NCBI GenBank assembly: GCA_000433535.1
Contig: FR892671.1
Span: forward strand, 159,569-223,568
Direction of reading: 5' to 3'
DNA: 64,000 nucleotides
Source of the DNA: Dorea sp. CAG:317
GTDB taxonomy: Bacteria > Bacillota > Clostridia > Lachnospirales > Lachnospiraceae
Part shown: positions 1 to 64,000 of the stretch, piece by piece
How positions within the stretch are numbered: the stretch's first letter is position 1
Layout of the letters: each line of letters opens with the position of its first letter
Translations under genes and position numbers: made by a program
The notes under the pieces: model-generated
What the model was told of the DNA's origin: nothing
Database searches by the model: none
What the model saw: the letters and a program-made list of their open reading frames with translations, nothing else

Positions 1-99
1 TTTTAATTCTTTCAATTTCTTTGATTTCTATACTTTTTTCAGAATTTATAGTATACTTTCCTTAAATTATAATTCATGTTATCGAAAGGAAGTGTTACT

Positions 100-799
100 A
101 TGCAGAATACCGTTTCCTGCAAAATCGAACATCATGCCATTCTTTTCGCTCTCCTCGCTAAAGAAGCTATTTTGGAGTGCGGAGACGCCGGAAAAGAAGC
201 AATTCTCGAAGGCATGACTACATACGGTAATGAAAGAGGGGCACGCATGGCTGCCAACGCTCTGGCTCACGGTGACGAGCTGAACACTATGACAAATCAA
301 GCCTACGGAGAATGGAAACCCGACTATGACGGTCAGATGGAGTTCGGACAGTTGAGAACTCAGCCCACATTACAGACCTACATTTCAAAATGTGCTTGGT
401 GTGATGCTTGGAAAAAGCATAACCTTACAGAATACGGTAAATATTATTGTGTCAATGTTGACAACGCCGTTTACCAAGGTTTTCGATCTGATTTTGTCTG
501 CACGCCTACAACCACTTCTTTGAGTTGGGGCGGCGAACGCTGTGAATTTGACTGGGGCTATCCTTTAACCGATGAGGAGAATGAACTTCTCGCCGCAAAG
601 AAAAAAAGAGCTGGGCACTTCCTGTATGAAAGATTTTAATTACCATACTGCCCATCTGAAATATACGATTTCAAAAACACTGATTGACAAACTCGGTGAA
701 GTCGGACAAAAGATCATTGACCGGGCTTTAAAAGACTATGTAGATACATTTGGACAGGAATATCTGAATGTTCTTGATGGTGTCTATCCCGAGAACTAA
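100..799 (+). pseudogene. L-2-amino-thiazoline-4-carboxylic acid (ATC) hydrolase-family gene. The reading frame shifts +1 at an A7 run (601-607). The N-terminal part is 100..639. The C-terminal part continues in the ORF 572..799.
   Basis: The N-terminal motif EHHAILFALLAKE...GNERGARMA is typical of PF14196-like proteins. An RBS (AAGGAAG) lies 8 nt upstream of the ATG at 100. The second frame codes cleanly for 68 aa straight after the homopolymer. A joined length of about 235 aa fits the family. Confidence 0.5.
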
Positions 800-813
800 C
801 GCGGAGGATCAAT

Positions 814-2073
814 ATGAAACAGCAATCTAGCATTTCCTCATGGCTGGCAGATCATGAATTGGAACTGATACAAGCCGCCGATTATATCTTCCAACACCCG
901 GAACTCGCCTACAAAGAGGAATTATCCTCAAAATATTTAAGCAATTATCTGGAGCAGCAAGGGTTCCACATTTCCAAAGAAACCGCAGGCGTCTCCACTG
1001 CATTTACTGCAGAATGGGGACACGGAAAGCCTGTTCTCGGTTTTCTGGCAGAATATGACGCCCTTGCAGAACTCGGACATGCCTGCGGACATAATCTTCT
1101 CGGCACCGGTGTTGCGGCCGCCGCATGCGCTCTAAAAGCAGACATGGAAGCAACTGGCGCATCCGGCACCATCCGCGTCTATGGATGTCCGGCAGAAGAG
1201 ATTATGTCCGGCAAGATCGTAATGATGAAGCAAGGCGTATTTCAAGATCTGGATGTGGCAGTCACATGGCATCCCTTTGACCGAAACCGAATCAGCAATG
1301 ATATCTGGCAGTCGCAGGATATTAAAAATTATACATTCCACGGTGTCAGCGCTCACGCCTCCCGTAATCCGGAAAATGGACGCAGCGCCCTTGATGCCGC
1401 GGAACTTATGAACATCGGCGTCAATTATCTTCGGGAACACGTTCCCACGGACGTCCGCATGCATTACGCGTACATAGATAATGGACAACCCGCCAATGTA
1501 GTACCTGACCTTGCCAAAACCAATTATTTCATCCGCTCCAACAAACGTTCACGGACAGAAGACGTAAGCCAGCGGGTAGATAGCTGTGCAAAAGGTGCAG
1601 CTCTTATGACCGGAACCACCGTAGACATTGAACTTCTTGGAAGCTGCAAAGAGATGAAGGTAAATCGTGTTCTGGCAGAACTTTATTATCAGGCAATGAA
1701 AGAGATTCCAACGCCGAAATATACGAACGAAGAATTGAGTTTCGCTGCAAACATAAGCAAAGAAGCCAATCTTCCTAATAACGGAATCTATTTTACCGGA
1801 CTGGAACCTCTGGAACCGGCTCCCGTACCCATCTCCATCGGAACAGACGCCGCAGAAGTAAGCCACGCTGTTCCTCTTATCACCATCAGTGCAGCCACTA
1901 TGTGCAAGGGAACACCCCTTCACCACTGGGCTGCTGCAAAACAGGCAGGAATGAGTATCGGTCAGAAAGGCATGCTCTATGCTGCCAGATGTATGGCAGA
2001 AGGAACGAAATTATTGCTTGAGCAACCGGAAAAATTAAAAGAAGCTTGGGAATTTCACAAGACAACAGGCTAA
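814..2073 (+). CDS. M20-family amidohydrolase/peptidase (AbgB or hippurate-hydrolase-like)
   Basis: A GGAGG RBS lies 7 nt upstream. The motifs GHACGHN and EYDALAELGHA and the overall 419-aa length fit the M20D metal-dependent amidohydrolase fold. Confidence 0.8.
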   Translation: MKQQSSISSWLADHELELIQAADYIFQHPELAYKEELSSKYLSNYLEQQGFHISKETAGVSTAFTAEWGHGKPVLGFLAEYDALAELGHACGHNLLGTGVAAAACALKADMEATGASGTIRVYGCPAEEIMSGKIVMMKQGVFQDLDVAVTWHPFDRNRISNDIWQSQDIKNYTFHGVSAHASRNPENGRSALDAAELMNIGVNYLREHVPTDVRMHYAYIDNGQPANVVPDLAKTNYFIRSNKRSRTEDVSQRVDSCAKGAALMTGTTVDIELLGSCKEMKVNRVLAELYYQAMKEIPTPKYTNEELSFAANISKEANLPNNGIYFTGLEPLEPAPVPISIGTDAAEVSHAVPLITISAATMCKGTPLHHWAAAKQAGMSIGQKGMLYAARCMAEGTKLLLEQPEKLKEAWEFHKTTG

Positions 2074-2087
2074 GGAGGTATTTAATT

Positions 2088-2885
2088 ATGATAAATAAAA
2101 AAATTGGATTCATTGGATGTGGAAATATGGGCGGCGCCATCCTTTACGGCGCTCTGGAAAGTGGAGTTCTCGACAAAGGAAACGCATATGTTTACGATAT
2201 CAATCCTGCCATGATGAAAAAGGCAGAGGAATGGGGTGTTCATCTGGCAGCTGACGATGAAGATCTGTGCGCAAAAAGTGACATTATATTGTTAGCAGTA
2301 AAACCGCAAAACGCTGCCGAAGCGCTCGCCATGTGCAAGAAAGCGTTGGATGGAAAATCCATGATGTCCATCGTTGCAGGTGTCACCGTAGAACGTCTGC
2401 GTGCAATGATCGACGGAACTCCTCGCATTCTCCGCCTTCTTCCGAACACTCCGGCAATGGTATTTGAAGGCGCTTTTGCTATCTGTTCCGACAATGATTT
2501 TCTTCCGGAAGATCTGGAAATTGCCAAATCCATCTACAGTGCCATCGGAATTATCGAAATGGTGCCGGAGCACTTGATTGATGCTGCCTGTGCTTTAAAC
2601 GGAGGCGGTCCTGCTTTTGTAGCTATGTTTATTGAAGCTATGGCTGACGGTGGTGTAAAACAGGGGCTTCCAAGAGCAACCTCTTACCGCCTTGCTGCAC
2701 AGACCTGCCTTGGAACTGCAAAAATGATTTTGGAAAAGGGAATCCATCCCGGAGAATTAAAAGATATGGTAACTTCTCCCGGCGGCACAACTATTGAGGG
2801 CTGCGAAGCATTGGAACGCGGTGGCATGAGAGGCGCCGTTATCGACTGCATCAACAAAGCCGCCGAGAAATCAAAGAAATTGTAA
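2088..2885 (+). CDS. proC: Pyrroline-5-carboxylate reductase
   Basis: The N-terminal Rossmann motif GFIGCGNMGGA and the C-terminal motif TSPGGTTIEG are present. An AAGGAGG RBS is at 2071-2077. The ORF caller's upstream start at 2046 overlaps the previous gene. Confidence 0.9.
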   Translation: MINKKIGFIGCGNMGGAILYGALESGVLDKGNAYVYDINPAMMKKAEEWGVHLAADDEDLCAKSDIILLAVKPQNAAEALAMCKKALDGKSMMSIVAGVTVERLRAMIDGTPRILRLLPNTPAMVFEGAFAICSDNDFLPEDLEIAKSIYSAIGIIEMVPEHLIDAACALNGGGPAFVAMFIEAMADGGVKQGLPRATSYRLAAQTCLGTAKMILEKGIHPGELKDMVTSPGGTTIEGCEALERGGMRGAVIDCINKAAEKSKKL

Positions 2886-2894
2886 TATAAACCC

Positions 2895-2938
2895 CAAAAA
2901 AGGAACTCAACATCATGCTGAGTTCCTTCTCTTTTATC
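2895..2938. terminator. Bidirectional rho-independent terminator between proC and the V-ATPase operon
   Basis: A 9-bp stem (aggaactca / tgagttcct) has a 9-nt loop. It is flanked by an A-run upstream and a T-rich run downstream. Confidence 0.55.
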
Positions 2939-3548
2939 CCTTCATTTTCTTGATGACTTTCAGTCTGGTAAATTCTTCTCTTTCTTTCTCTTCCAACGCA
3001 TTGTTAATCGTGTATACAAGATTCGTATACATTGGAATCGTAATGTTTTTAAGGGCATTGGCACGCTTTTGTGTCTTCTTAATATTGGTAGCAAGACGGT
3101 ATGCCGCATTTTCCACTTCTGACAATTTCAATGTCAGTTCTTTCACTTCACGAAATGCTTCTCGCGCAATATCAATAGATTCGTGAGTTGTTCCAAAGGA
3201 ATATGTCAGCACATTTTTCTTGTCATCATGTTTTACATGTGGAATCTCCGTTCCCATAATACTTCTTGTCTGAATGCGAACCGAATCTTCAATCGGAACT
3301 GTAAATGCAAGTTCTTCAACTTTACTGATTCCATGTTCGATATTCGCCCTCTGAAGACATGCGTATGCTTTCGTAAATGTCGTGTCGATCTTCTCCTGTA
3401 TATCCTTGGCTTCATCGATCAACGTCATCAGCTCTTTCAGAAGAATATTCCTTTTTTTATCCATCAAATCATAGCCCTGATGCGCCAATGCAAGTGAATT
3501 CTTCGCCAGCATCAGGTTACCTTTTGTAGGAAATTCCCGCGGGTCCAT
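2934..3548 (-). CDS. ntpD: V-type ATP synthase subunit D
   Basis: It is 204 aa, charged and helical, and is the last gene of the ntp operon after the B subunit. The sequence is typical of V/A-ATPase D. Confidence 0.85.
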   Translation of the reverse strand: MDPREFPTKGNLMLAKNSLALAHQGYDLMDKKRNILLKELMTLIDEAKDIQEKIDTTFTKAYACLQRANIEHGISKVEELAFTVPIEDSVRIQTRSIMGTEIPHVKHDDKKNVLTYSFGTTHESIDIAREAFREVKELTLKLSEVENAAYRLATNIKKTQKRANALKNITIPMYTNLVYTINNALEEKEREEFTRLKVIKKMKG

Positions 3549-3570
3549 ACACTGCCTCCTTTCGCAGCCG

Positions 3571-4953
3571 CTAGTTTGCTTCGCCTTGATAGTATTTATC
3601 GATCAGTTTTGTATCAATTCTGTCTAACTCTTCCTTCGGCAGAAGTCCCAGAAGCTCCCATCCAAGATTCAATGTATCCAGAATCGTTCTATTCTCAGTT
3701 GGTCCCTGACCAATATATCTTTTCTCAAATTCTTCACCGAATTTCAGATATTTCTTATCGATCGGAGACAGTTCATCCTCACCGATAACAGAAGCAAGAT
3801 TTCTTGCCTCTCCTACTTTTGCGTAAGAAGAGAACAACTGGTTTGCCAGATCCTGATGATCTTCTCTTGTGTATCCCGCTCCGATACCGTCTTTCATAAG
3901 ACGTGACAGAGATGGTAAGATACTGATCGGCGGATACACTGCCTGCCCGTGGAGATTACGGTCCAATACAATCTGCCCCTCTGTAATATATCCGGTAAGG
4001 TCCGGGATCGGATGTGTAATATCATCGTTTGGCATCGTCAGAATCGGAAGCTGTGTCACAGATCCGGTTGAATCTTCTACAATACCCGCACGCTCATAAA
4101 TCGTTGCAAGCTCACTGTACAAGTAGCCCGGATATCCTTTTCTTGACGGAATCTCTCCTCTGGAAGACGAAACTTCACGCATCGCCTCCGCAAAAGAAGT
4201 CATATCTGTCAAAATAACCAAAATGTGCATATTGCATTCAAACGCAAGATATTCCGCAACTGTCAATGCAACCTTTGGTGTGATCAGACGCTCTACCACC
4301 GGATCATTTGCCAGATTTAAGAACATACACACGTGATCGGATACTCCGCTTTCCTCAAATGTTTTCTGGAAGAACTCTGCCACGTCATGCTTTACACCCA
4401 TTGCACCGAACACAACTGCGAATTCTCCTTCCGCGTCATCCCCCAGCGAAGCCTGCTTAACAATCTGGGCAGCCAGCTGATCATGCGGAAGTCCATTTCC
4501 GGAAAAGATCGGAAGCTTCTGACCACGAATCAAAGTGGTCAAACCATCAATCGCAGAAATACCTGTGCGAATGTAGTTTCTTGGATATTCACGTTTTACA
4601 GGATTCAAAGGGAGTCCATTAACATCACGCTTATCCGCTGCATTTAGCGGGCCGAGATGGTCGATCGGACGGCCGATTCCATCAAATGTACGTCCCAGCA
4701 TATCCGGTGACACGGACACTTCCATCGGATGTCCGGTAAGCTTCGTATGTGTGTTGACAAGAGACATGTTGTCTGTTCCTTCAAACACCTGAATGATTGC
4801 TTTATCTTCATTCAACTCTACGATACGCCCCATCTTGCGGATATTTCCATCTACAACAAATTCTACAATTTCATCAAAAAACGCATCCTGTACGCCTTCC
4901 AGCGCAACCAGAGGACCGTTAATATTACTTAAGCCAAGATATTCAATTGCCAT
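3571..4953 (-). CDS. ntpB: V-type ATP synthase subunit B
   Basis: It is 460 aa. The non-catalytic nucleotide-binding fold is present (MAIEYLGLS...GRIVEL...). It follows the A subunit. Confidence 0.95.
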
Positions 4954-4967
4954 AATCAGTCCCTCCT

Positions 4968-6740
4968 TTACGCGTTTTTCTCGATGACTCTGTTATAGAA
5001 TTCATCGATTTGCAATTTATACATATCCAACATCTGCAGATTATCATTTGGCACATCATATTTAATCGCGATCACTTTATCGAAGATTCCCTCTGCCTTC
5101 AGTACAGACATCGGCATTCCCATAGCAACCAGCTTTCTGCTGGTTTTATACAGATACAGGATCACATCCATCATTTTAAACTGCTTCTCCATTGATACAC
5201 AAGTATCATCCTTATGGAATGCGTTCTGCTGCAAAAATCCAAGACGAATGACTCTGGCAATCTCAAGGATCAGCTTCTGATCATCAGGGAGTACGTCTCC
5301 GCCGATCAGTTTTACAATTTCCATAAGACTGCTCTCCTGATTGAGAAGTGACATCAGACGGTTTCTGTAATCGACGAATTTCGGCGATACATTTTCAAAA
5401 TACCATCCGCTCAGGTCGTTTAAATATTCGCTGTAACTGGACAGCCAATGAATTGCCGGGAAATGTCTTGCATAGGCAAGGGATTTATCAAGTCCCCAGA
5501 AACATCGCACAAAACGTTTCGTATTCTGTGTGACCGGCTCCGAGAAGTCACCGCCCTGAGGAGATACTGCTCCGATAATGGACACCGAACCGGTTGCCCC
5601 GTTCAGCGTCTGCATCATTCCCGCGCGCTCATAGAACGCAGACAGTCTGGATGCCAGATACGCCGGGAATCCTTCTTCTGCCGGCATCTCTTCCAGACGT
5701 CCTGACAGCTCACGCAGAGCCTCTGCCCAACGGGAAGTAGAGTCTGCCATAATCGCCACATCATAGCCCATGTCCCGGTAATACTCCGCCAATGTAAGCC
5801 CTGTATAAATAGAAGCTTCACGGGCTGCCACCGGCATATTGGATGTATTGGCGATCAATGTCGTACGGTCCATCAGAGGATTGCCGCTCTTTGGGTCGAT
5901 CAACTCTGAAAATTCTTCCAGAACCTGTGTCATCTCATTTCCACGCTCTCCGCAGCCGATATAAATGATAATATCCGCATCGGACCATTTTGCGATCTGA
6001 TGCTGCGTCATCGTCTTACCTGTTCCGAAACCACCCGGAATTGCTGCTGTTCCTCCCTTTGCGATTGGGAACATTGTATCCAGAATACGCTGACCTGTAA
6101 TCAAAGGCACACTTGCCGGATATCTCTTATGCACCGGTCTTGGCACACGGATCGGCCATTTCTGCGTCATCGTCAGCTCTTTCTTTCCACCATCTGTCAA
6201 TTCGATTGTCACAAGCACGTCATCAATTGTATATTGTCCATCTTCCACAACGGATACGACTACACCATCTACGTTCGGAGGCACCATACATTTGTGTACG
6301 ATCGCGCGAGTCTCCGGTACTTCTGCAATGATCGTTCCTCCGTGAACTGTATCACCGACTGCAACGGTGATATGAGTATCCCACAATCTGGTGCGGTCCA
6401 GAAAATCTACGTTAGCGCCACGGGTGATAAAAGAACCGCCGGTATCTGCGATCCGCTCCAGCGGTCTTTCAATACCGTCAAAAATGTTGTCAAGAATTCC
6501 GGGAGCCAGCGTGACTGACACTGCATCACCGGAAGATACCACTTCCTCGCCCGGACGAAGTCCTGATGTCTCTTCATACACCTGAATCGTTGTCAGATCT
6601 TTATCGAGAGAAATAACTTCTCCAACCAGACGTTCCTTCCCGACATATACCATTTCTGACATTTTAAACTCATATTTTCCTTTTAAATAGATAACGGGAC
6701 CATTGATGCCGTAGATCTTTCCTGTCTTTACACTATCCAA
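4968..6740 (-). CDS. ntpA: V-type ATP synthase catalytic subunit A
   Basis: A Walker A motif GGFGTGKT is present. The likely TTG start at 6740 has an AGGGAGG RBS 8 nt upstream. The longer ORF to 6791 includes that RBS. The stop of the E-subunit gene abuts. Confidence 0.95.
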
Positions 6741-7329
6741 TTCCCGCACCTCCCTTGAACAAGAAATTATGGTACTCATTTTCCAGCGCACCCTTATAGG
6801 CGTGATCGATCAGTATATTCTTCTCATGGATCACTGCCCGGATACCACCGACAAAATCTTCTGTGCTGATTGTAAGCTTCATACCTGTATCCTTTTCCAG
6901 ATACTCTTTTTTATCTGCGTCCGTCTGATTAATATAAATCGTCATCTCTTCCCCGTCCGCAAATCTTGCAGCCTTCTCAATATATTTTTCAAGAAGTTCA
7001 AGATATTCTTCTGTTTTCATAAAATTCTGAAGCTCTTCTTCCACTTCTGCAAACAGAGCTTTTTTCAAAAGCTTATGCTTCTTCCCTGCTTCCCGCTTCA
7101 TTTCAAGCTGCGCTTTGGACACTGCCATATTCAGCTGCTGGCGGGTACTTACAGTCTCAGACTTGATACGAAGCTCAGACTGATGCTTTCTTTCTAATTT
7201 ATGCTGTTCAAACACTCCGCGCAGTGCATCCTCATGGCGTTTCATAATGGCATTTTCCTCTGCCCTTGCTTCTTCCATAGCTGCTACGCGCAAATGTAAG
7301 ATTTTCTCTTCTAAGGTCAAAAATGTCAC
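6733..7329 (-). CDS. ntpE: V-type ATP synthase subunit E
   Basis: It is about 195 aa, charged and helical, and sits in the operon. The ORF start is GTG. A TTG three codons downstream has a better RBS (AGAGGTG plus 6 nt). Confidence 0.75.
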   Translation of the reverse strand: MTFLTLEEKILHLRVAAMEEARAEENAIMKRHEDALRGVFEQHKLERKHQSELRIKSETVSTRQQLNMAVSKAQLEMKREAGKKHKLLKKALFAEVEEELQNFMKTEEYLELLEKYIEKAARFADGEEMTIYINQTDADKKEYLEKDTGMKLTISTEDFVGGIRAVIHEKNILIDHAYKGALENEYHNFLFKGGAGIG

Positions 7330-7336
7330 CTCTTCT

Positions 7337-7645
7337 CTACAGTTTCAAACCAATTGCCTCATTTACATAAGATGTGATAAAGTCTTTTCTACGTCCGGTT
7401 CCGTGTCTGTCAGGAATCTCAATCAATAGCGGCATGGTACGTTCCATACGAATCTCATTGATCAGATCCGGGAACTCCCGCCCGAACTTCTCTGTGAGCA
7501 GGATCACCCCTACCTCTTTATCGTCCATGGCAGTTTCGATGGCAGTACGAAGTGCTCCTCTTTCATGCACTACAATACCGTCCACACCTGCCAGCCGCAT
7601 TCCTGTCAGCGTATCCACATTATCACTGATCAGATACATCTTCAT
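7337..7645 (-). CDS. ntpF: V-type ATP synthase subunit F
   Basis: It is 102 aa with a VatF-like fold and follows the K subunit in the operon. Confidence 0.8.
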   Translation of the reverse strand: MKMYLISDNVDTLTGMRLAGVDGIVVHERGALRTAIETAMDDKEVGVILLTEKFGREFPDLINEIRMERTMPLLIEIPDRHGTGRRKDFITSYVNEAIGLKL

Positions 7646-7646
7646 C

Positions 7647-8081
7647 TTACAATTTACCTAAGATCATGAAGGAGATGATCAGTCCGTACAGACATACACC
7701 TTCTGCAAGACCTACGAAGATCAGTGATTTACCAAGCGCACTGGAATCCTCACTGATTGCACCAAGCGCTGCTGATGCGGCACTTGCTACGGCAATACCA
7801 CCGCCCACACAAGATAAACCGGTTGAAAGTGCTGCGGCAAGGTAACCAAATCCGGTTGCGTTAGATGCTGCTGTTCCTGCTGCCTCTGCTGCATGAACCG
7901 GATCTCCACTAAACATCATAATACCGGCAATCACAAATGCACTGAAATAAAAGAACGCATTTGCTCCGATCGCTCTTTTGTAACGCTTCTTTGTTTTCTC
8001 TCCAAGAAGAAAATAACCGAATGGAATCACAATGCCAAGTACAAGGGCTCCGATAAGTAATAATTTTACTGCTAATGTCAT
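7647..8081 (-). CDS. ntpK: V-type ATP synthase proteolipid subunit K (c-ring)
   Basis: It is 144 aa with two predicted TM hairpins and glycine-rich GxGxGxG helices. Confidence 0.9.
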   Translation of the reverse strand: MTLAVKLLLIGALVLGIVIPFGYFLLGEKTKKRYKRAIGANAFFYFSAFVIAGIMMFSGDPVHAAEAAGTAASNATGFGYLAAALSTGLSCVGGGIAVASAASAALGAISEDSSALGKSLIFVGLAEGVCLYGLIISFMILGKL

Positions 8082-8111
8082 GATTTTATATCCTCCTTAA
8101 TCTATGCAATA

Positions 8112-10052
8112 TTATTGTATTTTTCTATGTTCGTTAAATGGTTTGAATTCTCTTCCGCTTCCCTTATAGAATCGGCTGAACATCTCATAATATTCAAGTC
8201 TCAATACCTGAATTCCGACAACCAGTCCTTCCAGCAGACATACGAAAATATTTCCTCCGATAACGCCTAACCAGTTCGGGCTTCCGGTTTCCGCTCCCGA
8301 TAACATAAGCACCACTTCCATCATGGCAGCATGGCTCACTGCAAATGCACCGATACGTACATAGGACAGTGTGTTTGAGAAATAACTGAGCAGCGTCTCG
8401 AACAGTTCAAAGAATCCCTGCACAAAGAACATTCCTTTTCCGCCTTCAATCTTTTTATGATTGTGCTTTACAAGATTGCCAAGAGGCTCTTTAAACACAA
8501 ACATCAGGATTGGAATTCCAAGGAACAGCGCCATCATAATATTGCCCGGCACTTTATGCCCTGTCATATACAGTACAATTGTTACCACTAAGAATCCATA
8601 AAACACAAGTCCGGCAACTCCGTTGTGCGAGAACCATAATTCTTCTTTGTCCCCGGACTTTATGGAATTGATGATCTGGAAGATCATCACAAGAATATTC
8701 AGTCCCATACCAAAAGCAACCGCCACAATGAATACTGTGTTAAGCTGACCGATAAACGGAAGATTTGTCATAGCTTCCGCAGGCCGCAGCCAGATAGGCT
8801 CTATGATATCTTCAAATCCGAATATACTTCCGAACATAAATCCGAAAAACATAGAAAAAAGTCCAGCCACAGATATGATTCCTGCAAGGTTCATTTTCTT
8901 CGTCAGATACAAAATTCCGCCGATCACAAACAGACAGAATCCCTGCCCTACATCGCCAAACATGGCGCCGAAGATAAAGGTATAAGTAAGCGCCACAAAA
9001 ATGGTCGGGTCCATCTCATTCGCCGAAGGAAGTCCATACATTCTGATAAACATTTCAAATGGTTTGAAAAACTTCGGATTTTTGAGCTTGGTCGGGGGAT
9101 CACCGAAATATTTCTCCCTGTCTTCCTCAACGACAATAAAGATGCGGTCATCGTTCTTCGTCTCTTCGAGGAACTTCTTCACATCATCTTCACCCATCCA
9201 TCCGCACAAAATATAGTAGTCTTCTCTGGTATCAGCTTCCTCAATTCTTGCCGCCATCTTTCTTACGTCAAAAATATTAGAAAGCTCTTCCAGCCGCTTC
9301 TGTGCGCCTAAGATTTTCGCTGCGTAGCGATTCATAAGCTGGTCCACTTCTTGTTCCAGACCTTCAATCTCTTTGTGTGTACTTTCCATCTGATTTTTCA
9401 GATCCTCACAAGCCTGTGCCGGAGTTCCGACCGCCTCCGTCGGGAGATTGATTCTCTCAAAATGAAGCGAGTTAAATACAGAATCTACTTTACTTGCTTC
9501 CGCATTAGAAACAAAATAGCTTCCATATACATAATTTTCATTTCTTATACCTTCAATAAAGACCGCATTCAAGTCTTCAAACAGGTATTTTTCTAATCGG
9601 CGGTAATAATCTACTGCAACCCGCCCAAAACGTACTTTCATGTAACGATAATGTGTTACTTTGTTCAAATCTACCTCTAACGGACAAAATGGTTCCAACA
9701 CATTGAGTCGATTCTTTAAGTCTTCTTCTTTTTTCTTAAGAAGCTCCTTCTTGTCCTGCAGGTTCAAATATTCATGATTGATCTCTCGAATCATGTCCAT
9801 CATCTCAGTTTCCGTCATTACGGAATCCGCATGAACCTTCTCATTCTTAATAAGAGCTGCGAACTGCTCTGCCTTGGCGAGAGGCTCCCGATACGGATTC
9901 ACCTCCACGAAAGGCTGTAAGTTATCTGTCGTCTTTAACTCTGCCACCGCATTTTCAAGCTGCATCTCATATTTTGACAGATACTTATCGCAGACACGGT
10001 CGATATCAACCTTCGGTCCGCTGATGCTCAAAAATTTCATCTTTACAATCAT
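8112..10052 (-). CDS. ntpI: V-type ATP synthase subunit I (a-subunit)
   Basis: A long coiled-coil N-terminal half is followed by a polytopic membrane C-terminal half. The start is MIVKMKF, with a GGGAGG RBS 9 nt upstream. There is an ATGA overlap with the ntpC stop. Confidence 0.9.
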   Translation of the reverse strand: MIVKMKFLSISGPKVDIDRVCDKYLSKYEMQLENAVAELKTTDNLQPFVEVNPYREPLAKAEQFAALIKNEKVHADSVMTETEMMDMIREINHEYLNLQDKKELLKKKEEDLKNRLNVLEPFCPLEVDLNKVTHYRYMKVRFGRVAVDYYRRLEKYLFEDLNAVFIEGIRNENYVYGSYFVSNAEASKVDSVFNSLHFERINLPTEAVGTPAQACEDLKNQMESTHKEIEGLEQEVDQLMNRYAAKILGAQKRLEELSNIFDVRKMAARIEEADTREDYYILCGWMGEDDVKKFLEETKNDDRIFIVVEEDREKYFGDPPTKLKNPKFFKPFEMFIRMYGLPSANEMDPTIFVALTYTFIFGAMFGDVGQGFCLFVIGGILYLTKKMNLAGIISVAGLFSMFFGFMFGSIFGFEDIIEPIWLRPAEAMTNLPFIGQLNTVFIVAVAFGMGLNILVMIFQIINSIKSGDKEELWFSHNGVAGLVFYGFLVVTIVLYMTGHKVPGNIMMALFLGIPILMFVFKEPLGNLVKHNHKKIEGGKGMFFVQGFFELFETLLSYFSNTLSYVRIGAFAVSHAAMMEVVLMLSGAETGSPNWLGVIGGNIFVCLLEGLVVGIQVLRLEYYEMFSRFYKGSGREFKPFNEHRKIQ

Positions 10053-11095
10053 TACCCTATACCTCCCAAGTATCCTAGCGTTTCTCTTGAAGTCAGACCA
10101 TAGCGGATACACTCAAGAGCTGTTGTCAGCTTATAGATCTCTTCTTCTTTTAAAAACAGATAAGTGCTGATCGTTGCTATGGAATACGGATTCCGGCGCC
10201 TGTCTCTAAGATACAGATCTCTGAGACAATCTTTGTAAAATTGCTCCAGTGTCTTGGCACCGGTATAACGATATCTCTTTTCGTAATAAGATTCCCGAAG
10301 CTTCGCTTCAAATTGTTCCACACTGGGCGCTTCCACAAGCGCTTTGAACTCTTCAATATTCAGTCGATAATGAACCGGTATCGTCAGAGAATAGATATCC
10401 GGCGGAAGAAGATGATAATACTTCTTCGCCCGGTAAATCCACTGAATATTCAGAAGATCAATCTTCGTTCCATAATCACGTTTAAAGATCTCCAGCTCCT
10501 GCTTCTTCAGATTTCTCCTCTGTTTGCTCCACAGCGCCTGAAAATAATACAGATCCAACGCCAGATCATAATCAAACAGGGATGCATTCCCCGATTCCTT
10601 CAACTTATTAAGCGGTTCATAATACTCTGTATCCTTCAAATTATCCACCAGCTCCTCCACCGTTGTGGATGTGATCAGCTTATCAATGGACAACTGCGAA
10701 TACCTGTCAAAAAATTCCTTTTTATAATCAAGGTCAAATGGCCTGTCATAGTGATTAAACACGATTCTCAGGCAGTAATTAATGAGATCCACCTCATAGC
10801 GTTTCCAATAGATTTTCAGGAATTTCTTCTGTTCCATGCCCGCAAACCGGAACATTTTTGCCCAATCATCGTATAGTGATTGATACAGTACTTTCTCCAC
10901 ATGGCTTCGGTGATAAAGAGACGGATCCAGCCGGTTCATATATTCTGCATAGGCCGGTTTCCCTTTTAAATATTCAATAGCCTGAGGCACATTGGGAAGA
11001 GCTGCGATATTTTTATAATCCTGATCTGTCAAAAGCTTCGCCTGCATCGCGCGAACCTTTGTGACGATCCCACTGTAAGTCATAACATTTCCCAT
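10052..11095 (-). CDS. ntpC: V-type ATP synthase subunit C (d-subunit)
   Basis: It is a 347-aa helical protein between the G and I subunits. Confidence 0.8.
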   Translation of the reverse strand: MGNVMTYSGIVTKVRAMQAKLLTDQDYKNIAALPNVPQAIEYLKGKPAYAEYMNRLDPSLYHRSHVEKVLYQSLYDDWAKMFRFAGMEQKKFLKIYWKRYEVDLINYCLRIVFNHYDRPFDLDYKKEFFDRYSQLSIDKLITSTTVEELVDNLKDTEYYEPLNKLKESGNASLFDYDLALDLYYFQALWSKQRRNLKKQELEIFKRDYGTKIDLLNIQWIYRAKKYYHLLPPDIYSLTIPVHYRLNIEEFKALVEAPSVEQFEAKLRESYYEKRYRYTGAKTLEQFYKDCLRDLYLRDRRRNPYSIATISTYLFLKEEEIYKLTTALECIRYGLTSRETLGYLGGIG

Positions 11096-11099
11096 GTCT

Positions 11100-11447
11100 T
11101 TACACCTCTACAATACGTCTTACGATCTCCTTCGCATATAGCTCGTGATTTCCATCATATTCTTTTTGCAGATGTTCCAGCATAAAACTGTTCTTTTCTC
11201 TTTGTTCTGCCATTACCTGTTCCATTCTCTCATCTGCTTCTTTTTTAATGGCTGCAAGCTTCTTCTGAGTCTCAGCCTCCAGTTCTTCATCAAACTGATC
11301 TCTCTCTGCCTGTATACGCTTCTCAATTTTGTGCTTTTCTTCTTCAGCATGATCAACAATTGCTTCTGCTGTAGTTTCGATTTCTGCCAGTTGTTCAATT
11401 ACAGAATCCATATCTTCTACCACCTCCGCTTGTCGTTTTTTTAACAA
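11100..11447 (-). CDS. ntpG: V-type ATPase small charged subunit (G/H-like)
   Basis: It is a 115-aa Glu/Lys-rich coiled coil and is the first gene of the operon. Confidence 0.6.
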   Translation of the reverse strand: MLKKRQAEVVEDMDSVIEQLAEIETTAEAIVDHAEEEKHKIEKRIQAERDQFDEELEAETQKKLAAIKKEADERMEQVMAEQREKNSFMLEHLQKEYDGNHELYAKEIVRRIVEV

Positions 11448-11571
11448 AAAAATCCATTTTTTATATCATACACCTATTCCCGAAAAATTCCATGGTAAAA
11501 CTGTATAAATTTATATCATTTCTTTATAATTTTTATACATTTTTTACACATACCGGACACTATTTTTAAAT

Positions 11572-11600
11572 TTGACTTTTTATTATCCGGAAGTTAAACT
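11572..11600 (+). promoter_or_regulatory. Candidate sigma-A promoter for trmB: TTGACT, 17-nt spacer, TAAACT
   Basis: Hexamers are spaced 17 nt apart, about 70 nt upstream of the trmB ATG. The region is AT-rich and divergent. Confidence 0.35.
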
Positions 11601-11672
11601 AGAAAAGGCACAAAACTTATAGCCTTAACCCGTGCAAAGACACGAAAAACAAGCGAAAGAAAGGTATCAATT

Positions 11673-12317
11673 ATGAGATTAAGAAATATCCCCCGTGCAG
11701 ACAGTGTTCTTGCCGGATCTGACATGGTCATTAAGACCGAAACAGACTATAAAGGAAACTGGAAAGAGGCAATTTTTCATAACAGCAATCCTATCCACAT
11801 AGAAGTAGGTATGGGAAAAGGACAGTTCATCCTTGCACTTGCCAGACTCAATCCCGACATTAACTATATCGGCATTGAGCGCTATTCCAGCGTCCTTCTG
11901 CGCGCCGTAGAAAAACTGGAAGAAGAAGTGCCGAATTTACGGTTTATCTGTATGGACGCTGCCACCTTGCCGGAAGTATTTGACAAAAATGAAATTTCCA
12001 GAATCTACCTGAACTTTTCCGATCCGTGGCCAAAGGCAAGACACGCCAGAAGAAGACTTACTTCTGCTGAATACTTCAAACGCTACGATCAAATTCTGAT
12101 TCCGGACGGACAGGTTGAATTCAAAACCGATAACCGGGCACTTTTTGATTTCTCCGTAGAAGAACTGGAGGCTTCTGACATCTGGAATATGACCGCCTGT
12201 ACATATGATCTTCACAACGATGCTACCATGAACAGCGGTAATATCATGACCGAATATGAGGAAAAATTTTCTTCTATGAATCATCCGATCTGTAAACTGA
12301 TTGCCGGAAGGAAATAG
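11673..12317 (+). CDS. trmB: tRNA (guanine46-N7)-methyltransferase
   Basis: It is 214 aa and carries motifs typical of the TrmB family. Confidence 0.9.
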   Translation: MRLRNIPRADSVLAGSDMVIKTETDYKGNWKEAIFHNSNPIHIEVGMGKGQFILALARLNPDINYIGIERYSSVLLRAVEKLEEEVPNLRFICMDAATLPEVFDKNEISRIYLNFSDPWPKARHARRRLTSAEYFKRYDQILIPDGQVEFKTDNRALFDFSVEELEASDIWNMTACTYDLHNDATMNSGNIMTEYEEKFSSMNHPICKLIAGRK

Positions 12318-12537
12318 CCGCCCCTCTCCTGCATATAATATAGGGAAACTTTTGTTCCGGAGACTGCATATGCGAAATCAGAAAAAGAAGTATCCAAAAA
12401 AACAGCTCTATCTACTATTTTATCGCAACAGACGATTGTTCCGCTTTCTTTCATGCACCTGCAAATCCATGAGAGAAGTCTGCTCAATTCTGAATGCTGA
12501 TGCAAACTGCCGGACAAAGCAAAGGAGGCACTAACTT

Positions 12538-12861
12538 ATGCTGCATCTGACTGAAAGGAATTTTAAAACAGAAGTCCTGGAAGCATCTCAGCCTACAGCC
12601 GTCATGTTTTATGCTCGCTGGTGCAGTAAATGTGCGATGATGCGCCCTTGTGCAGAAGAACTTGCCACACGTTTTCAGGCACAGTATAAATTTTGTAAGG
12701 TTGAAATTGATGAATCAGAAATACTTGCGCAATCTTACGGAATCGACATCGTACCGGCTTTTCTGTTTTTCCATAACGGACAGCTTCTTGCCGGCTTCTC
12801 CGGTCTGATCGACACAGATGTATTGGAGACGCGTCTCCATAAAATCTTTAGGAATTGTTAA
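12538..12861 (+). CDS. Thioredoxin-like protein with an atypical WCSKC active site
   Basis: An AAGGAGG RBS lies 9 nt upstream. It is 107 aa and has the thioredoxin fold order (FYARWC-x2-C ... VPAFLFF). The CXXC motif is CSKC rather than CGPC. Confidence 0.75.
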   Translation: MLHLTERNFKTEVLEASQPTAVMFYARWCSKCAMMRPCAEELATRFQAQYKFCKVEIDESEILAQSYGIDIVPAFLFFHNGQLLAGFSGLIDTDVLETRLHKIFRNC

Positions 12862-12943
12862 GGTATATTTCATTTGCAAATAAGCCGGTATATGGTATAT
12901 TAGGATAGTATACAAGATAAAGGAGGAATGGTGAAAACACCGA

Positions 12944-14131
12944 TTGATTATGAAAAAATTTAAAAAAATCATCCCATTTGTTGTAACTCTCTCTCTGTTC
13001 GCTTCCTGTCTGCCGATGGTTGCAAAAGCAGACAGCTCCAAAGTCGTAACTCTGGGAGCCAACCTTTCCGATGAACAGAAAAACGAAATGTATGATTACT
13101 TCGGAACAAGCGCTGACAAGGTAGAGACCATTGAAGTCACTAACGCTGATGAACGTAAATATATGGAAGGGATTGCTTCTGAATCCCAGATCGGAACAAG
13201 AACTTACAGTTGTTCCTACGTAGAGCCTACAGAAAGCGGTGGTATTCAGGTAAAAACCGCAAACCTTACTTTTGTGACCAGCTCTATGATCGCAAGTACA
13301 CTGACAACATCCGGCGTAGAGAACTGTAACGTTGTTGCCGCTTCTCCAATCGAAGTGTCCGGAACCGGAGCGCTTACCGGCATTATGATGGCTTACGAGA
13401 CAGCCAGCGGCGAGACCCTTGATGAAGGACAAAAAGAAGCTGCCACCGAGGAGCTTGTAACTACCGGAGAACTGGCAGATGCTATTGGTCAGGAAGAAGC
13501 TACTGATTTAATGAACAATATCAAGCAGGAAGTGATCGAAGACGGAATCACTGACGAAGGCGAGATTCAGGACGTCGTAGAAGACAACGCCGACAAGCTT
13601 AACATCACACTGACACAGGAACAGCTTGACAAAATCGTAGCGCTTATGGAGAAAATTTCCCAGTATGATTATGATGTCAAAGCTCTGAAAGACACTTTAG
13701 AGAATCTGGAAGGAAAATCCGAAGGCTTTTTCGCTAAAATCTGGAGCTCTATCAAAGGCTTTTTCGGAGGCGACAAAGGTGATGGCGGTATCATCAACGA
13801 TACAAAAGATGATATTCTCGGAAGTGACATTGTAACAGACAGCACACTGGACGATATTAAAGACAAAGTGGAAAATGCCGATACAGAAGGCTTGTGGGAT
13901 AAAATCGTCAACTTCTTTAAGGGACTGTTCGGCGGTGATGATGCAGACTCCAAGGACAGCACCGAAGCATCTGGTACCGATGCTTCCGACACAGAAGATA
14001 TTACCATTCAGGATAACACTTCTGATAACGATACTTCTGATAATGGTTCTGACGATACATCTTCAGATAGCACATCTGGCGATAGTTCAGACAATGAGCC
14101 TGACGATAGCGCCACAGAAGAAAACGAATAA
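12944..14131 (+). CDS. Secreted DUF1002-like protein with a duplicated amphipathic motif and an Asp/Ser-rich acidic tail
   Basis: A signal peptide reads MIMKKFKKIIPFVVTLSLFASCLPMVAKA. Two copies of [FW].KI...FKG.FGGD are present. The last roughly 80 aa are poly-D/S/T/E. The start is TTG or ATG at 12944/12950. Confidence 0.65.
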   Translation: MIMKKFKKIIPFVVTLSLFASCLPMVAKADSSKVVTLGANLSDEQKNEMYDYFGTSADKVETIEVTNADERKYMEGIASESQIGTRTYSCSYVEPTESGGIQVKTANLTFVTSSMIASTLTTSGVENCNVVAASPIEVSGTGALTGIMMAYETASGETLDEGQKEAATEELVTTGELADAIGQEEATDLMNNIKQEVIEDGITDEGEIQDVVEDNADKLNITLTQEQLDKIVALMEKISQYDYDVKALKDTLENLEGKSEGFFAKIWSSIKGFFGGDKGDGGIINDTKDDILGSDIVTDSTLDDIKDKVENADTEGLWDKIVNFFKGLFGGDDADSKDSTEASGTDASDTEDITIQDNTSDNDTSDNGSDDTSSDSTSGDSSDNEPDDSATEENE

Positions 14132-14148
14132 TCAAATATTGATATTCC

Positions 14149-14186
14149 AAAAATGCCACTGGGGAAATTCCCCAATGGCATTTTTT
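14149..14186. terminator. Bidirectional terminator between the DUF1002 gene and the convergent yczE-like gene
   Basis: The hairpin is aaaatgccactgggg-aaattc-cccaatggcatttttt, with A and T runs on either side. Confidence 0.55.
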
Positions 14187-14210
14187 CTCTAATATCTTAA
14201 TAATATCTCA

Positions 14211-14879
14211 CTATCTTTTTGTAATCTTCCCCCGGAAGAACTGGATGAGCGGACCATTACAAAATGCGTTTACAATCGTTCCAAGTCCAAGGATCTCTCC
14301 CACCGGATTATGGGCTGCCAGACAGAAAATCACTCCAATACATACAACCGTCACATCCGACATTACTCTTGCTAAGCGAAAAGAAATCCTTTCTTTCGTC
14401 ACTTTAGTAACAACAAATGCCACACTGTCATAAGGCGCAATTCCAAGATGAGCTTCCATATATAACGCACATCCAAAAGAAGCAAACAACGTTCCGATGA
14501 GCATAAATACAATTCTCAGGAAAAGTCCTGCCTTAAGTCCCAGCACTTCAAGTACGATCCAGCAGAGCAGATCTGCAATATACCCCACACAAACCATATT
14601 TACAATTGTGCCGAGTCCGATATTTTCCCGCACTGTAAAAAATACAACGATCAGAACTGCGGCATTCATGATCAATTGCCATGTTCCAAAGCTGATCCCC
14701 AGAAATCCGCTGATTCCCAAATTCATACAACTGAATGCATCCACACCAAACAGACTGATCCGATATGCTGCTACACACATTCCGATCAACAGGATCCCAA
14801 GCAGCATCTTTCCGATGCAATCTGCACGAACCCAATCTGACATTTTTCGTTTTCCTTTCACTATTGCCTCCATGATCAA
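14211..14879 (-). CDS. YczE/YitT-like integral membrane protein
   Basis: It is 222 aa with about 6 TM segments. The start follows the aga stop directly. Confidence 0.55.
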   Translation of the reverse strand: MIMEAIVKGKRKMSDWVRADCIGKMLLGILLIGMCVAAYRISLFGVDAFSCMNLGISGFLGISFGTWQLIMNAAVLIVVFFTVRENIGLGTIVNMVCVGYIADLLCWIVLEVLGLKAGLFLRIVFMLIGTLFASFGCALYMEAHLGIAPYDSVAFVVTKVTKERISFRLARVMSDVTVVCIGVIFCLAAHNPVGEILGLGTIVNAFCNGPLIQFFRGKITKR

Positions 14880-17116
14880 ATCGCTTCCTCTTCCTCTACC
14901 GCTTCCAGTACATAGATCCGTGATTCAAAATCTGTACATGGTTTCATACCGCTTTCTGTCTCTCCCGCCGTTGCATCTGATGTGATTAATCCCAGATTCA
15001 TCAATTCATCTCCATAATGCACTTTTCCTGTCAGAGAATTACAATACTGCACATCTGGATCTAAGCCTTCCAGACATACCCGCGTATATGCATCATTTAC
15101 AACATTCAAAATACGGTACCACCCTACAATCGCTGTCTTTTTGTCTTCGCTTACCACCATCCATACGACTTCATTTCCCTCAAACGGACTTTTCAGCCGA
15201 TAGAACATTCCATACTGCAGGATATGACGATATTTCTTCATAAACTGTATCTGCTCTTTCACCTGTACAAGCTCTTCTTCCGACAGTTTATTCAGATCCA
15301 GTTCATAACCAAACGCGCCGAAATATGCTACATTCGCTCTCGTGTGCAGCGGAGTGTTACGAAATACCTGATGATTGGGTATCACAGACACATGTGCGCC
15401 AATACTGCTGATCGGATAGCACATTGACGTTCCATACTGAATCTTCAGACGCTCAACAGCATCGGAATCATCACTTGCCCAGCCCTGCGGCGCATAGTAA
15501 AGCATTCCCGGATCGAAACGCCCACCGCCGCTTGCACAAGACTCAAATAAGATCTTCGGAAAACGGCGGATCAATCTCTCATAAAGATTGTATACACCAA
15601 GGATATATCTATGAAATACCTCTCCCTGGCGGTCTGCCGGAAGCGCCGCTGAATAACATTCTGTAATGCTGCGGTTCATGTCCCACTTAATATAGGATAC
15701 TTTCGCTTCCTCCAAAATCCTGGCGATCATCTGGTAAATGTAATCTACCACTTCTTTTCTGGAGAAGTCAAGCACATATTGATATCTTCCGTGGGAGGGA
15801 TTACGTCCCGGCGCGGCAATGATCCAATCAGGATGCTCCCGGTAAAGGTTCGAATCCTTATTTACCATTTCCAGTTCCACCCAAAGCCCAAACTTCATCC
15901 CAAGCTGTTCGATTCTGTCTGCAAGTCCGGTAATTCCATTTGGCAGCCGCTCTGGATTTGCGATCCAATCTCCAAGACCCGCCCGGTCATTGCTGCGTTC
16001 TCCGAACCATCCGTCATCCAGTACGAACAGCTCTACGCCGCACTCCTTCGCTTTCTTCGCAATATTTACAAGCTTATCCTCTGTAAAATCGAAATACGTT
16101 GCTTCCCAGTTGTTATTCAGGATCGGCCTCTCCCTGTCTCTCCAGTATCCTCTTGCTAGCCGCTTCTGATACAATTTATGGAAAGTCTGGCTCATTGCGT
16201 TCAATCCCCGGTCAGAATATACCAGCACCGCTTCCGGTGTCTGAAAACGTTCTCCCGGCTCCAGTTTCCAATCAAATCCAGACGGATTGATTCCTGCCAG
16301 CAAGCGCAGCGTATTATGAGCGTCCACCTCTGCCTGCATGAGAAAATTACCACTATATACAAGTGAAATTCCAAACGCCTCTCCCTGACGTTCATCCGCA
16401 GACGGACGTTTCAGAACAATAAATGGATTCTGCTCATGGGAAGAATTACCGCGCATACTGTCAATGGCTGTGATCCCCTGCGTAAGGGCGCGTTTCTTCA
16501 CATGACGCTCTCTTGCCCAACTGCCGGACAACTGCAGCCATTCATAATCAGGATCCGGAAGATCCAGACAAAGACTCATTGCCTGCGTCAGATGAACACT
16601 TTCCTCTCCTTCATTCAGGAAACGTACATTCCTTGCCAGGATACCGCCCTCCCTGAAGATAGTATAAGACAGCTCTGCTTTCACCCCGGTCAATGCATCC
16701 TTTACGTCAACCACCAGCGTCTCAGCTTCTGAAGCTTCCTCTGTATAAGTTGCCGGAAGCCCCTCTAATTCCGGTTTCCCTGCAAACACATGATAACCCT
16801 GATAGTGAAATTCTGAAATTCTGCTTCCATTATTCTGCCGGACTTCCACTGCCGGGTGGCGATAGTCTGTTGTTCCATATACCGGAAATTCCTGACGAAT
16901 ATGCTCCAACGAAAATAATCTTTCATTTTCATATACATAGGAAGACATCGGACGGGGCGCTTTTTCCAAAAGATAAGAAAAATCTTCCCGGTCATGAATC
17001 CTCTTTCCACAATATAACTGCCCCAGATGTCCGTTCTCCATTACCATCATAATATAGCTGATGGCATCATTATATAAATGAAAAACTTTACTTTTTTCAT
17101 GAAAAACAATGCTCAT
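14876..17116 (-). CDS. agaA: Alpha-galactosidase (GH36, melibiase)
   Basis: It is about 746 aa. GH36 motifs are present: KWDMN, FVLDDGWF and CxSGGGR. An AGGAGG RBS lies 8 nt upstream of the ATG at 17116. Confidence 0.9.
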   Translation of the reverse strand: MSIVFHEKSKVFHLYNDAISYIMMVMENGHLGQLYCGKRIHDREDFSYLLEKAPRPMSSYVYENERLFSLEHIRQEFPVYGTTDYRHPAVEVRQNNGSRISEFHYQGYHVFAGKPELEGLPATYTEEASEAETLVVDVKDALTGVKAELSYTIFREGGILARNVRFLNEGEESVHLTQAMSLCLDLPDPDYEWLQLSGSWARERHVKKRALTQGITAIDSMRGNSSHEQNPFIVLKRPSADERQGEAFGISLVYSGNFLMQAEVDAHNTLRLLAGINPSGFDWKLEPGERFQTPEAVLVYSDRGLNAMSQTFHKLYQKRLARGYWRDRERPILNNNWEATYFDFTEDKLVNIAKKAKECGVELFVLDDGWFGERSNDRAGLGDWIANPERLPNGITGLADRIEQLGMKFGLWVELEMVNKDSNLYREHPDWIIAAPGRNPSHGRYQYVLDFSRKEVVDYIYQMIARILEEAKVSYIKWDMNRSITECYSAALPADRQGEVFHRYILGVYNLYERLIRRFPKILFESCASGGGRFDPGMLYYAPQGWASDDSDAVERLKIQYGTSMCYPISSIGAHVSVIPNHQVFRNTPLHTRANVAYFGAFGYELDLNKLSEEELVQVKEQIQFMKKYRHILQYGMFYRLKSPFEGNEVVWMVVSEDKKTAIVGWYRILNVVNDAYTRVCLEGLDPDVQYCNSLTGKVHYGDELMNLGLITSDATAGETESGMKPCTDFESRIYVLEAVEEEEAI

Positions 17117-17135
17117 AGTTGTCCCCTCCTGCATC

Positions 17136-18542
17136 CTACTCTACTGCGTGAAGCTCATTTAATTTCTTTACGATTTCCTGCATTGCATCTTCTTTCAACT
17201 TATAATGTTTCTTATAGATCGCAAGACTGACAAAAGCAAGAATGATCGGAATTACCAGCATCAACACACGGATTCCTAAAATTGTACCTGCTGACTGTAC
17301 TTCTAATTTCGCCTGATATCCTACAAGCTGAAGCCCAATACCTGTAAGTCCTCCTGCCGCTGCCATTGCCGCTTTCATTAAAAATGTCTGTGCAGAGCAA
17401 GTCACACTTTCATTTCTCACGCCGAATTTTACCTCACCGTAATCAATAACATCTGCGATACAGCAGGTTGTAACTCCCAGAGAAAGTCCTGATCCAAAAA
17501 AAATGAATGCACAGCTGACAACAACACCCACTGCATTCTGCGGTGCTATATAACCCAGAATACCAAGCAGCACGAATCCAATAACCGGAAGCAGACATGC
17601 CACTGTATATACTTTTTCTCTGCTGATCTTTTTCGCAATTTTCGGGAAACAGACCAACCCAATCATCTCTGCAATAATTGCCATTCCGAAGATAGAATAC
17701 AAAAACTCGTTTCCGCATACGCTCTTGAAATAGTAAACTGCAAATCCTTTCGCAATCTGTGTACATAAATTAAAAGCAAGAAGCAGACCAATGAACGCCA
17801 GAAGCTGGTCATTTTGGATAATCACCTGAAAGGCTTCTTTCAAGCTTGTCTTCCGACCTTTCGCTCCAACCGTAGATTCCTCTTTTACATTAAAAACAGT
17901 GATTCCAATAGTGATCAGGAACACCACCGCAATGATAACTGCAAATAAAGTATATCCTGTCTCTGCATACTGTTCTTTGCCACTCATTTTATTCAATCCT
18001 GTGATCACATAAAGACCAAATGTCGCAACACAGAATCCTGCAAGACTCGCAAAAAATCGTGGAATTACAGACACCTTTTCGCGCTCATGAGGGTCATTTG
18101 TCAGATTCGGAAGCCATGACCAATAAGGAACATCCATGATCGTATAAGTCATTCCATACAGAATGTACATCACAGAAACATAGGTATAAAGCGCCGTTCC
18201 ATGCAGATGAAAGCTGCAGAATAACAAAACAAATACAACTGCATTTACAACTGTTCCAATGACCAGCCAGATACGGAACTTTCCATATTTTGTATGGGTA
18301 TTATCCACGATCATTCCCATCATCGGATCATTTACAGCATCCCAGATACGCGCCACAAAAAACAGTACACCTACAAATGCAGGTGCAAGATACAACGTAT
18401 CTGTAAAATATACCATCAAAAATACACCAACCATGTTGCATATTGCATCTTTTCCAATTGCTCCGATTCCAAAGCAATATTTTTCACGGGCAGACACTTT
18501 CTTATACTGCATTACATCGCCTTTTTCAAACATCGTACTCAT
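17136..18542 (-). CDS. MFS glycoside-pentoside-hexuronide:cation symporter (MelB-like)
   Basis: It is 468 aa with 12 TM segments and has the GPH-family N-terminal DxxND-like motif. It lies immediately upstream of agaA. Confidence 0.85.
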   Translation of the reverse strand: MSTMFEKGDVMQYKKVSAREKYCFGIGAIGKDAICNMVGVFLMVYFTDTLYLAPAFVGVLFFVARIWDAVNDPMMGMIVDNTHTKYGKFRIWLVIGTVVNAVVFVLLFCSFHLHGTALYTYVSVMYILYGMTYTIMDVPYWSWLPNLTNDPHEREKVSVIPRFFASLAGFCVATFGLYVITGLNKMSGKEQYAETGYTLFAVIIAVVFLITIGITVFNVKEESTVGAKGRKTSLKEAFQVIIQNDQLLAFIGLLLAFNLCTQIAKGFAVYYFKSVCGNEFLYSIFGMAIIAEMIGLVCFPKIAKKISREKVYTVACLLPVIGFVLLGILGYIAPQNAVGVVVSCAFIFFGSGLSLGVTTCCIADVIDYGEVKFGVRNESVTCSAQTFLMKAAMAAAGGLTGIGLQLVGYQAKLEVQSAGTILGIRVLMLVIPIILAFVSLAIYKKHYKLKEDAMQEIVKKLNELHAVE

Positions 18543-18686
18543 AAATTTTCATCCTCCTAGATCTTGAAGAGGTCTGTGCACATTTCTTCTTTCTACAGTT
18601 TATTATAAGCATTGTCCGCCTGTCCCGTTAGTTTCTTTTGTTTCCGCAATGTGTCTAAATGTTTCCTTTTTACATATATTCCACAC

Positions 18687-19598
18687 TTATTTCTGCTTTA
18701 AGTGCAGCAAATTTTCGTCTTTCATTAATTCATCCAGATTTTGTTCCGCCGCATACAGACGTTTCCGTACTTCTTCCCGATGTTCTGTCCTGTACTTGGA
18801 CGGAGACATGCCGATCAATTTCTTAAACACTTTGGAAAACGCGCGAAAATCCTTATATCCGCAGGCAGCCGCAATTTCTTCAACCGAACGTTCTGTAATT
18901 GTCAGCAGTTCCTTTCCTCTGGAAATCCGAAAACGTATCAGAAAATCTCTTGGTGACATCTGTAAAGTTTTCTCGAATAATTTATACAGATAACTTCTGT
19001 CTATACAAACGTAATTCGCAATATCCACAACCTTCAGATCATCTGCATAATGATTTCTGATATATTGTATTGCATGGCTGATATAAATACTTTCTTTTGA
19101 TTCCTCTTCACTTCCGTCCACAACCGCATCCTGTGTAAGCACTGCAAAAAAATCATACAGCAGGCTTTGCAGACGATACTGATTACTTATGTTCATTTCC
19201 TTTAATTTCATCATATTCAATATGATTTTTTTCAGCTCTTTTCCGTTTTCTGACTGAAAGATCAGGTGATTGTTGTTCAATCCAATATCTCTGACATATT
19301 CCTCTGCCCGCGTTCCGCCAAAGCCAATCCAGCAATATGTCCATGGATCATCCTTATCCGCCTGATAAAATGTCAGCACCTCCGGTTCAATCAAAAACCC
19401 CTGACCAGCCTGCAGTTCATAGCGTTTCTCTCCGACCTGATATACGCCTTTTCCGGACAAAATGTAGTGAATCAAATAGTTCGGTCTCGCCGCCGGTCCG
19501 AAATAATGCCTTGAACTGCACTGTGCATAACCACAAAAGCACAACATCAAATCTTTAAATTTTGAATCTGACAATTGAAGTACATATGAATTTTCCAT
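18687..19598 (-). CDS. AraC/XylS-family transcriptional regulator (MsmR/RafR-like)
   Basis: A cupin-like N-terminal domain is followed by a C-terminal AraC HTH (IAAACGYKDFRAFSKVFKK). A GGGAGGG RBS lies 5 nt before the ATG (MENSYVL). Confidence 0.85.
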   Translation of the reverse strand: MENSYVLQLSDSKFKDLMLCFCGYAQCSSRHYFGPAARPNYLIHYILSGKGVYQVGEKRYELQAGQGFLIEPEVLTFYQADKDDPWTYCWIGFGGTRAEEYVRDIGLNNNHLIFQSENGKELKKIILNMMKLKEMNISNQYRLQSLLYDFFAVLTQDAVVDGSEEESKESIYISHAIQYIRNHYADDLKVVDIANYVCIDRSYLYKLFEKTLQMSPRDFLIRFRISRGKELLTITERSVEEIAAACGYKDFRAFSKVFKKLIGMSPSKYRTEHREEVRKRLYAAEQNLDELMKDENLLHLKQK

Positions 19599-19616
19599 TG
19601 GACCCTCCCATACAAA

Positions 19617-19671
19617 AACCTTCTGTTTGTTTTCACGGAATCGTTCTATCCCTTTCCAAACAAACAGAAGG
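19617..19671 (-). terminator. Terminator-like hairpin downstream of glgB, immediately 5' of the regulator RBS
   Basis: A 14-bp inverted repeat (ccttctgtttgttt / aaacaaacagaagg) has a 25-nt loop. It is followed on the minus strand by tttttgtatggg. Confidence 0.45.
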
Positions 19672-19696
19672 CACACTTCATTAACACAAAAATTAT

Positions 19697-21607
19697 TTAA
19701 AATTCAAATATAGCTACTCCATATGGTTTCAGACTGTAAGCAAAAGAATATGGCCTTCCGTCGCACTCCTTCTTCTCCGCCTTATATACAAGCGGTCTTT
19801 CTTCTCCTGTTCCGCCGTATTTTTCTTCATCACTATTTAGAACAAGCTTGTACTGTTTTCTTTTCGGAACTCCAACCCGATAATCTTCTCTCTCCATCGG
19901 AGTGAAATTGCATACGAACAACAGATTCTTCTTATTATCCTTCGAATGTCTCACGAAGCTGAAAATACTTCTGTAAGCGTCATCTGCATTGATCCATTCA
20001 AAGCCTTCCCACGAATGATCCAGTTCGTACATTGCCTTATTCTTCTTATACAGATGCAATAAATCTCTCACCCAGTTTTGAATTGCCTGATGCTCTCTCT
20101 CTGCCAGCAGATACCAGTCAAGTTCCCGTTCCTCACTCCACTCGCGAAGCTGCGCAAATTCCTGTCCCATAAAGAGCAGTTTCTTACCGGCATGTCCCAT
20201 CATAAATGCATATCCGACTTTCAAGTTCGCATACTTATCAAAGCCAAGTCCCGGCATCTTATTGAGCATCGAACATTTCAAGTGTACAACCTCATCATGA
20301 GAAAGAACTAAAATATAATTCTCGCTGTAAGCATAACTCATTGCAAATGTCATCAGATTATGGTTATCTTTCCTGAAATAAGGATCTAACTTCATATACT
20401 CTGTAAAATCATGCATCCATCCCATGTTCCACTTCAAACTGAAGCCCAGTCCATCATCCTCTACCGGACCGGTCACCATTGGCCACGCAGTAGATTCTTC
20501 TGCAATCATAAGCGCTCCCGGATTTCTGCCGAGAACAACAGAATTCAGATGCTTGAAGAAGTCAATCGCTTCCAGATTCTTATTTTCACCATATTTATTA
20601 GCAATCCACTGTCCATCCTGCTTTCCGTAGTCAAGATAGAGCATCGATGCCACAGCATCCACACGCAGACCGTCAATATGAAAGTATTCTACCCAGAATA
20701 ATGCATTGGAAATGAGGAAATTGCGAACCTCATTCTTTCCATAGTCAAAAATCTTTGTTCCCCAGTCCGGATGCTCACCCTTCTTTGGATCTGCATATTC
20801 GAATGTCGGCGTTCCGTCAAAGTCAGCAAGTCCATGTGCATCTCTTGGGAAATGAGCCGGTACCCAGTCAAGGATTACACCGATCTTATTCTGGTGAAGA
20901 TAATTGATCATCCACGCAAAGTCCTCCGGCGTTCCGTATCTGGATGTCGGAGCATAATATCCGGTCACCTGATATCCCCATGAACCGTCAAACGGATGCT
21001 CTGCTACACCGATCAACTCAATATGTGTATAGCCCATATCCTTGACATATGCCGCAATCTCCTTACCGAATTCACGATAACTATAGAAGCCTTCATCCTC
21101 TCGTCCCGGATGGCGCTTCCATGAGCCGATATGTACCTCATAGATTGACATAGGTTCTTCTTCATTCTTCCATGTCTTTCTTGCTTCCATCCACTTATCA
21201 TCCGTCCACTTCAAATGACTGATATCCACAACCTTGGATGCAGTTCCCGGACGAAGCTCTGCATAATTCGCAAAAGGATCTGCCTTAAAAATATATTCAT
21301 GCTGATATGTTTCAATACAATATTTGTACAGCGTCCCCTCTTTTACCTTCGGCACAAAGCACGTATAAATTCCCAAAGGCTCCTCTCTCACCATAGGATT
21401 TGCCTCTACATCCCAGTCATTAAACTCTCCAACTACGGAAACAGATTCTGCATGCGGCGCCCATACTGCAAAGTATACCCCTTCCTGTTTCCCATTCTTC
21501 ACACGGTGAGAACCTAATTTTTTATATATTTCATAATGGTTTCCCTGCCCAAATAAATACTGATCAAGTTCTCCAATCTCATATGGTTTCTTTTTCTTAG
21601 CTGCCAT
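19697..21607 (-). CDS. glgB: 1,4-alpha-glucan branching enzyme
   Basis: It is about 636 aa. GH13 catalytic motifs are present (DGLRVDAVASM, GFDxKW). A GAGGGA RBS lies 7 nt upstream of the ATG (MAAKKKK). Confidence 0.95.
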   Translation of the reverse strand: MAAKKKKPYEIGELDQYLFGQGNHYEIYKKLGSHRVKNGKQEGVYFAVWAPHAESVSVVGEFNDWDVEANPMVREEPLGIYTCFVPKVKEGTLYKYCIETYQHEYIFKADPFANYAELRPGTASKVVDISHLKWTDDKWMEARKTWKNEEEPMSIYEVHIGSWKRHPGREDEGFYSYREFGKEIAAYVKDMGYTHIELIGVAEHPFDGSWGYQVTGYYAPTSRYGTPEDFAWMINYLHQNKIGVILDWVPAHFPRDAHGLADFDGTPTFEYADPKKGEHPDWGTKIFDYGKNEVRNFLISNALFWVEYFHIDGLRVDAVASMLYLDYGKQDGQWIANKYGENKNLEAIDFFKHLNSVVLGRNPGALMIAEESTAWPMVTGPVEDDGLGFSLKWNMGWMHDFTEYMKLDPYFRKDNHNLMTFAMSYAYSENYILVLSHDEVVHLKCSMLNKMPGLGFDKYANLKVGYAFMMGHAGKKLLFMGQEFAQLREWSEERELDWYLLAEREHQAIQNWVRDLLHLYKKNKAMYELDHSWEGFEWINADDAYRSIFSFVRHSKDNKKNLLFVCNFTPMEREDYRVGVPKRKQYKLVLNSDEEKYGGTGEERPLVYKAEKKECDGRPYSFAYSLKPYGVAIFEF

Positions 21608-21716
21608 AGATTCATCCCTCACATTCCGAAGCAATTATAGTAATATTATACTTTAGGACAAACTAAAATTCAAGCATACCTGTACAATCTGACCAATCCT
21701 TTCACTGAAATTAATG

Positions 21717-21756
21717 AAAAAAGTGTCGGTTTTCTACGATAACCGACACTTTTTAT
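21717..21756 (-). terminator. Rho-independent terminator after the 973-aa gene
   Basis: The hairpin is aaaaagtgtcggtt-ttctacgat-aaccgacacttttt, with T/A runs on both sides. Confidence 0.55.
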
Positions 21757-21774
21757 AAGAATGTCCATTTGAAA

Positions 21775-24696
21775 TTAAATCTTAAAATCTTCTTCTTTCA
21801 GAATTACTCTGTCAGAATCATCTGTACTCTTTCCGAATACTCTTCTCGCAAGATGTTTTACATTTGCCTTCTGTGAATGAGCAATCGCCTCATCCATGAT
21901 TTCCTTTACTTCTGCAACAGTCACTGCGTGATCTTCTCTCTGCATTACATCAATTCTGCTGTACAATGCAAGAATACCCATCTCATCCAGCTTATATCCA
22001 TTCTCTTTTGCATAGGTCTGACCAAATGTCACCAGTTCATCATTGATAAATACCGGAAGCTCAAGCTTGGATGTGAATTTTCTCTTGAAGTCAGGATTTG
22101 CGGTCAATATTCTCTCAAGCGGCTTTCTCTGATCTTCCAGAACAAAGAGCATCTCTCCGGTCTTCTTTTCCATCAGATAGCTTAACTCTTTTACCGTTCT
22201 CGCATTCAGCTTTCCTGCTTTCTCGATAATGATCGCTCCGCCGCGCAGCTTTTGAATGATATTAGAGAGTTCTTTCTTATTCAAAGATTCTCCGGTTACA
22301 ATCGCAACCTTACCTTGCTTTAAGTTTCTCTGCTTCTGAATCGCTTTTACAATATCTACTGCAAGAACCGTCTTACCGGAACCTTTTCTTCCGATTACGA
22401 GCAGGTTTCCTGTCTTTGATGTGCCTTCTCTCTGAGCTCTTCGATCATTATCAAGAACTTCTACGATCTGCTCACTCATTCCACGAACCGGTACAAAGTA
22501 TGAGAATAACTTTTTCTGTTCCTCTGTAAGTCCTGCCTTTAATCCAATTTCACTGGTAGCACTTAAATCATAGCGTCCGGTAACAACGAATCCGGTATCA
22601 AACGGAACACCGCTTCCCTTGGACTTCTTAATACGCTTCTGAATCTCTGCTTCTGACGGTTCCTCAATTTCAAAGTCCGCTGCTTTCACCGGTTCTTCCT
22701 CGGCAAAAAAGCTGTCAAGATCGAAATCTTCTTCATCCTCCTCAAAATCGTCTTCCTCAAAGTCCTCTTCCTCAAAATCCGCTTCAAAATCATCTTCATC
22801 CTCAGCTTCATCGAATTCATCAAAATCGTCTTCTGAGAAGTCGTCGTCGAAATCGTCCTCATATTCTTCTTCGGCAAAATCCTCTTCGTACGCATCCTCG
22901 AGGTCGTCCTCGGCCTCATACTCTTCGAAATCCTCGCCGTCTTCTACTTCTTCATACTCTTCGAAATCCTCGCCGGCTTCTACTTCTTCATATTCTTCCT
23001 CGTCAAAGTCGTCTTCCTCGTCGTACTCTTCGAAATCTTCCTCGGCTTCTATTTCTTCGTATTCTTCCTCGTCAAAGTCGTCTTCCTCTGCATATTCCAT
23101 ATCATCATATGCAGCTTCATTCTCAAACTCTGCCTGTAAATATTCTTCATCAATCTCTGGAAGTTCTGTCTCTTCTCCACCGATAAAATCGTCTTCTGCA
23201 CCTCCGAAGATCTCTTCTTCCATCTCATCTTCTTCCGTCAGTTCTGCTTCCATCTCTTTCGCAGCCTCTGCGCCTGCAACTCTGCTTTCGAGCTGCTCTA
23301 CAAGTTCGAGAATATCATCCGGAAGTCTCTGTGTCTTACCTTCAAGACCCGGATCTCTGTCTTTTTCTGCCATCTGAACGATTGCTTCCAGTTCTGCTTT
23401 TCGCTCCGCTTCTTCTGCTGCCTTTCTTGCAGCCTCCTCTTCCGCTGCTTTTCTTGCAGCTTCTTCCTCTGCCGCCTTTCTCGCAGCCTCTTCTTCCGCC
23501 GCCTTTCTTGCAGCCTCTTCCTCTGCTGCTTTTCTTGCAGCCTCTGCTTCTGCTGCCTTGCGTTCTATCTCAAGACGTTCTGCCTCTCTTCTTTTCTCGG
23601 CAGCTTCACGCTCTTTACGGATTCGCTCTTCGTCTTTCTTTTTCTGTTCCTCAATGGCATCCGCATGAACTTTCTGTTTTTCTTCCCATTCCTGCAGAAT
23701 CTCATCAATCTTCATCTGGCCTCCGAGAAGAAGTTCTTCTTCTTTCTGTGCCATTGCCTCTTCTTCAATCTTGATACCACTGGCAAGATTCGTCAACGCT
23801 TCTTCTAACGTTGCGCCCGCAACAACTCTTGTAATCGCAGAACTCTTCTCACTCTCTGCCGGTTTTTCTCTTTCTTCCGCCTCTTCAGACACTGCTTCTT
23901 CCCTTGTATCTGCCTGCAGTGCTTCTTCTGGCTTCTCTTCTGCCTGCTCTTCACGAACCGCTTCCGCTTCCTGTGGTTCCTCTTTTCCTGTATTCTCTTC
24001 TTTTACTTGTTCTGCGGCTTTTGTCTGTGCAGCTTTTGCTTTCACTGCTGCCAATGTATTTACTTTCGGTCTCGCACCCGGTCTGCTGTCATATTTTTCC
24101 TGCTGAAGCGGTGTCAAAGGTTTATACTTCATCTTCAGCTCCATCGCCTGATATACGTATTTTCCTTCGCTGAACCAAAGGATCAGATCATCACATTCCT
24201 CAAGACATTTTGCAGTCATTCCTGCCTGATGATACAGACTTGCCAGCTCATACGCCCACTTTTCCACATACTCTGCTTTCTTAAAGTCCTCCAACGCACT
24301 GATCTGCTCTGTAAACGGTGCATTCTGTGCCTTGAGTATCTTATATTTCAAAATATACTGATTCGGATCTTTTGGCGCAACCTTAACAAACTCTTCATAG
24401 CAATCAGATGCCTCATCTGTATCATTGATCTTCAAAGCTAACAATCCGAGGCGATATATGACCTTACGGCTCTCCGGAGCGCGATCATATGCCACAAATA
24501 AAATATCACGGCTCTTCTGGAACTCCCCATTGTATTCATAGATCTCACTGACGGTATTCAACATAGAAGGGTTCTTTACCCTGCGCCAGTCGATCGTGTC
24601 CGCAATTTCCATAGCCTTTTTATACTGCTTTTCTTCTGCGTATTCGAGCATCTGCTCTGTCTTTACCCGATATTCATATTTATCCAATTCTCTCAC
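21775..24696 (-). CDS. Large multidomain protein with N-terminal TPR-like repeats, a charged coiled coil with 5x AARKAAEEE repeats, a roughly 130-aa polyacidic D/E/F/Y tract, and a C-terminal P-loop NTPase-like domain
   Basis: The ORF is 973 aa and continuous. A Walker A motif reads [13 protein letters not shown] candidate Walker B reads GGAIIIE. The repeats are encoded by in-frame DNA tandem repeats. Confidence 0.8.
22915..23090 (-). repeat. In-frame nested tandem DNA repeats (units of about 36 and 66 nt) encoding [10 protein letters not shown]-type acidic repeats
   Basis: Near-identical stretches recur, for example ctcttcgaaatcctcgccg[t/g]cttctacttcttcata and ttcttcctcgtcaaagtcgtcttcctc. 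Confidence 0.7.
23404..23556 (-). repeat. In-frame 27-nt tandem repeat of about 5.5 units encoding (AARKAAEEE)n
   Basis: The unit gc(c/t)gcctttcttgcagcctc(c/t)tcttcc recurs with period 27. Confidence 0.8.
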
Positions 24697-25743
24697 CTCA
24701 AAATATATTAAATTATAGTTTTAGTTACAATTTCACTGATATCAGTTTATCATAAAGACCTGCTGATTGTCAAAATATACGCCTAAATTGTTAAAAAAAT
24801 ATTACAAATTTGCTACAAAAATAGCCATCACAATCATGCTTGATCGTAATGGCTATTTCCTATTGAATTTTATCATACACTTTTATATTAATCGGAGGAA
24901 TCTTATCGATTACCTGTTCCCTTCTTAACCGTTTTCTTTTTATAAACGATTTATGACTCCAAGTCTCAGATTTTACTTATAATCTTCGATACCTTATTTA
25001 TATCCCTCTAAAAGTTTATATAAAATAATTATTTTGATTATTATATCTATAACCGTTCCCTTTATAGCCAGTGCCCTTATTATTTGTCTATAAAAGTATT
25101 AAGTTATTCTCTCTATAATCTTTATTTTATATTCTTTGTTATATACATCTGCCTATCAGAACTGTTGCCCAATAAACAATATGCATATTAATTATATAAA
25201 TCGATAGATTAGGTAATGTTTCTTCACACATTGTCTAATCTCTTTGAAGTTCTGTGGTATTATCCTCAATATGTCTGCAGATGTTAATCTTTATCATCCG
25301 GTTTTCTCTGCTCCGATTTCACTTTTCATTCTCACTTACCGGTTATCTTCTATGGTAAAGGCTTAATTGACGGGAACTTTTCTCTGCCATACCACTAACA
25401 TATTGACTTGTTGATTCTTTTACATTGTCCAATGGATTAAGCCTCCTTTTCTAAATTTCCAAACTCTCCATCTCACCAACATATGAAACAGAATGTTCAC
25501 AAATAACACTTTGCCGGAAAATCCTTTTTTCCTTTGCCAGAACCCTTTCTCGTCAGATTCCTTTTTGTTATTGTTTAATCTCTTTTGGATTGACTTTATA
25601 ATAGCACCGGAGTTTTGATTTGTCAACACTATTTTTGTGTTTTTATTTATTTATTTTATTATTTTTATTCACCGTTATTATTTTCAGACTTTTTGTGTTT
25701 TTATATTTAATTCGCACTTTTCTTTCACTTCTACACAATTCAT

Positions 25744-25774
25744 TTGTTAACCATCTATTCGATTTTGGTTGACA
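25744..25774 (+). promoter_or_regulatory. BirA-box-like inverted repeat (TTGTTAACC-N14-GGTTGACA) overlapping the bioY -35
   Basis: The half-sites resemble the TGTWAACC/GGTTWACA biotin operator. The 3' half-site doubles as the -35 TTGACA. Confidence 0.45.
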
Positions 25775-25797
25775 TACTAAAATACGGAGAATATAAT
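25769..25797 (+). promoter_or_regulatory. Sigma-A promoter of bioY: TTGACA, 17-nt spacer, TATAAT
   Basis: Consensus hexamers are at 25769-25774 and 25792-25797, 40 nt upstream of the bioY ATG. Confidence 0.55.
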
Positions 25798-25836
25798 TCA
25801 AATCAATGATTATTTTTTACAAAGGAGATTACCAAA

Positions 25837-26397
25837 ATGACAACAACGAACTCTATATCTTCCACGAAACGAATGGTCTGGGTTGCTTTATTTACCGCTA
25901 TCACTTGTATTTTAGCCCCTTTGTCCATCCCGATTCCCATCAGTCCTGTGCCAATCACTTTAACGAATCTGGTTCTGTTTATCAGCCTCTATATACTGTC
26001 GTGGAAAGAAGCTCTTATAAGCTATATCCTCTATCTTCTCTTAGGAATCTGCGGGCTTCCGGTATTCTCCGGCTTCTCTGGCGGAATCGGAAAACTTGCA
26101 GGTCCTACCGGAGGATATCTGGCAGGATTTATATTTTTGATTTTAATTGCCGGATTTTTTATGAAAATCTTTCCAAAGAAAAAGACTCTGACGATTCTTG
26201 GCATGGTGCTCGGAATGGCTGCCACCTATATCTTTGGAACACTGTGGCTCGCTGCTCAGATGGAGCTTTCCTTTACCGCCGCCTTATCCGTCGGAGTCTT
26301 TCCTTATTTGCTTGGAGACGCCGTCAAAATTGCCGCCGCCTCCATAGTTGGTCCGATATTACAGAACCGTCTCTTTTTTATCCGCGATAATAATTGA
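25837..26397 (+). CDS. bioY: Biotin transporter BioY (ECF S-component)
   Basis: It is 186 aa with 6 TM segments. The BioY-family pattern is present (PITLTNLVL...GGYLAGF). Confidence 0.9.
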
Positions 26398-28657
26398 TCA
26401 GACATCCTTTCAGAATAATTTCTCTCTCGGCGTCTGTCATATCACCAAGTTTAAAATGAACCTCTTTTAATTCATTTCCCACAACGTATGCCTTGATATC
26501 TGCCGCTTTCTCTTCGATTGCCCGGCGGATATCCGGCACAAATATATAATCACCGTTCTGGAAGCTCAACTTCTCATGGTCTTCTTCGGTAATAAATGGA
26601 AGCATCCCCCAGTTGATCAGGTTCGAGCGATATCTCTTTGTCGCATACTCACATGCAATATTCGCCCATCCTCCAAGAACCTTCTGACAGGATGCGGCTT
26701 GTTCTCTCGCTGAACCGTCTCCTGGTTTTACTGCAAAAATCGTACTTCCGATTCCAAGATTTCCTTCACCTGCTTCCGGGTAGGTTTCTCTTACTTTACC
26801 CATTACTTCTTTTAACTCTTCCAGCACTTCAAGAGGACACGTTCCTGCTTCGATTGCTTTCTGCGCCTTCTGAACTTCCTTTGCTCTTCCCACATAAGCC
26901 GGGTCTTTTCTGGACAATGCAAATTCTGCAAGTCCCAGTGGGTTCGAACGATAGGAGGATGTTTCTCCTGACGGGATCAGTTCGTCTGTAGTTGTTACCG
27001 GATCATGAATCTCAGACACTACTTTCAGAAGCAGATTCTCCGGAAGCGCCGGCATCTTCGGCCAGTCTTTAATGTTCGGACCAAACTTGATCTCCACAGA
27101 ATCATCTGCCACGCCTTTACTGTCAAATACTCTGTTTGCATAGATCTTCTCATCAAAATGATAGGTCTGTCCGGTGTATTCTACATCCATAGCTGTTGCC
27201 GGTGTAAGGAATCCTTTATTTGCTGCTGTTGCCGCAATTGAACGAGCATCCATAAGAGCCACAGATGCAATCTGTCCGCTCTGAAGCTTAGAACCTTCTC
27301 GGTTCGGGAAGTTACGTGTAGAGTGACGAATAGAAAAAGCTCCATTTGCCGGTGTATCCCCTGCGCCAAAACATGGTCCGCAGAATGCTGTCTTCACGAT
27401 TGTTCCTGCCTGCATAAGATCAGCCACCACTCCGTTTTTCACAAGTTCCATATAGATTGGCGTACTTGCCGGATATACACTGAATGTAAATGCATCCGAA
27501 CCGATATAATGACCTTTGATAATATCTGCTGCCGCACAAATATTTTCAAAGCCACCGCCGGCACATCCTGCAATAATTCCCTGATCCACGTATAATTTTC
27601 CATTTACAATCTTGTCCTGAAGCGAATAATCCACAGCGCCGTCAAGACTTATCAGCGCTTTCTTCTCTACGTCATGAAGCACGTCCTTTAAATTTGCATT
27701 GACTTCATCAATCGTGTATACATTAGACGGATGGAACGGCATAGCGATCATCGGTTTGATCTCACTTAAATTTACATACACAAAGCCATCGTAGTAAGCA
27801 ACTGCTCCCGGATTCAATTCTTTGTATTCTTCTACTCTTCCATGAGTCTCATAAAATTCTTTGATTGTTTCATCCGTTTTCCATATAGAAGAAAGACAGG
27901 TCGTCTCTGTTGTCATAACATCAATACCGATACGATAATCTGCACTCAGCTTATCCACACCAGGTCCGACAAATTCCATCACTTTATTATTTACATAGCC
28001 ATTTCCGAATGTCGCGCCTATAATTGCAAGAGCGATATCCTGAGGTCCTACTCCCTTCATCGGCTCACCGTCCAGATAGATTCCTACTACCTGCGGCATC
28101 TTAATATCATAAGTTTTATTTAAAAGCTGTTTTACAAGCTCCGGTCCTCCTTCGCCCATTGCCATCGTTCCCAGCGCACCATAGCGCGTATGGCTGTCCG
28201 ATCCAAGGATCATCTTGCCGCCGCCTGCAAGCATCTCACGGGCATACTGATGGATAACAGCCTGATGAGGCGGCACATAGACACCTCCGTATTTCTTTGC
28301 ACAGGTCAGTCCAAACATATGGTCATCCTCATTGATAGTTCCGCCTACCGCGCACAACGAATTGTGACAGTTGGTAAGAACATACGGAATCGGAAATTTC
28401 TCAAGTCCTGACGCTCTCGCTGTCTGAATGATACCTACGAATGTAATATCATGAGATGTCAACTTATCAAATTTAATCTGCAGTCTGTCCATATTACCGG
28501 ATGTATTATGTTCAGATAAAATATTATAAGCCATTGTTTCTTTGGCTGCTTCTTCTCTGGAAACTTTTCTTCCGGTCTTTGCCGCCACTTCTTCACAGCT
28601 TTCCACAATCTCTGTTCCATTTAACAGATACACACCTTTGTCATATAATTTCACCAT
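26378..28657 (-). CDS. Aconitase-family hydratase (aconitate hydratase-like)
   Basis: It is 759 aa. The motifs GSDSHT, CGPC-like [13 protein letters not shown] and the C-terminal swivel [10 protein letters not shown] are present. Confidence 0.8.
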
Positions 28658-28671
28658 GCCTTCTAGTCCTC

Positions 28672-29757
28672 CTATGCTTTCATATTTTTCATGTGTTCGG
28701 CTACCATCATTGCTATCTTAAATGTCATTGCTTCATCAAATACTCTGACATCAAGCCCCGTTTTCTTCTGAATCTTTTCCAGACGATACACCAGTGTATT
28801 GCGGTGGATATACAGTTGTCTGGACGTCTCAGATATATTTAGATTGTTATCAAAAAATGTATATACGGTTGTCAGTTCTTCCTCTTCGAAAATATCTGCT
28901 GCCCCGCCATGAAAAACTTCTTTCAAGAACATTTCACACAGCGATCTTGGCAGCTGATGAATCAGTCGCCCGATTCCAAGCTCATCATACGCAAGAATTC
29001 CGCGTTCTGCATAAAAGACGCGTCCGACCTCCAGCGCCACTTGCGCCTCCTGATAGGATCGAGGCACTTCTTTTAACTCCTGCACGATTGTACCATACGC
29101 TACGCGCACACTTGCCATCGCCTCCATGTTCAGCGTGTCTGTGATCACCCGGGCAATCTGCTGTGCATCCTCATACCCCTCTGATTGTTCCAGCGCTTTC
29201 ACAAGTATGACATGATGATTATCCACTGCCGTAACAAAATTCTTTCTTCCGGACGCATACAGTCCTCGCAGCGTCTCAATAATCAGATCTTCTCCTTCAT
29301 TTTTCTTCTCGATCACATATACAAGCCTTTTTTGATCTGTTGCAATTCCCATTTTATCTGCCTGATTATAAATATCCACAAGCAACAGATTGTCAAGAAG
29401 CAGATTCTGAATAAAGCGATTCTTATCCAGCTTGTCCTTGTAGGCAGTCAAAAGGCTGGTCAACTGGCTGACTCCCATTCTTCCTGCCATTTCCATATTT
29501 GCAGATTCGCCCTCAAGCGCTAACAGATAGATTGGATTTTCTTCATCAAACACAAAAAAGAACCCCTGTTTTTCCCGCAAAATCTCCAGATTCTCATCAG
29601 CATCCTGCCAGAGTTCCTGCACCTGTTTTTCACACTTCTGCATTTTCTCATGGGTCATTACAAGACAGGTTCCCTTCCTGTCCCATACAGCACAATCAAA
29701 TCCGGCAATATTCTTAATGTCCTGCACCGTTTTATGCAATACTTTATTTGATAACAT
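28672..29757 (-). CDS. PucR/CdaR-family transcriptional regulator
   Basis: The C-terminal HTH ([18 protein letters not shown]) is typical of the PucR family. The start is MLSNK, with a GGGAGG RBS 7 nt upstream. The longer ORF includes that RBS. Confidence 0.75.
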
Positions 29758-30039
29758 ACATATGCCTCCCAAATATTCACATACACGCTTATTCTAGCAC
29801 ATGAAAATAAAGCTGTCTAACATTTTAACGTGCGAAAGCAAACAATTATTCGATATCATATTCTTGATAAAGTTTCTCACACAATTCAAAATCCTGCACC
29901 GCTTTTATATCCGCGAAAAAGGAGTCTTCTTATGAGAATAAGTATAAAGAATCCATCCCCGATTATCAAGGTTTTTCGCATATATGAAATAGAGACTCAT
30001 TACCTGATGATTATTTCCTCTGATTGGACATTTTTGACA

Positions 30040-30085
30040 CAACAAAAGCGGGTATACCCACCAAGATATACCCGCTTCTTTCTAT
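30040..30085 (-). terminator. Terminator downstream of pnuC
   Basis: A 10-bp stem (agcgggtata / tatacccgct) has a 10-nt loop. It is followed on the minus strand by ttttgttgtg. Confidence 0.5.
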
Positions 30086-30092
30086 CGTTCTT

Positions 30093-30785
30093 TTATTTAT
30101 TTTCTTTATTTTTTGCAGCCAGTTTCTTCCAGTTGTAATATCCGTATATAGAGTTAAACAGATAAGCAACCCACATCACTACCATGGTGATCGCAGAAGA
30201 ATCTTTACCAATCAACAGTACCCACATCACCACAGATACAATGTTGACGATAATCCACAAAAGCCACTGTTCTGCGTAACGTGCAACCTGCATGATTAAC
30301 GCAATAACAGAGAATACCGTTGACATTGCATCAATAAGCGCAAGCTGCCCACCTAGATGCGTCAAAATCTGCCAATAGATCACGACAATTACTGCTGTTG
30401 CAACAAGAAGCAGGACAATCTGCTTTGGTGTCAGCGCTTTTCCCTCTACTTCACCACTCTCTTCGTCTTTATGTCTGGACCAGAGGTAGAAACCAACGAA
30501 ATTCATCGGAATATAATAAAATGCATTTAACATAAATTCACCGTATAAATGGTTATTAAATGTAAGATATGCGTAGATTGCTACATTGATGGTCGCAAAC
30601 ACATACGTACTTACTTTTCCTTTTGCCGCCAATACAACACCTAATATTCCTGTGATTCCACTGATTAAAGCCAGTGTATTGTCTCCCCAGATAATGCTCA
30701 GCACGATCATAATCACGGTAGATAATACAAGCCAACACTTTTCAAACATACTCCAGCCTTTAAAAAATTCTTTTACTTTACTCAT
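30093..30785 (-). CDS. pnuC: PnuC-family nucleoside/riboside transporter
   Basis: It is about 230 aa with 7-8 TM segments and has the PnuC signature (W...NxxLYGEF, WQYL-like motifs). A GAGGAAGGAAG RBS lies just upstream of the ATG (MSKVKEF). Confidence 0.85.
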   Translation of the reverse strand: MSKVKEFFKGWSMFEKCWLVLSTVIMIVLSIIWGDNTLALISGITGILGVVLAAKGKVSTYVFATINVAIYAYLTFNNHLYGEFMLNAFYYIPMNFVGFYLWSRHKDEESGEVEGKALTPKQIVLLLVATAVIVVIYWQILTHLGGQLALIDAMSTVFSVIALIMQVARYAEQWLLWIIVNIVSVVMWVLLIGKDSSAITMVVMWVAYLFNSIYGYYNWKKLAAKNKENK

Positions 30786-31686
30786 TGTTCCTTCTTCCTT
30801 CCTCAAATTCCTCTGTTGTCAATACAGGTCCTTTTACACTTACTACTTTTGCAGAAATACAGTTTGCCATCTGAATAGACTCCGCAAAACGATATCCCGC
30901 CGTCCGCATTGCAATCACCGCTCCGATATGGGAATCTCCTGCTCCGATGGTATCTACCACTTCTGCCTTTTTCGACGGAATCACATGGTGCTTTCCTTCT
31001 TCCAGAAGGTGTACCCCCTCTTTTCCCAAAGTAATCAATACGGTATTTCCTGTCCATCCATGAAGCTTTTCCGAAGCCTTCACAATCTCTTCTTCACCGG
31101 TGGATGTCACTGCCTCTAACTCATTCAAATGAATGACCGGCTTAAGCGCATACATGCGTTTTGCTTTTTCCTCAGAAATATAAGTAATCCGCGGTCCCGG
31201 AGCATAGTATACCGTCATCTCCCGGTGTTCCTCCAGGAAGTCAAGAATGGCATCTCCGCCATCTCCTTCCAGCTCATATCCACTTACGTACACGGAATCA
31301 TAGTTCTCCACATTCAGAGTCTTAAACCATTCACGTTTAAAATGGCATTCTATTCCGGGTACAGTTAAAAACGTGCGTTCTCCATCTGCTTCTACCATAC
31401 ACAGGCAGTAGCCATTATCCGAATCCGCCGAACAAATCGGACTATTATGCCCTGCTCTTTGTAATTCTTTTCGGATAAAATCTGCATACATTCCGGTTCC
31501 CACCGGTGCAAATAACGTATAGTTTGTCCCGAAATGCTTTAGTATATCTGCAACATTATATGCACATCCTCCGACCATCATGGTCTGTCCCTTCGCATAT
31601 ACATCTGTACCGGACTTTGGAATCTGATCAATCTCCATCACAATATCCAGCATTGCCGCACCAACGACTATACATCCTTTTCCCAT
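30778..31686 (-). CDS. PfkB-family carbohydrate/nucleoside kinase (ribokinase-like)
   Basis: It is 302 aa. The N-terminal GG motif (VVGAAMLD) and the C-terminal DTIGAGDSHIGA anion hole are present. Confidence 0.85.
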   Translation of the reverse strand: MGKGCIVVGAAMLDIVMEIDQIPKSGTDVYAKGQTMMVGGCAYNVADILKHFGTNYTLFAPVGTGMYADFIRKELQRAGHNSPICSADSDNGYCLCMVEADGERTFLTVPGIECHFKREWFKTLNVENYDSVYVSGYELEGDGGDAILDFLEEHREMTVYYAPGPRITYISEEKAKRMYALKPVIHLNELEAVTSTGEEEIVKASEKLHGWTGNTVLITLGKEGVHLLEEGKHHVIPSKKAEVVDTIGAGDSHIGAVIAMRTAGYRFAESIQMANCISAKVVSVKGPVLTTEEFEEGRRNNE

Positions 31687-32678
31687 GTCACTCTCCCTCT
31701 CTTCTCTATGATTGCATCCGCATAATGTTCAAAATCTACTTGGTTTGCCTTCTGGATCAAAGCAACATATTCCTGTGGAATTTTCTCCATCCCCTGCGCC
31801 GCACCACAAATGGCAGTCGCCATAGCGCCGATGGTATCTGTATCTCCGCCCAGATTTGCACAGAGAAGTGCACATTTTTTCACATCAAATCCATAATACG
31901 CAATCGCAAGTGCTGCCGGAACTGATTCCGAAGTATTCACTCCAGCCCCTACCAGATTATAGAGATTTTCCAAAAATGCAGTTTCATCATCCTTGTACTT
32001 TTCTGCCAGCTTCACTCCAAGCATCGTTCTTGCACTTAACGACGGGCTTGGGGTGGAGGCTCCTAATTCCATGGCATATTCTGTGACAGAAAGAGCGTCT
32101 TCTATCATTTTCTCACGATTTTGATACTCCATTGCCGAAGCCACTGCCATGGCAATCATAGACGCTCCGGCAATTGTAATATCACTGGTATGCGTCACGC
32201 AGGAAACTGCCGCCACATATCGGCATAATTCTTCTTTTTGCGCAGTTGTAAATAAAGTGCCGATAGGCGCGATTCTCATTGCCGCACCATTGGACACCGC
32301 CTCATCTGAAAATTCTTTTGCACTTTTCCCTTCTTGAAAAAGCTTTAAAGCAACTTTAGAAGTCGGACCAAGAATATTATTTTCAAAGGCATTCTCCTTT
32401 TCTGCCCACTTTAAGATGTATGTTGCAATACTCTGACTGTCCGGCACAAAATCTGTCTCTATCAGACTATCTAAAATTGTCAGCGCCTGACTTGTATCAT
32501 CTGTAAATTGCCCTGCCTTATATTGATAAGAAATAATATTTTCCGGACACCCATCTAAAAAATCCGTAATCACACCATAATGTTCGAGACACCGCTTTCG
32601 GCTCCACAGTTCCGGCGGCATACCCATGGCATCTCCAATCGCCATCCCGTATAGTGCTCCCATTACTTTATCTCTCAT
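31668..32678 (-). CDS. ADP-ribosylglycohydrolase-family protein
   Basis: It is 336 aa. The ARH-fold signatures GALYGMAIGDAMG and a C-terminal GGDTDTIGAMA metal site are present. Confidence 0.85.
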   Translation of the reverse strand: MRDKVMGALYGMAIGDAMGMPPELWSRKRCLEHYGVITDFLDGCPENIISYQYKAGQFTDDTSQALTILDSLIETDFVPDSQSIATYILKWAEKENAFENNILGPTSKVALKLFQEGKSAKEFSDEAVSNGAAMRIAPIGTLFTTAQKEELCRYVAAVSCVTHTSDITIAGASMIAMAVASAMEYQNREKMIEDALSVTEYAMELGASTPSPSLSARTMLGVKLAEKYKDDETAFLENLYNLVGAGVNTSESVPAALAIAYYGFDVKKCALLCANLGGDTDTIGAMATAICGAAQGMEKIPQEYVALIQKANQVDFEHYADAIIEKRGRVTWEKDV

Positions 32679-32697
32679 ATTACTACATCTCCTCTCT

Positions 32698-32789
32698 ACT
32701 TATTATAATAAGTTATTTTTATTCACTCGTCTATCCACAAAATAAACAAAATATCAGTATATTTTTTTGTTAACTTATTATAATAAGTT
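32698..32789. promoter_or_regulatory. Two copies of a perfect palindrome, ACTTATTATAATAAGT, at 32698-32713 and 32772-32789 in the divergent intergenic region
   Basis: Each copy is read directly. Each is self-complementary. They lie about 75 bp apart between the ARH-PfkB-PnuC operon and the HutC-type regulator. Confidence 0.45.
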
Positions 32790-32880
32790 GGAGAATCCAT
32801 TTGAATTTTATTACTCACTCAAGTATAATAGAATTATATGATTTAAGGGATTATCATTCCCGTGAAATGGGGACATTACT

Positions 32881-33603
32881 ATGAGACAAACACCTAAATA
32901 TGCGATGATTGAAAATGATTTTATTGAAAAAATACAATCCGGGGAACTAAAGGCCGGCGCAGAGCTTCCCAGCGAATCGGATCTCATCCAATTATACCAG
33001 GTCAGCAGAGTCACTGTTCGGCGTGCCATTGATGAATTATATCATCAGGGATATATTGAAAAAATGCAGGGAAAGCGCACTTGCGTCAAAGGAAAAGTTA
33101 AATTACAGGAACTGACTTCTATTTCCAGCTATACCGAAGAGATCATCCGCCAGGGCATGACTCCTTCCCGCCAACTTCTTGCTGCTGAACTCAGAGTTTG
33201 TACCAGCGAAGAAGCAAGTCTGCTGCATCTTCAAAAGGCTGATCCTGTATTTCATATGACAAGAATTTACTTTGCGGATGGGACTCCACTCTGCCTTACA
33301 AGCACTGTTCTGCCTTACCATTTGTTCCGCGATATTGAAACCTATGATTTTGAACAACATTCTCTTTATAAAATCATAGAAGAGAACTATCATACACAAA
33401 TTACGACTTCATCGCTCAAACTCAAAGCAGTCTCTGCTTATGGAGATATTTCCGAGCATCTCAATGTCAGTGATGATACGCCACTTCTATACTCTACAGG
33501 ATTGACCTATGGGATTAAAAATGATGAAGAAATTCCGATCGAGCTTTTCTATAACTATTATTTGACGACGCGATTTGAATATTCATTGATACAACGAAGA
33601 TAA
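32881..33603 (+). CDS. GntR-family regulator, HutC subfamily (UTRA effector domain)
   Basis: An N-terminal wHTH (LPSESDLIQLYQVSRVTVRRAIDEL) is followed by a UTRA-like C-terminal domain. Confidence 0.85.
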   Translation: MRQTPKYAMIENDFIEKIQSGELKAGAELPSESDLIQLYQVSRVTVRRAIDELYHQGYIEKMQGKRTCVKGKVKLQELTSISSYTEEIIRQGMTPSRQLLAAELRVCTSEEASLLHLQKADPVFHMTRIYFADGTPLCLTSTVLPYHLFRDIETYDFEQHSLYKIIEENYHTQITTSSLKLKAVSAYGDISEHLNVSDDTPLLYSTGLTYGIKNDEEIPIELFYNYYLTTRFEYSLIQRR

Positions 33604-33640
33604 GGGGGAGGTGCTTTCGCACCTCCCCCTTGTATCATTT
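33604..33640. terminator. Strong bidirectional terminator (GGGGGAGGTGC-tttc-GCACCTCCCCC)
   Basis: An 11-bp GC-rich perfect stem is followed by a T-rich tail. It lies between the convergent regulator and msmK. Confidence 0.7.
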
Positions 33641-33658
33641 CTTACTTTAACAATACAC

Positions 33659-34771
33659 CTAGTTTGTGATTGTCTCCTCAGTTTCTTTGTCAAATACGTG
33701 AATCTTCTCTGCGTCTAAAGCAAATTTCACAACATCACCTGTTCTTGCAGCTGTCTTAGGCTCAACTCTTGCTGTCATGTTTGCTCCTTCATAATCAAAG
33801 TATAAGAATACTTCTGCACCAAGCATCTCGTATACACGAATCTTTGCTTCGATCACTGTATCTGGAGATTTTGCGATGAAATCAGCTTCATCATGTACAT
33901 CTTCCGGACGGATACCAAGAACAACTGTCTTTCCATCATAACCGCCTTCGATCAGCTTTTTCGCTTTCTCTTCCGGAAGTTTGATTGCAGACGGACCAGC
34001 CTGAAGATAAACATCTTTACCGTCTACTTTACATGTAGCGTCAACGAAGTTCATCTGTGGTGAACCGATGAATCCTGCTACGAATAAGTTACATGGACGA
34101 TCATAAAGTGTCTGTGGTGTATCTACCTGCTGTACAACACCTGCGTTCATTACTACGATTCTTGTTCCAAGTGTCATAGCTTCTGTCTGGTCATGTGTTA
34201 CATAAATAATCGTTGTACCGAGTCTCTGATGTAATCTGGAAATCTCAACACGCATCTGTCCACGGAGTTTTGCATCCAAGTTAGAAAGAGGCTCATCCAT
34301 GAGGAATACTTTCGGGTTACGAACGATTGCACGTCCCATAGCTACACGCTGTCTCTGTCCACCGGATAACGCTTTCGGCTTACGATCAAGAAGAGCTTCC
34401 AGATCAAGGATTCTTGCAGCTTCTTTTACCATTTTATCAATCTCGTCTTTTGGTACTTTTCTAAGTTTCAGACCAAAAGCCATGTTATCATATACTGTCA
34501 TATGTGGGTACAGAGCGTAGTTCTGGAATACCATTGCGATATCTCTGTCCTTTGGCTCTACATCATTTACCACTTTGTCACCGATCATAAGCTCACCGGA
34601 AGAGATGTCTTCCAGACCTGCGATCATACGAAGTGTTGTAGATTTACCACATCCTGATGGTCCTACGAAAATGATGAATTCTTTATCCGCAATCTCAAGA
34701 TTGAAGTCTTTTACAGCTTCAAATCCGTTTGGATATACTTTGTTAATATGTTTTAATGATAAACTTGCCAT
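33659..34771 (-). CDS. msmK: Sugar ABC transporter ATP-binding protein (MsmK/MalK type)
   Basis: Walker A GPSGCGKST, the signature LSGGQRQR and a C-terminal MalK regulatory/TOBE domain are present. There is no adjacent permease. Confidence 0.9.
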   Translation of the reverse strand: MASLSLKHINKVYPNGFEAVKDFNLEIADKEFIIFVGPSGCGKSTTLRMIAGLEDISSGELMIGDKVVNDVEPKDRDIAMVFQNYALYPHMTVYDNMAFGLKLRKVPKDEIDKMVKEAARILDLEALLDRKPKALSGGQRQRVAMGRAIVRNPKVFLMDEPLSNLDAKLRGQMRVEISRLHQRLGTTIIYVTHDQTEAMTLGTRIVVMNAGVVQQVDTPQTLYDRPCNLFVAGFIGSPQMNFVDATCKVDGKDVYLQAGPSAIKLPEEKAKKLIEGGYDGKTVVLGIRPEDVHDEADFIAKSPDTVIEAKIRVYEMLGAEVFLYFDYEGANMTARVEPKTAARTGDVVKFALDAEKIHVFDKETEETITN

Positions 34772-34934
34772 GTTATACTTCCTCCTAAAATAGTTATTCG
34801 TCTTCTCTCTGTTAAAAAGTATAATAAAAAAACAGGCTTACGGGTATGCCCAAGTTGAACAATCTTTTTGTGCTTTTCTGTACAACTTGACGAACATGCC
34901 CGATGACCTGTTCTGATTTATTTCATCTCCCAAT

Positions 34935-35771
34935 TTAAAGAAGCGCCTGATAAATATCTCTTTTACTCACACCACGATCTTTTGCCACCTGCTTCATGGC
35001 TTCTTTTTTTTCCATACCGCCGGAAAGATAGTGTTCCATATGTTCTTCCACAGTAAGTTGTTCCCACTGGGCTTTTTCTTCTTCTCGAATTTCCAGTCTG
35101 CTCTTTCCCTCTATAACGATCACGCACTCCCCCTTCGGAGCGTTCTTCTCATAGTACGCAAGCGCCTCCGGAAGTGTTGTGGCAAACACCGTCTCATGCT
35201 TCTTCGTAAGCTCTCGGCAGACACTGACCTTGCGACCTCCCAAAACATCCCTCAGAAGCTTAAGCGTCTTTACCAGTCGATGGGGAGCTTCGTATAAAAC
35301 AATCGTCCTTGTCTCCTCTTTTAATTCATCCAGCACTGCCTGCCGCTCTTTCTTATCTGTTGGAAGAAATGCCTCAAACGCAAATCTTCTTGTCGGCAGA
35401 CCGGATATGGTAAGTGCGGTGATACAAGCTGCCGCTCCCGGCACTGCTGTCACTGTAATTCCGGATTCCTGACACATTTTCACCAATTCTTCCCCCGGGT
35501 CAGAAATTCCGGGTGTCCCCGCATCCGTGATCAATGCGATAGTTTCGCCATTTTGCAGGCGCTCCACCAGCTTATGCCCTTTTTCTATTTTATTGTATTC
35601 ATGGTAACTGGTCATCGGCGTCTTAATCTCAAAATGATTGAGAAGCTTTACGCTGTTCCTTGTATCTTCCGCCGCAATAAGATCCGCCTCTTTCAGCACC
35701 CGGATTGCACGAAACGTCATATCTTCCAGATTGCCGATGGGGGTGGCACACAAATATAATGTTCCTTGCAT
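34935..35771 (-). CDS. rsmI: 16S rRNA (cytidine1402-2'-O)-methyltransferase
   Basis: It is 278 aa with a tetrapyrrole-methylase fold (GTLYLCATPIGN). Confidence 0.9.
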   Translation of the reverse strand: MQGTLYLCATPIGNLEDMTFRAIRVLKEADLIAAEDTRNSVKLLNHFEIKTPMTSYHEYNKIEKGHKLVERLQNGETIALITDAGTPGISDPGEELVKMCQESGITVTAVPGAAACITALTISGLPTRRFAFEAFLPTDKKERQAVLDELKEETRTIVLYEAPHRLVKTLKLLRDVLGGRKVSVCRELTKKHETVFATTLPEALAYYEKNAPKGECVIVIEGKSRLEIREEEKAQWEQLTVEEHMEHYLSGGMEKKEAMKQVAKDRGVSKRDIYQALL

Positions 35772-35822
35772 TTCTGTCTACCCTCCTCTACTACAATATC
35801 AGTTTTACCATGCATTGTTTTA

Positions 35823-37256
35823 TTATGCAAGCAAAATCTCTACTGCCTCTCGTAATGTTGTTACTTCTCCAACATTTCCCGGGAAAATTATATATGGGGT
35901 CATTGGGAACTTACTTTCCTTTCCAGTTTGCCATACCGGAATTCCAGGACATATTTGGCCCATGACATTTGCTTTTTTCACACGAAGTGCTTTCGTTCCT
36001 ATATCACTTGATGTAATTCCGCCTTTTGCAACCACAAAAGCCGGTGTTACCTTCAACTTTCCGACTAACGACTGAACCGCATCAGATATTTTTACTGATC
36101 TCAAAAGAGCCTCCTCCTTTGTATCATTTTCAACTGATAATAGTTTTCGCCTTGTATAAACCACTACTGTTTTTCCGTTTTCGATCAATTCTTCTTCTTT
36201 TTTGACAGTTTCAATAATTTCTTTTTCAAACGCTTTTTCATCCAATACCAAATCCGAATTAAATTCCAAGAAAACCAATCCTTCTATTTTTCTTAATTCT
36301 TCCATCTGACTGGTAGTCTTTTTTGTGTGTGAGCCAACCACAACAATTCCACCATTCTTGGATTCCTTCACCACCATTTCCTTTCGCGTAAGCAATGGTT
36401 TGTCCGAAACTCCTCCCATTACTTTCACCAATGCAGCAGCGGTACGAAACATAAAATTCTTTCCCCTTGACATAGCCCGATATAACGCTATAGTAAATAC
36501 TTTCAAATCGTAATAATCTACCGCATTTACCACAACTTTTCCAAATCCCTGTACTTTCATCAGTTTTTCCATAATTCTATCAATCTGTTGTTCTCGCAGT
36601 TCTTTCAAAGTGATATATGTGACACTCTTCGCCGGATACTGTCCTTTTGTTTTTTCTTCAATATACTCACACAAATCAGAGGACTGATATCCAAATGTTT
36701 TATCTTTTGCAAATTCTGTCTGCCCTGCTGGAATAAGCTGATTTCCAGTTTTCACATAGTGAATATTTTCTATCGTATAACGACCGCCTTCCTTAAAAAA
36801 CGGACATATTATCTCTCCATCCACTCTTTTCGTTCCATCTGCCTCAAATCCTTCACGAAGCAACTCTGTTTCCAATGGATAGTGTCCTCTCAATGTAGAG
36901 TCGCCTCGGCTAATAATTAGATATTCTTTCCCGGTTTTTTTCGAGATTTTATCTATACGCTCAATAATTTCTTTGTGGCATAAAGTAGTCTGTTCTATCG
37001 TAAAACCTCTGGAATTCGTCAAAATATAAAACATTCGCGTCTTTTCTTCAAAACCACTTCTTATACTTTCTTCAGACCAGTCTGTATAAACAGAAACATC
37101 ATGAACCGTTTGTACTCCTGTTGGATCATCATCTAATACAATTATTTTTTTATGATTCTTTTCTATTTCGTCTTTTAATTCTTTTTCTATTTCTTTTTCA
37201 TTCTGCACAGTGAACTGATTTAAAATCTGTATATCCAAATTCTTTAACTCACTCAT
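35823..37256 (-). CDS. Four-carbon acid-sugar kinase family protein (DUF1537/DUF1357, OtnK-like)
   Basis: It is 477 aa. The N-terminal motif IVLDDDPTGVQT is DxxTG-like and typical of the family. Confidence 0.75.
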   Translation of the reverse strand: MSELKNLDIQILNQFTVQNEKEIEKELKDEIEKNHKKIIVLDDDPTGVQTVHDVSVYTDWSEESIRSGFEEKTRMFYILTNSRGFTIEQTTLCHKEIIERIDKISKKTGKEYLIISRGDSTLRGHYPLETELLREGFEADGTKRVDGEIICPFFKEGGRYTIENIHYVKTGNQLIPAGQTEFAKDKTFGYQSSDLCEYIEEKTKGQYPAKSVTYITLKELREQQIDRIMEKLMKVQGFGKVVVNAVDYYDLKVFTIALYRAMSRGKNFMFRTAAALVKVMGGVSDKPLLTRKEMVVKESKNGGIVVVGSHTKKTTSQMEELRKIEGLVFLEFNSDLVLDEKAFEKEIIETVKKEEELIENGKTVVVYTRRKLLSVENDTKEEALLRSVKISDAVQSLVGKLKVTPAFVVAKGGITSSDIGTKALRVKKANVMGQICPGIPVWQTGKESKFPMTPYIIFPGNVGEVTTLREAVEILLA

Positions 37257-37265
37257 AGCTTCCTC

Positions 37266-38063
37266 CTATATATTAAGCATTTTTCTTGCTTCTTGCGGTG
37301 TCATTGGTTCCTTATCCATTGCCTTTAACAATCGCACCGTCTTCTCAACCAATGCCACATTATTATCTACTTGCGTCATCGGATCCAAATAATTACTATC
37401 CTCAAATCCAATACGCACCGTTTTCGCACCAAGCCCCAGAGCTCCTGCAATAATACCAAAATCTCGCCTATTAGCATGTGTAATTCCCCATATTGTATCT
37501 TTTGGAATGAAATTCACCATAGCTGCTAATGCTTCCGGAGTAGCCGGGGCTTCCCCTTTATGTCCCAAAACCACACTAAATAAAATAGGATTCTTCATAG
37601 GAAATTCTTTTCTCAATTCCTGTACTATATAAGTATGACCTATTTCAAAAACCTCTATTTCTGGCGTTTTCCCTGTCTTTATAATTTCATTTACGCAATA
37701 TTTTACTTCTGGAATAGGGTTACAATATACAGAATCTCCAAGATTTGTAGAGCCAACATTCAATGAACATGCTTCAATTTTATCATAGTAGAGCGGCGCA
37801 CATCTTTCTTCTATCGTCAAATTAGATACGCCTCCCGTAGATGCCTGAATTACAATATCTGATTGCTCTCTGATTCTTTCCACAGTCTCCTTCAGAACAC
37901 TCAAATCCGAAGTCAGATTTCCTTTTTTATCTCTTACATGTAAATGTACCATAGCTGCACCTGCTTCAGCACATGCTATTACATCTTGTGCAATTTTTTT
38001 TGGATTAATATCATGATTTGTTGCACTGACTGGTGCTACAGAAATTAAAATTTTCTCTGCCAT
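37266..38063 (-). CDS. BKACE-family beta-keto-acid cleavage enzyme (3-keto-5-aminohexanoate cleavage enzyme-like, DUF849)
   Basis: It is 265 aa with a TIM-barrel. His residues at HLHVRD are typical of Kce-like enzymes. Confidence 0.8.
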   Translation of the reverse strand: MAEKILISVAPVSATNHDINPKKIAQDVIACAEAGAAMVHLHVRDKKGNLTSDLSVLKETVERIREQSDIVIQASTGGVSNLTIEERCAPLYYDKIEACSLNVGSTNLGDSVYCNPIPEVKYCVNEIIKTGKTPEIEVFEIGHTYIVQELRKEFPMKNPILFSVVLGHKGEAPATPEALAAMVNFIPKDTIWGITHANRRDFGIIAGALGLGAKTVRIGFEDSNYLDPMTQVDNNVALVEKTVRLLKAMDKEPMTPQEARKMLNI

Positions 38064-38087
38064 TTCTTTTTCCTTCTTTCTACTATT

Positions 38088-38441
38088 TTATTCGTATAAA
38101 ACTTGCGCAATCAAAATTAAAGGTTCTTCCCCTTCACAAGCAATTCCATGTGTATCTCCAGGCATCGCTGCAATAATATCTCCTGATTCAAGATGTTGTT
38201 CCTCTCCGTTTATAATATGTATTGCCTTTCCTGATACTAATACCATTGACTCCATTTCTCCTTGATGTGTATGCATACCAATTGATACACCAGGTTCCAA
38301 CACATGCCTTACATATGCTCTCCCTTTTCCCAACATTTCTGCAGGGGCATCCAAAAGCTTCTGCATCCTTACAGTTCCTTCTCCACCCATACAGTTCTCA
38401 ATAGGGACAATCTCTATCTCTTTCGCTTTTCTATAAACCAT
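38088..38441 (-). CDS. Cupin-domain protein
   Basis: It is 117 aa with the two-His cupin motifs G.S.G.HTH and PGDTHG. Confidence 0.7.
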   Translation of the reverse strand: MVYRKAKEIEIVPIENCMGGEGTVRMQKLLDAPAEMLGKGRAYVRHVLEPGVSIGMHTHQGEMESMVLVSGKAIHIINGEEQHLESGDIIAAMPGDTHGIACEGEEPLILIAQVLYE

Positions 38442-38486
38442 CTTTCTTATTCCTCTTTCTTTTTATCTCTATCCTTTTTAAGTTTT

Positions 38487-38524
38487 AAAAATAAAAGCGG
38501 ATTCCAGCATTTCGGAATCCGCTC
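38487..38524 (-). terminator. Terminator after the GntR gene, separating it from the cupin-BKACE-kinase unit
   Basis: A hairpin gcggattcc-agcatttc-ggaatccgc is followed on the minus strand by ttttatttttaaaa. Confidence 0.55.
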
Positions 38525-38550
38525 TCCGACCGCATTTAATTAATCGCGGC

Positions 38551-39261
38551 TTACTTTTCCCAATATTGATAATGTCTTTCTACAATCTCTGGAATCTGAT
38601 CTTCTCTTTTATTCCTAAGCATATCCAACATATCTCGATGAAGAGTAACAAATTCTTCTCGATGCCCTCTCTCCAACATATAGTCAATCGTAAGAACTCT
38701 TGTCTGTCGGGTAATTTTATCTACATAATAAGCAATGCTATCCAGCAAATCATTTTTCATAACATCTACAAGCACCGAATGAAATCTGACATCAGCTTCA
38801 AATATTTTTACAGAAGATGGCTCTTTCTTCTTAATTTCTTCTTCCATATTTCTTATCTCTATTCCAAGCTCTTCAAATTCCTGGTCACCCATTTGCTTCA
38901 TCGCTTCTTGTAATATTCCCAGATCAATAACTTTTCGCAATTCTATAAGCTGCTGCTTAGAATCTTTCTGCAAAATAATCCCATATAAAATCGGATACAA
39001 CATCTTATAATTATATTCCTGCCTAATATAAGTTCCATCTGCCCTTCGAATCTCAACGACACCATATGCTTCTAAAATCTTGATTGCTTCTCTAACAGAA
39101 TTCCTTCCAACATTAAATGTCTCGCACAACTCTGGCTCTGTCGGAATCTTATCCCCAGGCTTTAATTCTCCATTAATTATAGCGTTTGTAATCTGATCTA
39201 CGATTCGTTCTACTACTGACTTGTTCGCCAACGAAACTTTCATAAATTTGTTTTCACTCAT
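38551..39261 (-). CDS. GntR-family regulator, FadR subfamily (FCD domain)
   Basis: It has a GntR wHTH and an all-helical C-terminal FCD-like domain, and is 236 aa. Confidence 0.85.
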   Translation of the reverse strand: MSENKFMKVSLANKSVVERIVDQITNAIINGELKPGDKIPTEPELCETFNVGRNSVREAIKILEAYGVVEIRRADGTYIRQEYNYKMLYPILYGIILQKDSKQQLIELRKVIDLGILQEAMKQMGDQEFEELGIEIRNMEEEIKKKEPSSVKIFEADVRFHSVLVDVMKNDLLDSIAYYVDKITRQTRVLTIDYMLERGHREEFVTLHRDMLDMLRNKREDQIPEIVERHYQYWEK

Positions 39262-39327
39262 TGTATCACCCTAACAACATTCTTCGTCCTATGTTATAAG
39301 TATACAACAAGTCTTTTTTCTACGCAA

Positions 39328-40596
39328 TTATTTGATTAAACACGTTGTAAGCCACGGAACAAACGTAATAATCAAAAGCGCTGCCATCGACATTAGAAGA
39401 AGCGGCACCATCTTTCTGCATATTTCCTCAAATTTAACTTTTCCAATATCCGCCGCAACATACAGATTTGGTCCTACTGGAGGAGTAACCTGACCAATTG
39501 ATAGATTCAACACTAACACAACTCCCAAATGTATCATGTCAATACCAAGTGCTTTAGCAATCGGCATAATAATTGGTACCAGAATATATAATGCACTTGT
39601 ATTATCCATTACACATCCAGCCAGTAAGAATACGAAATTAATGATAAGAAGCATAAGGTATTTATTATCTGTCAAACCGATAGCAATCTCTGTCAGTCTT
39701 GATGCAATTCCCTGTTGAGTAAGAACCCATGAGAAAATCCCTGCATTCATAATAATCAATAAAATAATACCAGTAGTTTTTGCAGTACTGAACAAAGTTT
39801 CTTTAAATGAGGCAAAATCTAATTCTTTATAAATAAATTTTCCAACAATAAAGCTATAAACAACCGCAACAGCAGCTGCCTCTGTTGGCGTAAAGATACC
39901 TGAGTAGATACCACCAAGTACAATAACTGGACTTAAAAAGCCCGGCAAAGCTCCACCAAATGCTTTTAATATTTCTTTCTTACTAGCCCTTGGTTTATCT
40001 CCTTTCCATCCATTTTTCTTCGAATAGTAGAATACTGTCAGACATAATATTAATGCAAACGTAATGCCCGGTATGATTCCTGCAAGAAATAAATCGCTTA
40101 TTGATTCTCCTGTAATCATCCCATAGATAATAAAAGTAATACTTGGCGGGATTACCGTTCCAAGCGAACCAGAAATTGCGGACAACGCACTAGAAAATCC
40201 GGCATCATATCCTTGTTTAATCATAGCTGGAATCAAGATAGATCCCATTGCTGCAACGGTTGCTGTTCCAGAACCGGAAATCGCAGCAAAAAACAAAGCA
40301 CAAATAACAGCCACATATCCAAGGCCTCCGTGAATCGGTCCCATCATACTATCAGCAAGATTAATCAAACGTTTTGAAATACCACCTTTATCCATTAGAA
40401 CTCCGGCCAATACAAACAACGGGATTGTAAGTAAAGAAAATTTTTGTACTGTTGCCTGCATCATAGAAGGTATAACACCAAGTGGACTTCCTGTTACAAT
40501 TAATGTCAAAGCACTGGATAATCCCAAAGAAATAGAAATCGGGATATTCAGAAAAATAAATATTGCAAGTGAAATAAACAAAACTGCTGCTGCCAT
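39328..40596 (-). CDS. dctM: TRAP transporter large permease
   Basis: It is 422 aa and polytopic with DctM-family motifs. Confidence 0.9.
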   Translation of the reverse strand: MAAAVLFISLAIFIFLNIPISISLGLSSALTLIVTGSPLGVIPSMMQATVQKFSLLTIPLFVLAGVLMDKGGISKRLINLADSMMGPIHGGLGYVAVICALFFAAISGSGTATVAAMGSILIPAMIKQGYDAGFSSALSAISGSLGTVIPPSITFIIYGMITGESISDLFLAGIIPGITFALILCLTVFYYSKKNGWKGDKPRASKKEILKAFGGALPGFLSPVIVLGGIYSGIFTPTEAAAVAVVYSFIVGKFIYKELDFASFKETLFSTAKTTGIILLIIMNAGIFSWVLTQQGIASRLTEIAIGLTDNKYLMLLIINFVFLLAGCVMDNTSALYILVPIIMPIAKALGIDMIHLGVVLVLNLSIGQVTPPVGPNLYVAADIGKVKFEEICRKMVPLLLMSMAALLIITFVPWLTTCLIK

Positions 40597-40599
40597 CTT

Positions 40600-41115
40600 C
40601 TATTCCCCCTTTCTCTTTTTAATCTCTTCTGGAGCTTTGGATACTTGCATTTCTCTTTGTATCATTCGTACAATAGAAAATACAGCCGACAACGGAATTG
40701 CCAATCCAATTAACCAACTTGGCATTTCCAGCACTCCTGTCAACAAACCATATTTATATTGTCTATATACCATAATCGTTCCCCAGATAATCCAGATAAT
40801 ATAATTTATACAACAAACTATAATTCTAAATATGGAATGAACCGTACGCGCTTTTCCCTTAAACTTATCTGTTAAATATGCAAATCCCATATGTGAATCT
40901 GTTTTAAATGCACTTGCAGCAGCAAGGCAACACACCCACACAAACATCGTAGTTACTAATTCTTGGCTAAATGACATATTGAACCATGTGATTTTTCTGG
41001 AAAAAACATTCATAAATGTAACAAGTGCCATAATAACCAATGCAATTGCACAAATATATTCTTCAAAATTATCCCACAATTCTCTTAGGATACTTTTTGA
41101 TTTACTCATCTCCAT
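40600..41115 (-). CDS. dctQ: TRAP transporter small permease
   Basis: It is 171 aa with 4 TM segments and lies between dctP and dctM. Confidence 0.8.
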   Translation of the reverse strand: MEMSKSKSILRELWDNFEEYICAIALVIMALVTFMNVFSRKITWFNMSFSQELVTTMFVWVCCLAAASAFKTDSHMGFAYLTDKFKGKARTVHSIFRIIVCCINYIIWIIWGTIMVYRQYKYGLLTGVLEMPSWLIGLAIPLSAVFSIVRMIQREMQVSKAPEEIKKRKGE

Positions 41116-41126
41116 TTCCTCCTTTG

Positions 41127-42134
41127 TTATTTCCCTTGAAACAAATCAATAACATCCTGCCCTACTATATCTGCATATTCATCATACATTCCAGCACAGG
41201 CTTCTTTGAACTCTACTCTTTCTTCATCCGTCAATTCTGTAAACTGAACACCTTCCGTCTCAAGTTTTTCTATAATACTCGCTTCATTCTCAGCAAGATA
41301 AGCATTTCCCCATTCAAGTGCTTTATCCGCACATCTCTGAATGAGTTCTGCATCCTCGTCTGATAACTTTGCAAGTGTTTTATTACTAATAACCCAGATA
41401 TTTGTATCTCTTACACCATCCCATAGCAATACATTCTTCTGTACCTCAGAAAATTTTGAAGAATCAAATACAGCGATAGGATTTTCCTGTCCATCAATCG
41501 CTCCCTGCTGAAGGGATGTATAAACTTCCGAAAAATCCATTGCCGTAGGATTTGCATGAAAATAATTCTTGTATAAATCAATAAAAATATTAGCTCCTGG
41601 TACTCGTATATTCATTCCTTTTAAATCTTCCGGTGAATGAATCTCCTTATTACTTGAAATCTGTCTAGATCCCGCATTGTTAATTCCCAGCATGCTCATT
41701 TCCAGATCATTACACCAGCTATTTACCTCTTTTTTTACTTCCTTATCATTAACAAACTCAATCAAATCATCTGTTGTGTCAAAAAGAAACGGTAACCAAA
41801 ATGCATAAAATCTAGAATCATAATTGGCAATATTAGCTGGAGCACAAGCATGAATATCAATGTTTCCAGCTTGGACCAATTCAATTGCCTTGGTTAAATC
41901 ACTTCCAGATAGTCCGCAGTTCTGATAAATCTCAACTTGAATCCGCCCATTACTTTCCTCATCTACATACTTTGTAAATTCTTTTGCTGTTAAATCACTT
42001 ATAGACTCTGGTTGCTGAGTATGCGACATTCTAATAATAATTTTATCATCTGATGTACTTCCGCATCCCGCTAGTATGCCTACCACCATCACGCAAACTA
42101 AAAGCGATGCCAAAATACGTTTTATTCTTATCAT
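41127..42134 (-). CDS. dctP: TRAP transporter substrate-binding lipoprotein (DctP family)
   Basis: A lipoprotein signal (LAGC) is present, and the sequence is typical of DctP-type solute-binding proteins. Confidence 0.85.
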   Translation of the reverse strand: MIRIKRILASLLVCVMVVGILAGCGSTSDDKIIIRMSHTQQPESISDLTAKEFTKYVDEESNGRIQVEIYQNCGLSGSDLTKAIELVQAGNIDIHACAPANIANYDSRFYAFWLPFLFDTTDDLIEFVNDKEVKKEVNSWCNDLEMSMLGINNAGSRQISSNKEIHSPEDLKGMNIRVPGANIFIDLYKNYFHANPTAMDFSEVYTSLQQGAIDGQENPIAVFDSSKFSEVQKNVLLWDGVRDTNIWVISNKTLAKLSDEDAELIQRCADKALEWGNAYLAENEASIIEKLETEGVQFTELTDEERVEFKEACAGMYDEYADIVGQDVIDLFQGK

Positions 42135-42159
42135 TTGAAATCCCTCCTATTCGCACCTA

Positions 42160-42831
42160 TCACATGAGACCTTTTGCAACAAGTGCATCCTTTAATGCCA
42201 ATGCTCCAAATCTTGGACTGGAAACAACTAATTTTTCATATTTACCATGAATAATTTCTTCACAATATGCCATAGATCCTTGAGCAAATAAAATAACATC
42301 TGCTTTTTCGGCAACTTTTCCTGCATATTCTGTCATTAAATTTTTAAACTGCTCCTGATCCAGACCAAAAGCTCCATCAACCAAACAATCAATTAATTCT
42401 ACATGCTTATTCATCTCACGGGCAACCCTCAGAATTGTATTTTTTGTTGGTTCCAGAGTAGTCGGAAGTGTTGCCATAACTGCAATCTTATTTCCTTTAC
42501 GAACTGCTTCTCTACACATTTCTTCATCTACTCTTACAATTGGGACTCCAATATACTTTGCAATTCCTTGCGCTGCATCTGCGACCTCACCGACAGAAGA
42601 ACATAAATTTAAAATTGCATCTGCACCATCATTAACTGCTTTCATATACATTCCTACCAGTCTTGCAGCCGGATAAGCTGTAACATACCCCGCATCTCTA
42701 ACTTCAGCCAAAATAGATGGGTCTTGATAACTCATAATTTCCGTGTTCTGCGGTAATAATTTACCTACTTCCCGTTCCACCAGTTCAATCAATTCCGGTG
42801 TTGTACTCGTATAAACTAATGCTACTTTCAT
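42160..42831 (-). CDS. Asp/Glu/hydantoin-racemase superfamily protein (arylmalonate-decarboxylase or maleate-isomerase-like)
   Basis: It is about 223 aa. A GGAGG RBS lies before the ATG (MKVALVYTS). The fold has two Cys-containing loops. Confidence 0.75.
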   Translation of the reverse strand: MKVALVYTSTTPELIELVEREVGKLLPQNTEIMSYQDPSILAEVRDAGYVTAYPAARLVGMYMKAVNDGADAILNLCSSVGEVADAAQGIAKYIGVPIVRVDEEMCREAVRKGNKIAVMATLPTTLEPTKNTILRVAREMNKHVELIDCLVDGAFGLDQEQFKNLMTEYAGKVAEKADVILFAQGSMAYCEEIIHGKYEKLVVSSPRFGALALKDALVAKGLM

Positions 42832-42891
42832 ATGTATACCTCCACTCTCTTTCATCCTTCGTATAACGTAGGATGTTTAAACTGATTATAG

Positions 42892-42973
42892 TATTTCACA
42901 ATAAAGAAAATTTGTAAATAGTCACTATTTCACAATAATTTACGCAAGTTTTTGTGCAAATTATTGTGAAATA
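42892..42973. promoter_or_regulatory. Candidate operator. A perfect 15-bp inverted repeat (TATTTCACAATAATT-N18-AATTATTGTGAAATA) has a third direct half-site copy upstream. All lie upstream of the racemase-TRAP-GntR operon.
   Basis: The repeats are read directly at 42892-42904, 42926-42940 and 42959-42973. They are 60-140 nt upstream of the operon start. Confidence 0.45.
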
Positions 42974-43019
42974 AAACCGATATTAATATTTCTCACTAGC
43001 TGAAATAATAAACTTCTTC

Positions 43020-43769
43020 TTAAATCTGATATATTTTCATTAATTCTTCCGTATATTCTCCATCTTTCTGATACACGATAAGTGGCGGCTCCACCTGCAT
43101 TCGTGGTCTTCCACCCCGAAGTCCTTCCAGAAGCACCATGTTTGGCTCTTTATCAATATAGGGATATACCAGCCGCATCCGCTTGGGCTCAATCCCATAT
43201 GCTGACATCTTGGCAAGTATCTCCGGTAGCCGAAATGGCCGGTGCACCATGTAAAACCGCCCTTTCGGCTTTAACAATCTTGCGCTTTCTCTCAAAATAT
43301 CATCCAGCGTGCATAATGCCTCATGTCTCGCAATATACAGCGCTTCTTTTTCATTTTTCAGACCGTGCTCCCCAATCATATAAGGAGGGTTAGTCGTAAT
43401 GACATGAAAGGAAGCTGCCCCAAAGATTCCGGACGCTTCCTTAATATCTCCCGTTACAATATCAATCTTATCTTCCAACCCATTATGACTCACACTCCGG
43501 CGCGCCATGTCGGCACTTTCTTCTTGAATCTCTAGTCCCGTATAATGTTCTCCCTCATTCTTGGCTTCCAGAAGAATCGGCAGAATTCCTGTGCCAGTTC
43601 CCAGGTCAAGTGCAAGTTCTCTATTCCTAATCTTTGCATAAGACGACAGAAGCACCGCGTCCATCCCGAAGCAAAAACGCCCCGGGCTTTGGATAATTTC
43701 GTATCCCTTGATCTGAAGATCATCCAGACGTTCTCCCGCTTTCAAACCGGAATCTTCTCTATTCATCAT
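43020..43769 (-). CDS. Class I SAM-dependent methyltransferase (tRNA1Val m6A37 methyltransferase YfiC/YabB-like)
   Basis: The SAM motif LDLGTGTGILPILL and the N6-MTase motif NPPY are present. Confidence 0.8.
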   Translation of the reverse strand: MMNREDSGLKAGERLDDLQIKGYEIIQSPGRFCFGMDAVLLSSYAKIRNRELALDLGTGTGILPILLEAKNEGEHYTGLEIQEESADMARRSVSHNGLEDKIDIVTGDIKEASGIFGAASFHVITTNPPYMIGEHGLKNEKEALYIARHEALCTLDDILRESARLLKPKGRFYMVHRPFRLPEILAKMSAYGIEPKRMRLVYPYIDKEPNMVLLEGLRGGRPRMQVEPPLIVYQKDGEYTEELMKIYQI

Positions 43770-44670
43770 CTAATTTTGACGCTCCGTTTCTCTCTTCCAA
43801 TGCCCGCAGTTCTGCCATCTCTTCCTTGGAAATGCGAACATCCTTTTTCTTGCGTCTCGGTTTAAACTTTAATTCAGACGCCTTGTATTCGCGAATTTCT
43901 TTCTCGTCATTATCTAAAGTCACAATAACTTTTACAAGCTGTCTCAATACATTGACAGATTGTACATCTCCCTTTAATCCTTCCGGTGTTGTGACAAAAT
44001 CTCCGGTGTTCGGAAGATGACTGTTTAATTCCTCATAAGTCTCCTCCTCATTTGTGAGACAGCACATCAGTCTTCCGCATACGCCTGAGATCTTGGTCGG
44101 ATTCAACGAAAGGTTCTGTTCCTTCGCCATCTTGATTGATACCGGCGCAAACTCTGATAAATAGGTGTGACAGCACAACGGTCTTCCGCAGATTCCGATA
44201 CCGCCTCGGATCTTTGTCTCATCTCTGACTCCGATCTGGCGCAATTCGATACGAGTGCGGAATACACTTGCCAGATCTTTGACCAGTTCACGGAAATCAA
44301 TTCTTCCATCCGCAGTAAAATAAAACAACACCTTATTATTATCAAATGTATACTCCGCATCAATAAGCTTCATTTCCAAACCATGTTTGCGAATCTTTTC
44401 CAGACAGATCTCAAACGCTTCTTTTTCTTTCACGCGGTTCTTTTCTTCTTTTTTCTTGTCTTCCTCTGTCGCAATTCGAATCACCGGCTTCAGCGGAAGC
44501 GTGATCTTATCATCCTCTACTTCTTTTTCTCCCACAACAACAGAGCCATATTCTACGCCGCGGGCTGTTTCCACGATAACTTTATCTCCTGTTTTTATAT
44601 TCAATTTCCCCGGAGCAAAGAAATAAATCTTCCCCGCCGGTCTGAATCGTACACCTATTACTTTTGTCAT
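43759..44670 (-). CDS. ricT: PSP1-domain protein RicT/YaaT
   Basis: The PSP1 C-terminal domain carries a Cys cluster (GICGRPLCCHTYL...GVCGRLMCC). It lies next to holB. Confidence 0.85.
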   Translation of the reverse strand: MTKVIGVRFRPAGKIYFFAPGKLNIKTGDKVIVETARGVEYGSVVVGEKEVEDDKITLPLKPVIRIATEEDKKKEEKNRVKEKEAFEICLEKIRKHGLEMKLIDAEYTFDNNKVLFYFTADGRIDFRELVKDLASVFRTRIELRQIGVRDETKIRGGIGICGRPLCCHTYLSEFAPVSIKMAKEQNLSLNPTKISGVCGRLMCCLTNEEETYEELNSHLPNTGDFVTTPEGLKGDVQSVNVLRQLVKVIVTLDNDEKEIREYKASELKFKPRRKKKDVRISKEEMAELRALEERNGASKLDDE

Positions 44671-44673
44671 GAA

Positions 44674-45663
44674 TTAATTCTCCTTTATTGTCAGGAACAA
44701 AAGCTCCATTACAAGTTCAAAATTAACATTTGCTTTCAATCTTGCTTTTGCCTTTTCTAAGCTCTCAAGAATCAGTTCAATCCCTTCATAAGAACTTCTT
44801 CTCGCCTGTTCCTTAATATACTGGATCTGATCTTTAAATACAACTTTATCCAGTTCCTTTGTCGCTTTATACATCAATACATCTCTATACCAGATCATAA
44901 TGAGATCCAAGTAATCACTGATCTCCAATTTATACACCGTAATATGATTTACCGCATTTACAATCTCAGAAAGCTCCATCTCATGAATATATTTCAACAG
45001 TTGAACGGCTTCCTCCCGAACCTCGTTGAAATGTTCAGAATTGGCAAGCATGATCGCGCGCCCCATATTTCCCTGTGCAAACGCAGTACATACATCCGCT
45101 TTATAATCCGGGATCTGCATCTTCTCCATCAAATACTTCTTGATCAATGTGTCTTTGATATTCCGCAATTTCAGCATGACACATCTGGAGTTGATCGTCG
45201 GAAGTAAAAGCTCCGCATTCTCTGTAAGCAGAAAGATCACCGCATATTTAGGCGGCTCTTCAATTGTTTTCAGAAGTGCGTTCTGCGCCTGCGCTGTCAT
45301 TCTGTCTGCCTCCGGGATAATGTAGATTTTATACGGTCCCTGATACGGTTTGATATCAATGGTGTTATTCACCTGTTCACGAATATCATCTACGCTGATC
45401 GTATTTGGCTTCTCATGTGTGACTCTGATAATATCCGGATGATTTCCGCTCTCTGCCTGTATACAGGAATGACATTCGTTACACGGGTCCGATCTGTGCT
45501 TCTCGCACAACAGTGTCATGGCAAATAAGCTTGCCAGCATCTTTTTCCCCGATCCCCGCTCGCCATTCAATATATACGCATGTGATACGCGGTCTTCCAT
45601 CACAGCATTCCCGATATATTTGATAATGTCCTTGTGTCCAACTACGTCTTTAAAACTTCCCAT
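44674..45663 (-). CDS. holB: DNA polymerase III delta' subunit
   Basis: It is AAA+-like and carries the zinc motif CEKHRSDPCNECHSC. Confidence 0.9.
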   Translation of the reverse strand: MGSFKDVVGHKDIIKYIGNAVMEDRVSHAYILNGERGSGKKMLASLFAMTLLCEKHRSDPCNECHSCIQAESGNHPDIIRVTHEKPNTISVDDIREQVNNTIDIKPYQGPYKIYIIPEADRMTAQAQNALLKTIEEPPKYAVIFLLTENAELLLPTINSRCVMLKLRNIKDTLIKKYLMEKMQIPDYKADVCTAFAQGNMGRAIMLANSEHFNEVREEAVQLLKYIHEMELSEIVNAVNHITVYKLEISDYLDLIMIWYRDVLMYKATKELDKVVFKDQIQYIKEQARRSSYEGIELILESLEKAKARLKANVNFELVMELLFLTIKEN

Positions 45664-46237
45664 TCTGTATTTCCCCTATAATCTCTTCTAAACATTGTGT
45701 TTTATTCTGGTTTCTGTATCTTCTGTTTATTCCGGCTTCTCTCAAATTCTCTTCTGAAAAATCATTTTGATCTGCCAGAAATCTTCTGCACAATTCATCA
45801 TACTTTGGCTGTTCCTGCTGCCTCTCTCTTTGAAGTGCACGTGACAATCGTTCACCATCTTCTACTTCAATGTAGATCGGCACAAGATACTCTTCCCCGT
45901 AATATGACTTCATCTTACTGTAGGATTCAAGAGTTCCGATGATCAGATAATCCGAATCGTCAAGATTCATCTGCCCATCATCTATTGTAGCATATTTCCA
46001 CTGTCCATACACAGTGTCATATGTTCTTTTCTCAATTATTTTTCCGTCTTCCTCATAATGCTTCAAAGTTTCTTCTGAAACAAAATGATACTCCACGCCG
46101 TCTCTTTCACCATCTCGGATCGGTCTTGTCGTATAGAGTGTCACCGTCTTAATCTCCGGCATCCGACTCAATATCTCTTTATACAACGTATCTTTCCCCG
46201 AAGAGCTCTTCCCCATCAAATAATATATTTTACCCAT
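45650..46237 (-). CDS. Guanylate-kinase-like P-loop kinase
   Basis: The motifs GKSSSGKDT and TTRPIRDGERDGVEYHFV form a GK signature. A GAGGTG RBS lies 7 nt upstream of the ATG. The gene occupies the usual tmk slot. Confidence 0.75.
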   Translation of the reverse strand: MGKIYYLMGKSSSGKDTLYKEILSRMPEIKTVTLYTTRPIRDGERDGVEYHFVSEETLKHYEEDGKIIEKRTYDTVYGQWKYATIDDGQMNLDDSDYLIIGTLESYSKMKSYYGEEYLVPIYIEVEDGERLSRALQRERQQEQPKYDELCRRFLADQNDFSEENLREAGINRRYRNQNKTQCLEEIIGEIQNGKF

Positions 46238-47642
46238 TGTTCCACACCTCAATGCATCCCTCTGTATGAAGACCTTCGATGGAAAATCCAAGTCTTTCAT
46301 ACTGACGAAGCGCATCTGTGATTTCTTTTGTAATCCGCTCTCCCGGCACAATCATAGGCGTCCCCGGCGGATACAGATACGCATACTCCATAGAAATAAA
46401 ACCGATACTCTCTTTCCACGGAAGTACGGATACCGCTTCTCCTTTTTGCATTTTTTTCATCCTGTTCATCTGAGTCGTCGTATAAACGAGCTCCGACTTC
46501 GGAGGTTTTATATTCATTTCTTCCGAAACTTTTTTCTCAAGACTTTCATCCAACTCAAAAAGAGCCTTCTCAAGCCTTGCAAATCCTTCCTCTGTATCTC
46601 CTACCGACGTCATGGCAAGAACATAATTTCCCGCTGCCATCTCCATTTGTAAATGGTAATCCGAAAGAAGCAGGTTCTGAAGCTCTTTTCCCGAAACTCC
46701 GCTTCCCCCCGCAGATATCACGATCTTGGACCGGTCATAATCTTCGGTTTCCACAAGCTGTAAACTTTGAAGCTTCTTAAGAGATTTTCTTAATTTCTCT
46801 AAGCGAACTACATACGGATCAAACAAATTTGCTCCCTCTTGTTTCAACAGGTTCACGCAGGAATCGATACTCGCCATCAAAAGATAGGACGGACTGCTTG
46901 ACTGCAGCATATGAAGATATTCCCTCACTGCTTCCCTGTTCACAAAGGTTCCGTTCATATGAAGAAGTGCAGTCTGTGTCAAAGACGGCAATGTCTTATG
47001 AAGACTGTGGATGACAATATCCGCTCCCTGTAAATTAGAATTTTTCGGAAAATACGGATGAAAGCCAAAATGGGCTCCGTGTGCCTCATCAACAATCAGC
47101 GGGATTCCCTTTTTATGCACTACTTCTGAAATTGCTTTCACATCTGACACTACACCGTCATAAGTAGGGGATACCATTACCACTGCCCGGATCTTTGGAT
47201 GTTCTCTAAGTGCCAGTTCTACATCTTCAGCAGATACTGCCATATTAAGCCCTACATTCGAATCAAACTCCGGATATAAATATACCGGATGAAGCTCCTT
47301 CATATCGATTGCATGATAGACAGACTTGTGGCAATTTCTTGCCACAAGTATCGTATCTTCTCTCTCTGTCACCCCAAGAACCGCACTCAGAAGTCCCACC
47401 GTACTTCCATTTACTAAAAAATGCGTCTCATCTGCATGATAGACCTGTGCCGCCTGCTCCTGTGCCTCTTTCAAAATTCCTTCTGCGTGATGCAGGTCAT
47501 CAAAACCTTCAATCTCTGTAATATCCCATGCACAGGGGAGTCCTGCATTTACATATTTTTTATTTCTTTTGTGTCCCGGCATATGAAATCCATAATAATC
47601 AGATTCACTGTATGCTTTCAGTCTATCGTATAATGTATCCAT
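46230..47642 (-). CDS. Orn/Lys/Arg decarboxylase-family PLP enzyme (YaaO/SpeA-like)
   Basis: It is 470 aa and has the PLP-lysine motif SLHKTLPSLTQ. Confidence 0.85.
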   Translation of the reverse strand: MDTLYDRLKAYSESDYYGFHMPGHKRNKKYVNAGLPCAWDITEIEGFDDLHHAEGILKEAQEQAAQVYHADETHFLVNGSTVGLLSAVLGVTEREDTILVARNCHKSVYHAIDMKELHPVYLYPEFDSNVGLNMAVSAEDVELALREHPKIRAVVMVSPTYDGVVSDVKAISEVVHKKGIPLIVDEAHGAHFGFHPYFPKNSNLQGADIVIHSLHKTLPSLTQTALLHMNGTFVNREAVREYLHMLQSSSPSYLLMASIDSCVNLLKQEGANLFDPYVVRLEKLRKSLKKLQSLQLVETEDYDRSKIVISAGGSGVSGKELQNLLLSDYHLQMEMAAGNYVLAMTSVGDTEEGFARLEKALFELDESLEKKVSEEMNIKPPKSELVYTTTQMNRMKKMQKGEAVSVLPWKESIGFISMEYAYLYPPGTPMIVPGERITKEITDALRQYERLGFSIEGLHTEGCIEVWNNG

Positions 47643-47718
47643 CGCAATCTCTTCAATTATTCTCTTCTTTGTTTTCTAAAATGCTTACGTTTTATTTTAA
47701 CAAAACAGGCTCTTTTAA

Positions 47719-48576
47719 TCAAGCCATAAACTCCTCCAGTATCTGCCTGATCAACACCTCTTTCGCAGGTGTCTCTTTTTTCTCTTCCACCTGCTTTTCC
47801 TGTTTCTCCTGTTCACTTACCGTCACTTCCTGCCGGCGCAGATCTGATACCGGAAGAACCCTTGGTATCGGTTCCGGCTGCAGTGGCGCTGTTAACTCCG
47901 GCTGTGGCTGTGGATTAGGCTGTGACTTTGGCTGCGGAAGTGCTGTTGATTCCATCTCCGACTGTATATGCATCTGCGGCTCCGGCTGCCTGTTCACCTG
48001 TAACTCCGACTGCGGTTCCTGAGGCGCTTTTCCCTTCGACTCATTCTCTTTCTGGTATGCTTTCTCATAACGGTGCAGACACACATTTTCCAGATAATCA
48101 ACCATATAGTTTCTCACAACACTTACACTGTACTTCTCATCCGTAGTCAAATGAAGCAGATACAGAAGAATTCCGGCTCCAATCCCAAAAGCTCCCGTTG
48201 TAAGCACCTCATCATTCATTCCATTTCCCGTATACTCGAGGAACCCGCCCAGAATCCCTGCTGCCATACAGATGCCGACCGCCGTCACTTCCATTCTCTG
48301 AATACTGTGAAGCTTAAGTCCCGCCACACGATACTCATACAGATACTTGTCCACAAATGCCTCTACATTTTCCACCTTCTCGCTGACCATGCAGGCATGT
48401 TCGAACTTTGCACGCACCAGACGCATAAACGGATGCGTACTTTTCCCCATATTCCCCGCTCCTCTCACCAGTCGTTTCAAAGACACGTTCACAATACACT
48501 TGCTAACCACGCCTGCCGCTGCTCCCAAGCCGATGATCACCCAAATCACATGCTTGTCTAAAATCATTTCTAACAT
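47719..48576 (-). CDS. Hypothetical membrane protein with a Pro/Gln-rich (PQP/PEP) C-terminal tract
   Basis: A strong AAGGAGGG RBS lies 8 nt upstream. There are 3-4 TM segments. The periodic tract PQEPQSELQVNRQPEPQ...PQPKSQPNPQPQPE is present. Confidence 0.6.
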   Translation of the reverse strand: MLEMILDKHVIWVIIGLGAAAGVVSKCIVNVSLKRLVRGAGNMGKSTHPFMRLVRAKFEHACMVSEKVENVEAFVDKYLYEYRVAGLKLHSIQRMEVTAVGICMAAGILGGFLEYTGNGMNDEVLTTGAFGIGAGILLYLLHLTTDEKYSVSVVRNYMVDYLENVCLHRYEKAYQKENESKGKAPQEPQSELQVNRQPEPQMHIQSEMESTALPQPKSQPNPQPQPELTAPLQPEPIPRVLPVSDLRRQEVTVSEQEKQEKQVEEKKETPAKEVLIRQILEEFMA

Positions 48577-48635
48577 AAAAAAGCCCTCCTTTTGTCTAGA
48601 ATTATACTAGATATTCAAAAAGAGCGCCGAAAAAG

Positions 48636-48680
48636 CGTTCCCCAGATTCCGACTCTTAACTGTCACAATCTGGGGAATTT
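48636..48680 (-). terminator. Putative terminator downstream of mtnN
   Basis: A 9-bp inverted repeat (ccccagatt / aatctgggg) has a 17-nt loop. T-runs follow on the minus strand. Confidence 0.4.
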
Positions 48681-48705
48681 CCTCATCTTAACATTTGATA
48701 TTCTA

Positions 48706-49398
48706 TTATATTTCTGCTACAAGTTCTGTCACAAGCCTTACATTCTGCCTGATCGCACGCTTTTCGAACTCAGGATAATCCATAACCGCACTGTTGTCAG
48801 CTTTATCCGAAATCGCACGAATAATGACACACGAAACTTTGTTCAGATATGCCGCTTGAGCAATTGCAGCCCCTTCCATCTCCGCACAAAACGCATGGAA
48901 ATTCGTGACAATCTTCTCTTTCGCCTCTTTGGAAGCGATAAACTGATCACCACTTGCCACGATTCCTGTAAATGTATGAATGTCCGGATTCACTTTTTCA
49001 TTTACTTCTTTTGCCTTTTGTACCAGACACTCATCTGCCGGGAACAGGAAGGTATCCATCTGAGGAACCTGTCCCAGCGGATCTCCAAATACGGTTGCAT
49101 CCATATCGTGCTGCACTGCCGCTGTAGAAATCACAATATCTCCGATATCGATCGCAGCATCCAGAGAACCTGCAACACCGGTGTTGATCAACACCCCTGC
49201 CTGAAACTTATCTACGAGCACCTGCGCACAAACAGCCGCATTCACTTTGCCGATTCCGCTTCTTACAACAACAGCCTCTCTGCCATTTAACTTCCCACGG
49301 CAAAAATTCATGCCCGCATACTCGACAACCTCTTCGATCTCCATTGTATCTTTTAAAATGGCAACTTCTGCTTCCATTGCCCCGATAATCCCTATCAT
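48706..49398 (-). CDS. mtnN: 5'-methylthioadenosine/S-adenosylhomocysteine nucleosidase
   Basis: An AAAGGAG RBS lies 8 nt before the ATG (MIGIIGAMEAE). The PNP/MTAN fold motifs are present. Confidence 0.9.
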   Translation of the reverse strand: MIGIIGAMEAEVAILKDTMEIEEVVEYAGMNFCRGKLNGREAVVVRSGIGKVNAAVCAQVLVDKFQAGVLINTGVAGSLDAAIDIGDIVISTAAVQHDMDATVFGDPLGQVPQMDTFLFPADECLVQKAKEVNEKVNPDIHTFTGIVASGDQFIASKEAKEKIVTNFHAFCAEMEGAAIAQAAYLNKVSCVIIRAISDKADNSAVMDYPEFEKRAIRQNVRLVTELVAEI

Positions 49399-49402
49399 CA
49401 AT

Positions 49403-51487
49403 CTATGTCTCCTTTGTTTCAATCGGAAATGTTTCTTCGATTTCCTCTTCTTTTAACGTCACAGCGATCAACACCGAATGAGCTCCCATATTCACCACAA
49501 GCTCTCCGTCACAGATCAGATACTCCTCGTATTCCGTTGTATATCCCTTTTCACCGGAATAGATCAGGCGCTTCATCCTTCCCTTCACCGGAACCTCTGC
49601 TTTCCACACCGGCACAGTCACTTCTGTAAGTTCATCTTTATTGTTCAACACAACAACCAGCTGTTCTTCTCCCAGAAATCTTCCGTATGCGAGAAGGTGT
49701 TCTTCCCACAGAAGCATTTGCAACGCCCCTGTTCGAAATGCCTGATAAGTTTTGTGGATCTTGATCAGTTCCCTGTGGAATGCGATCATCTCCTTATCTT
49801 CTCTTCCCCACGGATATGTCCTCCGGTTATCCGGATCGGTAAAGCCACATACTCCGGCTTCATCCCCGTAATAGATCGTCGGGGAACCTATCCATGTCAT
49901 CTGAAATGCCGCTGCCTCTCTCATCACCGCCGGTTCAACAAATTCATTCGCCGCTTCCGGTCCGAGATGTTCCACACGCCCAACCACATGATTGGTTCTT
50001 GTAAGGAACCGGGAGTGGTCATGATTGGAAAGCTGGTTCATAGACGTCAAAAGGGACGGCACGAGCATATTTGCCATATGGTGTGACATAGCCCCCATAA
50101 AATGATCTGCATTTCCCCGAAGCTCTTCCCTCATTTCATCACTGTGCTTTTCCATACCTGTCAAAAACCATGTGATCGGCTCCATAAATGCATCATAATT
50201 CATAACCGTATCCCACTCGTCGCCCTGAAGCCATTCGCTTGGATCTCCATAATGTTCTGCCAGAATAATCGCGTTCGGATTCGCTTTTTTTACTACTTGT
50301 CGGAATTTCTTCCAGAAACGATGATTATATTCATTGCTCTGTCCAAGATCCGCAGCTACATCAAGACGCCATCCATCCACATTGTAGGGCGGAGACACCC
50401 ATTTCTTTCCAATACCCAGAATATAATTTTCTAATTTTACAGAATCTTCGTAATTTAATTTCGGAAGGGTATCGTGTCCCCACCACCCTTCATAATTCAC
50501 ATTATATGGCCAATTTTCCGGCGCATCTTTAAAAAACCGGAAATATTCCCGGTATGGACTTTTCTCTGAGATAAATGCACCCGTCTCATAACCGAGCTGA
50601 TTTTCGTAGATTCGTTCCCGGTCCATCCATTTATTGAAGGAACCACAGTGATTAAATACCCCGTCAAGAATAATCTTCATACCACGTTTGTGAAGTTCTT
50701 CTACCAGCCGGATAAACAAAGCATTGCTGGCTTCCAGATTTTTATAAGATGTTGTACGAATCTGATATTTTGTCGCCTCTGCATTATCTCCCACACCATC
50801 TTGCAGGAGCTCTCCGCCGTCTTCCTCCAACACACCTAAGTGCGGATCAATATAATCGTAGTCCTGTATATCGTATTTATGATTCGAAGGTGAGACGAAC
50901 AGCGGATTGAAGTAGACAACTTCCACGCCCAATTCCTGAAGATAATCCAGCTTGTCAATCACTCCTTTGATATCGCCGCCGTAAAATTCCCGCACCCCCA
51001 TTGATGCCGGATATTTCTCCCAGTCTGTCACACGGCTGCTATAATCACCAATGTAGAAATATTCATTTGTTTCCACATCGTTGGACGAATCACCATTACA
51101 GAAACGATCAATATAGATCTGGTACATCACCGCGCCCTTTGCCCAGTCCGGTGTAGAAAATCCGGGCACGATCCGAAACTCATAAAAAGGAACAATCTCC
51201 CCGGCTATTCCACATCGGTTATAATAACAGACTTCATCGCCCTCTTGGATCTCAAAGCAGTAACTAAAAGGCTCTTCATTCAATCTCCAGTCAATTTTAT
51301 AATAGTCAAAAGCTCCCCTGGAACACTCTTTTTCCATATCATATCCGCCGACTTTTGTCATAAGACGCACACGGACGGAGTCATCCTTGGCTGTACGGAA
51401 ACGCAGTGTCACCGTGGAATTGCATTCCGGCTCGATTGGAATCACATACTCGGTCGTTCCGTCACAAAACAAAGCCTCTTTGTTCAT
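49403..51487 (-). CDS. GH13 alpha-glucosidase (neopullulanase/cyclomaltodextrinase/maltogenic-amylase type)
   Basis: It is 694 aa. GH13 regions are present: DGVFNH, GWRLDVA and EHYGD. Confidence 0.9.
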   Translation of the reverse strand: MNKEALFCDGTTEYVIPIEPECNSTVTLRFRTAKDDSVRVRLMTKVGGYDMEKECSRGAFDYYKIDWRLNEEPFSYCFEIQEGDEVCYYNRCGIAGEIVPFYEFRIVPGFSTPDWAKGAVMYQIYIDRFCNGDSSNDVETNEYFYIGDYSSRVTDWEKYPASMGVREFYGGDIKGVIDKLDYLQELGVEVVYFNPLFVSPSNHKYDIQDYDYIDPHLGVLEEDGGELLQDGVGDNAEATKYQIRTTSYKNLEASNALFIRLVEELHKRGMKIILDGVFNHCGSFNKWMDRERIYENQLGYETGAFISEKSPYREYFRFFKDAPENWPYNVNYEGWWGHDTLPKLNYEDSVKLENYILGIGKKWVSPPYNVDGWRLDVAADLGQSNEYNHRFWKKFRQVVKKANPNAIILAEHYGDPSEWLQGDEWDTVMNYDAFMEPITWFLTGMEKHSDEMREELRGNADHFMGAMSHHMANMLVPSLLTSMNQLSNHDHSRFLTRTNHVVGRVEHLGPEAANEFVEPAVMREAAAFQMTWIGSPTIYYGDEAGVCGFTDPDNRRTYPWGREDKEMIAFHRELIKIHKTYQAFRTGALQMLLWEEHLLAYGRFLGEEQLVVVLNNKDELTEVTVPVWKAEVPVKGRMKRLIYSGEKGYTTEYEEYLICDGELVVNMGAHSVLIAVTLKEEEIEETFPIETKET

Positions 51488-51492
51488 GTATT

Positions 51493-53337
51493 CTATACAT
51501 CCTCTCTCTTTTCAAATAACGCTTCAAATTCTTCGCGGGTAATCTTCTCTTTTTCTAACAGGAGGTTCGCGCAGGCATGAAGAACATCTTCATGCTCTTT
51601 GATAATCGATCTTGCACGGCTGTAGCACTCATCAATGATCCGCTTTACTTCGCTGTCAATGACGGTTGCCATACTTTCTCCATATCCCCTTGAAGTGTGC
51701 GCAAGGTCCCGTCCGATAAACACTTCATCACTATCGTTATCGTAATTTACAAGACCTACTGCTTCTGACATACCGAATTTGGTCACCATGGACTTCGCAA
51801 GTCCGGTAGCCTGTTTAATATCCTGAGAAGCGCCTGTTGTAATATCATCAAACACTTCCTCTTCTGCCACACGTCCGCCAAGTGCTACCGTAATATTCTG
51901 CAGCATCTTGCCTTTTGTATTAAACATCTCATCCTTCTCCGGCAGCGGCATGGTATATCCGCCGGCACCGCCTGTCGGAATGATCGATACACTGTAAACC
52001 GGTCCCACATCAGGCAGTACATGGAATAAAATCGCATGACCGGCCTCGTGGAAGGCAGTAATTCGTTTCTCTTTTTCAGAAATAACGTGACTCTTTTTCT
52101 CCGCCCCGATACCCACTTTCACGAATGCTTTCTGCACATCTGCCTGTTTCAGATAAACTCGTTCATCCTTCGCCGCCAGAATCGCCGCCTCATTCAACAG
52201 GTTCTCCAGATCTGCTCCGGTAAATCCTGCCGTTGTCCGGGCAATCTGTCCAAGATCAATATCTTCACTGAGCGGTTTCCCTTTTGCATGTACCTTAAGA
52301 ATTTCTTCACGTCCCTGCACATCCGGTCTTCCAACCATTACCTTACGGTCAAATCTGCCCGGACGAAGAATGGCGCGATCCAGAATATCCACACGGTTCG
52401 TTGCCGCCATCACAATGATTCCTTCATTCACACCAAACCCATCCATCTCCACAAGGAGCTGGTTCAATGTCTGTTCTCTCTCATCATGACCGCCGCCCAT
52501 GCCGGTTCCTCTGCTTCTGGCAACCGCATCGATCTCATCAATAAAAATGATACAAGGCGCGTTTCTCTTCGCCTCTTCAAACAGGTCTCTTACGCGGGAT
52601 GCTCCCACTCCGACAAACATTTCTACAAAATCAGAACCTGAAATCGTAAAGAACGGTACTCCCGCCTCTCCTGCAACTGCTTTCGCAAGCAATGTCTTAC
52701 CGGTTCCCGGAGGTCCTACAAGAAGGATTCCTTTAGGAATTCTTGCGCCAACCTGAATATATTTTTTCGGAGACTTTAAAAAATCTACCACTTCTTCCAG
52801 TTCTTCTTTTTCTTCCTTAAGCCCTGCCACTTGTGCAAAGGTGATTTTTTTATCTTTCTCTGTGCTAAGCTTCGCACGGCTCTTTCCAAAGCTCATGGCC
52901 TTGGCATTCGCTCCGCCGCCCTGACGGTTCATCATGGAAAACAGGAAGAAAACGCCCGCCATCATAAGGAGCACAGGAAGGATTGTTGTGGTAAACCAAT
53001 TATCCTGCGGCGCATTCGGCAATTCATAATCTACGTCCCACTCCGCCAGATCTTCCTGAATCTGGTTTACGTCAGACACATAGTAATTCTTCACCTCACC
53101 GCGCTCTCCTTCTTCCGCCTTCAGTTCAATCTCCACCCGTCCGGTAGGAACATTCTTATTCTGAATCACGGTGACATTTTGAACCTGATCACTGGCGATC
53201 AGCTCTTCAAATTCTTTTCTCGAGAGCATATCTGCCCTCTCTCCAAGTGTATTGGTAAGCCAGAACATCGCAAACAACAAAATCACAAATGTTAAAAGTG
53301 TGAATCCGCCTACCCCTCTGTTTCTTCTATCCTCCAA
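51493..53337 (-). CDS. ftsH: ATP-dependent zinc metalloprotease FtsH
   Basis: AAA Walker A GPPGTGKT, the SRH region and the HEAGH zinc site are present. The probable TTG start has an AAAGGGG RBS 6 nt upstream. The ORF as listed starts with GTG at 53361. Confidence 0.9.
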
Positions 53338-53350
53338 AGTTGTCCCCTTT

Positions 53351-53878
53351 CTACTCCACACCTTCTACAATGCCGATGTATGGAAGGTTTCTATATTTTT
53401 GCGCATAGTCAAGCCCGTATCCCACAACGAATTCATCCGGGATCTCAAAGCCTACGTAATCTACGTTTACATCTCTTACGCGTCGGTCCGGTTTATCTAA
53501 CAGTGTACAAAGATGCATGCTGTTTGGATTTCTCTTCTTCAGGATCTCTAACAGATAATAAAGTGTACGTCCGGAGTCGATGATATCCTCTACAACAAGG
53601 ACATCCTTTCCTTCTAATGTCTCATCCAGATCTTTTGCAATCTTTACTACCCCGCTTGATGAAGTTCCGTCACCGTAGCTGCTGACACTCATAAAGTCCA
53701 TAGATACCGGAACGGAAATTCTCTTTGCCAATTCGCACATAAAAAATACGCCGCCCTTTAATACACAGATCAAATGAATCTGCTTTCCTGCGTAATCTTT
53801 GCTGATCTGCTCACCAAGCTGCTTAATTCTTTCTTCTACCTGTTCTTCAGGAATCATTACTTTCACTGTCTCTGCCAT
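53351..53878 (-). CDS. hpt: Hypoxanthine-guanine phosphoribosyltransferase
   Basis: The PRPP motif [13 protein letters not shown] is present. A GGAGG RBS lies 8 nt upstream of the ATG (MAETVKV). Confidence 0.9.
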
Positions 53879-55244
53879 TTTTCTTTCCTCCATAAAATGT
53901 AATTTCCAAAACGTGTTTTGTTCTGTCTGTTATCTGATATGTTTGATTCTGTCTGTATCCCACCACCCATAAAATATGGTGTCCGTCTGCCACAAGCCAT
54001 ATGTGGTCTCTTACTTCCTGCGGAATCTTCTCATTGACAAAATACTGCTTCAGCTTTTGCGTTCCCCCGGCTTCATTAATTGTAATATAATCTCCCGGCT
54101 GCCTGTGTCTGATTTCTACAGTATTGTTTATTATATCATAATCAAACCACTTCGTGTATACTTTTTCCGGAAATGTTTCCTCTTCCGGACGGTACTCAAA
54201 CACTCGCATATGATATAGCTTCCCCGGCTCCTCTTCTTCTGCACAATGATTTTCTTCTTCCACAGAACCATTGCTGCTCGTCAACACGATCCCTTCATAG
54301 CATCGCCGGGCGGTCATTCCATATGGAAGGTGAAGCATTCTTCCCGTCTGCCGGTCAAACAATTCTGCCAGCGCCTCTATATGCACAGCCTGAAGATCTT
54401 TCTTCCTTCCCGCTATCCGGCATAATACAAGCTGAAGTACATAATTTCTCAACTCCTCCGGCACTTGCCTGTAAGCCTCTTCTTTCAGCATCACACCGCC
54501 TGAGACTTCCGATACACATTCCCCTGCATATCGTTCCACTTCCCTTTCCACATATGCTTTCACCCCGGTCATTTCTTCCATTGTGCGTGCCATATGCTGT
54601 ACACTCTCGCGGTTAATATATTGTTCCAGATAAGGCAGAATCTTCTGCCGGATTCGATTTCTCGTATAGCGGATGTCCAGATTGGTCTCATCTGTACAAT
54701 AAGATATTCCCCGTTTTTCCAAGTATGATTCAATCTCTTTTCGATCCACACACAAAAGCGGATGAATCCACGGTCCATCTGCCGGAGCAATACCTGCAAG
54801 TCCTGCAAGCCCCGTCCCTCGGCACAGATGAAAGATCAGCGTCTCGACATTGTCGTTTCTATGATGCGCAAGCGCAATCTTCGTGCCTCCCCACAGTTCC
54901 ATCTGTCGAAGAAAGGCGAATCTTCTTACTTCTCTTCCTGCTTCTTCCTCTGTCAATTTATGTTTTTCGGCATACTTCGGCACATCTTCCTTATATACAA
55001 CAAGATCTACGCCCTGCTCTTTACATACCGTTTCTACATACTCTTGATCCGAATCTGCATCCGCCCCTCGAATCTGGTGGTTTACATGTACTGCCCGAAG
55101 CTCAAACCCCAGTTCTTTTTGAAGTTCTAAGAGCACAAAAAGCAGGCATATGGAATCCGCTCCTCCCGATACACCTGCTAATACCCTGTCTGTTTTCTCA
55201 ATCATGTGCTGATCCTGCACATATTTTCTCACTTTTTGATCCAT
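53847..55244 (-). CDS. tilS: tRNA(Ile)-lysidine synthetase
   Basis: The PP-loop SGGADS is present. It is 465 aa and lies next to hpt and ftsH. Confidence 0.9.
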   Translation of the reverse strand: MDQKVRKYVQDQHMIEKTDRVLAGVSGGADSICLLFVLLELQKELGFELRAVHVNHQIRGADADSDQEYVETVCKEQGVDLVVYKEDVPKYAEKHKLTEEEAGREVRRFAFLRQMELWGGTKIALAHHRNDNVETLIFHLCRGTGLAGLAGIAPADGPWIHPLLCVDRKEIESYLEKRGISYCTDETNLDIRYTRNRIRQKILPYLEQYINRESVQHMARTMEEMTGVKAYVEREVERYAGECVSEVSGGVMLKEEAYRQVPEELRNYVLQLVLCRIAGRKKDLQAVHIEALAELFDRQTGRMLHLPYGMTARRCYEGIVLTSSNGSVEEENHCAEEEEPGKLYHMRVFEYRPEEETFPEKVYTKWFDYDIINNTVEIRHRQPGDYITINEAGGTQKLKQYFVNEKIPQEVRDHIWLVADGHHILWVVGYRQNQTYQITDRTKHVLEITFYGGKKNGRDSESNDS

Positions 55245-55389
55245 ATATATCCCTTAAAATTCTACATTTCTGTCATGCAAGGCGCAAACTACCCGTCAAA
55301 CGGTTTCGCGCTTCCGCCTTCCAGCGCATCTTAATCTGATTCTAAGACACTCTAAATATATATAATCTGGCTCAAAAAAGCAAGGACTC

Positions 55390-56793
55390 TTACAATTTCC
55401 AAATTCCCGCGGTCACGATCGTCATATCATCGGCGGGATTTTCTCCGCTTTGCTCCAACACCTTTCCGAGAAGATAATGCGCCAGTTCTTTCGGGTTCAC
55501 AATATCGGTTCCTTCGATGAATGCACACATCAGAGTATCCTGTTCTCCGGCAGGAAGTGCATCCATCACTCCATCGGTCACCATGATCACATAGTCCCCG
55601 GAAGAAAGCACGCGCGTATCCGTCTGGATCTCAATATCCTGCAGCACTCCGATGGGAAGTGTTGTGGAACTTATCTTTTCCACCTTTCCATTTTGCTTCA
55701 CGAACGTGGCAGACGCTCCGGCTTTTACAAATTCGCACTCTCCAGTATACAGATCAAAGATCGCCGCATCTATCGTAGAAAACCGGACATCTTCCCTTCC
55801 AATGACTAATGCCGTATTCATCATCTGAATCGCCATTTTCACCGGAAATCCTGCCTCCAGAAGCTCCTCCAGCATTTCCACTACCATTGTGCTTTCCTTG
55901 AATGCTTCCTCTCCGGAGCCCATACCATCGGACAGTGCCACCCCTTTTTTCCCTCCCGGGAGATCCGTCATAAGAAACGTATCTCCTGAGATCTTATCAC
56001 AATCTTTCCCAATTCTTGCCACTCCCTGAAGCGTATGATATCTTGCGCCCTCCACGCATGCCACGGTACTGTAATCTTCCCCCAGAATCGGGCGCTCTCC
56101 CTGCTGTGGCATCATCACCCTTCCGACGCATTTGCCCACCTCTGCCGCCAGTTCTTTCGTCACAATGCAATGCCCCTTCATTGCCTTCACAGTCAAATGG
56201 ATCTCATACTTTCCCTGCGGTGTAAGGTAAAATACGGAAGACATCATTTTAACGCCGTGCTTTTTCAAATGATTTTTCAGCTTCTTTTCCAAATGACTGT
56301 CCTCAAAAATACCCGCATCCAGTTCTCTTGTCGTATACTGGATCATTTTTGCAAAGCTTTTCATCTGACCTGCATAGCCTTCCCTGTTCTTCACTATTTT
56401 GTTATTCCAGAGCATCACTTGCTTAGCGCTTTCATAGCGCTCCAAAGTCTCCCGCAAGAACCTCGGCGCTCTCAGACACTGCTTCTGCATTTTCCGTTTT
56501 AACTCTACATTAATCTCCGCCCCATACTCTTCTACTGTGCACAACACGTCGCACATCATCTGGTACGCTGCAAGCCGCTCTGCCGCCAGACAGATTCCTT
56601 TTTTTTCACAGCCCTCGCACACACTTCCGGTCACATCCCGAAACATATTTTCAAGCTCTTCTTCTGACAAAGCGCCTTTATATCCTTCCAGTGTAAAAAA
56701 TGTTTTTGACAGATGGATCAGCGAATCCGCAAACTTGTCCATCTGCATCACATACGGATTCAAAAAAACCCCTTTTTCTTTTACTTTGTCCAT
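55390..56793 (-). CDS. SpoIIE-like PP2C phosphatase lacking the N-terminal polytopic membrane domain
   Basis: A C-terminal PP2C/SpoIIE fold is present (GDTFLMTDLPGG...SDGMGSG...DGVMD). It sits in the spoIIE position between divIC and tilS. No TM segments are evident. A Cys-rich stretch near the N-terminus reads CEGCEKKGIC. Confidence 0.65.
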   Translation of the reverse strand: MDKVKEKGVFLNPYVMQMDKFADSLIHLSKTFFTLEGYKGALSEEELENMFRDVTGSVCEGCEKKGICLAAERLAAYQMMCDVLCTVEEYGAEINVELKRKMQKQCLRAPRFLRETLERYESAKQVMLWNNKIVKNREGYAGQMKSFAKMIQYTTRELDAGIFEDSHLEKKLKNHLKKHGVKMMSSVFYLTPQGKYEIHLTVKAMKGHCIVTKELAAEVGKCVGRVMMPQQGERPILGEDYSTVACVEGARYHTLQGVARIGKDCDKISGDTFLMTDLPGGKKGVALSDGMGSGEEAFKESTMVVEMLEELLEAGFPVKMAIQMMNTALVIGREDVRFSTIDAAIFDLYTGECEFVKAGASATFVKQNGKVEKISSTTLPIGVLQDIEIQTDTRVLSSGDYVIMVTDGVMDALPAGEQDTLMCAFIEGTDIVNPKELAHYLLGKVLEQSGENPADDMTIVTAGIWKL

Positions 56794-56849
56794 GACGGTC
56801 TCCCCTTTATTCTGTTTTTCTACCATGTCAGATAGAAACCAAATGTCCG

Positions 56850-56888
56850 ATAATAATAAAAAGCTTTAGGATCTTCATCCTAAAGCTT
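56850..56888 (-). terminator. Terminator after divIC
   Basis: A hairpin gctttaggat-cttc-atcctaaagc is followed on the minus strand by tttttattatt. Confidence 0.5.
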
Positions 56889-56913
56889 GTCATCTGTACA
56901 TTTTAATATTCAA

Positions 56914-57237
56914 TTATTTCCCTTTGAATATGATTTCATTTTCATGCACCAGTCCTAATTTTTCTCTGGCAACTTCCTCCACATATTCGTCTGTATTTAC
57001 ATAACTCTCCAGATTGTCAATCTCTGCAGCGCGTTCTTCTTCCTCTTTCAGCTGCTCTTCAAGCTCTGTTTCCTGCGCCCGGTAAGCTTTTTCTTTCGCA
57101 CGCAAGGTCATTGCATTGACAGAAACTACGGCAATCAGCAGTACAATAACGGCACTGATCGCAAGCACGCTTCTCTTATGTGTCTGTAAATAACTCTTAT
57201 TACGCCTTACACGGCTTCTCTTTTTCGTCTTACTCAT
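56914..57237 (-). CDS. divIC: Septum formation initiator (DivIC/FtsB family)
   Basis: It is 107 aa with a basic N-terminus, a single TM segment and a coiled coil. Confidence 0.75.
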   Translation of the reverse strand: MSKTKKRSRVRRNKSYLQTHKRSVLAISAVIVLLIAVVSVNAMTLRAKEKAYRAQETELEEQLKEEEERAAEIDNLESYVNTDEYVEEVAREKLGLVHENEIIFKGK

Positions 57238-57284
57238 AATTATATACTCACCCTTACATCCGTCCCCAACGGATTTTAATCTTA

Positions 57285-57650
57285 CTAATTATGATATCTT
57301 TTTTTATTTTTTTTCGCAAGAAAACGAAAAGATTTTTTTTGATTTCGGGTGTAGATTTTTTTGTACACTTTTTCAGCTTTCCACAGAGCAAACGAAGAAA
57401 TAACCGCCCCAAACACAACACCTAGTACGAAATGCCACCTGATACTTCCAGAAGTTGTATGGTAAATTTGCACAAACAAAAACAGCGCCGAGAAGATCCA
57501 GAACAAAAAATCCTCTATTTCTATTGCCAGAAGGTTATGGCGCACAATCTGCCTGACACAGTGCAGAAATCGATAAGACAGCCTGACAATCCCTCCGGAA
57601 ACCACTGCCAGTAAAAAGATAATGAGTTCTTCTTTTACTTCCATCATCAT
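57285..57650 (-). CDS. yabQ: Spore cortex biosynthesis protein YabQ-like
   Basis: It is a 121-aa membrane protein downstream of yabP. Confidence 0.6.
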   Translation of the reverse strand: MMMEVKEELIIFLLAVVSGGIVRLSYRFLHCVRQIVRHNLLAIEIEDFLFWIFSALFLFVQIYHTTSGSIRWHFVLGVVFGAVISSFALWKAEKVYKKIYTRNQKKSFRFLAKKNKKRYHN

Positions 57651-57652
57651 GT

Positions 57653-57937
57653 TTAACGAAACAGTTTAGAGAATAGATTTTCTCCCTGCTTTGCCCCCGT
57701 ATGTACTTCCGAATAAGAAACACTGTCAATATTTCCGGACAGATCAACCTCTCCCTTTTCAAGGCTCAAACGGTTTACGTGAAGATCCGTCCCTTTTACC
57801 CTCATCATCCCCTGCTGCGTTTCCAGCAAAATCTCATTAAGATCAAAGGAAAGCACGTCTATGACCCCGGTCACCAGACTCGTTTTTCGGTTATTTACGA
57901 CCAGTTTATGATTTTTCTGTGTCGTTCTCTCTTCCAT
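57653..57937 (-). CDS. yabP: Sporulation protein YabP
   Basis: It is 94 aa with a YabP-family beta-rich sequence. Confidence 0.75.
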   Translation of the reverse strand: MEERTTQKNHKLVVNNRKTSLVTGVIDVLSFDLNEILLETQQGMMRVKGTDLHVNRLSLEKGEVDLSGNIDSVSYSEVHTGAKQGENLFSKLFR

Positions 57938-57985
57938 GCAATCACAACCTTTCTTAATAATTATATGAATGGTTGTGTGATTCTA

Positions 57986-58225
57986 TTACAAATATCTGAA
58001 CAAGTCTTTTGCTTCTTCTTTTTTCGTTGTATCCTGAAGATCAAGCACTTCCACTTTCACAGTCTTTGTGCCGAATTGAATTTCGATCACATCGCCGACC
58101 TTTACTTTTACAGATGCTTTTGCCACATTTCCATTGACAAGAACACGCCCTGCATCACACGCTTCATTTGCCACTGTCCGCCTCTTGATCAGGCGGGATA
58201 CTTTTAAAAATTTATCCAGTCTCAT
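57986..58225 (-). CDS. S4-domain RNA-binding protein (YabO/Hsp15-like)
   Basis: It is 79 aa and has the S4 motif MRLDKFLKVSRLIKRR. Confidence 0.8.
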   Translation of the reverse strand: MRLDKFLKVSRLIKRRTVANEACDAGRVLVNGNVAKASVKVKVGDVIEIQFGTKTVKVEVLDLQDTTKKEEAKDLFRYL

Positions 58226-58300
58226 TAAAATTTCTCCTTAATACAAAAGTAGAGAACCTGCAAGAAAGGCTCTCTACTATCATCTTCTTATTCGTTCAAC

Positions 58301-58576
58301 TTATGCGTTTACAGCATCTTTTAATGCTTTACCAGCTTTAAATCTTGGAGCTTTGCAAGCCTCGATCTTCATTGTCTTACCTGTCTGAGGATTTCTTCCC
58401 TCTCTTGCAGCTCTCTTACTTACTTCAAAAGTTCCGAAACCAACTAACTGGATCTTCTCTTCTTTCTTAAGCTCTGCTGTTACTACATCAACAAAAGCTT
58501 TTAATGCCTTTTCAGAGTCTTTCTTAGATAATTCTGCTTTCTCAGCAATAGCTGCAACTAATTCTGTTTTGTTCAT
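58301..58576 (-). CDS. hup: DNA-binding protein HU
   Basis: It is 91 aa and has the HU signature GFGTFEV...RNPQTG. Confidence 0.9.
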   Translation of the reverse strand: MNKTELVAAIAEKAELSKKDSEKALKAFVDVVTAELKKEEKIQLVGFGTFEVSKRAAREGRNPQTGKTMKIEACKAPRFKAGKALKDAVNA

Positions 58577-58772
58577 GGATAATTTCCTCCTCTTGTTTGA
58601 CTATAGAACTTTATATTATATCCATCGGATATCGGACATGTTCTCTTTCTTCCGCCCTTAGTTACTGTTATACCTTTTTTCCCTATATTTGTCAAGGTAC
58701 TTTTCTTACAAACGCCCTGTTTTCAAGGCTTTTCACAGATTTTTTACCTTTCGGATTCTGTATTCTGACATT

Positions 58773-59774
58773 TTACAGGCGGAAATCAAACACGGTCTCC
58801 AAAAATCTTTTCTTCTCTCCCGTCTGTCTGATCGAAAGCTTTAATTTCTCAATACTTTTCGAAGAAATCCACGCCTTATTTGAATGGTAATAGGCACTTG
58901 CCGTTTTCCAGAATTTTTCCGGATAGGCAAGCCGAAGCTTCATATATTCTATCTCCGCTCCGGTCAGCGGTCGGATTGCCGAATAAGCATTAAGCATATT
59001 ATCTCCGAGACGTTCCTTCCACCCGTGCTTTTCCATTACCTTCCTGAGAAAATAATACAGGTCTTCTACTTGAATATCCCTCTTGAACTTATCAAAATTC
59101 GTAGTCGCCTCTATATGCGAATGTGTCCCTTCCGTCTGCATCAGTACGTTATGATAATTATATTCCCCGTGAGTCACACAATATTCTTCCATACTTTTCT
59201 CGTAGAGCGCTTCATACCCGGATGTCCCCAGCATCGATTCTGCCGCATCCGCCCATTGATACATCTGATCAAAGCATTTCAGAAAAGCATATTCAAACTC
59301 CCCTTTCGGCGTTTGATTTCGTATGAACTTGCGCACCTTTTTCAGTTCACGGTCATGTCGCAGATACAATTGCTGCAGGGGCTCCGCTGTCGCCACATCA
59401 CCGGACAGCTCCCGTCTCATAACGCCGTGGAGTTTCGCCAGATTCCCCGCAGCCTCCAATATATCTGCCGTTCTTCTGACGTCACACTCCCGTCCCGAAA
59501 ACCACCGTTTTACAATATATCGGCTTCCGTCCTCGGTACGGGAGATATACTCGTCTTCTTTATTTAAAATAATAGAATCCACATGATCATATCCCTGTTC
59601 CTTAAGATGCTCATACAATTCACACAATGCCGGAAGCCGGCTCTCGGACATCTGCACCTCTTTTAAAAGGAATACCCCCTGCTTCGTATCACATAATATA
59701 GCTCCCCTTGTTTTCCGGGTACTGTTTACTTCTAAATTATATTGTTCTAATATACTTTGTTCATAATCCTGCAT
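58773..59774 (-). CDS. CotS/YutH-family spore-coat-type kinase-like protein (phosphotransferase fold)
   Basis: It is 333 aa with an aminoglycoside-phosphotransferase-like His/Asp region (VTHGEYNYHNVL). Confidence 0.55.
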   Translation of the reverse strand: MQDYEQSILEQYNLEVNSTRKTRGAILCDTKQGVFLLKEVQMSESRLPALCELYEHLKEQGYDHVDSIILNKEDEYISRTEDGSRYIVKRWFSGRECDVRRTADILEAAGNLAKLHGVMRRELSGDVATAEPLQQLYLRHDRELKKVRKFIRNQTPKGEFEYAFLKCFDQMYQWADAAESMLGTSGYEALYEKSMEEYCVTHGEYNYHNVLMQTEGTHSHIEATTNFDKFKRDIQVEDLYYFLRKVMEKHGWKERLGDNMLNAYSAIRPLTGAEIEYMKLRLAYPEKFWKTASAYYHSNKAWISSKSIEKLKLSIRQTGEKKRFLETVFDFRL

Positions 59775-59856
59775 ACTTTCAATCCCCTGTACTTACATAT
59801 TCTCTCTAACAATATGTATGCACAGGGGATTTTATGCCTTTATGCCTCCGGCAGAC

Positions 59857-61176
59857 TTACAACCTGCCAAGCAATTCTTCTTTTGTATTTAGCTCCGGTT
59901 CTTCCAACACCAGTTCCAGAAACTCATTCAGCTTCTTTCCTATTTCTTTGCCCGGTTTCATGCCGGCAGCAATCAGATCACTTCCGTTTACCGCAAGCAT
60001 TCCAAGAGACACACATTGCCCTGCCTCTGTGATTTCCTCATACAGACGAGTGATCTCTTGAATATTTTCCAGCTTCTCCTCTCTCTGATACGTACTCTGT
60101 GCCAGCGTATCTGCCTGACGAACCTCCAGATAAGAGGAAAATAATTCCGTTCCGATCTTCGCCATTGCCCGGCGGACATTCTTCTCCTTTGCCGGCATAC
60201 GGTAATCATGAAAGTATACAAGATGGGATACCTTTCGAAGCGTATCATTGTCAAACTTCAGTCTCTTAAGCACCGTTTTTGTAATCTCCTGACTTTTGAA
60301 GGCATGATTTTTAAAATGCGCCACGCCTTCGGCATCTACTGTTTTAAGCGCCGGTTTCCCCATATCATGGAACAACATCGTAAGCCGGAGCACTTTATCA
60401 CTGCGTATATTCTGCATGGCATGCAATGTATGCTCTCCTACGTTATACATATGATGCGGCGTCTCCTGCTCCGTCTTCATAAGTTCATCAAATTCCGGCA
60501 GGAACTGCGCAGTAATCCCAAGCTCATATGCGGTCCGAAGAAGCTCCGGGCGGTCAGACACCAACATCTTAACAAGCTCCACCTGAATCCGCTCGGCACT
60601 GATATTCTGAAGCGTAGGCGCAAGCGTCTTCATACCTTCCTTCGTCTCCTCATCAATAGCGAACCCAAGCTGTGCCGCGAACCTGACACCTCTTAAAATC
60701 CGAAGAGCATCCTCAGAAAATCGTTCTTTTGCGTTTCCCACACATCGGATAACCTTCTTTTGCAGATCCTCCAGACCTCCAAAGATATCTACCAGGCCGT
60801 CTTTTTCATTATATGCCATCGCATTGATCGTAAAATCTCTGCGCAGAAGATCGTCTTTTAAATTTCTTGTAAATGTCACCTCGGAGGGATGTCTGCTGTC
60901 TTCGTATTTTCCGTCAATGCGGTAAGTCGTAACTTCAAATCCTTCCTGCTCCAAGAGCACCGTCACCGTTCCATGCTCAATGCCTGTATCGAAAGTCTTT
61001 CGAAACAGCGCCTTCGTCTCTTCCGGCATAGCAGACGTGGTAATATCCCAGTCCTCCGGGGCTCTTCCCAGAATCGAATCTCTCACGCAGCCTCCCACGG
61101 CATAGGCTTCGAATCCATGTTCCTGTAACGTTTTTATAATTGTATGAACCTTCGGGGGTAATAAAATCTTAATCAT
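59857..61176 (-). CDS. cca: CCA tRNA nucleotidyltransferase with HD domain
   Basis: The Pol-beta NT motif GGCVRD and an HD motif (LFHDMGK) are present. It is 439 aa. Confidence 0.9.
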   Translation of the reverse strand: MIKILLPPKVHTIIKTLQEHGFEAYAVGGCVRDSILGRAPEDWDITTSAMPEETKALFRKTFDTGIEHGTVTVLLEQEGFEVTTYRIDGKYEDSRHPSEVTFTRNLKDDLLRRDFTINAMAYNEKDGLVDIFGGLEDLQKKVIRCVGNAKERFSEDALRILRGVRFAAQLGFAIDEETKEGMKTLAPTLQNISAERIQVELVKMLVSDRPELLRTAYELGITAQFLPEFDELMKTEQETPHHMYNVGEHTLHAMQNIRSDKVLRLTMLFHDMGKPALKTVDAEGVAHFKNHAFKSQEITKTVLKRLKFDNDTLRKVSHLVYFHDYRMPAKEKNVRRAMAKIGTELFSSYLEVRQADTLAQSTYQREEKLENIQEITRLYEEITEAGQCVSLGMLAVNGSDLIAAGMKPGKEIGKKLNEFLELVLEEPELNTKEELLGRL

Positions 61177-61595
61177 GCTCGCAGAAGTTCCTCCATCAGT
61201 TTCTTCTGATATTCCGGCTCCGTTGCCGCTTTGATAATATCCGCTGTGCGATTCTGCTCAGCCAGAATCTTATTCAGAGCGTTAATGCGCTGAGCTGCTT
61301 CTTCCGCTGCTTTTTCTACATCTTCCGCAAACAACTCATGTAATGCCTCACACATATATCTTTCCTCCTCAATCTTCTCCTTATTTGCACGAACGATCAG
61401 ATCCATAACTGCCTGATAATAATGGGATGATTTTCTTTCTTCATACCGTCTTACCAGTTCATTGATTTCTTCACTTCCCTCCAGATTTGTCCGAAGGTTT
61501 TCTTCACTCTCCAGCTGCCTTCTTTTTTCACAATCAGTATGTCCAGCTGCATCAAACGCCGGATGCCACTGGAGTTTTCCTGTATTTTGTACCAT
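61173..61595 (-). CDS. Hypothetical charged helical protein, translationally coupled to cca by an ATGA overlap
   Basis: It is 140 aa with coding-like composition. Its stop overlaps the cca start. Confidence 0.5.
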   Translation of the reverse strand: MVQNTGKLQWHPAFDAAGHTDCEKRRQLESEENLRTNLEGSEEINELVRRYEERKSSHYYQAVMDLIVRANKEKIEEERYMCEALHELFAEDVEKAAEEAAQRINALNKILAEQNRTADIIKAATEPEYQKKLMEELLRA

Positions 61596-61787
61596 AGATT
61601 TCTCCTTTCAGTATAATACAACTACATATTTTCATGCAACTAAAATTGGATTTACCGAAAGCTGATAAAAACCAGTTCGGAAGCCGTTTGGCTTATCTTG
61701 AATCATTTACAGAAGCAGGAATTGCTTCTGAGAATTTTGTGTATGACCACTATAATAAATCAGTCTGTAAAAGTCAAGTCACTTTTA

Positions 61788-61826
61788 AGAAAGAAAAAAC
61801 GAAGTGACCGCACTCGGTCACTTCGC
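61788..61826 (-). terminator. Terminator after proS
   Basis: The stem gaagtgaccg-cact-cggtcacttc is followed on the minus strand by gttttttctttc. Confidence 0.6.
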
Positions 61827-61865
61827 CATATACTAAAATAAACCCTATGATGCTGAAAACAGCTC

Positions 61866-63305
61866 TTAGTAAGATTTTCCCCAGTATGCCATGTGTTTTG
61901 CAGGTTTTCCACAGTAAATACATTTATCGGAAATCATTTCTTCATCCTCGATCAGGCATCGTGTTGCCGCTCCGCCTGTTGCGTATTTTACTTCACCTTC
62001 ACATTCCGGATCTCCACACCAGCATGCTTTTACAAAACCACGATTTGCTTTGAATTTCTCTACCATTTCATCCATAGTTACCGCTGTATCGATGTGGTTG
62101 TCAAGGAATTCCTTAGCTCTGTCATACATATCCTGCTGTTCCTGCTCTAAGATTTCACGCAGTTTTACTGCAATGTCATCCAGAGATACGACAATCTTCT
62201 CACGTGTATCACGACGAACAACAACAACCTGATTTTTCTCGATATCTTTTGGTCCGATCTCGATACGGGTTGGAATACCAAGGATCTCCTGCTCTGAGAA
62301 CTTCCATCCAGGGCTCTTCTCAGAATCATCGATCTTCACGCGGTATCCTGCTTTCTTAAGCTCGTCAAGTAATGCGTATGCACGGTCAAGCACACCTTCT
62401 TTGTGCTGCGCGATCGGAATCACTCTACACTCAACCGGCGCAACGTGTGGTGGAAGAACAAGTCCGTCATCATCACCGTGAACCATGATAAGCGCTCCGA
62501 TACTTCTTGTGGACCATCCCCATGATGTCTCGTATACACTGTGAGGTTCATTGTTTTTATCAATATATTTGATACCAAATGCATCCGGGAATCCACTTCC
62601 GAAGAAATGGCTTGTTGCAGACTGCAATGCCTTACCGTCATGCATCAATGCTTCTACTGTATAAGTGTCCTGAGCTCCGGCAAATTTCTCGTGTTCTGCT
62701 TTTCTTCCTGATACATAAGGAATCGCCATTGTCTCTCTGTAGCAGTCTTCATAGACATGGAACATCTGAATTGTACGTTCTTCCGCTTCTTCATATGTTG
62801 CGTGAATAGTATGTCCTTCCTGCCACAGGAATTCTCTGGAACGAAGGAAAGGTCTTGTTGTCTTCTCCCAACGAAGTACGCTGTTCCACTGGTTCCATAC
62901 TTTCGGAAGATCGCGATAAGATTTTACTGTTCTTGCCCACAGGTCACAGAATAAAGTCTCAGAGGTAGGACGGATACAAAGTCTTTCCTGTAATCTCTCC
63001 ATACCACCGTGTGTTACCCATGCAACTTCCGGTGCAAATCCGTCAATGTGATCTGCTTCTTTCTCTAAAAGACTCTCTGGAATTAAAAGTGGTAAAGATA
63101 CATTTTCTACCCCAGTCTCTTTAAAACGTCTGTCCAAGTCTGCCTGGATCAGTTCCCAGATTGCATAACCATTCGGCAGATAGTTGAGACATCCTTTTAC
63201 ACTTGAATAATCACAAAGTTCTGCTTCGCGCACAACATCTGTATACCACTGCGCGAAATTTTCATCACGAGGTGTGATGTTTTTGACCAATTTTTCTTTT
63301 GCCAT
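61866..63305 (-). CDS. proS: Proline--tRNA ligase (archaeal/eukaryotic-type class II, no editing domain)
   Basis: It is about 480 aa and has a C-terminal zinc-binding domain (CIYCGK). An AAGGAG RBS lies 9 nt before the ATG (MAKEKLV). Confidence 0.9.
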   Translation of the reverse strand: MAKEKLVKNITPRDENFAQWYTDVVREAELCDYSSVKGCLNYLPNGYAIWELIQADLDRRFKETGVENVSLPLLIPESLLEKEADHIDGFAPEVAWVTHGGMERLQERLCIRPTSETLFCDLWARTVKSYRDLPKVWNQWNSVLRWEKTTRPFLRSREFLWQEGHTIHATYEEAEERTIQMFHVYEDCYRETMAIPYVSGRKAEHEKFAGAQDTYTVEALMHDGKALQSATSHFFGSGFPDAFGIKYIDKNNEPHSVYETSWGWSTRSIGALIMVHGDDDGLVLPPHVAPVECRVIPIAQHKEGVLDRAYALLDELKKAGYRVKIDDSEKSPGWKFSEQEILGIPTRIEIGPKDIEKNQVVVVRRDTREKIVVSLDDIAVKLREILEQEQQDMYDRAKEFLDNHIDTAVTMDEMVEKFKANRGFVKACWCGDPECEGEVKYATGGAATRCLIEDEEMISDKCIYCGKPAKHMAYWGKSY

Positions 63306-63334
63306 GTTTCTCTTCTCCTTTTCATACATTTTCG

Positions 63335-63640
63335 CGAAGCCCTTGCCCCGCCTTATATTTTATGAAGAGCGCATCCTGTTGGAAATAAAAAACGCCAAAC
63401 CTTTGCGCTCCCTGCGAAAGGGACCGAAAAGCTCGGCGGTACCACCCTAGTTAACTGTAACCCACTTACAGTTCTCTCATTTATCGTTATCGCTGATAAG
63501 CGCTGTATTTTCATACAGAGGCTCCAAGGCCGGTTCCATATAAGTGTTAGGCAGAAATCTCGCACCATCTGATTTCCTCTCTGAGCCGGCTTACATGTAC
63601 TAATCCTCTTCACAGCCAAAAATCTTGAGTTAAACGTAAT
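63335..63640 (-). ncRNA. T-box riboswitch leader upstream of proS
   Basis: The minus strand contains the conserved T-box sequence AGGGTGGTACCGCCG. On the plus strand this is cggcggtaccaccct at 63435-63449. A downstream terminator and antiterminator arrangement and a U-run are present. Confidence 0.7.
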
Positions 63641-63746
63641 TTTAATCTATCCCCCTTCGTTTGTCAAGGGCTGAAATCCCTTCGTATTTCTGACATTTTC
63701 CTATTCAATCTTTTTTTCTTTATACTCCAATGCTATAATAAAGCAC

Positions 63747-64000
63747 ATGAAGCATATAAGAAAATGTATCCTGCTGCTGATCTGTCTGCTGACTGCATCC
63801 GCAGGCCTGTCGGCGTGCAGTTCCAAAGAAGAACAAAAGCAGGACGTAACCCAAACAGAAAAACAAATGAATACAGACAAAAATTTTTCTGCAGCCGCTA
63901 AGAAACTGCAGCCTGTAAAAGTGACTGACACCGCATTTACAAGACTGTCCCGGACAGAGCTTCAGATTTCATGGTCGGATTCTCTCAATCCTTATGTCAC
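63747..64000 (+). CDS. Lipoprotein, 5' partial in this window (it continues past the window end)
   Basis: MKHIRKCILLLICLLTASAGLSACSS gives a lipobox LSAC. The frame stays open to the window edge. It is absent from the ORF track because no stop codon falls in the window. Confidence 0.5.
   Translation, partial: MKHIRKCILLLICLLTASAGLSACSSKEEQKQDVTQTEKQMNTDKNFSAAAKKLQPVKVTDTAFTRLSRTELQISWSDSLNPYV

Follow-up and report, generated by a model that had tools for sequence, protein, structure and literature searches.

The gene that we here call X, a minus-strand reading frame in a 64,000-nucleotide stretch of Dorea sp. CAG:317 DNA (contig FR892671.1; this whole stretch is referred to below as the window), encodes a member of a real, large, conserved and uncharacterised protein family in which three modules are kept throughout, namely an N-terminal TPR superhelix, a linker motif of ~20 aa and a C-terminal AAA+ domain. 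The AAA+ module is descended from, or a sister to, the CbbX/SpoVK/EccA group; it keeps the P-loop and the Mg-ligand Glu and has lost the pore-loop aromatic residue, the catalytic Glu of Walker B, the arginine finger and the sensor-2 Arg. So what could a protein of this kind be doing in the cell? We hold, with moderate confidence, that X is an EccA-like, client-specific, nucleotide-gated adaptor or scaffold and not a substrate-threading unfoldase.

In the ORF listing of the window, X appears as an uninterrupted minus-strand ORF of 973 codons (21775-24696), and a chance ORF is excluded because the reading frame is intact in every related genome that was assembled without N gaps, with products of 778-1527 aa. 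The 973-aa protein of the original prediction therefore corresponds to a real ORF, but the true product is 970 aa long and starts at a TTG codon at 24687. We place the gene at 21775-24687 because the GTG at 24696 falls within the Shine-Dalgarno sequence GAGGTGA (24699-24693), homologue alignments start at residue 4 of the 973-aa version, TTG is the start codon in 67 of the 71 related loci, and the database entry CDD08077.1 ("putative uncharacterized protein [Dorea sp. CAG:317]") matches the 970-aa product exactly. The gene and its expression signals are located as follows:

21775..24687, minus strand: gene X, 970-aa protein, TTG start; the call at GTG 24696 is an over-extension
24744..24773, minus strand: sigmaA-type extended -10 promoter (TTGACA, 17-18 nt spacer, TGnTAAACT), the motif being kept in 69/71 related loci
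24693..24699, minus strand: Shine-Dalgarno sequence 5 nt 5' of the TTG, recognised from sequence and kept in related loci
21718..21754, minus strand: intrinsic terminator belonging to X, situated ahead of glgB and with a U-run after it (-18.5 kcal/mol, z -6.5)

The claim that the gene has a terminator of its own thus holds. X is expressed under a sigmaA promoter of the housekeeping type, and its weak TTG start is conserved; sporulation-specific expression is unsupported, given that the conserved promoter is sigmaA-like.

The family comprises 689 representatives at 50% identity (E<1e-30), and relatives of X are found in at least 596 species genomes. The best 80 species genomes with a relative of X all belong to Lachnospiraceae, mis-binned contigs aside, and the distant members, named only as hypothetical or TPR proteins, come from Lachnospiraceae or Eubacteriales; judged on the named subset of hits, the family appears to be restricted to Lachnospiraceae. 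The search for the same architecture, which had been proposed as a check on related genomes, found TPR and AAA+ together in 94 of the 147 best representatives. Protein homology searches with either domain returned nothing but fragments of up to 540 aa, and it was genome loci and the library of representatives that supplied the full-length architecture. In 289 contigs, the C-terminal domain alone seems to form a "279-aa protein", as if the gene were split, but these are artefacts of 100-N scaffold gaps within the acidic repeats. Because the repeat copy number varies, short-read assemblies fragment X, and most database entries are accordingly truncated and misnamed: the public names include "hypothetical", "TPR protein", "AAA family ATPase" and a spurious "NB-ARC". 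No account of the family turned up in our literature searches. Thus, the view that the domain combination was unrecognised stands insofar as no described or annotated family covers it; the combination is not unprecedented, however, because a TPR domain joined to a CbbX-like AAA+ domain is the architecture of EccA.

In the 973-aa numbering, which is used throughout, the modules and motifs of X are arranged in the following order:

24082..24687, minus strand: TPR superhelix, residues 4-205
23842..24081, minus strand: variable E/A/K/P-rich low-complexity segment, residues 206-285 (67 close relatives align here with many gaps, at an identity of 0.05-0.26)
23659..23841, minus strand: conserved linker island, residues 286-346, which holds the family-wide motif
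23671-23724, minus strand: family-wide linker motif, residues 325-342, consensus QITGQMSIEDILAEWEKTK
23386..23664, minus strand: putative ER/K-type charged helix, residues 345-437, assigned from composition
23409-23559, minus strand: 27-bp repeat in 5.6 copies, (EAARKAAEE)n, within the charged helix
22651..23259, minus strand: polyacidic and aromatic tract, residues ~480-682, built of 15-, 36- and 69-bp tandem repeats
22552..22677, minus strand: conserved segment preceding the AAA+ domain, residues 674-715 (identity 0.68-0.97 in close relatives; found in 24/147 representatives)
21778..22551, minus strand: divergent AAA+ module, residues 716-973
22369-22392, minus strand: Walker A, GRKGSGKT, residues 769-776
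22219-22236, minus strand: Walker B-like AIIIEK, residues 821-826
22132-22137, minus strand: invariant E854-D855

The N-terminal domain, previously described as TPR-like, indeed has the TPR fold: its helix-turn-helix repeats stack into a superhelix of 12 helices, in which a C-x3-C (C164/C168) is conserved and the C-terminal cap highly so. The C-terminal P-loop NTPase-like domain with its Walker A motif is likewise confirmed. In an alignment of 95 family sequences, from which all motif states were counted, the Walker A pattern GxxGxGK[ST] is nearly universal (G769 and G774 in 95/95, G772 and K775 in 92/95, T or S776 in 95/95). The Walker-B-like IIIE, also noted from the start, corresponds to residues 822-825, which align with the Walker B strand of CbbX; E825 is present in 92/95 sequences and is followed by K, R or H in 66/95, so that in place of the classical hhhhDE the family has EK (36), ER (21), EG (7), EH (6) or EE (5 of 95). 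At the position of the CbbX "ILAGY", on a strand assigned from the AlphaFold2 model as the end of beta4, the GY signature of sensor 1 is absent and the family has E854 (95/95) and D855 (86/95), the next residue being E, T, Q or D. The arginine-finger position 871 is occupied by Ala in 59/95, Arg in 13/95 and Lys in 7/95 sequences, the Asn position of the clade (867) is N in 35/95 only, and sensor-2 position 928 is A (42/95), T (22/95), G (14/95) or S (9/95), with the Arg not retained. Furthermore, a 7-residue deletion removes exactly the segment that forms pore loop 1 in CbbX (YIGHTAP). The domain is basic (pI 9.4), and in the AlphaFold2 model the protein ends after the AAA+ lid.

Both in sequence and in structure, the closest likeness of this domain is to the SpoVK-EccA-CbbX clade; all three signatures by which this clade has been defined (PMC11513918) are absent from the X family. 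The anticipated alternative, that the domain would turn out to be a SpoVK/CbbX-type AAA and the protein an annotated paralogue, is therefore right as to the nearest relatives, which are SpoVK, CbbX and EccA, and wrong as to the paralogue, every signature of the clade being lacking. CbbX, the red-type RuBisCO activase (PDB 3syk/3zuh; TIGR02880), has neither TPR nor linker; X scores 34.2 bits against TIGR02880, with a cut-off of 459.25, and the passage from CbbX to X entails the replacement of DE by E[K/R/H] and of the sensor-1 GY by ED, the deletion of YIGHTAP and the loss of both arginines. SpoVK, which is the AAA+ chaperone of MurG in sporulation, falls within the same higher-order AAA+ group and is also found in Bacillota; its model (TIGR02881) matches residues 750-940 of X with E 1.4e-7, at 30.8 bits against a cut-off of 422.95. 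In SpoVK, however, the N-terminal domain is short and beta-rich, the catalytic motifs are canonical, ATPase activity has been demonstrated and expression is specific to sporulation, whereas X has its conserved sigmaA-type promoter and degenerate motifs. EccA (EccA1), the cytosolic ATPase that serves ESX/type VII secretion systems in mycobacteria, shares with X the order of an N-terminal TPR and a C-terminal CbbX-like AAA+ domain, and the AAA+ profile of X matches EccA1 with E 1e-7. The two differ in that the domains of EccA are joined directly, whereas in X they are separated by a linker that is ~500 aa long here; in that EccA has the canonical Walker B, arginine-finger and sensor-2 residues that X is without; and in that EccA is encoded in ESX loci of Actinobacteria, whereas X belongs to neither. 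No T7SS genes were found near X in the window, and the neighbours are likewise housekeeping genes in >90 related loci. EccA is regarded as a chaperone or adaptor with a dedicated task and not as a protease partner, and in the SpoVK/EccA/CbbX clade at large the N-terminal domains recruit clients (PMC11513918).

Of the competing explanations, the one that survives best is that X is a fully active AAA+ chaperone that remodels its client in the manner of CbbX, SpoVK or EccA. It would be hexameric and hydrolyse ATP with catalytic residues that have been relocated, E854/D855 supplying the catalytic acid and K873 a lysine finger, and it would act on a dedicated client recruited by the TPR domain. We consider this unlikely, albeit a serious contender. 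The nearest relatives of X are active dedicated chaperones (PMC11513918), purifying selection on the P-loop, E825, E854-D855 and K873 is very strong, and there are zero AAA+ substitutions among strains. Such an activity is hard to square with the missing pore-loop-1 segment, with the K, R or H that most members have instead of the catalytic Glu of Walker B, with an arginine-finger-1 position that is mostly Ala and the absent sensor-2 Arg, and with the lack of the three published signatures. The conservation of the P-loop, E825 and E854-D855 near the gamma-phosphate site could nevertheless mean that ATP is hydrolysed via a non-canonical catalytic residue, in which case "non-hydrolysing" would be the wrong term for X, and the conserved Lys873 could serve as a trans-acting finger.

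Could the genomic neighbourhood disclose the client? X was originally said to lie between glgB and a long non-coding tract. In the window, glgB is indeed downstream and a 1.1-kb ORF-poor tract upstream, but the latter holds a candidate conserved structured RNA, predicted at ~780 nt (25590 to 24817, minus strand). An Rfam search of this tract gave nothing at the gathering threshold nor at E<=1. Within the tract, a small ORF of 29 aa (25343-25432, minus strand), which has a strong Shine-Dalgarno sequence, is conserved in 47/52 loci; we rejected it as coding, its third codon positions being as constrained as the first and second, and its bases form a covarying RNA helix. The neighbours in the window are glgB, AraC, MFS, GH36, BioY, an aconitase-family gene and PucR. 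Much as CbbX acts on RuBisCO and SpoVK on MurG, X might be a glycogen-metabolism factor that serves GlgB or glycogen granules as their dedicated partner, chaperone or scaffold, and gene order suggests GlgB as the sole client candidate: glgB is located directly downstream in ~73/80 close loci and likewise in 4 of 10 divergent lineages, the gaps of 13-70 nt being operon-like, and in another lineage the upstream neighbour of X is glycogen phosphorylase. However, six of the 10 divergent lineages have no adjoining glgB, as would be expected of inherited synteny (Acn, AI-2E permease, X, GlgB); X and glgB are set apart in the window by a strong terminator and by separate promoters; and there are no further glg genes nearby. 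The adjacency of X and glgB is ancestral and decays with evolutionary distance, and we regard the glycogen connection as rather improbable.

The linker is the most variable part of the protein. Across the family, it spans 126-925 aa and is hypervariable and net negative in all cases (-17 to -280), and no convincing transmembrane helix was found in the family linkers. Its motif is detectable in 46/147 representatives, including members at ~40% identity, and is an amphipathic, Trp-containing element. The segment that follows the motif had been taken for an (AARKAAEEE)5 coiled coil. The repeat is real, with 4 exact copies of AARKAAEEE and imperfect flanking ones, but the composition of residues 345-437 (32% A, 32% E, 27% K+R, 5% hydrophobic residues, no Pro or Gly) fits an ER/K helix: hydrophobic residues make up at most 11% of heptad a/d positions, and there are 36 i/i+4 pairs of opposite charge. 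Because the composition is unlike that of a coiled coil, because of the charge pairs and because Pro and Gly are absent, the segment is better read as a putative ER/K single alpha-helix. ER/K single alpha-helices reportedly serve as spacers in, for example, myosin VI/X and caldesmon, and to our knowledge they have rarely been described in bacterial proteins. Residues 345-437 share with these spacers the composition limited to E, R, K and A, the dense i/i+4 salt-bridge pattern and the lack of a hydrophobic seam, a likeness that is drawn from composition and amounts to a functional analogy. The D/E/F/Y tract further downstream is real as well, but larger than the ~130 residues first assigned to it: it extends over ~200 aa, of which 60% are D/E and 15% F/Y, and residues 484-668 (185 residues) include zero K, R or H. 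The variation of tract length that had been predicted is real even from strain to strain. The 12-aa unit DFEEYEEVE[D/A]GE is present in 2-4 copies among near-identical strains, the ER/K repeat differs by one copy between strains, and in related species the acidic tract measures 119-472 aa. The strain-level differences in the linker are whole in-frame repeats, and the AAA+ domain shows 0 substitutions between the strains.

Might this tract itself be the functional heart of the protein, as a DNA mimic or as a buffer of cations (Ca2+/Mg2+)? The stretch of 185 residues without a basic one and the net acidity of linkers throughout the family are compatible with such a role, which we nonetheless deem very improbable. 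The dense poly-D/E/F/Y tracts occur in closer relatives only, net acidity alone being the family-wide trait, and this limited distribution implies that DNA mimicry or cation binding is not the core function of the family. Furthermore, neither the length nor the sequence of the tract is conserved, even between strains, whereas selection acts on the TPR domain, the Trp motif and the AAA+ domain, and a disordered repeat would be devoid of the fixed charge geometry of DNA.

A STAND/NB-ARC-type signalling NTPase or a component of anti-phage defence, as hinted at by a partial match of the C-terminal domain alone to Pfam NB-ARC (25.2 bits), by the label "NB-ARC domain-containing" that NCBI attaches to some fragments and by a PADLOC mad8 match (E 9e-6), is scarcely credible: the full protein scores 21.0 bits against a gathering threshold of 23.5, the match, seen in 5/24 members, is confined to the P-loop region and to model positions 20-128 of 248, the TPR of X is N-terminal with nothing beyond the AAA+ lid, and the PADLOC hit amounts to 23 bits over 65 residues, again at the P-loop.

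Returning to the adaptor or scaffold that we prefer, a mechanism can be sketched on the observed architecture, family, motif states, folds, repeat dynamics and promoter conservation. The TPR superhelix would most likely bind the partner or client, and the AAA+ domain would bind nucleotide, hydrolyse it slowly or not at all, and serve as a switch or an assembly module. Between them, the acidic linker could be a long spacer or a polyanionic arm, possibly one that contacts the basic AAA+ domain or the TPR groove in cis; it carries the Trp motif, followed by what would be a stiff ER/K-type helix and then by lineage-specific poly-D/E with regularly spaced F/Y, these tracts lengthening and shortening via in-frame tandem-repeat slippage. 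A far more speculative version, which we consider quite improbable, is that the family is a hitherto unrecognised class of "pseudo-AAA+" organiser in Lachnospiraceae. Its P-loop module, stripped of the apparatus for threading and trans-activation, would be an ATP-gated assembly switch, linked through a stiff ER/K helix and a polyanionic arm that varies among strains to a client-binding TPR head. These parts would jointly form a hub or condensate in the cytoplasm for partners encoded by ancestral neighbours (e.g. glycogen-branching enzyme or granules), with the repeat polymorphism tuning assembly between strains.

Lachnospiraceae are dominant and medically relevant gut commensals, which include bile-acid converters related to C. 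scindens, and the X family is a large and strongly conserved component of their genomes that is without a characterised member. Its linker displays a minisatellite-like, in-frame variation of copy number between strains. For the biology of AAA+ proteins, the family is a natural experiment in which the P-loop has been strictly selected while other catalytic features were replaced or lost and an invariant Glu-Asp pair was gained at sensor 1. The family represents either a non-canonical catalytic solution or a clear case of a bacterial AAA+ domain repurposed as a nucleotide switch.

Gene X, which encodes a protein with an N-terminal TPR domain, an acidic linker and a C-terminal AAA+ module (here the C-domain), lies in an uninterrupted ORF on the minus strand (window 21775-24696) whose mechanically called GTG start falls within the Shine-Dalgarno sequence GAGGTGA. 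Residue 4 of this version corresponds to the first residue of the homologues, 67 of 71 related loci start with TTG, and the database entry CDD08077.1, "putative uncharacterized protein [Dorea sp. CAG:317]", is exactly the 970-aa protein that starts at TTG; therefore, gene X spans 21775-24687, although residue positions are given here in the numbering of the 973-aa version. The promoter is of the sigmaA type with an extended -10 element (TTGACA, 17 nt, TGnTAnAnT) and is kept in 69 of the 71 loci; together with the conserved, weak TTG start, it suggests constitutive, modest expression, and the promoter comparison across the 71 loci gave no sign of a sporulation promoter. As predicted, X has its own, strong terminator and is located between glgB (downstream) and a 1.1-kb ORF-poor tract (upstream). 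All features originally listed for X were found, with some corrections, among them the start codon and the size of the acidic tract.

Signals of gene X and of the tract upstream of it (window coordinates)
21718-21754, 3' of the stop codon of X: intrinsic terminator, -18.5 kcal/mol, z -6.5
24817-25626, minus strand: upstream tract, best-conserved core ~25197-25463
25626-25598, minus strand: near-consensus sigma70 promoter of the upstream tract
24817-24860, minus strand: strong terminator of the upstream tract, -25.5 kcal/mol, z -6.6

By sequence, the characterised proteins nearest to the C-domain are CbbX (E 7e-6 with a single sequence, 5e-14 with a family profile), EccA1 (E 1e-7) and SpoVK (TIGR02881 at E 1.4e-7). 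The original prediction had named membership in a SpoVK/CbbX-type family as the case that would speak against it; the nearest relatives do lie there, but the scores are far below the family cut-offs (34 vs 459 bits for CbbX, 31 vs 423 bits for SpoVK). The SpoVK-EccA-CbbX clade is defined in a 2024 paper on SpoVK by a GY sensor 1, an Asn-x3-Arg finger and a sensor-2 Arg (PMC11513918), and the X family shows none of the three. The family is nearest to this clade, yet outside it under these definitions. The catalytic-site positions were placed using AF2 strands and CbbX alignments, and the states counted in 95 full-length sequences, down to ~40% identity.

Catalytic-site states in the X family
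Walker A: GxxGxGK[ST], essentially invariant in the 95 sequences; GRKGSGKT at residues 769-776 of X, as predicted
Walker B: hhhhE825 in 92/95; next residue K/R/H in 66/95, E in only 5/95
Pore loop 1: 7-residue deletion that removes the YIGHTAP segment of CbbX
Sensor 1 (end of beta4): E854 in 95/95, D855 in 86/95; GY in the clade
Arginine finger 1: Ala in 59, Arg in 13, Lys in 7 of 95
Asn 4 residues before arginine finger 1: only 35/95
Residue 873: Lys in 83/95
Sensor 2: A, T, G or S instead of Arg

Only the nucleotide-binding half of the catalytic apparatus is kept in the AAA+ module of X, and the pore loop is gone. These deviations are uniform across the family and are themselves under strong purifying selection (there is not a single substitution in the AAA+ domain among 15 strain variants), and therefore the module has been re-engineered and is not decaying. 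The main alternative, that X is an active chaperone in which E854/D855 and K873 are relocated catalytic residues, finds these positions well conserved and has to contend with the deleted pore loop; we regard it as tentative, with a modest chance of being correct.

Could the genomic neighbourhood point to a client? X is directly followed by glgB in ~73 of 80 close loci. Among 10 divergent lineages, with ~40-55% identity, four have X then GlgB with gaps of 13-70 nt, five an AI-2E-family permease immediately 5' of X, five retain an aconitase-family gene, and two have X then KsgA, one of these with a glycogen phosphorylase upstream; the remaining lineages differ. These arrangements are most simply read as an ancestral order Acn, AI-2E, X, GlgB, eroded increasingly as lineages diverge. 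In the window, the strong terminator stands between X and glgB, and glgB is served by promoters of its own. GlgB as a client of X is possible, not compelling, and a dedicated role in glycogen metabolism or with GlgB, compatible with either an adaptor or an active chaperone, is doubtful.

The aconitase-family protein (755-770 aa, 76-91% identity) is syntenic with X in the whole family (window 26378-29772, minus strand; loci L081-L083, L086, L093) and is accompanied by a PucR-type regulator in X's clade. In distant members, the permease lies between the aconitase-family gene and X, a position taken in X's clade by a divergent bioY and an RNA element. In three distant relatives (L081, L086, L087), X and glgB are followed by a gene for a DUF6240 protein of ~1060 aa and then by flagellin, FliS, DUF2508 and BofA, a second conserved block whose large DUF6240 protein is likewise uncharacterised.

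The "non-coding tract" 5' of X is conserved across more than 50 Lachnospiraceae species, at 70-86% DNA identity. In some genomes (L026-L028, L051), it is ~1.7 kb away from X's promoter and is therefore an independent transcription unit. A long-range helix, UCAAUAUGU...:...ACAUAUUGA, is marked by compensatory G-C to A-U changes in four sequences, and an inner CCGG:CCGG helix covaries too. An Rfam search with the tract gave zero matches, even at E<=1. For the Dorea/C. scindens clade, we propose it as a candidate for a new structured RNA (~780 nt); distant family members lack the element 5' of X. The tract also contains an apparent 29-aa ORF, MDNVKESTSQYVSGMAEKSSRQLSLYHRR (window 25343-25432, minus strand), with a strong Shine-Dalgarno sequence AAAGGAGG, which 47 of 52 related loci share. 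Its third codon positions show no relaxation, being conserved to the same degree as the first and second, and its core codons supply one strand of the long-range helix. Elsewhere, the sole Rfam match in the window at the gathering threshold is a T-box leader (RF00230, 102.9 bits; 63416-63622, minus strand) upstream of a 487-aa ORF (61866-63329).

The C-domain was used for an exhaustive HMMER search, which, counted in representatives at 50% identity, yielded 2089 relatives at E<=1e-3, 689 of them at E<1e-30. Among the best 147 representatives, 94 are full-length, and all 94 carry the TPR domain from residue 1; total length ranges from ~580 to 1376 aa. A relative is encoded in at least 596 species-representative genomes, the best 80 belonging to Dorea, Faecalicatena, Extibacter, Merdimonas, Sporofaciens, Bariatricus, Coprococcus comes, Sellimonas and the like, with a few evidently mis-binned contigs. 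Contigs with an X-family gene and glgB are assigned to bins named "Clostridium sp. CAG:343", "Bacteroidaceae bacterium" and "Parabacteroides distasonis" (L052-L054), and at least the latter two contigs look mis-binned.

Most database entries for the family are fragments of 200-540 aa, and short-read assemblies break or frame-shift within the repeats, leaving N gaps. The outcome is hundreds of "partial" proteins misleadingly named NB-ARC domain-containing, pentapeptide repeat-containing or P-loop NTPase (protein entries P0001-P0240; loci L088-L090, L033, L039, L045, L062, L068, L069). The NB-ARC name reflects a partial match only, from the P-loop to the Walker B region, in 5 of 24 members, and a recurrent 279-aa "protein" was rejected as a real product: it starts after a 100-N scaffold gap in the acidic tract. 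Where distant members have names, these read "hypothetical protein [Lachnospiraceae bacterium]" or "TPR protein [Eubacteriales]". The domain combination had been reported as unrecognised; both the folds and the pairing of TPR with AAA+ are in fact already known, whereas literature searches found no published description of the family. Undescribed so far are the X family itself and three of its traits: the consistently non-canonical catalytic site, the conserved motif in the linker and the polyacidic, minisatellite-like arm.

The linker varies from 126 to 925 aa (median 461), is E-rich and negatively charged in every member (net charge -17 to -280), and no convincing TM segment was found in the linkers of the family. 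In 67 close relatives, it contains nearly gap-free conserved islands at residues 288-345, 454-473 and 674-715. The first holds a Trp-containing motif (consensus QITGQMSIEDILAEWEKTK; residues 325-342 in X), often preceded by DGQ[MI]S[LM] and recognisable in 46 of 147 representatives, the most distant included. Next comes the predicted (AARKAAEEE)5 coiled coil: the 9-aa repeat is present (a 27-bp unit, 5.6 copies), but the composition of residues 345-437 (32% A, 32% E, 27% K+R, 5% hydrophobic; at most 11% hydrophobic at heptad a/d positions; 36 i/i+4 opposite-charge pairs; no Pro or Gly) fits an ER/K single alpha-helix instead, that is, a stiff spacer.

The acidic tract, estimated earlier at ~130 residues, comprises about 200 (residues ~480-682; 60% D/E, 15% F/Y), with no basic residue between 484 and 668. 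Across 66 species, it ranges from 119 to 472 aa, and the repeat unit varies by species, e.g., (EEYEDAEEYEE)n in another species. The predicted length variation is also seen among strains: within X's own 90%-identity cluster, proteins are 963-999 aa long and, setting aside N-terminal start calls that differ in two records, differ only by whole in-frame units, namely a 12-aa DFEEYEEVE[D/A]GE in 2-4 copies, a 5-aa EEDFE present or absent, and one 9-aa EAARKAAEE. The tract thus evolves by replication slippage, constrained in composition, not in sequence. Such a composition might suggest that X works chiefly as a DNA mimic or cation buffer. This is very unlikely; only relatives above ~55% identity have dense poly-D/E tracts. 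Membership of X, a P-loop protein, in the STAND/defence class is highly unlikely, and a search of PADLOC defence models with X gave no meaningful match.

X has a TPR head, a conserved motif with a Trp, and a long spacer, acidic and in part helical, whose repeat number slips. The leading notion, that X is an EccA-like, client-specific adaptor or scaffold, in a family without the three clade signatures, appears to us evenly poised. The AAA+ domain would then serve as a nucleotide-gated switch or assembly module, not a threading motor, and the acidic arm as a spacer or polyanionic tether, possibly touching the basic AAA+ domain (pI 9.4) or the TPR groove.

Follow-up and report, generated by a model that had tools for sequence, protein, structure and literature searches.

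A Dorea counterpart of E. coli yegTUV/yegW built on PnuC, with a predicted role in riboside uptake and degradation

Within the window, the 64-kb stretch of Dorea DNA analysed here, positions 30093-33603 hold three overlapping minus-strand genes for an ARH-fold hydrolase, a PfkB kinase and a PnuC transporter, together with a divergent gene for a HutC/GntR regulator. The first (31668..32678, minus strand; 336 aa, PF03747) encodes a di-metal hydrolase orthologous to YegU, the second (30778..31686, minus strand; 302 aa, PF00294) a PfkB-family kinase orthologous to YegV, and the third (30093..30806, minus strand; PF04973, TIGR01528) a PnuC-type transporter of 237 aa when read as the longest ORF. 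The regulator gene (32881..33603, plus strand) encodes a 240-aa member of the HutC subfamily of GntR proteins, with a GntR HTH and a UTRA effector domain. The initial annotation had described three co-directional, closely packed genes beside a divergent regulator; the ORFs lie exactly where it placed them, with overlapping frames, and profile searches bear out all four of its family assignments. The end of the ARH frame and the start of PfkB share 19 nt. The ATG at 30785, which is preceded by GAAGGAAGAAGGAA and gives an 8-nt overlap with the end of PfkB, is most likely the true start of PnuC and would give a protein of 230 aa, the TTG at 30806 used in the 237-aa version being probably too far upstream.

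The unit has strong terminators at both ends. An intrinsic terminator of the operon (30039..30077, minus strand) forms a hairpin at 30048-30077, 16 nt past the pnuC stop, with a core stem of 10 bp without mismatches, AGCGGGTATA/TATACCCGCT, and then the U-run UUUUGUUGU; its folding energy is -28.5 kcal/mol (z -7.2) and 0/200 shuffles fold as well. At the other end, a bidirectional terminator-like hairpin with a 15-bp stem (33600..33633) lies between the regulator gene and a convergent gene for an MsmK-like ABC ATPase. The ARH protein of the window is 99% identical to that of uncultured Dorea UMGS566 and 96% identical to that of D. phocaeensis.

The spacer between the divergent genes carries the palindromes to which the initial annotation had drawn attention at 32698-32789. 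These are real, and consist of two perfect copies of the 16-bp sequence ACTTATTATAATAAGT, a proximal operator candidate at 32698..32713, 20 nt ahead of the start codon of the ARH gene, and an identical distal candidate at 32773..32788, 75 bp from the first. When up to 2 mismatches were allowed, the 64-kb window contained only these 2 matches, both in the spacer, where 0.05 were expected. In ~20 orthologous loci with a divergent regulator, this palindrome, with 0-1 mismatch, precedes the ARH start by ~34 nt, and many orthologous loci have a second upstream copy. A predicted operon promoter on the minus strand (TTCAAA at 32805-32800 and, after a spacer of 17 nt, TATAAT with its last base at 32777) places its -10 hexamer inside the distal palindrome. 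Back-to-back with it, and outside both palindromes, the regulator gene has a promoter-like site of its own (TTGAAT-17-TATAAT, 32801..32829, plus strand), a consensus match only, at 10/12 positions. The regulator is the predicted repressor of the operon. It aligns with YegW/GgaR of E. coli at E 8e-20, and at 24% identity its orthology to that protein is uncertain.

The hydrolase matches PF03747 (ADP_ribosyl_GH) with an E value of 3e-63 (214.8 bits; cutoff 26.2) and aligns with E. coli YegU over its full length (44% identity over 326 aa, E 4e-93), with the same NCBIfam match profile. The Glu flap, TDDT motif and DxDT motif that form the binuclear-metal elements of the ARH family are present, and the ligands E23, T59-D60-D61-T62 and D279-T280-D281-T282 do not vary among 82 sequences; the loss of di-metal catalytic residues that the initial annotation had considered is not seen. 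Comparison of an AF2 model (pLDDT 87.8) confirmed the all-alpha ARH fold, the best PDB match being MJ1187 (1T5J; TM 0.77/0.85) and the next Tri1, ARH3 and DraG (TM 0.7-0.85 over MJ1187, ARH3 and DraG). The glutamate of the DraG ExxA motif that contacts adenine (E121) is not kept, and aligns to a non-conserved D125 that is N in YegU and sits in a low-confidence loop of the model; the region of DraG Tyr212 has no alignment to the window protein. An S or T (S/T) precedes the NG(A)AMR motif, at a position that probably corresponds to Y149 of ARH3, which together with F143 recognises the adenosine part in that enzyme. DraG-type recognition of the adenosine part of ADP-ribose thus does not appear to be retained, and the non-conserved D125 and the unaligned Tyr212 region suggest that the substrate is not ADP-ribose. 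Catalysis by ARH enzymes requires the cis 2''/3''-OH of ribose, and characterised members prefer alpha-1'' linkages (PMC7050489).

The kinase (PF00294, E 1e-42) is closest to E. coli YegV (35% identity, E 8e-59, 179 bits), scoring 55 bits against E. coli RbsK, 38 bits against STM4066 and 34.7 against the PsuK model NF007355 (cutoff 540). With YegV it has in common the family invariants DNG, GERxF and W120, and by these comparisons it is an orthologue of YegV and not of other PfkB paralogues. The ribokinase model TIGR02152 is its best NCBIfam match, at 113.1 bits against a cutoff of 299.65 (PRK11142, 83.5 against 341), and its nearest solved relatives are ribokinases. D14, G39-G40, N44 and GAGD251 do not vary among 77 sequences and align with D16, G41-G42, N46 and D255 of RbsK, the residues for the ribose 2'/3'-OH and for catalysis. 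By contrast, N14 of RbsK is replaced by M/I/V/F and K43 by C/S across the family, and E143 is not conserved; these lost residues presumably face C1 of ribose in RbsK. A plain ribokinase of the RbsK type, which the initial annotation had held out as a possibility, was rejected on the low TIGR02152 score and the family-wide replacement of N14 and K43.

The transporter belongs to PF04973 (NMN_transporter, E 4e-49) and scores 148.9 bits against the TIGR01528 PnuC model, well above the curated cutoff of 42.45. It matches the nicotinamide riboside (NR)-bound N. mucosa PnuC structure (4QTN) with an E value of 2.7e-52, and the TM6 motif WxxWxxxN, whose role has been described for Pnu transporters (PMC5749112), is intact as W181, W184 and N188. 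Between ARH-linked and canonical NR PnuCs, 34/36 jointly strongly conserved positions are identical, including Q180, W181, W184 and N188. Given that essentially all residues conserved in NR PnuCs are kept, a small NR-like N-riboside is our leading guess for the substrate.

A survey of 80 species-level loci showed that the co-occurrence of these genes, which the initial annotation had left in doubt outside its source genome, is wide. PfkB adjoins ARH in 77 loci (96%) and a GntR/HutC gene does so in 55, while the transporter varies: 48 loci have PnuC, 27 have an NCS1 permease and 1 has an ABC system. No YegT-like ORF was detected in the 80 loci at E<1e-6. The PnuC, NCS1, ABC and YegT types all come from nucleoside, nucleobase, vitamin or sugar importer families. 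The gene set is conserved across phyla with swapping of the transporter. No further enzyme is conserved around ARH/PfkB in the 80 loci, which means that the products have to feed straight into central metabolism.

The resemblance to E. coli yegTUV proposed in the initial annotation amounts to true orthology for the two enzymes, and its statement that PnuC takes the place of an MFS nucleoside permease also holds, YegT being an NHS-type MFS protein that matches the nucleoside permease model TIGR00889 with 655 bits. Both systems combine adjacent ARH and PfkB genes with a co-transcribed importer and a neighbouring HutC-type GntR regulator. They differ in the importer, a 7-TM PnuC facilitator in Dorea and a 12-TM H+-coupled NHS-family permease in E. 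coli; in gene order, ARH-kinase-transporter against yegT-yegU-yegV; and in the position of the regulator gene, divergent and upstream in Dorea whereas yegW is adjacent, convergent and downstream. No palindrome resembling ACTTATTATAATAAGT was found upstream of yegT. The E. coli regulator YegW/GgaR represses yegTUV ~30-fold (PMC10819704), a parallel that goes beyond the earlier comparison with yegTUV.

These data allow us to propose a pathway which, taken as a whole and with its kinase-first order, we lean towards slightly: a HutC-repressed operon for uptake of a riboside, its 5'-phosphorylation and its subsequent cleavage by the ARH enzyme. When no substrate is present, the regulator would occupy both ACTTATTATAATAAGT palindromes, one over the -10 box of the operon and the other in the leader. 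A riboside would diffuse in through PnuC and be trapped when the YegV-type enzyme, a predicted riboside 5'-kinase, phosphorylates its 5'-OH. The YegU-type ARH, a predicted glycosidase of the phosphorylated riboside, would then engage the cis 2',3'-diol with its two-metal centre and cleave the bond at C1', yielding the aglycone and ribose-5-phosphate for the pentose-phosphate pathway. The phosphorylated intermediate would be the likely inducer. Counting against this pathway, the literature that we searched assigns no substrate to any YegU/YegV-type protein, the orthology of the regulator to YegW is uncertain, and the alpha preference of characterised ARHs contrasts with the beta linkage of ordinary nucleosides and NR, a contrast that an NR-like substrate would leave unexplained.

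The proposed logic has a precedent in pseudouridine catabolism, where PsuT imports the nucleoside, PsuK (YeiC, a PfkB protein) phosphorylates it at the 5' position and PsuG (YeiN) cleaves Psi-MP to ribose-5-phosphate and the base. The Dorea operon would follow the same sequence of import, 5'-phosphorylation and glycosidic cleavage of the monophosphate, although the folds of PsuG and the Dorea ARH are unrelated and the Dorea kinase is not a PsuK orthologue. PnuC-NadR salvage is similar in that a PnuC facilitator with the same core residues is combined with a cytoplasmic kinase which, in Dorea, could trap the riboside; it differs in that the Dorea kinase is of the PfkB type rather than the P-loop RNK domain of NadR, and a hydrolase is added. 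In Salmonella, STM4065-STM4066-STM4067 (permease, kinase and ARH-family protein) have the same three-part architecture as the Dorea operon and presumably adjoin a GntR repressor, STM4068. The PfkB protein STM4066 is a proven aminoimidazole riboside (AIRs) kinase (PMC3161100, citing Dougherty & Downs 2003). Since the relationship between the two kinases is no more than distant (E 8e-9 to PDB 1TYY), we regard the Salmonella genes as a parallel module and not an orthologous one.

The initial annotation had placed hydrolysis before phosphorylation. This order is not supported, and phosphorylation first is favoured on three counts. Pnu proteins work as facilitators and rely on trapping by co-located kinases (PMC5749112), an argument that holds only for the PnuC version of the module, as the other variants have H+- or cation-coupled transporters, for which trapping is unnecessary. 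In the kinase, the pocket has changed on the side that presumably faces C1 in RbsK. It is established for the ARH family (PMC7050489) that the known substrates all bear a phosphate at the 5'' carbon of the ribose being cleaved. Kinase-first order is also favoured by the translational coupling and frequent co-occurrence of ARH and kinase, and by the parallel Salmonella module, whose PfkB member phosphorylates a riboside and not ribose (PMC3161100). In either direction, the order of the two enzyme steps is one that we infer.

The converse, that ARH splits the imported riboside to free ribose and aglycone and the PfkB protein is a dedicated ribokinase for scavenging the ribose, is a tentative alternative that we consider rather doubtful. 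It accords with the ribokinase best match and nearest structures of the kinase, and irreversible hydrolysis could likewise pull substrate through a facilitator. In addition, Bacteroidetes rus loci, which serve gut bacteria in the use of ribose-containing nutrients, link ARH genes to PfkB ribokinases and a permease (bioRxiv 10.1101/574913), and such ARH genes beside genuine ribokinases fit a hydrolase-then-ribokinase order and count against the kinase-first pathway. The rus loci are nevertheless unlike the Dorea operon, being SusC/D-based, with a ribose permease, true ribokinases and induction by free ribose, and with neither the PnuC nor the HutC regulator found in Dorea. Ribose scavenging is further at odds with a kinase that scores far under the ribokinase cutoff and has lost N14, K43 and E143 of RbsK while keeping the 2'/3'-OH and catalytic residues, and with the 5'' phosphate of known ARH substrates. 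That this kinase is retained in 77/80 loci and translationally coupled to ARH, though most bacteria presumably have rbsK, also argues against it.

A special case of the kinase-first pathway, which we think unlikely, is a dedicated route for NR or nicotinate riboside. PnuC would import NR, the PfkB protein would be a non-NadR NR kinase producing NMN, and ARH would be an NMN glycohydrolase (or an NR hydrolase), giving nicotinamide for PncA/PncB salvage and ribose-5-phosphate. The PnuC model score, the match to the NR-bound structure and the 34/36 identical positions are consistent with this, as is a crude NJ tree in which the canonical NR clade adjoins the subgroup of the window PnuC. The latter nevertheless falls outside that clade, with 40% identity to canonical NR PnuCs. 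Between ARH-linked PnuCs in general and canonical NR PnuCs the identity is only 26-44%, against 46-73% among the canonical proteins themselves across phyla, and the Pasteurellaceae ARH-linked copies look like paralogues because their identity to the NR PnuCs compared, from Neisseria, Listeria and Pasteurellaceae, is just 26-31%. In the 3 contexts checked, canonical PnuCs stood alone or beside NadR and never beside ARH/PfkB, and the flanks of the Dorea operon contain no NAD gene. E. coli has yegTUV in addition to pnuC-nadR. NR and NMN are, moreover, beta-ribosides, in contrast to the alpha selectivity of characterised ARHs.

It is very improbable that ADP-glucose, or another nucleotide sugar related to it, is the substrate of the enzymes and that they so modulate glycogen accumulation, a role of the kind proposed for E. 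coli GgaR/yegTUV. ADP-glucose is the sole effector reported for E. coli GgaR; in gel shifts it, unlike glucose or ADP, freed GgaR from the yegT promoter, and an E. coli ggaR mutant contained more glycogen (PMC10819704). That this effector is no riboside 5'-phosphate also counts against the kinase-first pathway. However, ADP-glucose is an intracellular product which, judging from known family substrates, could not cross PnuC, NCS1 or NHS transporters, and a transporter is constant in the module. For ARH catalysis the scissile carbon must belong to a ribose with its cis-diol, which glucose does not have; none of the 80 loci has linked glg genes; and the basis of the effect was called ambiguous by the E. 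coli authors (PMC10819704). A DraG/ARH1-like eraser of protein ADP-ribosylation with functionally unrelated neighbours is barely credible, since the PF03747 membership, full di-metal site and weak DraG and Tri1 matches that might suggest it are set against scores far under cutoff (DraG, 100.7 bits against 337; Tri1, 83.6 against 490), adenine-binding residues of DraG that are not conserved, no ADP-ribosyltransferase or nitrogenase gene found nearby, and an ARH strictly tied to kinase and importer, with overlapping reading frames, in 77/80 species.

More narrowly, and apart from the order of the kinase and hydrolase steps, we consider it likely that the locus is an operon orthologous to yegUV which serves the uptake of a riboside-type compound and its degradation or salvage. 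The Dorea operon is the Firmicute form, based on PnuC, of the module known from E. coli as yegTUV/yegW, and it is the presence of PnuC in place of the NHS-family MFS permease that makes it a variant of that module.

Comparison with the yegTUV region of E. coli K-12 bears out the yegTUV analogy drawn in the initial annotation, which also placed all four reading frames exactly where we find them in the window. The ADP-ribosylglycohydrolase (ARH)-family protein (31668-32678, minus strand) aligns with YegU over its full length at 44% identity (E 4e-93). The PfkB-family kinase (30778-31686, minus strand) matches YegV at 35% identity (E 8e-59, 179 bits), against just ~55 bits for E. coli RbsK; given these identities, the relationship is one of real orthology for both enzymes. 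The importer differs, being the NHS permease YegT in E. coli (655 bits on the nucleoside permease model TIGR00889) and a PnuC transporter (30093-30806, minus strand) in Dorea. The divergent regulator (32881-33603, plus strand), whose GntR HTH and UTRA domains assign it to the HutC subfamily, is 24% identical to YegW. All four proteins score well over their Pfam thresholds. In NCBIfam, the transporter passes the curated PnuC cutoff (148.9 versus 42.45 bits), while the kinase reaches 113 bits on the ribokinase model (cutoff 299.65) and the ARH protein 100.7 bits on DraG (cutoff 337) and 83.6 bits on Tri1 (cutoff 490). NCBIfam holds no specific model for YegU, YegV or the NCS1 partner, and the kinase and ARH protein receive no specific family from it.

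YegW, or GgaR, is a HutC-type repressor with yegTUV as its single target, which is derepressed ~30-fold in the mutant, and ADP-glucose freed it from DNA in vitro (PMC10819704). The paper on the crystal structure of YegT, published in 2025, notes that YegT does not conserve the residues with which NupG binds uridine, and it names no substrate (PMC11979927). A full-text search of a library that leaves out most subscription journals returned no paper giving a function to YegU, YegV or the ARH-PfkB-PnuC cluster, and no description of the PnuC-based version. The gene set is a known conserved cluster (yegTUV-yegW) without a characterised function; what is new is PnuC as a transporter variant, not the kind of system. 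Salmonella STM4065-4067 forms a parallel cluster whose kinase is distantly related to that of Dorea, and the AIRs kinase STM4066 was rejected as an orthologue of the Dorea kinase (E 8e-9).

The PfkB ATG lies 19 nt within the ARH gene, preceded by a Shine-Dalgarno sequence (GAGGGAGAG), and PnuC translation most plausibly begins with the ATG at 30785, overlapping the PfkB stop by 8 nt. With these overlapping reading frames, ARH-PfkB-PnuC is a translationally coupled operon. Both ends of the unit are clear: a hairpin followed by a U-run (dG -28.5 kcal/mol, z -7.2) lies 16 nt past pnuC, and a bidirectional 15-bp hairpin lies 3' of the regulator gene. The flanking genes encode BioY, an aconitase-family protein, a PucR regulator, an MsmK-like ABC ATPase, an RsmI-type methylase, a DUF1537-type kinase and a beta-keto acid cleavage enzyme (BKACE), all unrelated to the operon. 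The last two adjoin one another downstream of this region (35823-38063, minus strand), the kinase being of the SBD_N/NBD_C four-carbon acid-sugar type, and form a small catabolic pair of their own. At 26378-29772 the 759-residue aconitase-family protein adjoins the PucR-type regulator (GGDEF_2 and HTH_30); its Pfam match is confined to residues 45-475, and the C-terminal 280 residues have no Pfam hit at E<1e-5.

The 202-bp spacer between the ARH and regulator genes holds two perfect copies of a 16-bp palindrome, ACTTATTATAATAAGT, at 32698-32713 and 32773-32788, 75 bp apart. These are its only matches at up to two mismatches in the 64-kb window, where 0.05 would be expected. The proximal palindrome is found 20 nt before the ARH start, and the distal one includes the -10 hexamer of the minus-strand site that best resembles a promoter (TTCAAA-17-TATAAT); neither covers the promoter-like site of the regulator. 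Some 20 orthologous loci of other Lachnospiraceae that share the divergent regulator carry the palindrome as well, with 0-1 mismatch and about 34 nt before the ARH start, and a second copy is often present 75-110 nt farther upstream. This phylogenetic footprint supports the palindromes as a candidate operator. No similar palindrome was found upstream of E. coli yegT, and we rejected an operator common to Dorea and E. coli. In the 99% identical locus of Dorea UMGS566 each copy carries one mismatch (ACTTATTATAACAAGT and ACTTATTATAATAAGC), so half-sites of the putative operator differ among near-identical strains.

We then consider the distribution of the module. A scan for YegU relatives, using one genome per species, gave at least 567 loci, and the following counts refer to the best 80. 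PfkB adjoins ARH in 77 and a GntR/HutC gene is adjacent in 55. PnuC follows the kinase in 48 of the 80, including loci from Lachnospiraceae, Clostridium, Romboutsia, Epulopiscium, Oscillospiraceae, Veillonella, Brevinema, Lonepinella and Pasteurella, and here PfkB is mostly contiguous with the ARH gene or overlaps it. An NCS1 permease (PF02133), nearly always between ARH and kinase, occupies 27, among them loci from Paenibacillus, Bacillus and relatives, Lactobacillaceae, Vagococcus, C. ljungdahlii/ragsdalei and Selenomonas. ABC sugar-type permeases occur in one, from an uncultured bacterium, where two BPD_transp_1 genes precede ARH-PfkB (positions 3383-7981 of locus L038) with neither PnuC nor NCS1; they represent a fourth importer type for the pair. 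The invariant core is the ARH protein and the kinase, with interchangeable small-molecule importers. Clustering of all ORFs within 5 kb in the 80 loci gave no further conserved enzyme, only ARH, PfkB, GntR, PnuC and NCS1; other clusters that came up repeatedly reflected either antisense shadow ORFs or, as with the MsmK-like ATPase, lineage-specific synteny.

In loci lacking the GntR gene, the upstream proteins of ~280 residues proved mutually unrelated (AraC, OTCase, PurA, MBL, transposase, ABC permeases), and a riboswitch substituting for the regulator, or giving a clue to the ligand, was rejected because Rfam at the gathering threshold found none upstream of the operon in 19 such loci. Its matches there were a CRISPR array, a tRNA and an unrelated cobalamin riboswitch. 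The last lies 7 kb from the operon, on the opposite strand, in an Oscillospiraceae locus (L032) that also has, directly upstream of ARH-PfkB-PnuC (6166-7821), a D-lyxose isomerase gene (PF07385) and a second PfkB-type kinase gene, the latter grouped with PfkB by BLAST clustering. In Pasteurella sp. PK-2025 (locus L078, 11594-13779) the operon is flanked on one side by a Cas_NE0113-family gene and on the other by a CRISPR array of ~30 repeats (Rfam CRISPR-DR54). In the Lachnospiraceae MAG UMGS1251 the complete GntR-ARH-PfkB-PnuC module occurs twice, as L004 (URQQ01000104.1) and L019 (URQQ01000031.1), each time with the palindrome upstream. Compared with the window, the ARH proteins are 86% and 67-68% identical and the PnuCs 91% and 52%, respectively; such paralogous modules in one genome suggest substrates that are related yet distinct.

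The ARH protein has a full di-metal site. Its di-metal ligands and Glu flap (E23, T59-D60-D61-T62 and D279-T280-D281-T282) are invariant in 82 sequences including YegU, and its AlphaFold model is all-alpha with a pLDDT of 87.8. A structure search with this model did not provide a closer characterised relative, the best PDB match being the uncharacterised MJ1187 (TM 0.77/0.85), followed by Tri1, ARH3 and DraG at ~0.7. Catalysis by ARHs requires both metals and the cis 2''/3''-hydroxyls of ribose, and the characterised members select alpha-1'' linkages (Rack et al., PMC7050489). In DraG, adenine is held by Y212 and by E121 in the ExxA motif; the Dorea protein either does not conserve these positions or does not align there, and the corresponding loop (124-133) is the sole low-confidence segment of the model. 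Taken together, these features make a ribosyl compound other than ADP-ribose the probable substrate.

Alignment of the kinase family to E. coli RbsK shows that D14, G39-G40, N44 and the GAGD251 catalytic motif are kept throughout the family; their RbsK counterparts are D16, G41-G42, N46 and D255. By comparison, RbsK N14 is replaced by a hydrophobic residue and K43 by C/S in 77 of 77 kinase sequences, and E143 is not conserved. In the RbsK structure the residues that are kept presumably bind the 2'/3'-hydroxyls and O5, and those that are lost sit near O1/O4. This pattern would fit a C1-substituted ribofuranoside rather than free ribose.

The Dorea PnuC is 40% identical to the structurally characterised NR (nicotinamide riboside) transporter of N. 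mucosa (E 2.7e-52). Of 36 columns strongly conserved in both 49 ARH-linked PnuCs and seven canonical NR PnuCs, 34 hold the same residue, including Q180, W181, W184 and N188 of the ligand-binding WxxWxxxN motif; consistent differences are limited to two positions beside the KGK motif. The canonical NR PnuCs form their own clade (mutual identity 46-73%), and ARH-linked Pasteurellaceae PnuCs are just 26-31% identical to the NR PnuCs used for comparison, which came from Neisseria, Listeria and Pasteurellaceae. We read the ARH-linked proteins as a putative sister subfamily for an NR-like riboside, not necessarily NR. The canonical Basfia copy stands alone and that of Listeria lies beside NadR, neither next to ARH/PfkB; the N. 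mucosa neighbourhood has no such cluster either, and was rejected as a pointer to NR for the module. Pnu transporters are facilitators, and accumulation hinges on phosphorylation by co-located kinases (PMC5749112).

Overall, we consider it likely that the operon, orthologous to yegUV, serves riboside-type uptake and degradation or salvage. If so, we lean towards a kinase that acts before the hydrolase. The riboside would enter through PnuC, the YegV-type kinase would phosphorylate its 5' position, trapping the substrate ahead of the hydrolase, and the YegU-type ARH would cut at C1' to give ribose-5-phosphate and the aglycone, with the phosphorylated intermediate releasing the HutC repressor. 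The PsuK/PsuG pseudouridine route follows the same working logic, although the Dorea glycosidase is unrelated to PsuG. One point does not fit: known ARHs are alpha-selective whereas common ribosides are beta. The reverse order, in which the hydrolase acts first and is followed by a ribokinase, is less likely; it has a precedent in the Bacteroidetes ribose utilisation (rus) loci, where ARH genes lie alongside real ribokinases (bioRxiv 10.1101/574913).

Any one particular substrate can be proposed with low confidence only. Tentatively, and short of an even chance, the kinase-first model may extend to YegU-type ARHs as small-molecule glycosidases of a new class, whose substrate would be the 5'-phosphate of an imported, possibly cationic or alpha-linked, NR-like riboside, with YegV as a committed riboside 5'-kinase; they would then not be ADP-ribosyl erasers. 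In the most specific form, the YegU-type gene could be the one that encodes NMN nucleosidase (EC 3.2.2.14), an activity not known to have an assigned gene.

If true, the glycosidase and riboside kinase assignments would add catabolism or salvage to the roles of the ARH superfamily and provide a function for E. coli yegTUV, long-orphan genes whose permease structure is solved and whose repressor GgaR is characterised, but which lack an assigned substrate. The YegU/YegV pair is conserved in Firmicutes, Pasteurellaceae, Negativicutes and one spirochaete while its importer swaps between PnuC, NCS1, ABC and NHS types, which restricts the substrate to a small ribosyl compound that can be transported; with PnuC as the importer, an NR-like substrate and trapping by the kinase before cleavage are suggested. 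The importer swaps and the NR-like PnuC thus leave a short candidate list for de-orphaning the yegTUV module. If confirmed, this would take the ARH fold beyond signalling, where it serves to remove ADP-ribosylation, and into the nutrient metabolism of Lachnospiraceae that are abundant in the gut.

Follow-up and report, generated by a model that had tools for sequence, protein, structure and literature searches.

Threonate and erythronate are catabolized by three- and four-step routes whose domain families have been laid out (PMC12994016, PMC12540250). As those papers outline them in part, the four-step pathway runs LtnD/DenD - OtnI - 3-OtnK - 3-OtnC (E. coli ygbJKLM; Zhang et al. 2016), and the three-step pathway that breaks down L-threonate and D-erythronate uses LtnD/DenD, the 2-oxo-tetronate kinase 2-OtnK, and 2-OtnC, a class II FBA-family enzyme that decarboxylates 2-oxo-tetronate-4-phosphate (Guo et al. 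2024, via PMC12994016 and PMC12540250). The sole described sugar-acid catabolic route with a BKACE-family enzyme is the oxidative deoxyribonate pathway, which depends on acetyl-CoA and on two further enzymes, a dehydrogenase of the SDR type and a glycerate kinase of the GarK type (Price et al. 2019, PMC6365646). Here, we compare these systems with an island of Dorea sp. CAG:317 lying in a 64-kb window, by which we mean the whole stretch of 64,000 nucleotides that was analyzed.

Gene content and conservation of the island

The island is an eight-gene block with every ORF on the minus strand. Its GC content is 36.6%, versus 42 to 43.5% in both flanks, and it splits a housekeeping run (holB, ricT/PSP1, and a yabB-like methyltransferase on one side, rsmI on the other). 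The original prediction of this block and its named domains was borne out by ORF coordinates and by Pfam bit scores judged against cut-offs. In transcriptional order, the genes encode a racemase-fold protein (42160 to 42834; PF01177 Asp_Glu_race, 49 bits, cut-off 31), the TRAP solute-binding lipoprotein DctP (41127 to 42134; PF03480, 228 bits), the small and large TRAP membrane subunits DctQ (40600 to 41115; PF04290, 73 bits) and DctM (39328 to 40596; PF06808, 414 bits; TIGR00786, 424 bits, cut-off 268), a GntR/FadR-type regulator with a winged HTH and an FCD domain (38551 to 39261; PF00392, 72 bits; PF07729, 58 bits), a small cupin (38088 to 38441; PF07883 Cupin_2, 49 bits), a BKACE-family Zn TIM-barrel enzyme (37266 to 38063; PF05853, 224 bits), and a long DUF1537 acid-sugar kinase of 477 amino acids (35823 to 37256; SBD_N, 170 bits; NBD_C, 118 bits). 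A minus-strand intrinsic terminator, the sole strong terminator-like site of the block, stands between the transporter/regulator and enzyme units. It has a 14-bp stem with 6 GC pairs, a 6-nucleotide loop, and a T-run; the predicted division into two transcription units holds, with the terminator now placed at 38493 to 38526 rather than 38487 to 38524.

Upstream of the first gene, the minus-strand promoter/operator region (42892 to 42973) contains three copies of TTATTGTGAAAT, two of them inside a 22-nucleotide inverted repeat (42926 to 42947 and 42952 to 42973) whose arms are 91% complementary. The 64-kb window has no match outside these 82 bp. The number of matches is unremarkable, with 9 of 100 whole-window shuffles giving at least three matches anywhere; the clustering is what stands out. 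The motif showed no conservation across the wider family. The region is a candidate site for the GntR/FCD regulator, which may govern both transcription units and whose gene lies within the cluster in nearly all relatives.

To assess co-conservation, we used a sample of 67 loci of the same BKACE subfamily, each at least 12 kb long. The racemase-fold gene was present in 64 and the long kinase in 63, and 56 carried a TRAP or BASS acid carrier; the cupin occurred in 34/67. An LtnD-like dehydrogenase was found in a single locus and was missing from the other 66 and from the 64-kb window. Loci with only the kinase had the opposite makeup, with an LtnD/GarR-like dehydrogenase in 50/57 and a BKACE or racemase-fold gene in 0/57. 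The BKACE loci span two phyla and have unrelated flanks. Fusobacterium ulcerans and a Lachnoclostridium (the source's name) share the identical eight-gene order within completely different flanks, and the same order recurs in many further loci. The grouping of the eight genes far exceeds chance and the block is a genuine unit, so the caveat attached to the original prediction, that the genes might be merely juxtaposed, fails; its view of a co-conserved catabolic unit with an undescribed enzyme combination stands. The operon is conserved among gut anaerobes, horizontally spread, mobile, and self-contained. The island is also common in gut metagenomes.

Properties of the individual proteins

The kinase falls below every NCBIfam cut-off (DtnK, 61 versus 450 bits; 3-OtnK, 36 versus 350; OiaK, 17 versus 700), and a PDB sequence search gave no match. 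It is 55 to 70% identical to kinases adjoining LtnD/GarR-like dehydrogenases, and a neighbor of this kinase clade scores 414 bits against the NCBIfam equivalog for 2-hydroxy-3-oxopropionate reductase (GarR), above the cut-off of 397. Over its full length, it is 32 to 36% identical to the 491- to 503-amino-acid kinases of dehydrogenase and class II FBA clusters in Deinococcus, Rhodococcus, and Arthrobacter, a modest figure that counts against the explanation we favor below. Judged by sequence, the protein falls in the long DUF1537 clade, whose genes neighbor those for dehydrogenases (LtnD/DenD) and class II FBA-type decarboxylases in the three-step threonate/erythronate route, and we propose that it is an oxo-tetronate 4-kinase. 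The premise that DUF1537 kinases normally pair with PdxA2 was incomplete, as LtnD/DenD is also a known partner, accompanied either by OtnI and OtnC or by a decarboxylase of the class II FBA family (PMC12994016, PMC12540250).

The BKACE-family enzyme shares with Kce its fold, Zn ligands, and catalytic Glu, Ser, Arg, and Asp; in the alignment, these positions are filled by H40, H42, E221, E137, the QASTGG Ser, R217, and D222 of the window enzyme. The Zn/enolate site thus appears intact, with every catalytic residue that was checked kept. Unlike Kce, to which it is ~34% identical, the window enzyme scores 205 against the Kce equivalog cut-off of 382 and has a wholly different genomic context. In our reading of the alignment, it is non-acidic at the position of Kce E14, which binds the substrate amine. 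Its subfamily (at least 53% identity) is found only where the racemase-fold gene and a kinase of the oxo-tetronate type are also present; the closest relatives in 72,556 plasmid records are at most 34% identical. We propose that it is a C-C lyase that frees oxo-tetronate, although we know of no precedent for a retro-aldol role in the BKACE family. The cupin, a small metal-binding and possibly accessory enzyme, best matches TM1287 in the PDB (1o4t; E = 1e-14), whose entry is titled "putative oxalate decarboxylase."

For the racemase-fold gene, the most likely start is the ATG at 42834, which lies behind a GGAGG, rather than 42855, to which the mechanical ORF extends. The protein would then have 224 rather than 231 amino acids; its homologues have 223 to 225, and independent gene calls give 223. 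Family members are 80 to 91% identical. The AlphaFold model (pLDDT 87) best matches the folds of allantoin, hydantoin, Glu, and Asp racemases (TM 0.6 to 0.78). Cys78 (NLCSS) aligns with the catalytic Cys of Glu racemase; at the place where allantoin racemase has its second catalytic Cys (LGCGGM), this protein reads AQGSM, leaving one catalytic Cys. Of the predicted "racemase or isomerase," the family assignment holds, and since the second Cys is missing, the protein is more likely an isomerase than a racemase; we propose that it makes a beta-keto acid.

DctP belongs to a SiaP-like subgroup: in the PDB, it comes closest to sialic-acid binding proteins (E = 3e-39), and it keeps the residues aligned with SiaP R127, R147, N187, and F170. 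Some relatives instead carry a PanS-like BASS carrier (279 bits, under the cut-off of 400). Both a carrier and a binding protein of these types would suit a small hydroxy or cyclic sugar acid.

A proposed route through oxo-tetronate phosphate

Two metagenome loci (L159 and L160) connect the island to the four-step pathway. They contain the racemase-fold gene (62 to 67% identity), DctPQM (60 to 75%), and BKACE (60 to 61%), lack the long kinase, and instead join this set to a 3-oxo-tetronate kinase (551 bits, cut-off 350), a decarboxylase of 3-oxo-tetronate-4-phosphate (280 bits, cut-off 250), and the 2-oxo-tetronate isomerase OtnI (357 bits, cut-off 325). An Aldolase_II gene lies immediately 3' of BKACE in four further loci (L017, L055, L062, and L173). 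The window differs from that pathway in that its kinase fails the 3-OtnK equivalog and OtnI, OtnC, and LtnD are missing from the island. The three-step pathway resembles the island in its long DUF1537 kinase of the same clade, its FadR/GntR regulation, its expected product, DHAP, and the class II FBA-family paralogues embedded in many island relatives; divergent genes of this family lie in or beside the clusters of 17/67 loci, and of those checked against the FBA equivalog cut-off, one fails and one barely passes. In contrast to that pathway, the island family almost always lacks a dehydrogenase, the window has no FBA-family gene, and the invariably linked racemase-fold and BKACE-family enzymes, with the optional cupin, are added. 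No decarboxylase gene was found in the island or in the rest of the 64-kb window. Because L159 and L160 couple the set to 3-OtnK, 3-OtnC, and OtnI at curated cut-offs, we place BKACE upstream of the kinase, with DHAP as the end product. The order predicted originally, phosphorylation followed by BKACE cleavage to acetoacetate and an acyl-CoA, does not fit these two loci. The lower pathway probably runs through oxo-tetronate phosphate to DHAP. The gene sets of a Sporomusa locus and of Deinococcus and Rhodococcus, described below, also speak for the explanation we prefer.

We infer the catalytic steps and the substrate as follows. The SiaP-like TRAP system would bring in a free acid, which relatives might obtain through the PanS-like BASS carrier or through an ABC importer and cytoplasmic glycosidases. 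The single-Cys racemase-fold enzyme, optionally assisted by the cupin, would produce a beta-keto acid by isomerizing this acid, after which the BKACE-family Zn enzyme would cut a C-C bond to give 3-oxo- or 2-oxo-tetronate; a direct supply of 3-oxo-tetronate would leave the OtnI of L159 and L160 unneeded. The long kinase would phosphorylate O4, and a decarboxylase of the class II FBA or class II aldolase family would yield DHAP and CO2. Such a decarboxylase is encoded in many relatives; for the window, we presume that the step is spontaneous or is carried out by a housekeeping class II FBA. That the racemase-fold and BKACE-family enzymes act upstream, making oxo-tetronate non-oxidatively, has in our judgment a little under an even chance of being right.

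Aceric acid as a possible substrate and competing readings

The substrate may be aceric acid (3-C-carboxy-5-deoxy-L-xylose) from rhamnogalacturonan-II, although this assignment is doubtful. Aldose-to-ketose isomerization of aceric acid would give a beta-keto acid with a quaternary alpha-carbon, and retro-aldol cleavage of this ketose would give acetaldehyde and a Zn-stabilized enolate of 3-oxo-tetronate; the mass balance holds and is redox neutral (C6H10O6 = C2H4O + C4H6O5). Among class-A loci, those listed as lacking both TRAP and BASS carriers lie beside plant-glycan hydrolases (GH127, 5; GH63-like, 5; GH140-like, 3; GH43, 3; GH78, 2), most of them also beside an ABC oligosaccharide importer, whereas only 1/57 kinase-only loci has such a hydrolase (GH127). 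A GH127 protein scored 523 bits against PDB 5mqo, which we take to be BT1003 (other GH127 enzymes, at most 303 bits), and a GH140-like protein scored 360 bits against 3kzs/5msy. BT1003 (GH127) is the aceric-acid hydrolase of rhamnogalacturonan-II and BT1012 (GH140) is an apiosidase (PMC13501991, PMC10850190, PMC5698469). The GH127, GH78, GH140, and GH63-like set resembles the enzymes that degrade side chain B of this polymer. Against aceric acid, the glycosidase link occurs in ~10/67 loci and in none of the TRAP type to which the window belongs. The island's frequency in gut metagenomes also contrasts with aceric acid being a minor dietary sugar.

The D-apionate pathways, which use ApnO, OiaK, and OiaC/OiaX and are said to have been described by Carter et al. 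in 2018, are similar in that a DUF1537 kinase takes part and a branched-chain plant-wall sugar acid becomes a 3-oxo acid whose C2 is quaternary; the ketose from aceric acid would correspond to 3-oxo-isoapionate as its methyl homologue. The island differs in having no NAD-dependent oxidoisomerase or RuBisCO-like protein, its kinase is far from the OiaK equivalog, and its C-C cleavage is proposed before phosphorylation rather than after.

Other readings can be set against the same evidence. The island might be a C4 acid-sugar operon importing L-threonate, D-erythronate, or 2-oxo-tetronate, with the racemase-fold protein as an OtnI analogue that racemizes or isomerizes 2-oxo-tetronate, BKACE as a Zn-dependent enzyme that decarboxylates 3-oxo-tetronate 4-phosphate (a third, non-homologous OtnC), and the dehydrogenase encoded elsewhere. 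The dehydrogenases beside the kinase clade in kinase-only loci favor this, as does a Sporomusa locus (L094) that joins racemase-fold, BASS, GlcG, GntR, FBA-family, BKACE, and kinase genes to an LtnD-like gene immediately 3' of the kinase. In Deinococcus and Rhodococcus, distant racemase-fold and long-kinase homologues adjoin a class II FBA gene, a FadR regulator, and an extended-SDR NAD(P) oxidoreductase; because the racemase-fold gene is paired there with a dehydrogenase and a larger precursor is unneeded, its role may sit within C4 chemistry. The BASS carrier is PanS-like and tetronates resemble pantoate and ketopantoate, and about half of the loci, the window's included, have no other decarboxylase candidate. 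However, a transferred operon would be expected to be self-sufficient, yet the dehydrogenase is nearly always missing; BKACE would be redundant beside the 3-OtnC of L159 and L160 and the FBA-family or Aldolase_II genes elsewhere, the racemase-fold protein would be redundant beside OtnI, and the GH127/GH78/GH140 neighborhood would go unexplained. We know of no natural gut source of free 2-oxo-tetronate, and we consider this reading unlikely.

A canonical BKACE reaction, close to the original prediction, seems less likely still. Here, a beta-keto sugar acid and acetyl-CoA would give acetoacetate and an acyl-CoA (e.g., glyceryl-CoA, as in oxidative deoxyribonate catabolism), with the DUF1537 kinase phosphorylating the freed acid (like a glycerate kinase) or a precursor. 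Fusobacterium and Lachnospiraceae hosts can dispose of acetoacetate, all Kce catalytic residues are kept, and the GarR-equivalog gene ahead of kinases of this clade recalls the garR-garK pair. The deoxyribonate pathway itself sets a precedent for BKACE with a glycerate kinase (PMC6365646), but its SDR dehydrogenase and GarK-type genes have no counterpart in the island. A dehydrogenase that could create the beta-keto group is missing, and CoA-transferase, thioesterase, and thiolase genes were not found in any cluster. The L159/L160 partners that replace the long kinase, the decarboxylase-type genes embedded in many clusters, and the kinase's homology to those of LtnD/DenD and FBA clusters also argue against it. 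There is a slighter chance that the preferred logic holds with another precursor: a 2-keto- or 3-keto-hexonate, ascorbate-derived 2,3-diketo-L-gulonate or 2-keto-L-gulonate (via a 3-keto acid to glycolaldehyde and 3-oxo-tetronate), or the rhamnogalacturonan-II sugar Dha (to pyruvate and a tetruronate, then isomerized). Redox-neutral balances for these would match the missing dehydrogenase, Dha is a 2-keto-3-deoxy acid like SiaP ligands, and one locus (L170) has a kinase of the FGGY family, to which 3-keto-L-gulonate kinase belongs, instead of the DUF1537 kinase. The E. coli yiaK-S and ula routes for 2,3-diketo-L-gulonate and ascorbate share the logic that a TRAP system imports a keto sugar acid and that a 3-keto acid is phosphorylated terminally and then decarboxylated, but they use an FGGY kinase and an OMPDC-like decarboxylase, require a reductase, and produce pentulose phosphates. 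The TRAP membrane subunits match the 2,3-diketo-L-gulonate transporter YiaMN best in NCBIfam, but far under cut-off (272 versus 800 and 28 versus 260). Hexonates and diketogulonate have no glycosidic bond and would leave the GH127/GH78/GH140 loci unexplained, a GH143-type Dha hydrolase was not seen, and Dha, not being a beta-keto acid, is a poorer chemical match to the BKACE scaffold.

Collectively, we give about even chances to the island being a sugar-acid operon that enters the oxo-tetronate-to-DHAP route without a dehydrogenase, with aceric acid as the likeliest substrate. If so, two of its enzymes would do jobs undescribed for their families, and the island would possibly represent the first pathway for aceric acid, a rare pectin sugar.

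An eight-gene unit and its distribution

An eight-gene minus-strand block split into two transcription units had been predicted, and both features were borne out. Eight contiguous minus-strand ORFs (the island) span 35823-42855, and each received a Pfam assignment. They encode an Asp/Glu/hydantoin racemase-fold protein (42160-42855), DctP (41127-42134; PF03480), DctQ (40600-41115; PF04290), DctM (39328-40596; PF06808), a GntR+FCD regulator (38551-39261; 72 and 58 bits), a Cupin_2 protein (38088-38441), an enzyme for beta-keto-acid cleavage (BKACE; 37266-38063; PF05853), and a kinase with SBD_N and NBD_C (DUF1537) domains (35823-37256). The DctPQM genes are adjacent and supply the binding protein and the small and large membrane subunits of a TRAP transporter, and the regulator combines an N-terminal GntR winged helix-turn-helix with a C-terminal FCD domain, as in the GntR/FadR subfamily. 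The two-unit layout is correct because a minus-strand terminator at 38493-38526, with a 14-bp stem followed by a T-run, separates the regulator from the cupin gene. The racemase-fold gene probably starts at ATG 42834, which is preceded by GGAGG, for a product of 224 aa. Upstream of it, the motif TTATTGTGAAAT occurs three times within 42892-42973 and nowhere else in the window, and two of these copies belong to a 22-nt inverted repeat. We regard this cluster as a candidate operator; it is poorly kept in relatives, with at least two copies in only 5 of 70 loci.

The island has a GC content of 36.6%, versus 42-43.5% in its flanks, and interrupts a housekeeping run (holB, PSP1/ricT, and a yabB-like methyltransferase gene on one side; rsmI on the other). 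A search of its borders for direct repeats or att-like sites found none that were convincing. Presence/absence polymorphism was not seen; all 24 contigs examined that encode an identical RsmI carry the island, which seems to be fixed in this Dorea species. Among the homologous loci collected for comparison (L numbers), strains with an identical RsmI vary at 30093-33603, where the window has a PnuC-like NMN-transporter-family gene, a PfkB kinase, an ADP-ribosylglycohydrolase, and a divergent GntR/UTRA regulator. Some strains share this four-gene cassette (L178, L180, and L181), and others have a 140-aa ABC fragment instead (L176, L177, and L179); the cassette is a strain-variable module resembling those for nucleoside or ribosyl-compound salvage. 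The window also contains a T-box leader at 63416-63622 on the minus strand (Rfam RF00230; 103 bits versus a gathering score of 93) and a 973-aa minus-strand ORF (21775-24696) inside a stretch of extreme GC and AT skew (21775-26377). This ORF is followed by about 1.7 kb at 35% GC with no ORF of at least 200 aa, and in strains L176 and L179 the corresponding position is taken by an ORF of about 990 aa without a Pfam match.

The block is a genuine unit: its gene set recurs among relatives, also in wholly different flanks. A kinase-alignment scan of species-representative genomes yielded 80 loci, 16 of which have the kinase together with the racemase-fold gene, GntR, and BKACE. The complete eight-gene order is found in several, including two Fusobacterium genomes (protein identity, 65-89%), and exact-protein look-ups recovered all eight genes in F. 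ulcerans and a Lachnoclostridium with entirely different flanks. For the reverse test, we compared a BKACE alignment with metagenome contigs and counted genes over all loci of at least 12 kb carrying this BKACE subfamily (at least 53% identity; n = 67). The racemase-fold gene was present in 64 loci and the long (477-aa) kinase in 63, followed by TRAP (48), the cupin (34), a class II FBA-family gene (17), a BASS carrier (8), an Aldolase_II gene (at least 4), and a beta-hydroxyacid dehydrogenase (1). Because only half of the loci carry it, the cupin suggests an accessory step. Its best PDB match is TM1287 (1o4t), deposited as a "putative oxalate decarboxylase." A role as a KdgF-type uronate-lineariser was considered and dropped, as no KdgF entry was among its 23 PDB matches at E ≤ 0.1.

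Between Fusobacterium (L001, L002, L081, and L082) and the window, the whole operon shares 65-89% protein identity and RsmI only 49%. On these identities, the difference indicates recent inter-phylum transfer of the operon between Fusobacterium and this Lachnospiraceae genome. The 327-aa class II FBA adjoining the operon in Fusobacterium barely passes the FBA equivalog (347 versus 343) and may simply be a housekeeping gene at the insertion site. One contig, L009, carries the label of a Bacteroides thetaiotaomicron MAG yet has Firmicutes-like genes (a CUT1 ABC transporter and a histidine kinase/AraC pair); it shares 71-76% identity with the window in the kinase and racemase-fold genes and is probably mis-binned.

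Predicted activities of the conserved enzymes

The racemase-fold protein matches PF01177 (49 bits; cut-off, 31), and the top Foldseek matches to its AlphaFold model (pLDDT 87) are allantoin, hydantoin, Glu, and Asp racemases (TM 0.6-0.78). It is strongly conserved, with 80-91% identity over hundreds of database clusters. Racemases of this superfamily have a catalytic Cys in each of their two domains, for two-base racemisation; here that of the N-domain is retained (C78, motif NLCSS). The second is not: LGCGGM of allantoin racemase aligns with AQGSM (Gln185/Ser187), in a weak alignment (E = 0.0013) with an uncertain register at this motif. This replacement is invariant among island-type relatives (class A) and in the Deinococcus and Rhodococcus homologues, where the motif reads AQxSM. 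Since only one catalytic Cys is kept, we infer that the protein is more probably an isomerase than a racemase, as a single base would suit a suprafacial 1,2-proton shift.

The island BKACE matches the TIM-barrel profile PF05853 (224 bits; cut-off, 24.8) and, in the PDB, the reference BKACE enzyme Kce (2y7d; E = 8e-30). Its residues H40, H42, E221, E137, the Ser of QASTGG, R217, and D222 align with the Zn site (His-x-His/Glu) and the catalytic Glu, Ser, Arg, and Asp of Kce, the counterparts of which we take to be H46, H48, E230, E143, S82, R226, and D231. These Zn-ligand and catalytic residues are invariant in 13 family members. The inactive "G7" group of BKACE proteins is defined by their absence; because the island protein keeps the Zn site and catalytic residues of Kce, it lies outside this group. 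It does not reach the Kce equivalog (NCBIfam NF052387; 205 versus 382 bits). No CoA-transferase, thiolase, or thioesterase gene was found in any of the roughly 100 loci examined, and the same family includes a non-CoA enzyme, cis-epoxysuccinate hydrolase. Plasmid BKACE relatives, considered as a source of informative contexts, were all at most 34% identical to the island protein. A Selenomonadales MAG (L068) carries a second, distant BKACE paralogue (4236-4991; 29% identity to the window enzyme) just upstream of its racemase-fold gene.

The kinase has both DUF1537 domains (SBD_N, 170 bits; NBD_C, 118 bits) and falls under all curated DUF1537 cut-offs (DtnK, 61 versus 450; the kinase for 3-oxo-tetronate [3-OtnK], 36 versus 350; OiaK, 17 versus 700), and no PDB sequence matched it at E = 1e-3. 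In 63 of the first 80 loci, kinases of its clade lie directly behind a beta-hydroxyacid dehydrogenase. Such loci often continue with a second DUF1537 gene, PdxA2, GntP, and DeoR, and a minimal three-gene form (dehydrogenase, kinase, and GntP permease) is found on Priestia, Niallia, and Ligilactobacillus plasmids. Kinases adjoining LtnD/GarR-like genes are 55-70% identical to the island kinase, and in a neighbour-joining tree the island-type kinases form a group apart from the dehydrogenase-linked ones. In Deinococcus, Rhodococcus, and Arthrobacter (not strain ZBG10, the source of the characterised 2-oxo-tetronate kinase), more remote full-length homologues (491-503 aa; 32-36% identity) have as neighbours a class II FBA-family gene and a regulator of the FadR/FCD type. 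The Arthrobacter cluster includes a GntP-type permease, and the Deinococcus and Rhodococcus clusters include an extended-SDR NAD(P) oxidoreductase that is presumably DenD-like. The architecture of these clusters is that of the three-step L-threonate/D-erythronate pathway, which runs through the dehydrogenase LtnD or DenD, a 2-oxo-tetronate kinase, and an FBA-fold 2-oxo-tetronate-4-phosphate decarboxylase (2-OtnC); an older four-step route uses the isomerase of 2-oxo-tetronate (OtnI), 3-OtnK, and an Aldolase_II-fold decarboxylase, 3-OtnC (PMC12994016, PMC12540250).

RefSeq names the dehydrogenase preceding a long DUF1537 kinase and GntP permease "garR, 2-hydroxy-3-oxopropionate reductase" in L087 (Priestia megaterium plasmid), L088 (Ligilactobacillus salivarius plasmid), and L093, and a cluster representative from related loci passes the "garR" equivalog only narrowly (414 versus 397). 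Because the gene context points to a threonate/erythronate-type dehydrogenase, this PGAP/RefSeq name is probably a systematic misannotation. Kinase neighbours differ again on a Chondrinema litorale plasmid (L089; long kinase, 44% identical to that of the island), which has an isocitrate/isopropylmalate-family dehydrogenase and a cyclase-family protein there, along with an MFS transporter, a Gfo/Idh/MocA oxidoreductase, and a LacI regulator. In six loci of Lachnospiraceae (L036, L057, L059, L071, L072, and L079), too, cyclase-family genes lie 3' of the kinase.

Proposed lower pathway and substrate supply

Two metagenome loci, L159 and L160, carry the racemase-fold gene (62-67% identity), DctPQM (60-75%), and BKACE (60-61%) without the long kinase. 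In its place are a 3-oxo-tetronate kinase and a 2-oxo-tetronate isomerase, both above their NCBIfam equivalog cut-offs (551 versus 350 and 357 versus 325, respectively), and L160 also has a curated 3-OtnC. An Aldolase_II gene lies immediately 3' of BKACE in four other loci (L017, L055, L062, and L173), and a divergent FBA-family paralogue is embedded in further relatives (e.g., L044, L068, L112, and L016); of those checked, one fails the FBA equivalog cut-off and one barely passes it. The Sporomusa acidovorans locus (L094) brings together the racemase-fold gene, BASS, GlcG, GntR, an FBA-family gene, BKACE, the kinase, and an LtnD-like gene. Collectively, these loci make it likely that the lower pathway runs from an oxo-tetronate through oxo-tetronate 4-phosphate to DHAP and CO2, and from their gene content we conclude that the racemase-fold and BKACE enzymes would act upstream of the kinase. 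Neither a dehydrogenase (LtnD/DenD) nor a decarboxylase (Aldolase_II 3-OtnC or FBA-family 2-OtnC) was found in the island or the 64-kb window. As in most loci of the dehydrogenase type, a housekeeping class II FBA would carry out the decarboxylation in this host, or the reaction would be spontaneous.

Because 66 of the 67 loci lack a dehydrogenase, the acid must have the oxidation level of a keto or aldehyde compound when it is imported. Its supply takes three forms. The window has a TRAP system like that of the sialic-acid binding protein SiaP; DctP keeps residues aligned with SiaP R127, R147, N187, and F170, positions with functional roles in SiaP. Other loci have another TRAP type or a PanS-like BASS carrier. 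Loci listed without any of these acid carriers adjoin cytoplasmic GH127, GH78, GH63-like, GH140-like, and GH43 genes, mostly with an ABC oligosaccharide importer. Their GH127 matches PDB 5mqo, which we take to be BT1003, at 523 bits versus at most 303 bits for other GH127 arabinofuranosidases, and their GH140-like protein matches 3kzs/5msy at 360 bits. Aceric acid (3-C-carboxy-5-deoxy-L-xylose) is a branched, carboxylate-bearing aldose unique to rhamnogalacturonan-II (RG-II). Among the RG-II enzymes of B. thetaiotaomicron, the GH127 BT1003 is an aceric-acid hydrolase and the GH140 BT1012 is an apiosidase (PMC13501991, PMC10850190, PMC5698469). One glycosidase-linked locus, L170, lacks a DUF1537 kinase and has an FGGY-family carbohydrate kinase (7803-9290) directly upstream of the racemase-fold and BKACE genes, which may be another non-orthologous kinase displacement.

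Candidate substrates and pathways

We tentatively consider aceric acid as the substrate. Its aldose-ketose isomerisation would give a beta-keto acid with a quaternary alpha-carbon, and retro-aldol cleavage would then release acetaldehyde and the enolate of 3-oxo-tetronate, a Zn-stabilised species of the kind suited to a BKACE active site. The 3-oxo-tetronate would enter the oxo-tetronate kinase/decarboxylase route to DHAP, and Lachnospiraceae and Fusobacterium would obtain the free acid through cross-feeding by Bacteroides-type RG-II degraders. This scheme would be redox neutral and mass balanced, would use each conserved enzyme once, and would account for the glycosidase neighbours. It is possible, at low confidence, that the island encodes the first aceric acid catabolic pathway, with two new enzyme activities, a single-thiol racemase-fold aldose-ketose isomerase and a CoA-independent retro-aldolase of the BKACE family, feeding the oxo-tetronate route to DHAP from acid cross-fed by RG-II degraders.

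The loci of Sporomusa, Deinococcus, and Rhodococcus favour a C4 acid as the substrate, in which case BKACE would be an OtnC of a third kind and the racemase-fold protein either an analogue of OtnI or a racemase; however, BKACE and the racemase-fold gene co-occur with genuine OtnC and OtnI, and the dehydrogenase is missing, so that we consider this assignment doubtful. The original prediction of import, isomerisation, phosphorylation, and acetyl-CoA-dependent cleavage to acetoacetate and an acyl-CoA fared unevenly. Its catabolic unit stands and is co-conserved, but its acetoacetate end point finds no support in L159/L160 or in the loci surveyed for CoA-handling genes; canonical BKACE chemistry is unlikely here, even with an intact catalytic site and a precedent in deoxyribonate catabolism (PMC6365646). 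Other precursors, namely keto-hexonates, 2,3-diketogulonate, or Dha, appear quite improbable. Two further schemes were abandoned given the three-step pathway literature and L159/L160. One, prompted by the GarR-equivalog neighbour of the kinase and the deoxyribonate pathway (PMC6365646), had BKACE forming glyceryl-CoA and the kinase acting on the resulting glycerate. The other joined a keto-uronate/5-keto-hexonate 6-kinase to an FBA aldolase, which would yield DHAP and leave tartronate or malonate semialdehyde for BKACE to act on; the activity of BKACE towards malonate semialdehyde has been described as non-native.

Literature searches found no co-mention of DUF1537 with BKACE, nothing relevant under "four-carbon acid sugar kinase" or threonate and the gut, and no description of this island gene set. 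Sugar-acid operons that end in the DUF1537/oxo-tetronate route are known; the new element is the proposed dehydrogenase-free entry through racemase-fold and BKACE-family enzymes. If the proposed pathway is correct, the oxo-tetronate pathway would gain such an entry, and physiological roles would follow for a tightly conserved racemase-fold family (members at least 80% identical) and for a BKACE subfamily. It would also provide a candidate route, open to testing, for the breakdown of aceric acid, a rare sugar of the most complex plant glycan. Because human-gut metagenomes commonly contain the island and it has moved between Fusobacteria and Clostridia, it may mark a niche for cross-feeding on products of pectin or vitamin-C breakdown.

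Follow-up and report, generated by a model that had tools for sequence, protein, structure and literature searches.

A SpoIIE orthologue without an N-terminal membrane domain in a clade of gut Lachnospiraceae

SpoIIE is the link between asymmetric septation and the earliest cell-specific sigma factor in endospore formation, and its regulatory domain binds FtsZ and multimerises in Bacillus subtilis. In work by Arigoni and colleagues (1999), a cytoplasmic SpoIIE without transmembrane (TM) segments reportedly still gave largely forespore-specific σF activation. The models developed for B. subtilis lean heavily on a polytopic protein that is captured at the pole, shielded from FtsH and bound to DivIB, and that gives rise to thin septa.

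In B. subtilis, the N-terminal cytoplasmic tail of SpoIIE is an FtsH degradation tag, and the purified fragment SpoIIE(320-827), which is devoid of the membrane domain, multimerises and has been assayed in vitro as a SpoIIAA-P phosphatase (PMC4714977). Constriction, thin septa and binding to DivIB all depend on the membrane domain itself: when the native domain is replaced, as in MalF-SpoIIEcyt, cells show condensed, non-constricting Z-rings and thick septa, and binding to DivIB is lost (PMC12259061). A TM-less protein is therefore not expected to replace all functions of SpoIIE. Our literature search for SpoIIE architecture in Lachnospiraceae, or for a membrane-less form, found no paper. Here we analyze such a gene, hereafter X, in a window of 64 kb (the whole stretch of Dorea sp. 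CAG:317 DNA under study), together with its relatives.

A SpoIIE orthologue in the ancestral position

The longest open reading frame of the SpoIIE-like gene X spans 55390..56826 on the minus strand and encodes 478 aa, which confirms its presence as first annotated. Directly upstream lies divIC, encoding a septum formation initiator (56914..57237, minus strand; PF04977, E 7e-14). This is preceded by the sporulation genes yabQ (57285-57650, minus strand; TIGR02893) and yabP (57653-57937, minus strand; TIGR02892), both above their family cutoffs, by the S4/yabO gene (57986-58225) and hup (58301-58576), and by a gene for a CotS-family spore coat protein (58773..59774, minus strand; TIGR02906, 187.3 bits against a cutoff of 172.7 bits). 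Downstream of X, and as in the canonical spoIIE neighborhood, tilS (53847-55244), hpt (53351-53893) and ftsH (51493-53361) follow on the minus strand. A position between divIC/yabPQ and tilS-hpt-ftsH is typical of SpoIIE.

The coding sequence of X probably starts at the second ATG (M12, at 56793), which yields a protein of 467 aa (55390..56793, minus strand). We favor this start because a GGGGAG ribosome-binding site, read from the sequence, is located 6 nt upstream of the ATG (56800..56805, minus strand), because the database homologues among the matches listed are nearly all 467 or 474 aa long, and because the first 9 residues of the AF2 model are disordered. In related loci, AAAGGGGAG is kept ahead of the start codon.

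The gap of 87 nt between divIC and X contains the divIC terminator, a hairpin with a 12-bp stem and a T-tract (56861..56888, minus strand) that is conserved across genera and shows a compensatory change in one related locus (L023). Stops are present in all three frames upstream of X. Together, the stops and the terminator fix the 5′ end of the gene and make an upstream extension impossible; a more distal start with TM helices is thus excluded, here and likewise in 76 related loci. A search for a Spo0A box upstream of X-type genes gave none (0/74 loci), and a scan for sigma-70 consensus sites returned 8 sites where 6.1 were expected from shuffles, no better than the shuffles themselves.

Profile searches reveal which part of SpoIIE has been retained. 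The NCBIfam equivalog model for stage II sporulation protein E, TIGR02865, aligns to X at positions 296-763 of 764 (E 3e-101), and the next phosphatase family in that collection is Stp1, at E 0.002. The match scores 339.7 bits and stays below the curated cutoff of 490.8 bits because the first ~295 profile positions, which include the polytopic (about ten-pass) membrane domain, are missing. Similarly, PF19732 (SpoIIE_N) is matched only in its C-terminal part, at profile positions 353-602 of 605, and PF07228 (SpoIIE/PP2C) covers residues 291-473 with an E value of 4e-32. The Kyte-Doolittle profile of X peaks at 1.17 in a 19-residue window, with no window at or above 1.6; the TM counts given here for all forms are calls from hydropathy only. 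The protein begins ~12 residues ahead of the point where conservation of the regulatory domain sets in, and in this short, polar tail we see no amphipathic or hydrophobic segment that could serve as a replacement anchor.

The AF2 model of X has a pLDDT of 87.6. The N-terminal helical part of the regulatory domain (residues 24-172; 56311..56757, minus strand; PF19732) is modeled with pLDDT values of 75-93, begins at the conserved motif NPYVxQ[MI]DKFAxSLxxLS and includes a helix of 53 residues. The following alpha/beta module (residues 177-259; 56050..56298, minus strand) corresponds to the fragment of the regulatory domain seen in PDB 5UCG. The alignment to this fragment, the PF19732 and TIGR02865 matches and a four-cysteine motif discussed below identify the SpoIIE-specific central regulatory domain (domain II). 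The C-terminal PP2C/PPM phosphatase domain (residues 263-477; 55396..56040, minus strand) shows the PP2C fold and the conserved metal-coordinating aspartates of PPM/PP2C serine/threonine phosphatases of the SpoIIE type (PF07228). It aligns to 5UCG and 5MQH, and its metal-binding residues D282, D300, G301, D418, D466 and D467 are invariant across 141 relatives with the exception of one Ala at the position of D467. The SpoIIE structure 5UCG is the best match of X both by sequence (E 3e-41) and by fold (Foldseek E 1.7e-23, TM-score 0.75-0.77; aligned from X residue 143).

In sum, X is a SpoIIE orthologue in the ancestral position, and nothing is left of its N-terminal polytopic membrane domain. 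The first-pass annotation had proposed that the order hup, yabO, yabP, yabQ, divIC, X, tilS, hpt, ftsH mirrors the spoIIE region, that X is a soluble protein with regulatory and PP2C parts and no membrane domain, and that no TM-bearing start could lie upstream. The Pfam and NCBIfam matches bear out the first of these, and the Pfam and TIGR02865 alignments, hydropathy and fold match the second; the third holds through the stops and terminator described above.

Distribution and origin of the short form

About 76 species share the gene order cotS-hup-yabO-yabP-yabQ-divIC-X-tilS-hpt-ftsH. Of the 76 related species loci, all 76 have a 0-TM gene directly after divIC, at a distance of under 300 nt, and the two genes adjoin in every locus for which that flank was recovered. 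Among the genera concerned are Dorea, Merdimonas, Extibacter, Sporofaciens, Faecalimonas, Mediterraneibacter and Schaedlerella. Every match listed in three homology searches (120 listed per search, overlapping) is short. In the one of these searches that took the Extibacter orthologue as query, the named matches listed belong to Dorea and Merdimonas, with no named spore-former such as Clostridium scindens among them. What was noted for a single gene is thereby a trait of the whole clade, since all relatives examined carry the short form. Databases name these homologues only as ‘SpoIIE family protein phosphatase’.

The synteny is shared by a second and distant 0-TM clade, which forms a monophyletic group with the Dorea-type clade (100% bootstrap). 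We note that in one locus of this second clade, L081, a kinase/response-regulator pair occupies the usual place of yabP and yabQ.

Lachnospiraceae contain graded forms of SpoIIE with about 10, 5 (TM1-5 kept), 1 and 0 TM segments. The five-TM form, of about 612 aa, is found in Lachnospiraceae MAGs and in ‘Roseburia sp. 1XD42-69’, and the one-TM form, of about 495 aa, in Blautia and Robinsoniella peoriensis. The reduced forms (5, 1 and 0 TM) share one SpoIIE subtree, which also includes one form with ~10 TM segments (P0132; 73.5% bootstrap), and bootstrap support for deriving the 0-TM clade and the one-TM forms from a shared ancestor is only 6.5%. The nearest ten-TM forms are at most 36% identical to X and fall outside the 0-TM clade. 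We find that the membrane domain was lost a single time, in the ancestor from which a large clade of gut Lachnospiraceae descends, and that the short gene has been kept since.

For all three modules of X, codon comparisons yield dN/dS values of 0.01-0.07 (0.00-0.14 in the N-terminal helical part), and the regulatory and PP2C domains of X-type genes are equally constrained. Judged from these sequence comparisons, the X-type gene is under strong purifying selection.

The motif CxxCx5C...C, formed by C70, C73, C79 and C117 (56476..56619, minus strand), is found in every SpoIIE class. All four cysteines are kept in 13/13 sequences of the Dorea clade, in 62/62 ten-TM forms and in 12/12 forms with one to three TM segments; among the 28 five-TM forms, C70, C73 and C117 are present in all and C79 in 26. 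The motif is ancestral to all SpoIIEs and not peculiar to the short form. In the AF2 model of X these residues sit at helix ends or in loops, and the motif probably binds a structural metal. The two cysteines of ‘CDVLC’ (C92 and C96) are not conserved.

Two earlier suggestions thus stand in part. The Cys-rich N-terminal stretch that had been singled out in X does hold four invariant cysteines, but C92 and C96 do not share their conservation, and the stretch is ruled out as something new in the short form since the four are common to all SpoIIE classes. It had also been considered that the short form might be shared by all relatives and have a known function: all are short, but no separate known function was found.

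Function of X and competing explanations

Purifying selection on the regulatory module, together with a sporulating carrier, leads us to favor a retained SpoIIE function. The carrier is Sporofaciens musculi (L036), which has a 0-TM form of 467 aa, was isolated after ethanol treatment and produces endospores, rare but visible by staining and SEM. Robinsoniella peoriensis, with a one-TM SpoIIE of 495 aa, is described as spore-forming. Most carriers of the 0-TM form are uncultured, or described or predicted as non-sporulating; SpoMAG classes Dorea, Faecalimonas, Mediterraneibacter and Blautia MAGs as non-sporulating, and a literature search on spores of Schaedlerella gave nothing useful.

We consider it reasonably probable that X is a cytoplasmic SpoIIE orthologue that still activates σF and reaches the divisome via its regulatory domain. 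The remaining ~467 aa comprise a helical module with the four-Cys site, an alpha/beta module and an intact, Mn-dependent PP2C domain. Such a protein would most likely dephosphorylate SpoIIAA~P, for which the genes lie beyond the sequence covered, and so release σF after asymmetric division, and it would probably find the polar divisome through the regulatory domain and not through a membrane anchor. The roles ascribed in B. subtilis to the membrane domain and the N-terminal tail, namely FtsH-tag proteolysis, DivIB recruitment, the licensing of constriction and thin septa, would in this clade be dispensable or weakened, or have passed to other proteins. More tentatively, and at a little under even chances, the abundant gut Lachnospiraceae of this clade (Dorea, Mediterraneibacter, Faecalimonas, Schaedlerella, Extibacter, Sporofaciens and others) may carry out asymmetric division and forespore-specific σF activation with a wholly cytoplasmic SpoIIE.

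Alternatively, X could be a soluble SpoIIE derivative that has been repurposed for a non-sporulation role, for example in another partner-switching module or in vegetative division, in lineages that rarely or never sporulate. This would fit the many carriers described or predicted as non-spore-formers, the absence of an upstream Spo0A box, the kinase/response-regulator pair in place of yabP and yabQ at L081 and the very strong selection even in taxa without reported spores. We nonetheless regard it as unlikely: in nearly all loci the neighbors of X are still sporulation genes (yabP, yabQ, cotS), no new partner gene appears beside it, a SpoIIE-specific regulatory domain is maintained under the same constraint as the phosphatase, and at least one carrier makes endospores.

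It is more doubtful still that the membrane domain, or a complete ten-TM SpoIIE, is encoded elsewhere and acts with or beside X. A tblastn search with 98 N-terminal membrane regions from one-, five- and ten-TM relatives found no split-off membrane-domain ORF in the 64-kb window or in 76 close loci, which argues against such an arrangement even though domain fission is common in bacteria; the sequence covered, which extended 10 kb to either side of a locus, leaves some room for it. It is further disfavored by X itself holding the ancestral spoIIE position and by the distance and placement of the nearest ten-TM forms. To our knowledge, SpoIIE is single-copy in characterized spore-formers, which also counts against it.

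Finally, the window comes from an uncultured-genome bin and two related MAG loci (L070 and L072) carry shortened copies, yet a decaying remnant or artefact, be it a pseudogene cut short, an assembly error or a wrongly assigned start, is refuted with hardly any residual doubt by the same intact 0-TM ORF in related loci that include isolates and complete genomes (L005, L014, L015, L036, L053 and L058), by the exclusively short matches listed in three homology searches, by the 5′ end fixed through upstream stops and the divIC terminator, and by dN/dS values of 0.01-0.07.

Returning to a cytoplasmic SpoIIE that may still serve sporulation, a conserved membrane-less clade with at least one spore-former shows the cytoplasmic half to be the conserved core of the protein. 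The forms with 10, 5, 1 and 0 TM segments are natural test cases for which functions of the membrane domain are essential; if our reading is true, this series amounts to an evolutionary dissection of that domain, and FtsH-tag-based capture and stabilization, DivIB recruitment, constriction licensing and septal thinning would not be universal to endospore formation. Since X-type proteins fall under the SpoIIE equivalog cutoff, sporulation predictors based on gene content may undercount spoIIE in dominant gut Lachnospiraceae.

Comparison with described phosphatases

Similar to B. subtilis SpoIIE (TIGR02865; PDB 5UCG, 5MQH and 3T91), X contains the regulatory and PP2C domains with their catalytic residues and is encoded in the same neighborhood, between divIC and tilS-hpt-ftsH. 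In contrast to it, X has neither the ten-pass membrane domain nor any N-terminal cytoplasmic tail, so that the FtsH-tag tail, a feature defined in B. subtilis only, has no counterpart; the upstream Spo0A box is missing, and the TIGR02865 score is below the equivalog cutoff. X is in effect the natural version of the engineered soluble SpoIIE(320-827).

The other reduced SpoIIEs of Lachnospiraceae (five-TM and one-TM) share with X the cytoplasmic part, the Cys motif and the catalytic residues. However, the five-TM forms keep TM1-5 (hhalign probability 99.8%) and the one-TM forms a single juxtamembrane helix, whereas X keeps none. Soluble partner-switching PP2C phosphatases of the RsbU, RsbP and RsbX type are likewise cytoplasmic and have an N-terminal regulatory region, and the structural matches to the PP2C domain of X include RsbX and an RsbU-type domain. 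X differs from them in its regulatory domain, which is of the SpoIIE-specific PF19732 type, and is far closer to SpoIIE (E 3e-101).

Gene X and its neighbourhood

The SpoIIE-position gene (X; 55390..56826, minus strand) is present in the window as an ORF of 478 aa. The first-pass annotation described its product as a soluble PP2C phosphatase that had kept the regulatory and catalytic parts, and both descriptions hold. The peak Kyte-Doolittle 19-residue window reaches 1.17, below the membrane-helix threshold of 1.6. Pfam places a SpoIIE-type PP2C domain (PF07228) at residues 291-473 (E 4e-32) and matches only the end of PF19732 ("SpoIIE_N"; profile positions 353-602 of 605). The NCBIfam equivalog TIGR02865 (stage II sporulation protein E) aligns over profile positions 296-763 of 764 (E 3e-101), with a score of 339.7 bits that falls below the cutoff of 490.8 bits because the first ~295 profile positions have no counterpart in X.

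A transmembrane-bearing start further upstream had been judged impossible. Indeed, the 87-nt gap between divIC and X contains a hairpin with a T-tract, and stops occur in all three frames upstream of X; consequently, the protein cannot be extended. The 478-aa length is correct for the ORF, while the protein itself likely begins at the second ATG (M12, at 56793), judging from a ribosome-binding site (GGGGAG) that precedes it by 6 nt and from homologues that, among the matches listed, are nearly all 467 or 474 aa. Relatives without transmembrane (TM) segments start with a short polar tail (e.g., MAEVKEKGAFL) followed directly by a conserved NPYVxQ[MI]DKFAxSLxxLS motif, and no replacement anchor, amphipathic or hydrophobic, is visible at their N-termini.

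Pfam and NCBIfam matches bear out the annotated order of hup, an S4-domain gene (yabO), yabP, yabQ, divIC, X, tilS, hpt, and ftsH; a coat gene of the CotS family lies beyond hup on the upstream side. The divIC terminator (56861-56888, minus strand) is a 12-bp hairpin, AAGCTTTAGGA...TCCTAAAGCTT, followed by the T-tract. Its sequence is kept across genera, with an equivalent site in loci L002, L003, L015, L021, L023, L036, L068, and L073 from our species scan; L023 carries a compensatory change (TTTAGG/CCTAAA to TTCAGG/CCTGAA). Only 25-60 nt separate this terminator from the X ribosome-binding site, which leaves little space for a conventional promoter, and no convincing sigma-70 promoter was found there. 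Within 260 nt upstream of X orthologues, none of 74 loci has a Spo0A box; 3 of the 74 match a relaxed pattern, compared with 12% of background windows. Possible routes of X transcription are read-through of the divIC terminator or an overlapping alternative-sigma promoter.

Downstream (51493-55244, minus strand), the tilS and hpt reading frames share 47 nt, and hpt shares 11 nt with the longest ftsH ORF (GTG start); these overlaps suggest that tilS-hpt-ftsH form a tightly coupled operon. Three further minus-strand ORFs of 285, 231, and 117 aa (47719-48576, 42160-42855, and 38088-38441) lack any NCBIfam match (threshold E <= 1e-5) and are surrounded by the housekeeping genes mtnN, holB, ricT/yaaT, a TRAP transporter, and rsmI.

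The short form across related species

We scanned one genome per species and obtained 79 loci, among them loci from Dorea species, Extibacter muris, Merdimonas faecis, Sporofaciens musculi, Faecalimonas, Mediterraneibacter glycyrrhizinilyticus, Schaedlerella arabinosiphila, and Faecalicatena; the window itself is identical to a contig from an uncultured Dorea sp. (UMGS566; L001). As a comparison with related Lachnospiraceae might have shown, relatives share the short form: all 76 close loci (50-100% identity) carry an orthologue without a hydrophobic segment, mostly 464-467 aa and within 300 nt after divIC. The cotS-hup-yabO-yabP-yabQ-divIC-X-tilS-hpt-ftsH order is retained almost everywhere. 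In each of three homology searches, the best 120 matches listed are all short (450-514 aa).

It is formally possible that, far from the X locus, the genome encodes a separate membrane domain or another full-length SpoIIE. Against a split gene, 98 N-terminal membrane regions of 1-, 5-, and 10-TM relatives, used as tblastn queries, matched nothing in the 64-kb window or the 76 close loci. Matches were limited to two distant loci (L077 and L079), where the gene retains, in fusion, a remnant of one or two helices. Decay of X into a fragment is ruled out by a dN/dS of 0.01-0.07 (Nei-Gojobori, unsaturated pairs), with values just as low in the PP2C domain as in the helical N-terminal and alpha/beta modules, and by six metal-binding Asp/Gly positions that are invariant across 141 relatives save one Ala at the last position; X is a functional gene. 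An artefact or one-off is ruled out by the recurrence of the same short gene in every close locus.

Several loci deviate. L070 and L072, both from MAGs, have shortened copies (ORFs of 403 and 415 aa) that are pseudogenes or assembly problems. In the distant locus L078, a large insertion separates divIC from the SpoIIE-like gene, the two lying about 8 kb apart. In L055-L067 (Schaedlerella/Faecalicatena group), unlike all other loci, tilS-hpt-ftsH were not found in the 10 kb downstream of the SpoIIE-like gene, a sign that this subclade has undergone a local rearrangement.

Graded membrane domains and an invariant cysteine site

HMMER, run exhaustively against representatives at 50% identity, gave 150 best relatives, 126 of them complete over the cytoplasmic part. 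Relative to X, their N-terminal extensions fall into four groups: about 0 aa (26 representatives, 0 TM), 25-100 aa (10, 1-3 TM), 125-150 aa (24, 4-5 TM), and 275-325 aa (59, 8-11 TM). The ~612-aa five-TM class of Lachnospiraceae (e.g., P0126, P0128, P0130, P0131, and P0161) retains half of the canonical domain, namely the leading TM1-5 (hhalign probability 99.8%, E 1e-27), and is therefore without TM6-10. The ~495-aa class (Blautia and Robinsoniella peoriensis) has one helix adjoining the regulatory domain.

When the cytoplasmic part was used for an NJ tree with bootstrapping, all replicates (100%) united the Dorea-type clade with a second 0-TM clade, which is distant (~35% identity) and has the same synteny. 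A shared origin with the Blautia/Robinsoniella forms receives 6.5%, and all reduced forms group with one ~10-TM sequence at 73.5%. Read most simply, the ancestor of the 0-TM clade lost the domain completely, once, and other reductions in the family were independent; since deeper branching is weakly supported, we claim no strict stepwise order. Within the second clade, L081 (4802-7907) has a histidine kinase/response regulator pair in place of hup-S4-yabP-yabQ upstream of divIC, and may represent a lineage that lost or moved these sporulation genes and kept the short SpoIIE.

The Cys-rich stretch noted earlier (CEGCEKKGIC...CDVLC) is conserved in part. C70, C73, C79, and C117 of a CxxCx5C...C motif in the regulatory domain (56476-56619, minus strand) are invariant in all SpoIIE classes examined, from 0 to about 10 TM, including 62/62 ten-TM proteins, while C92 and C96 of CDVLC vary. 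The motif is thus rejected as a short-form adaptation. In the AlphaFold2 model the four Cys occupy loops or the ends of helices, and they look like an ancestral, putatively metal-binding structural site of the regulatory domain. In two SpoIIE papers, a term search turned up neither cysteine nor zinc (PMC12259061) and no cysteine (PMC2953957).

Role and relation to known SpoIIE

In sum, X is almost certainly a soluble SpoIIE orthologue with intact regulatory and PP2C domains, clade-conserved and of single origin. A retained sporulation role is favoured by its ancestral position among yabP, yabQ, and cotS, by how strongly the SpoIIE-specific regulatory domain is constrained, and by a 467-aa form in Sporofaciens musculi (L036), a species isolated following ethanol treatment in which Schaeffer-Fulton staining and SEM show rare endospores (bioRxiv 10.1101/2019.12.21.885665). 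Robinsoniella peoriensis, with one TM helix only, is consistently called spore-forming. Arigoni et al. reportedly saw in 1999 that a TM-less cytoplasmic SpoIIE still gives largely forespore-specific sigma-F activation. Caution comes from carriers that are in many cases uncultured, or described or predicted as non-sporulating, from the lack of a Spo0A box in the 74 loci and the 25-60 nt of promoter space, and from B. subtilis, which needs the native membrane domain for constriction, thin septa, and DivIB binding (PMC12259061).

X would dephosphorylate SpoIIAA~P and so release sigma-F. By analogy with B. subtilis, whose SpoIIE regulatory domain binds FtsZ and mediates oligomerisation, it may be brought to the polar divisome via this domain, not a membrane anchor. 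We consider the account as a whole, orthology, sigma-F role, and recruitment together, somewhat favoured.

Our literature search found no paper describing membrane-domain loss of SpoIIE in Lachnospiraceae; sporulation-gene surveys give spoIIE simply as present or conserved, and databases name X homologues "SpoIIE family protein phosphatase". The short form has a practical consequence for gene-content prediction of sporulation in gut bacteria and bears on sporulation and cell division research.

Compared with the SpoIIE equivalog, X lacks the membrane domain and the required score but has the PP2C domain, the SpoIIE-specific regulatory domain, and the conserved chromosomal position, and is therefore a SpoIIE-derived variant, not a canonical member. 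The half missing from the five-TM class includes helices alpha6, alpha7, and alpha9, on which a preprint puts the DivIB-binding groove of B. subtilis SpoIIE (PMC12259061). FtsH-tag-dependent compartmentalisation as in B. subtilis would not work alike in X, since tag and anchor are both absent. An AlphaFold2 model from 69 diverse short forms (mean pLDDT 87.6, pTM 0.74) predicts helices at 13-161 (numbered from M12), including one of 53 residues, an alpha/beta module at 166-248, and PP2C at 252-466. Its top solved match in sequence (E 3e-41) and fold (Foldseek E 1.7e-23, TM 0.75-0.77) is 5UCG (B. subtilis SpoIIE 457-827). X therefore corresponds, as a naturally occurring protein, to soluble SpoIIE(320-827), a fragment that multimerises and was used in SpoIIAA-P phosphatase assays (Bradshaw and Losick, PMC4714977).
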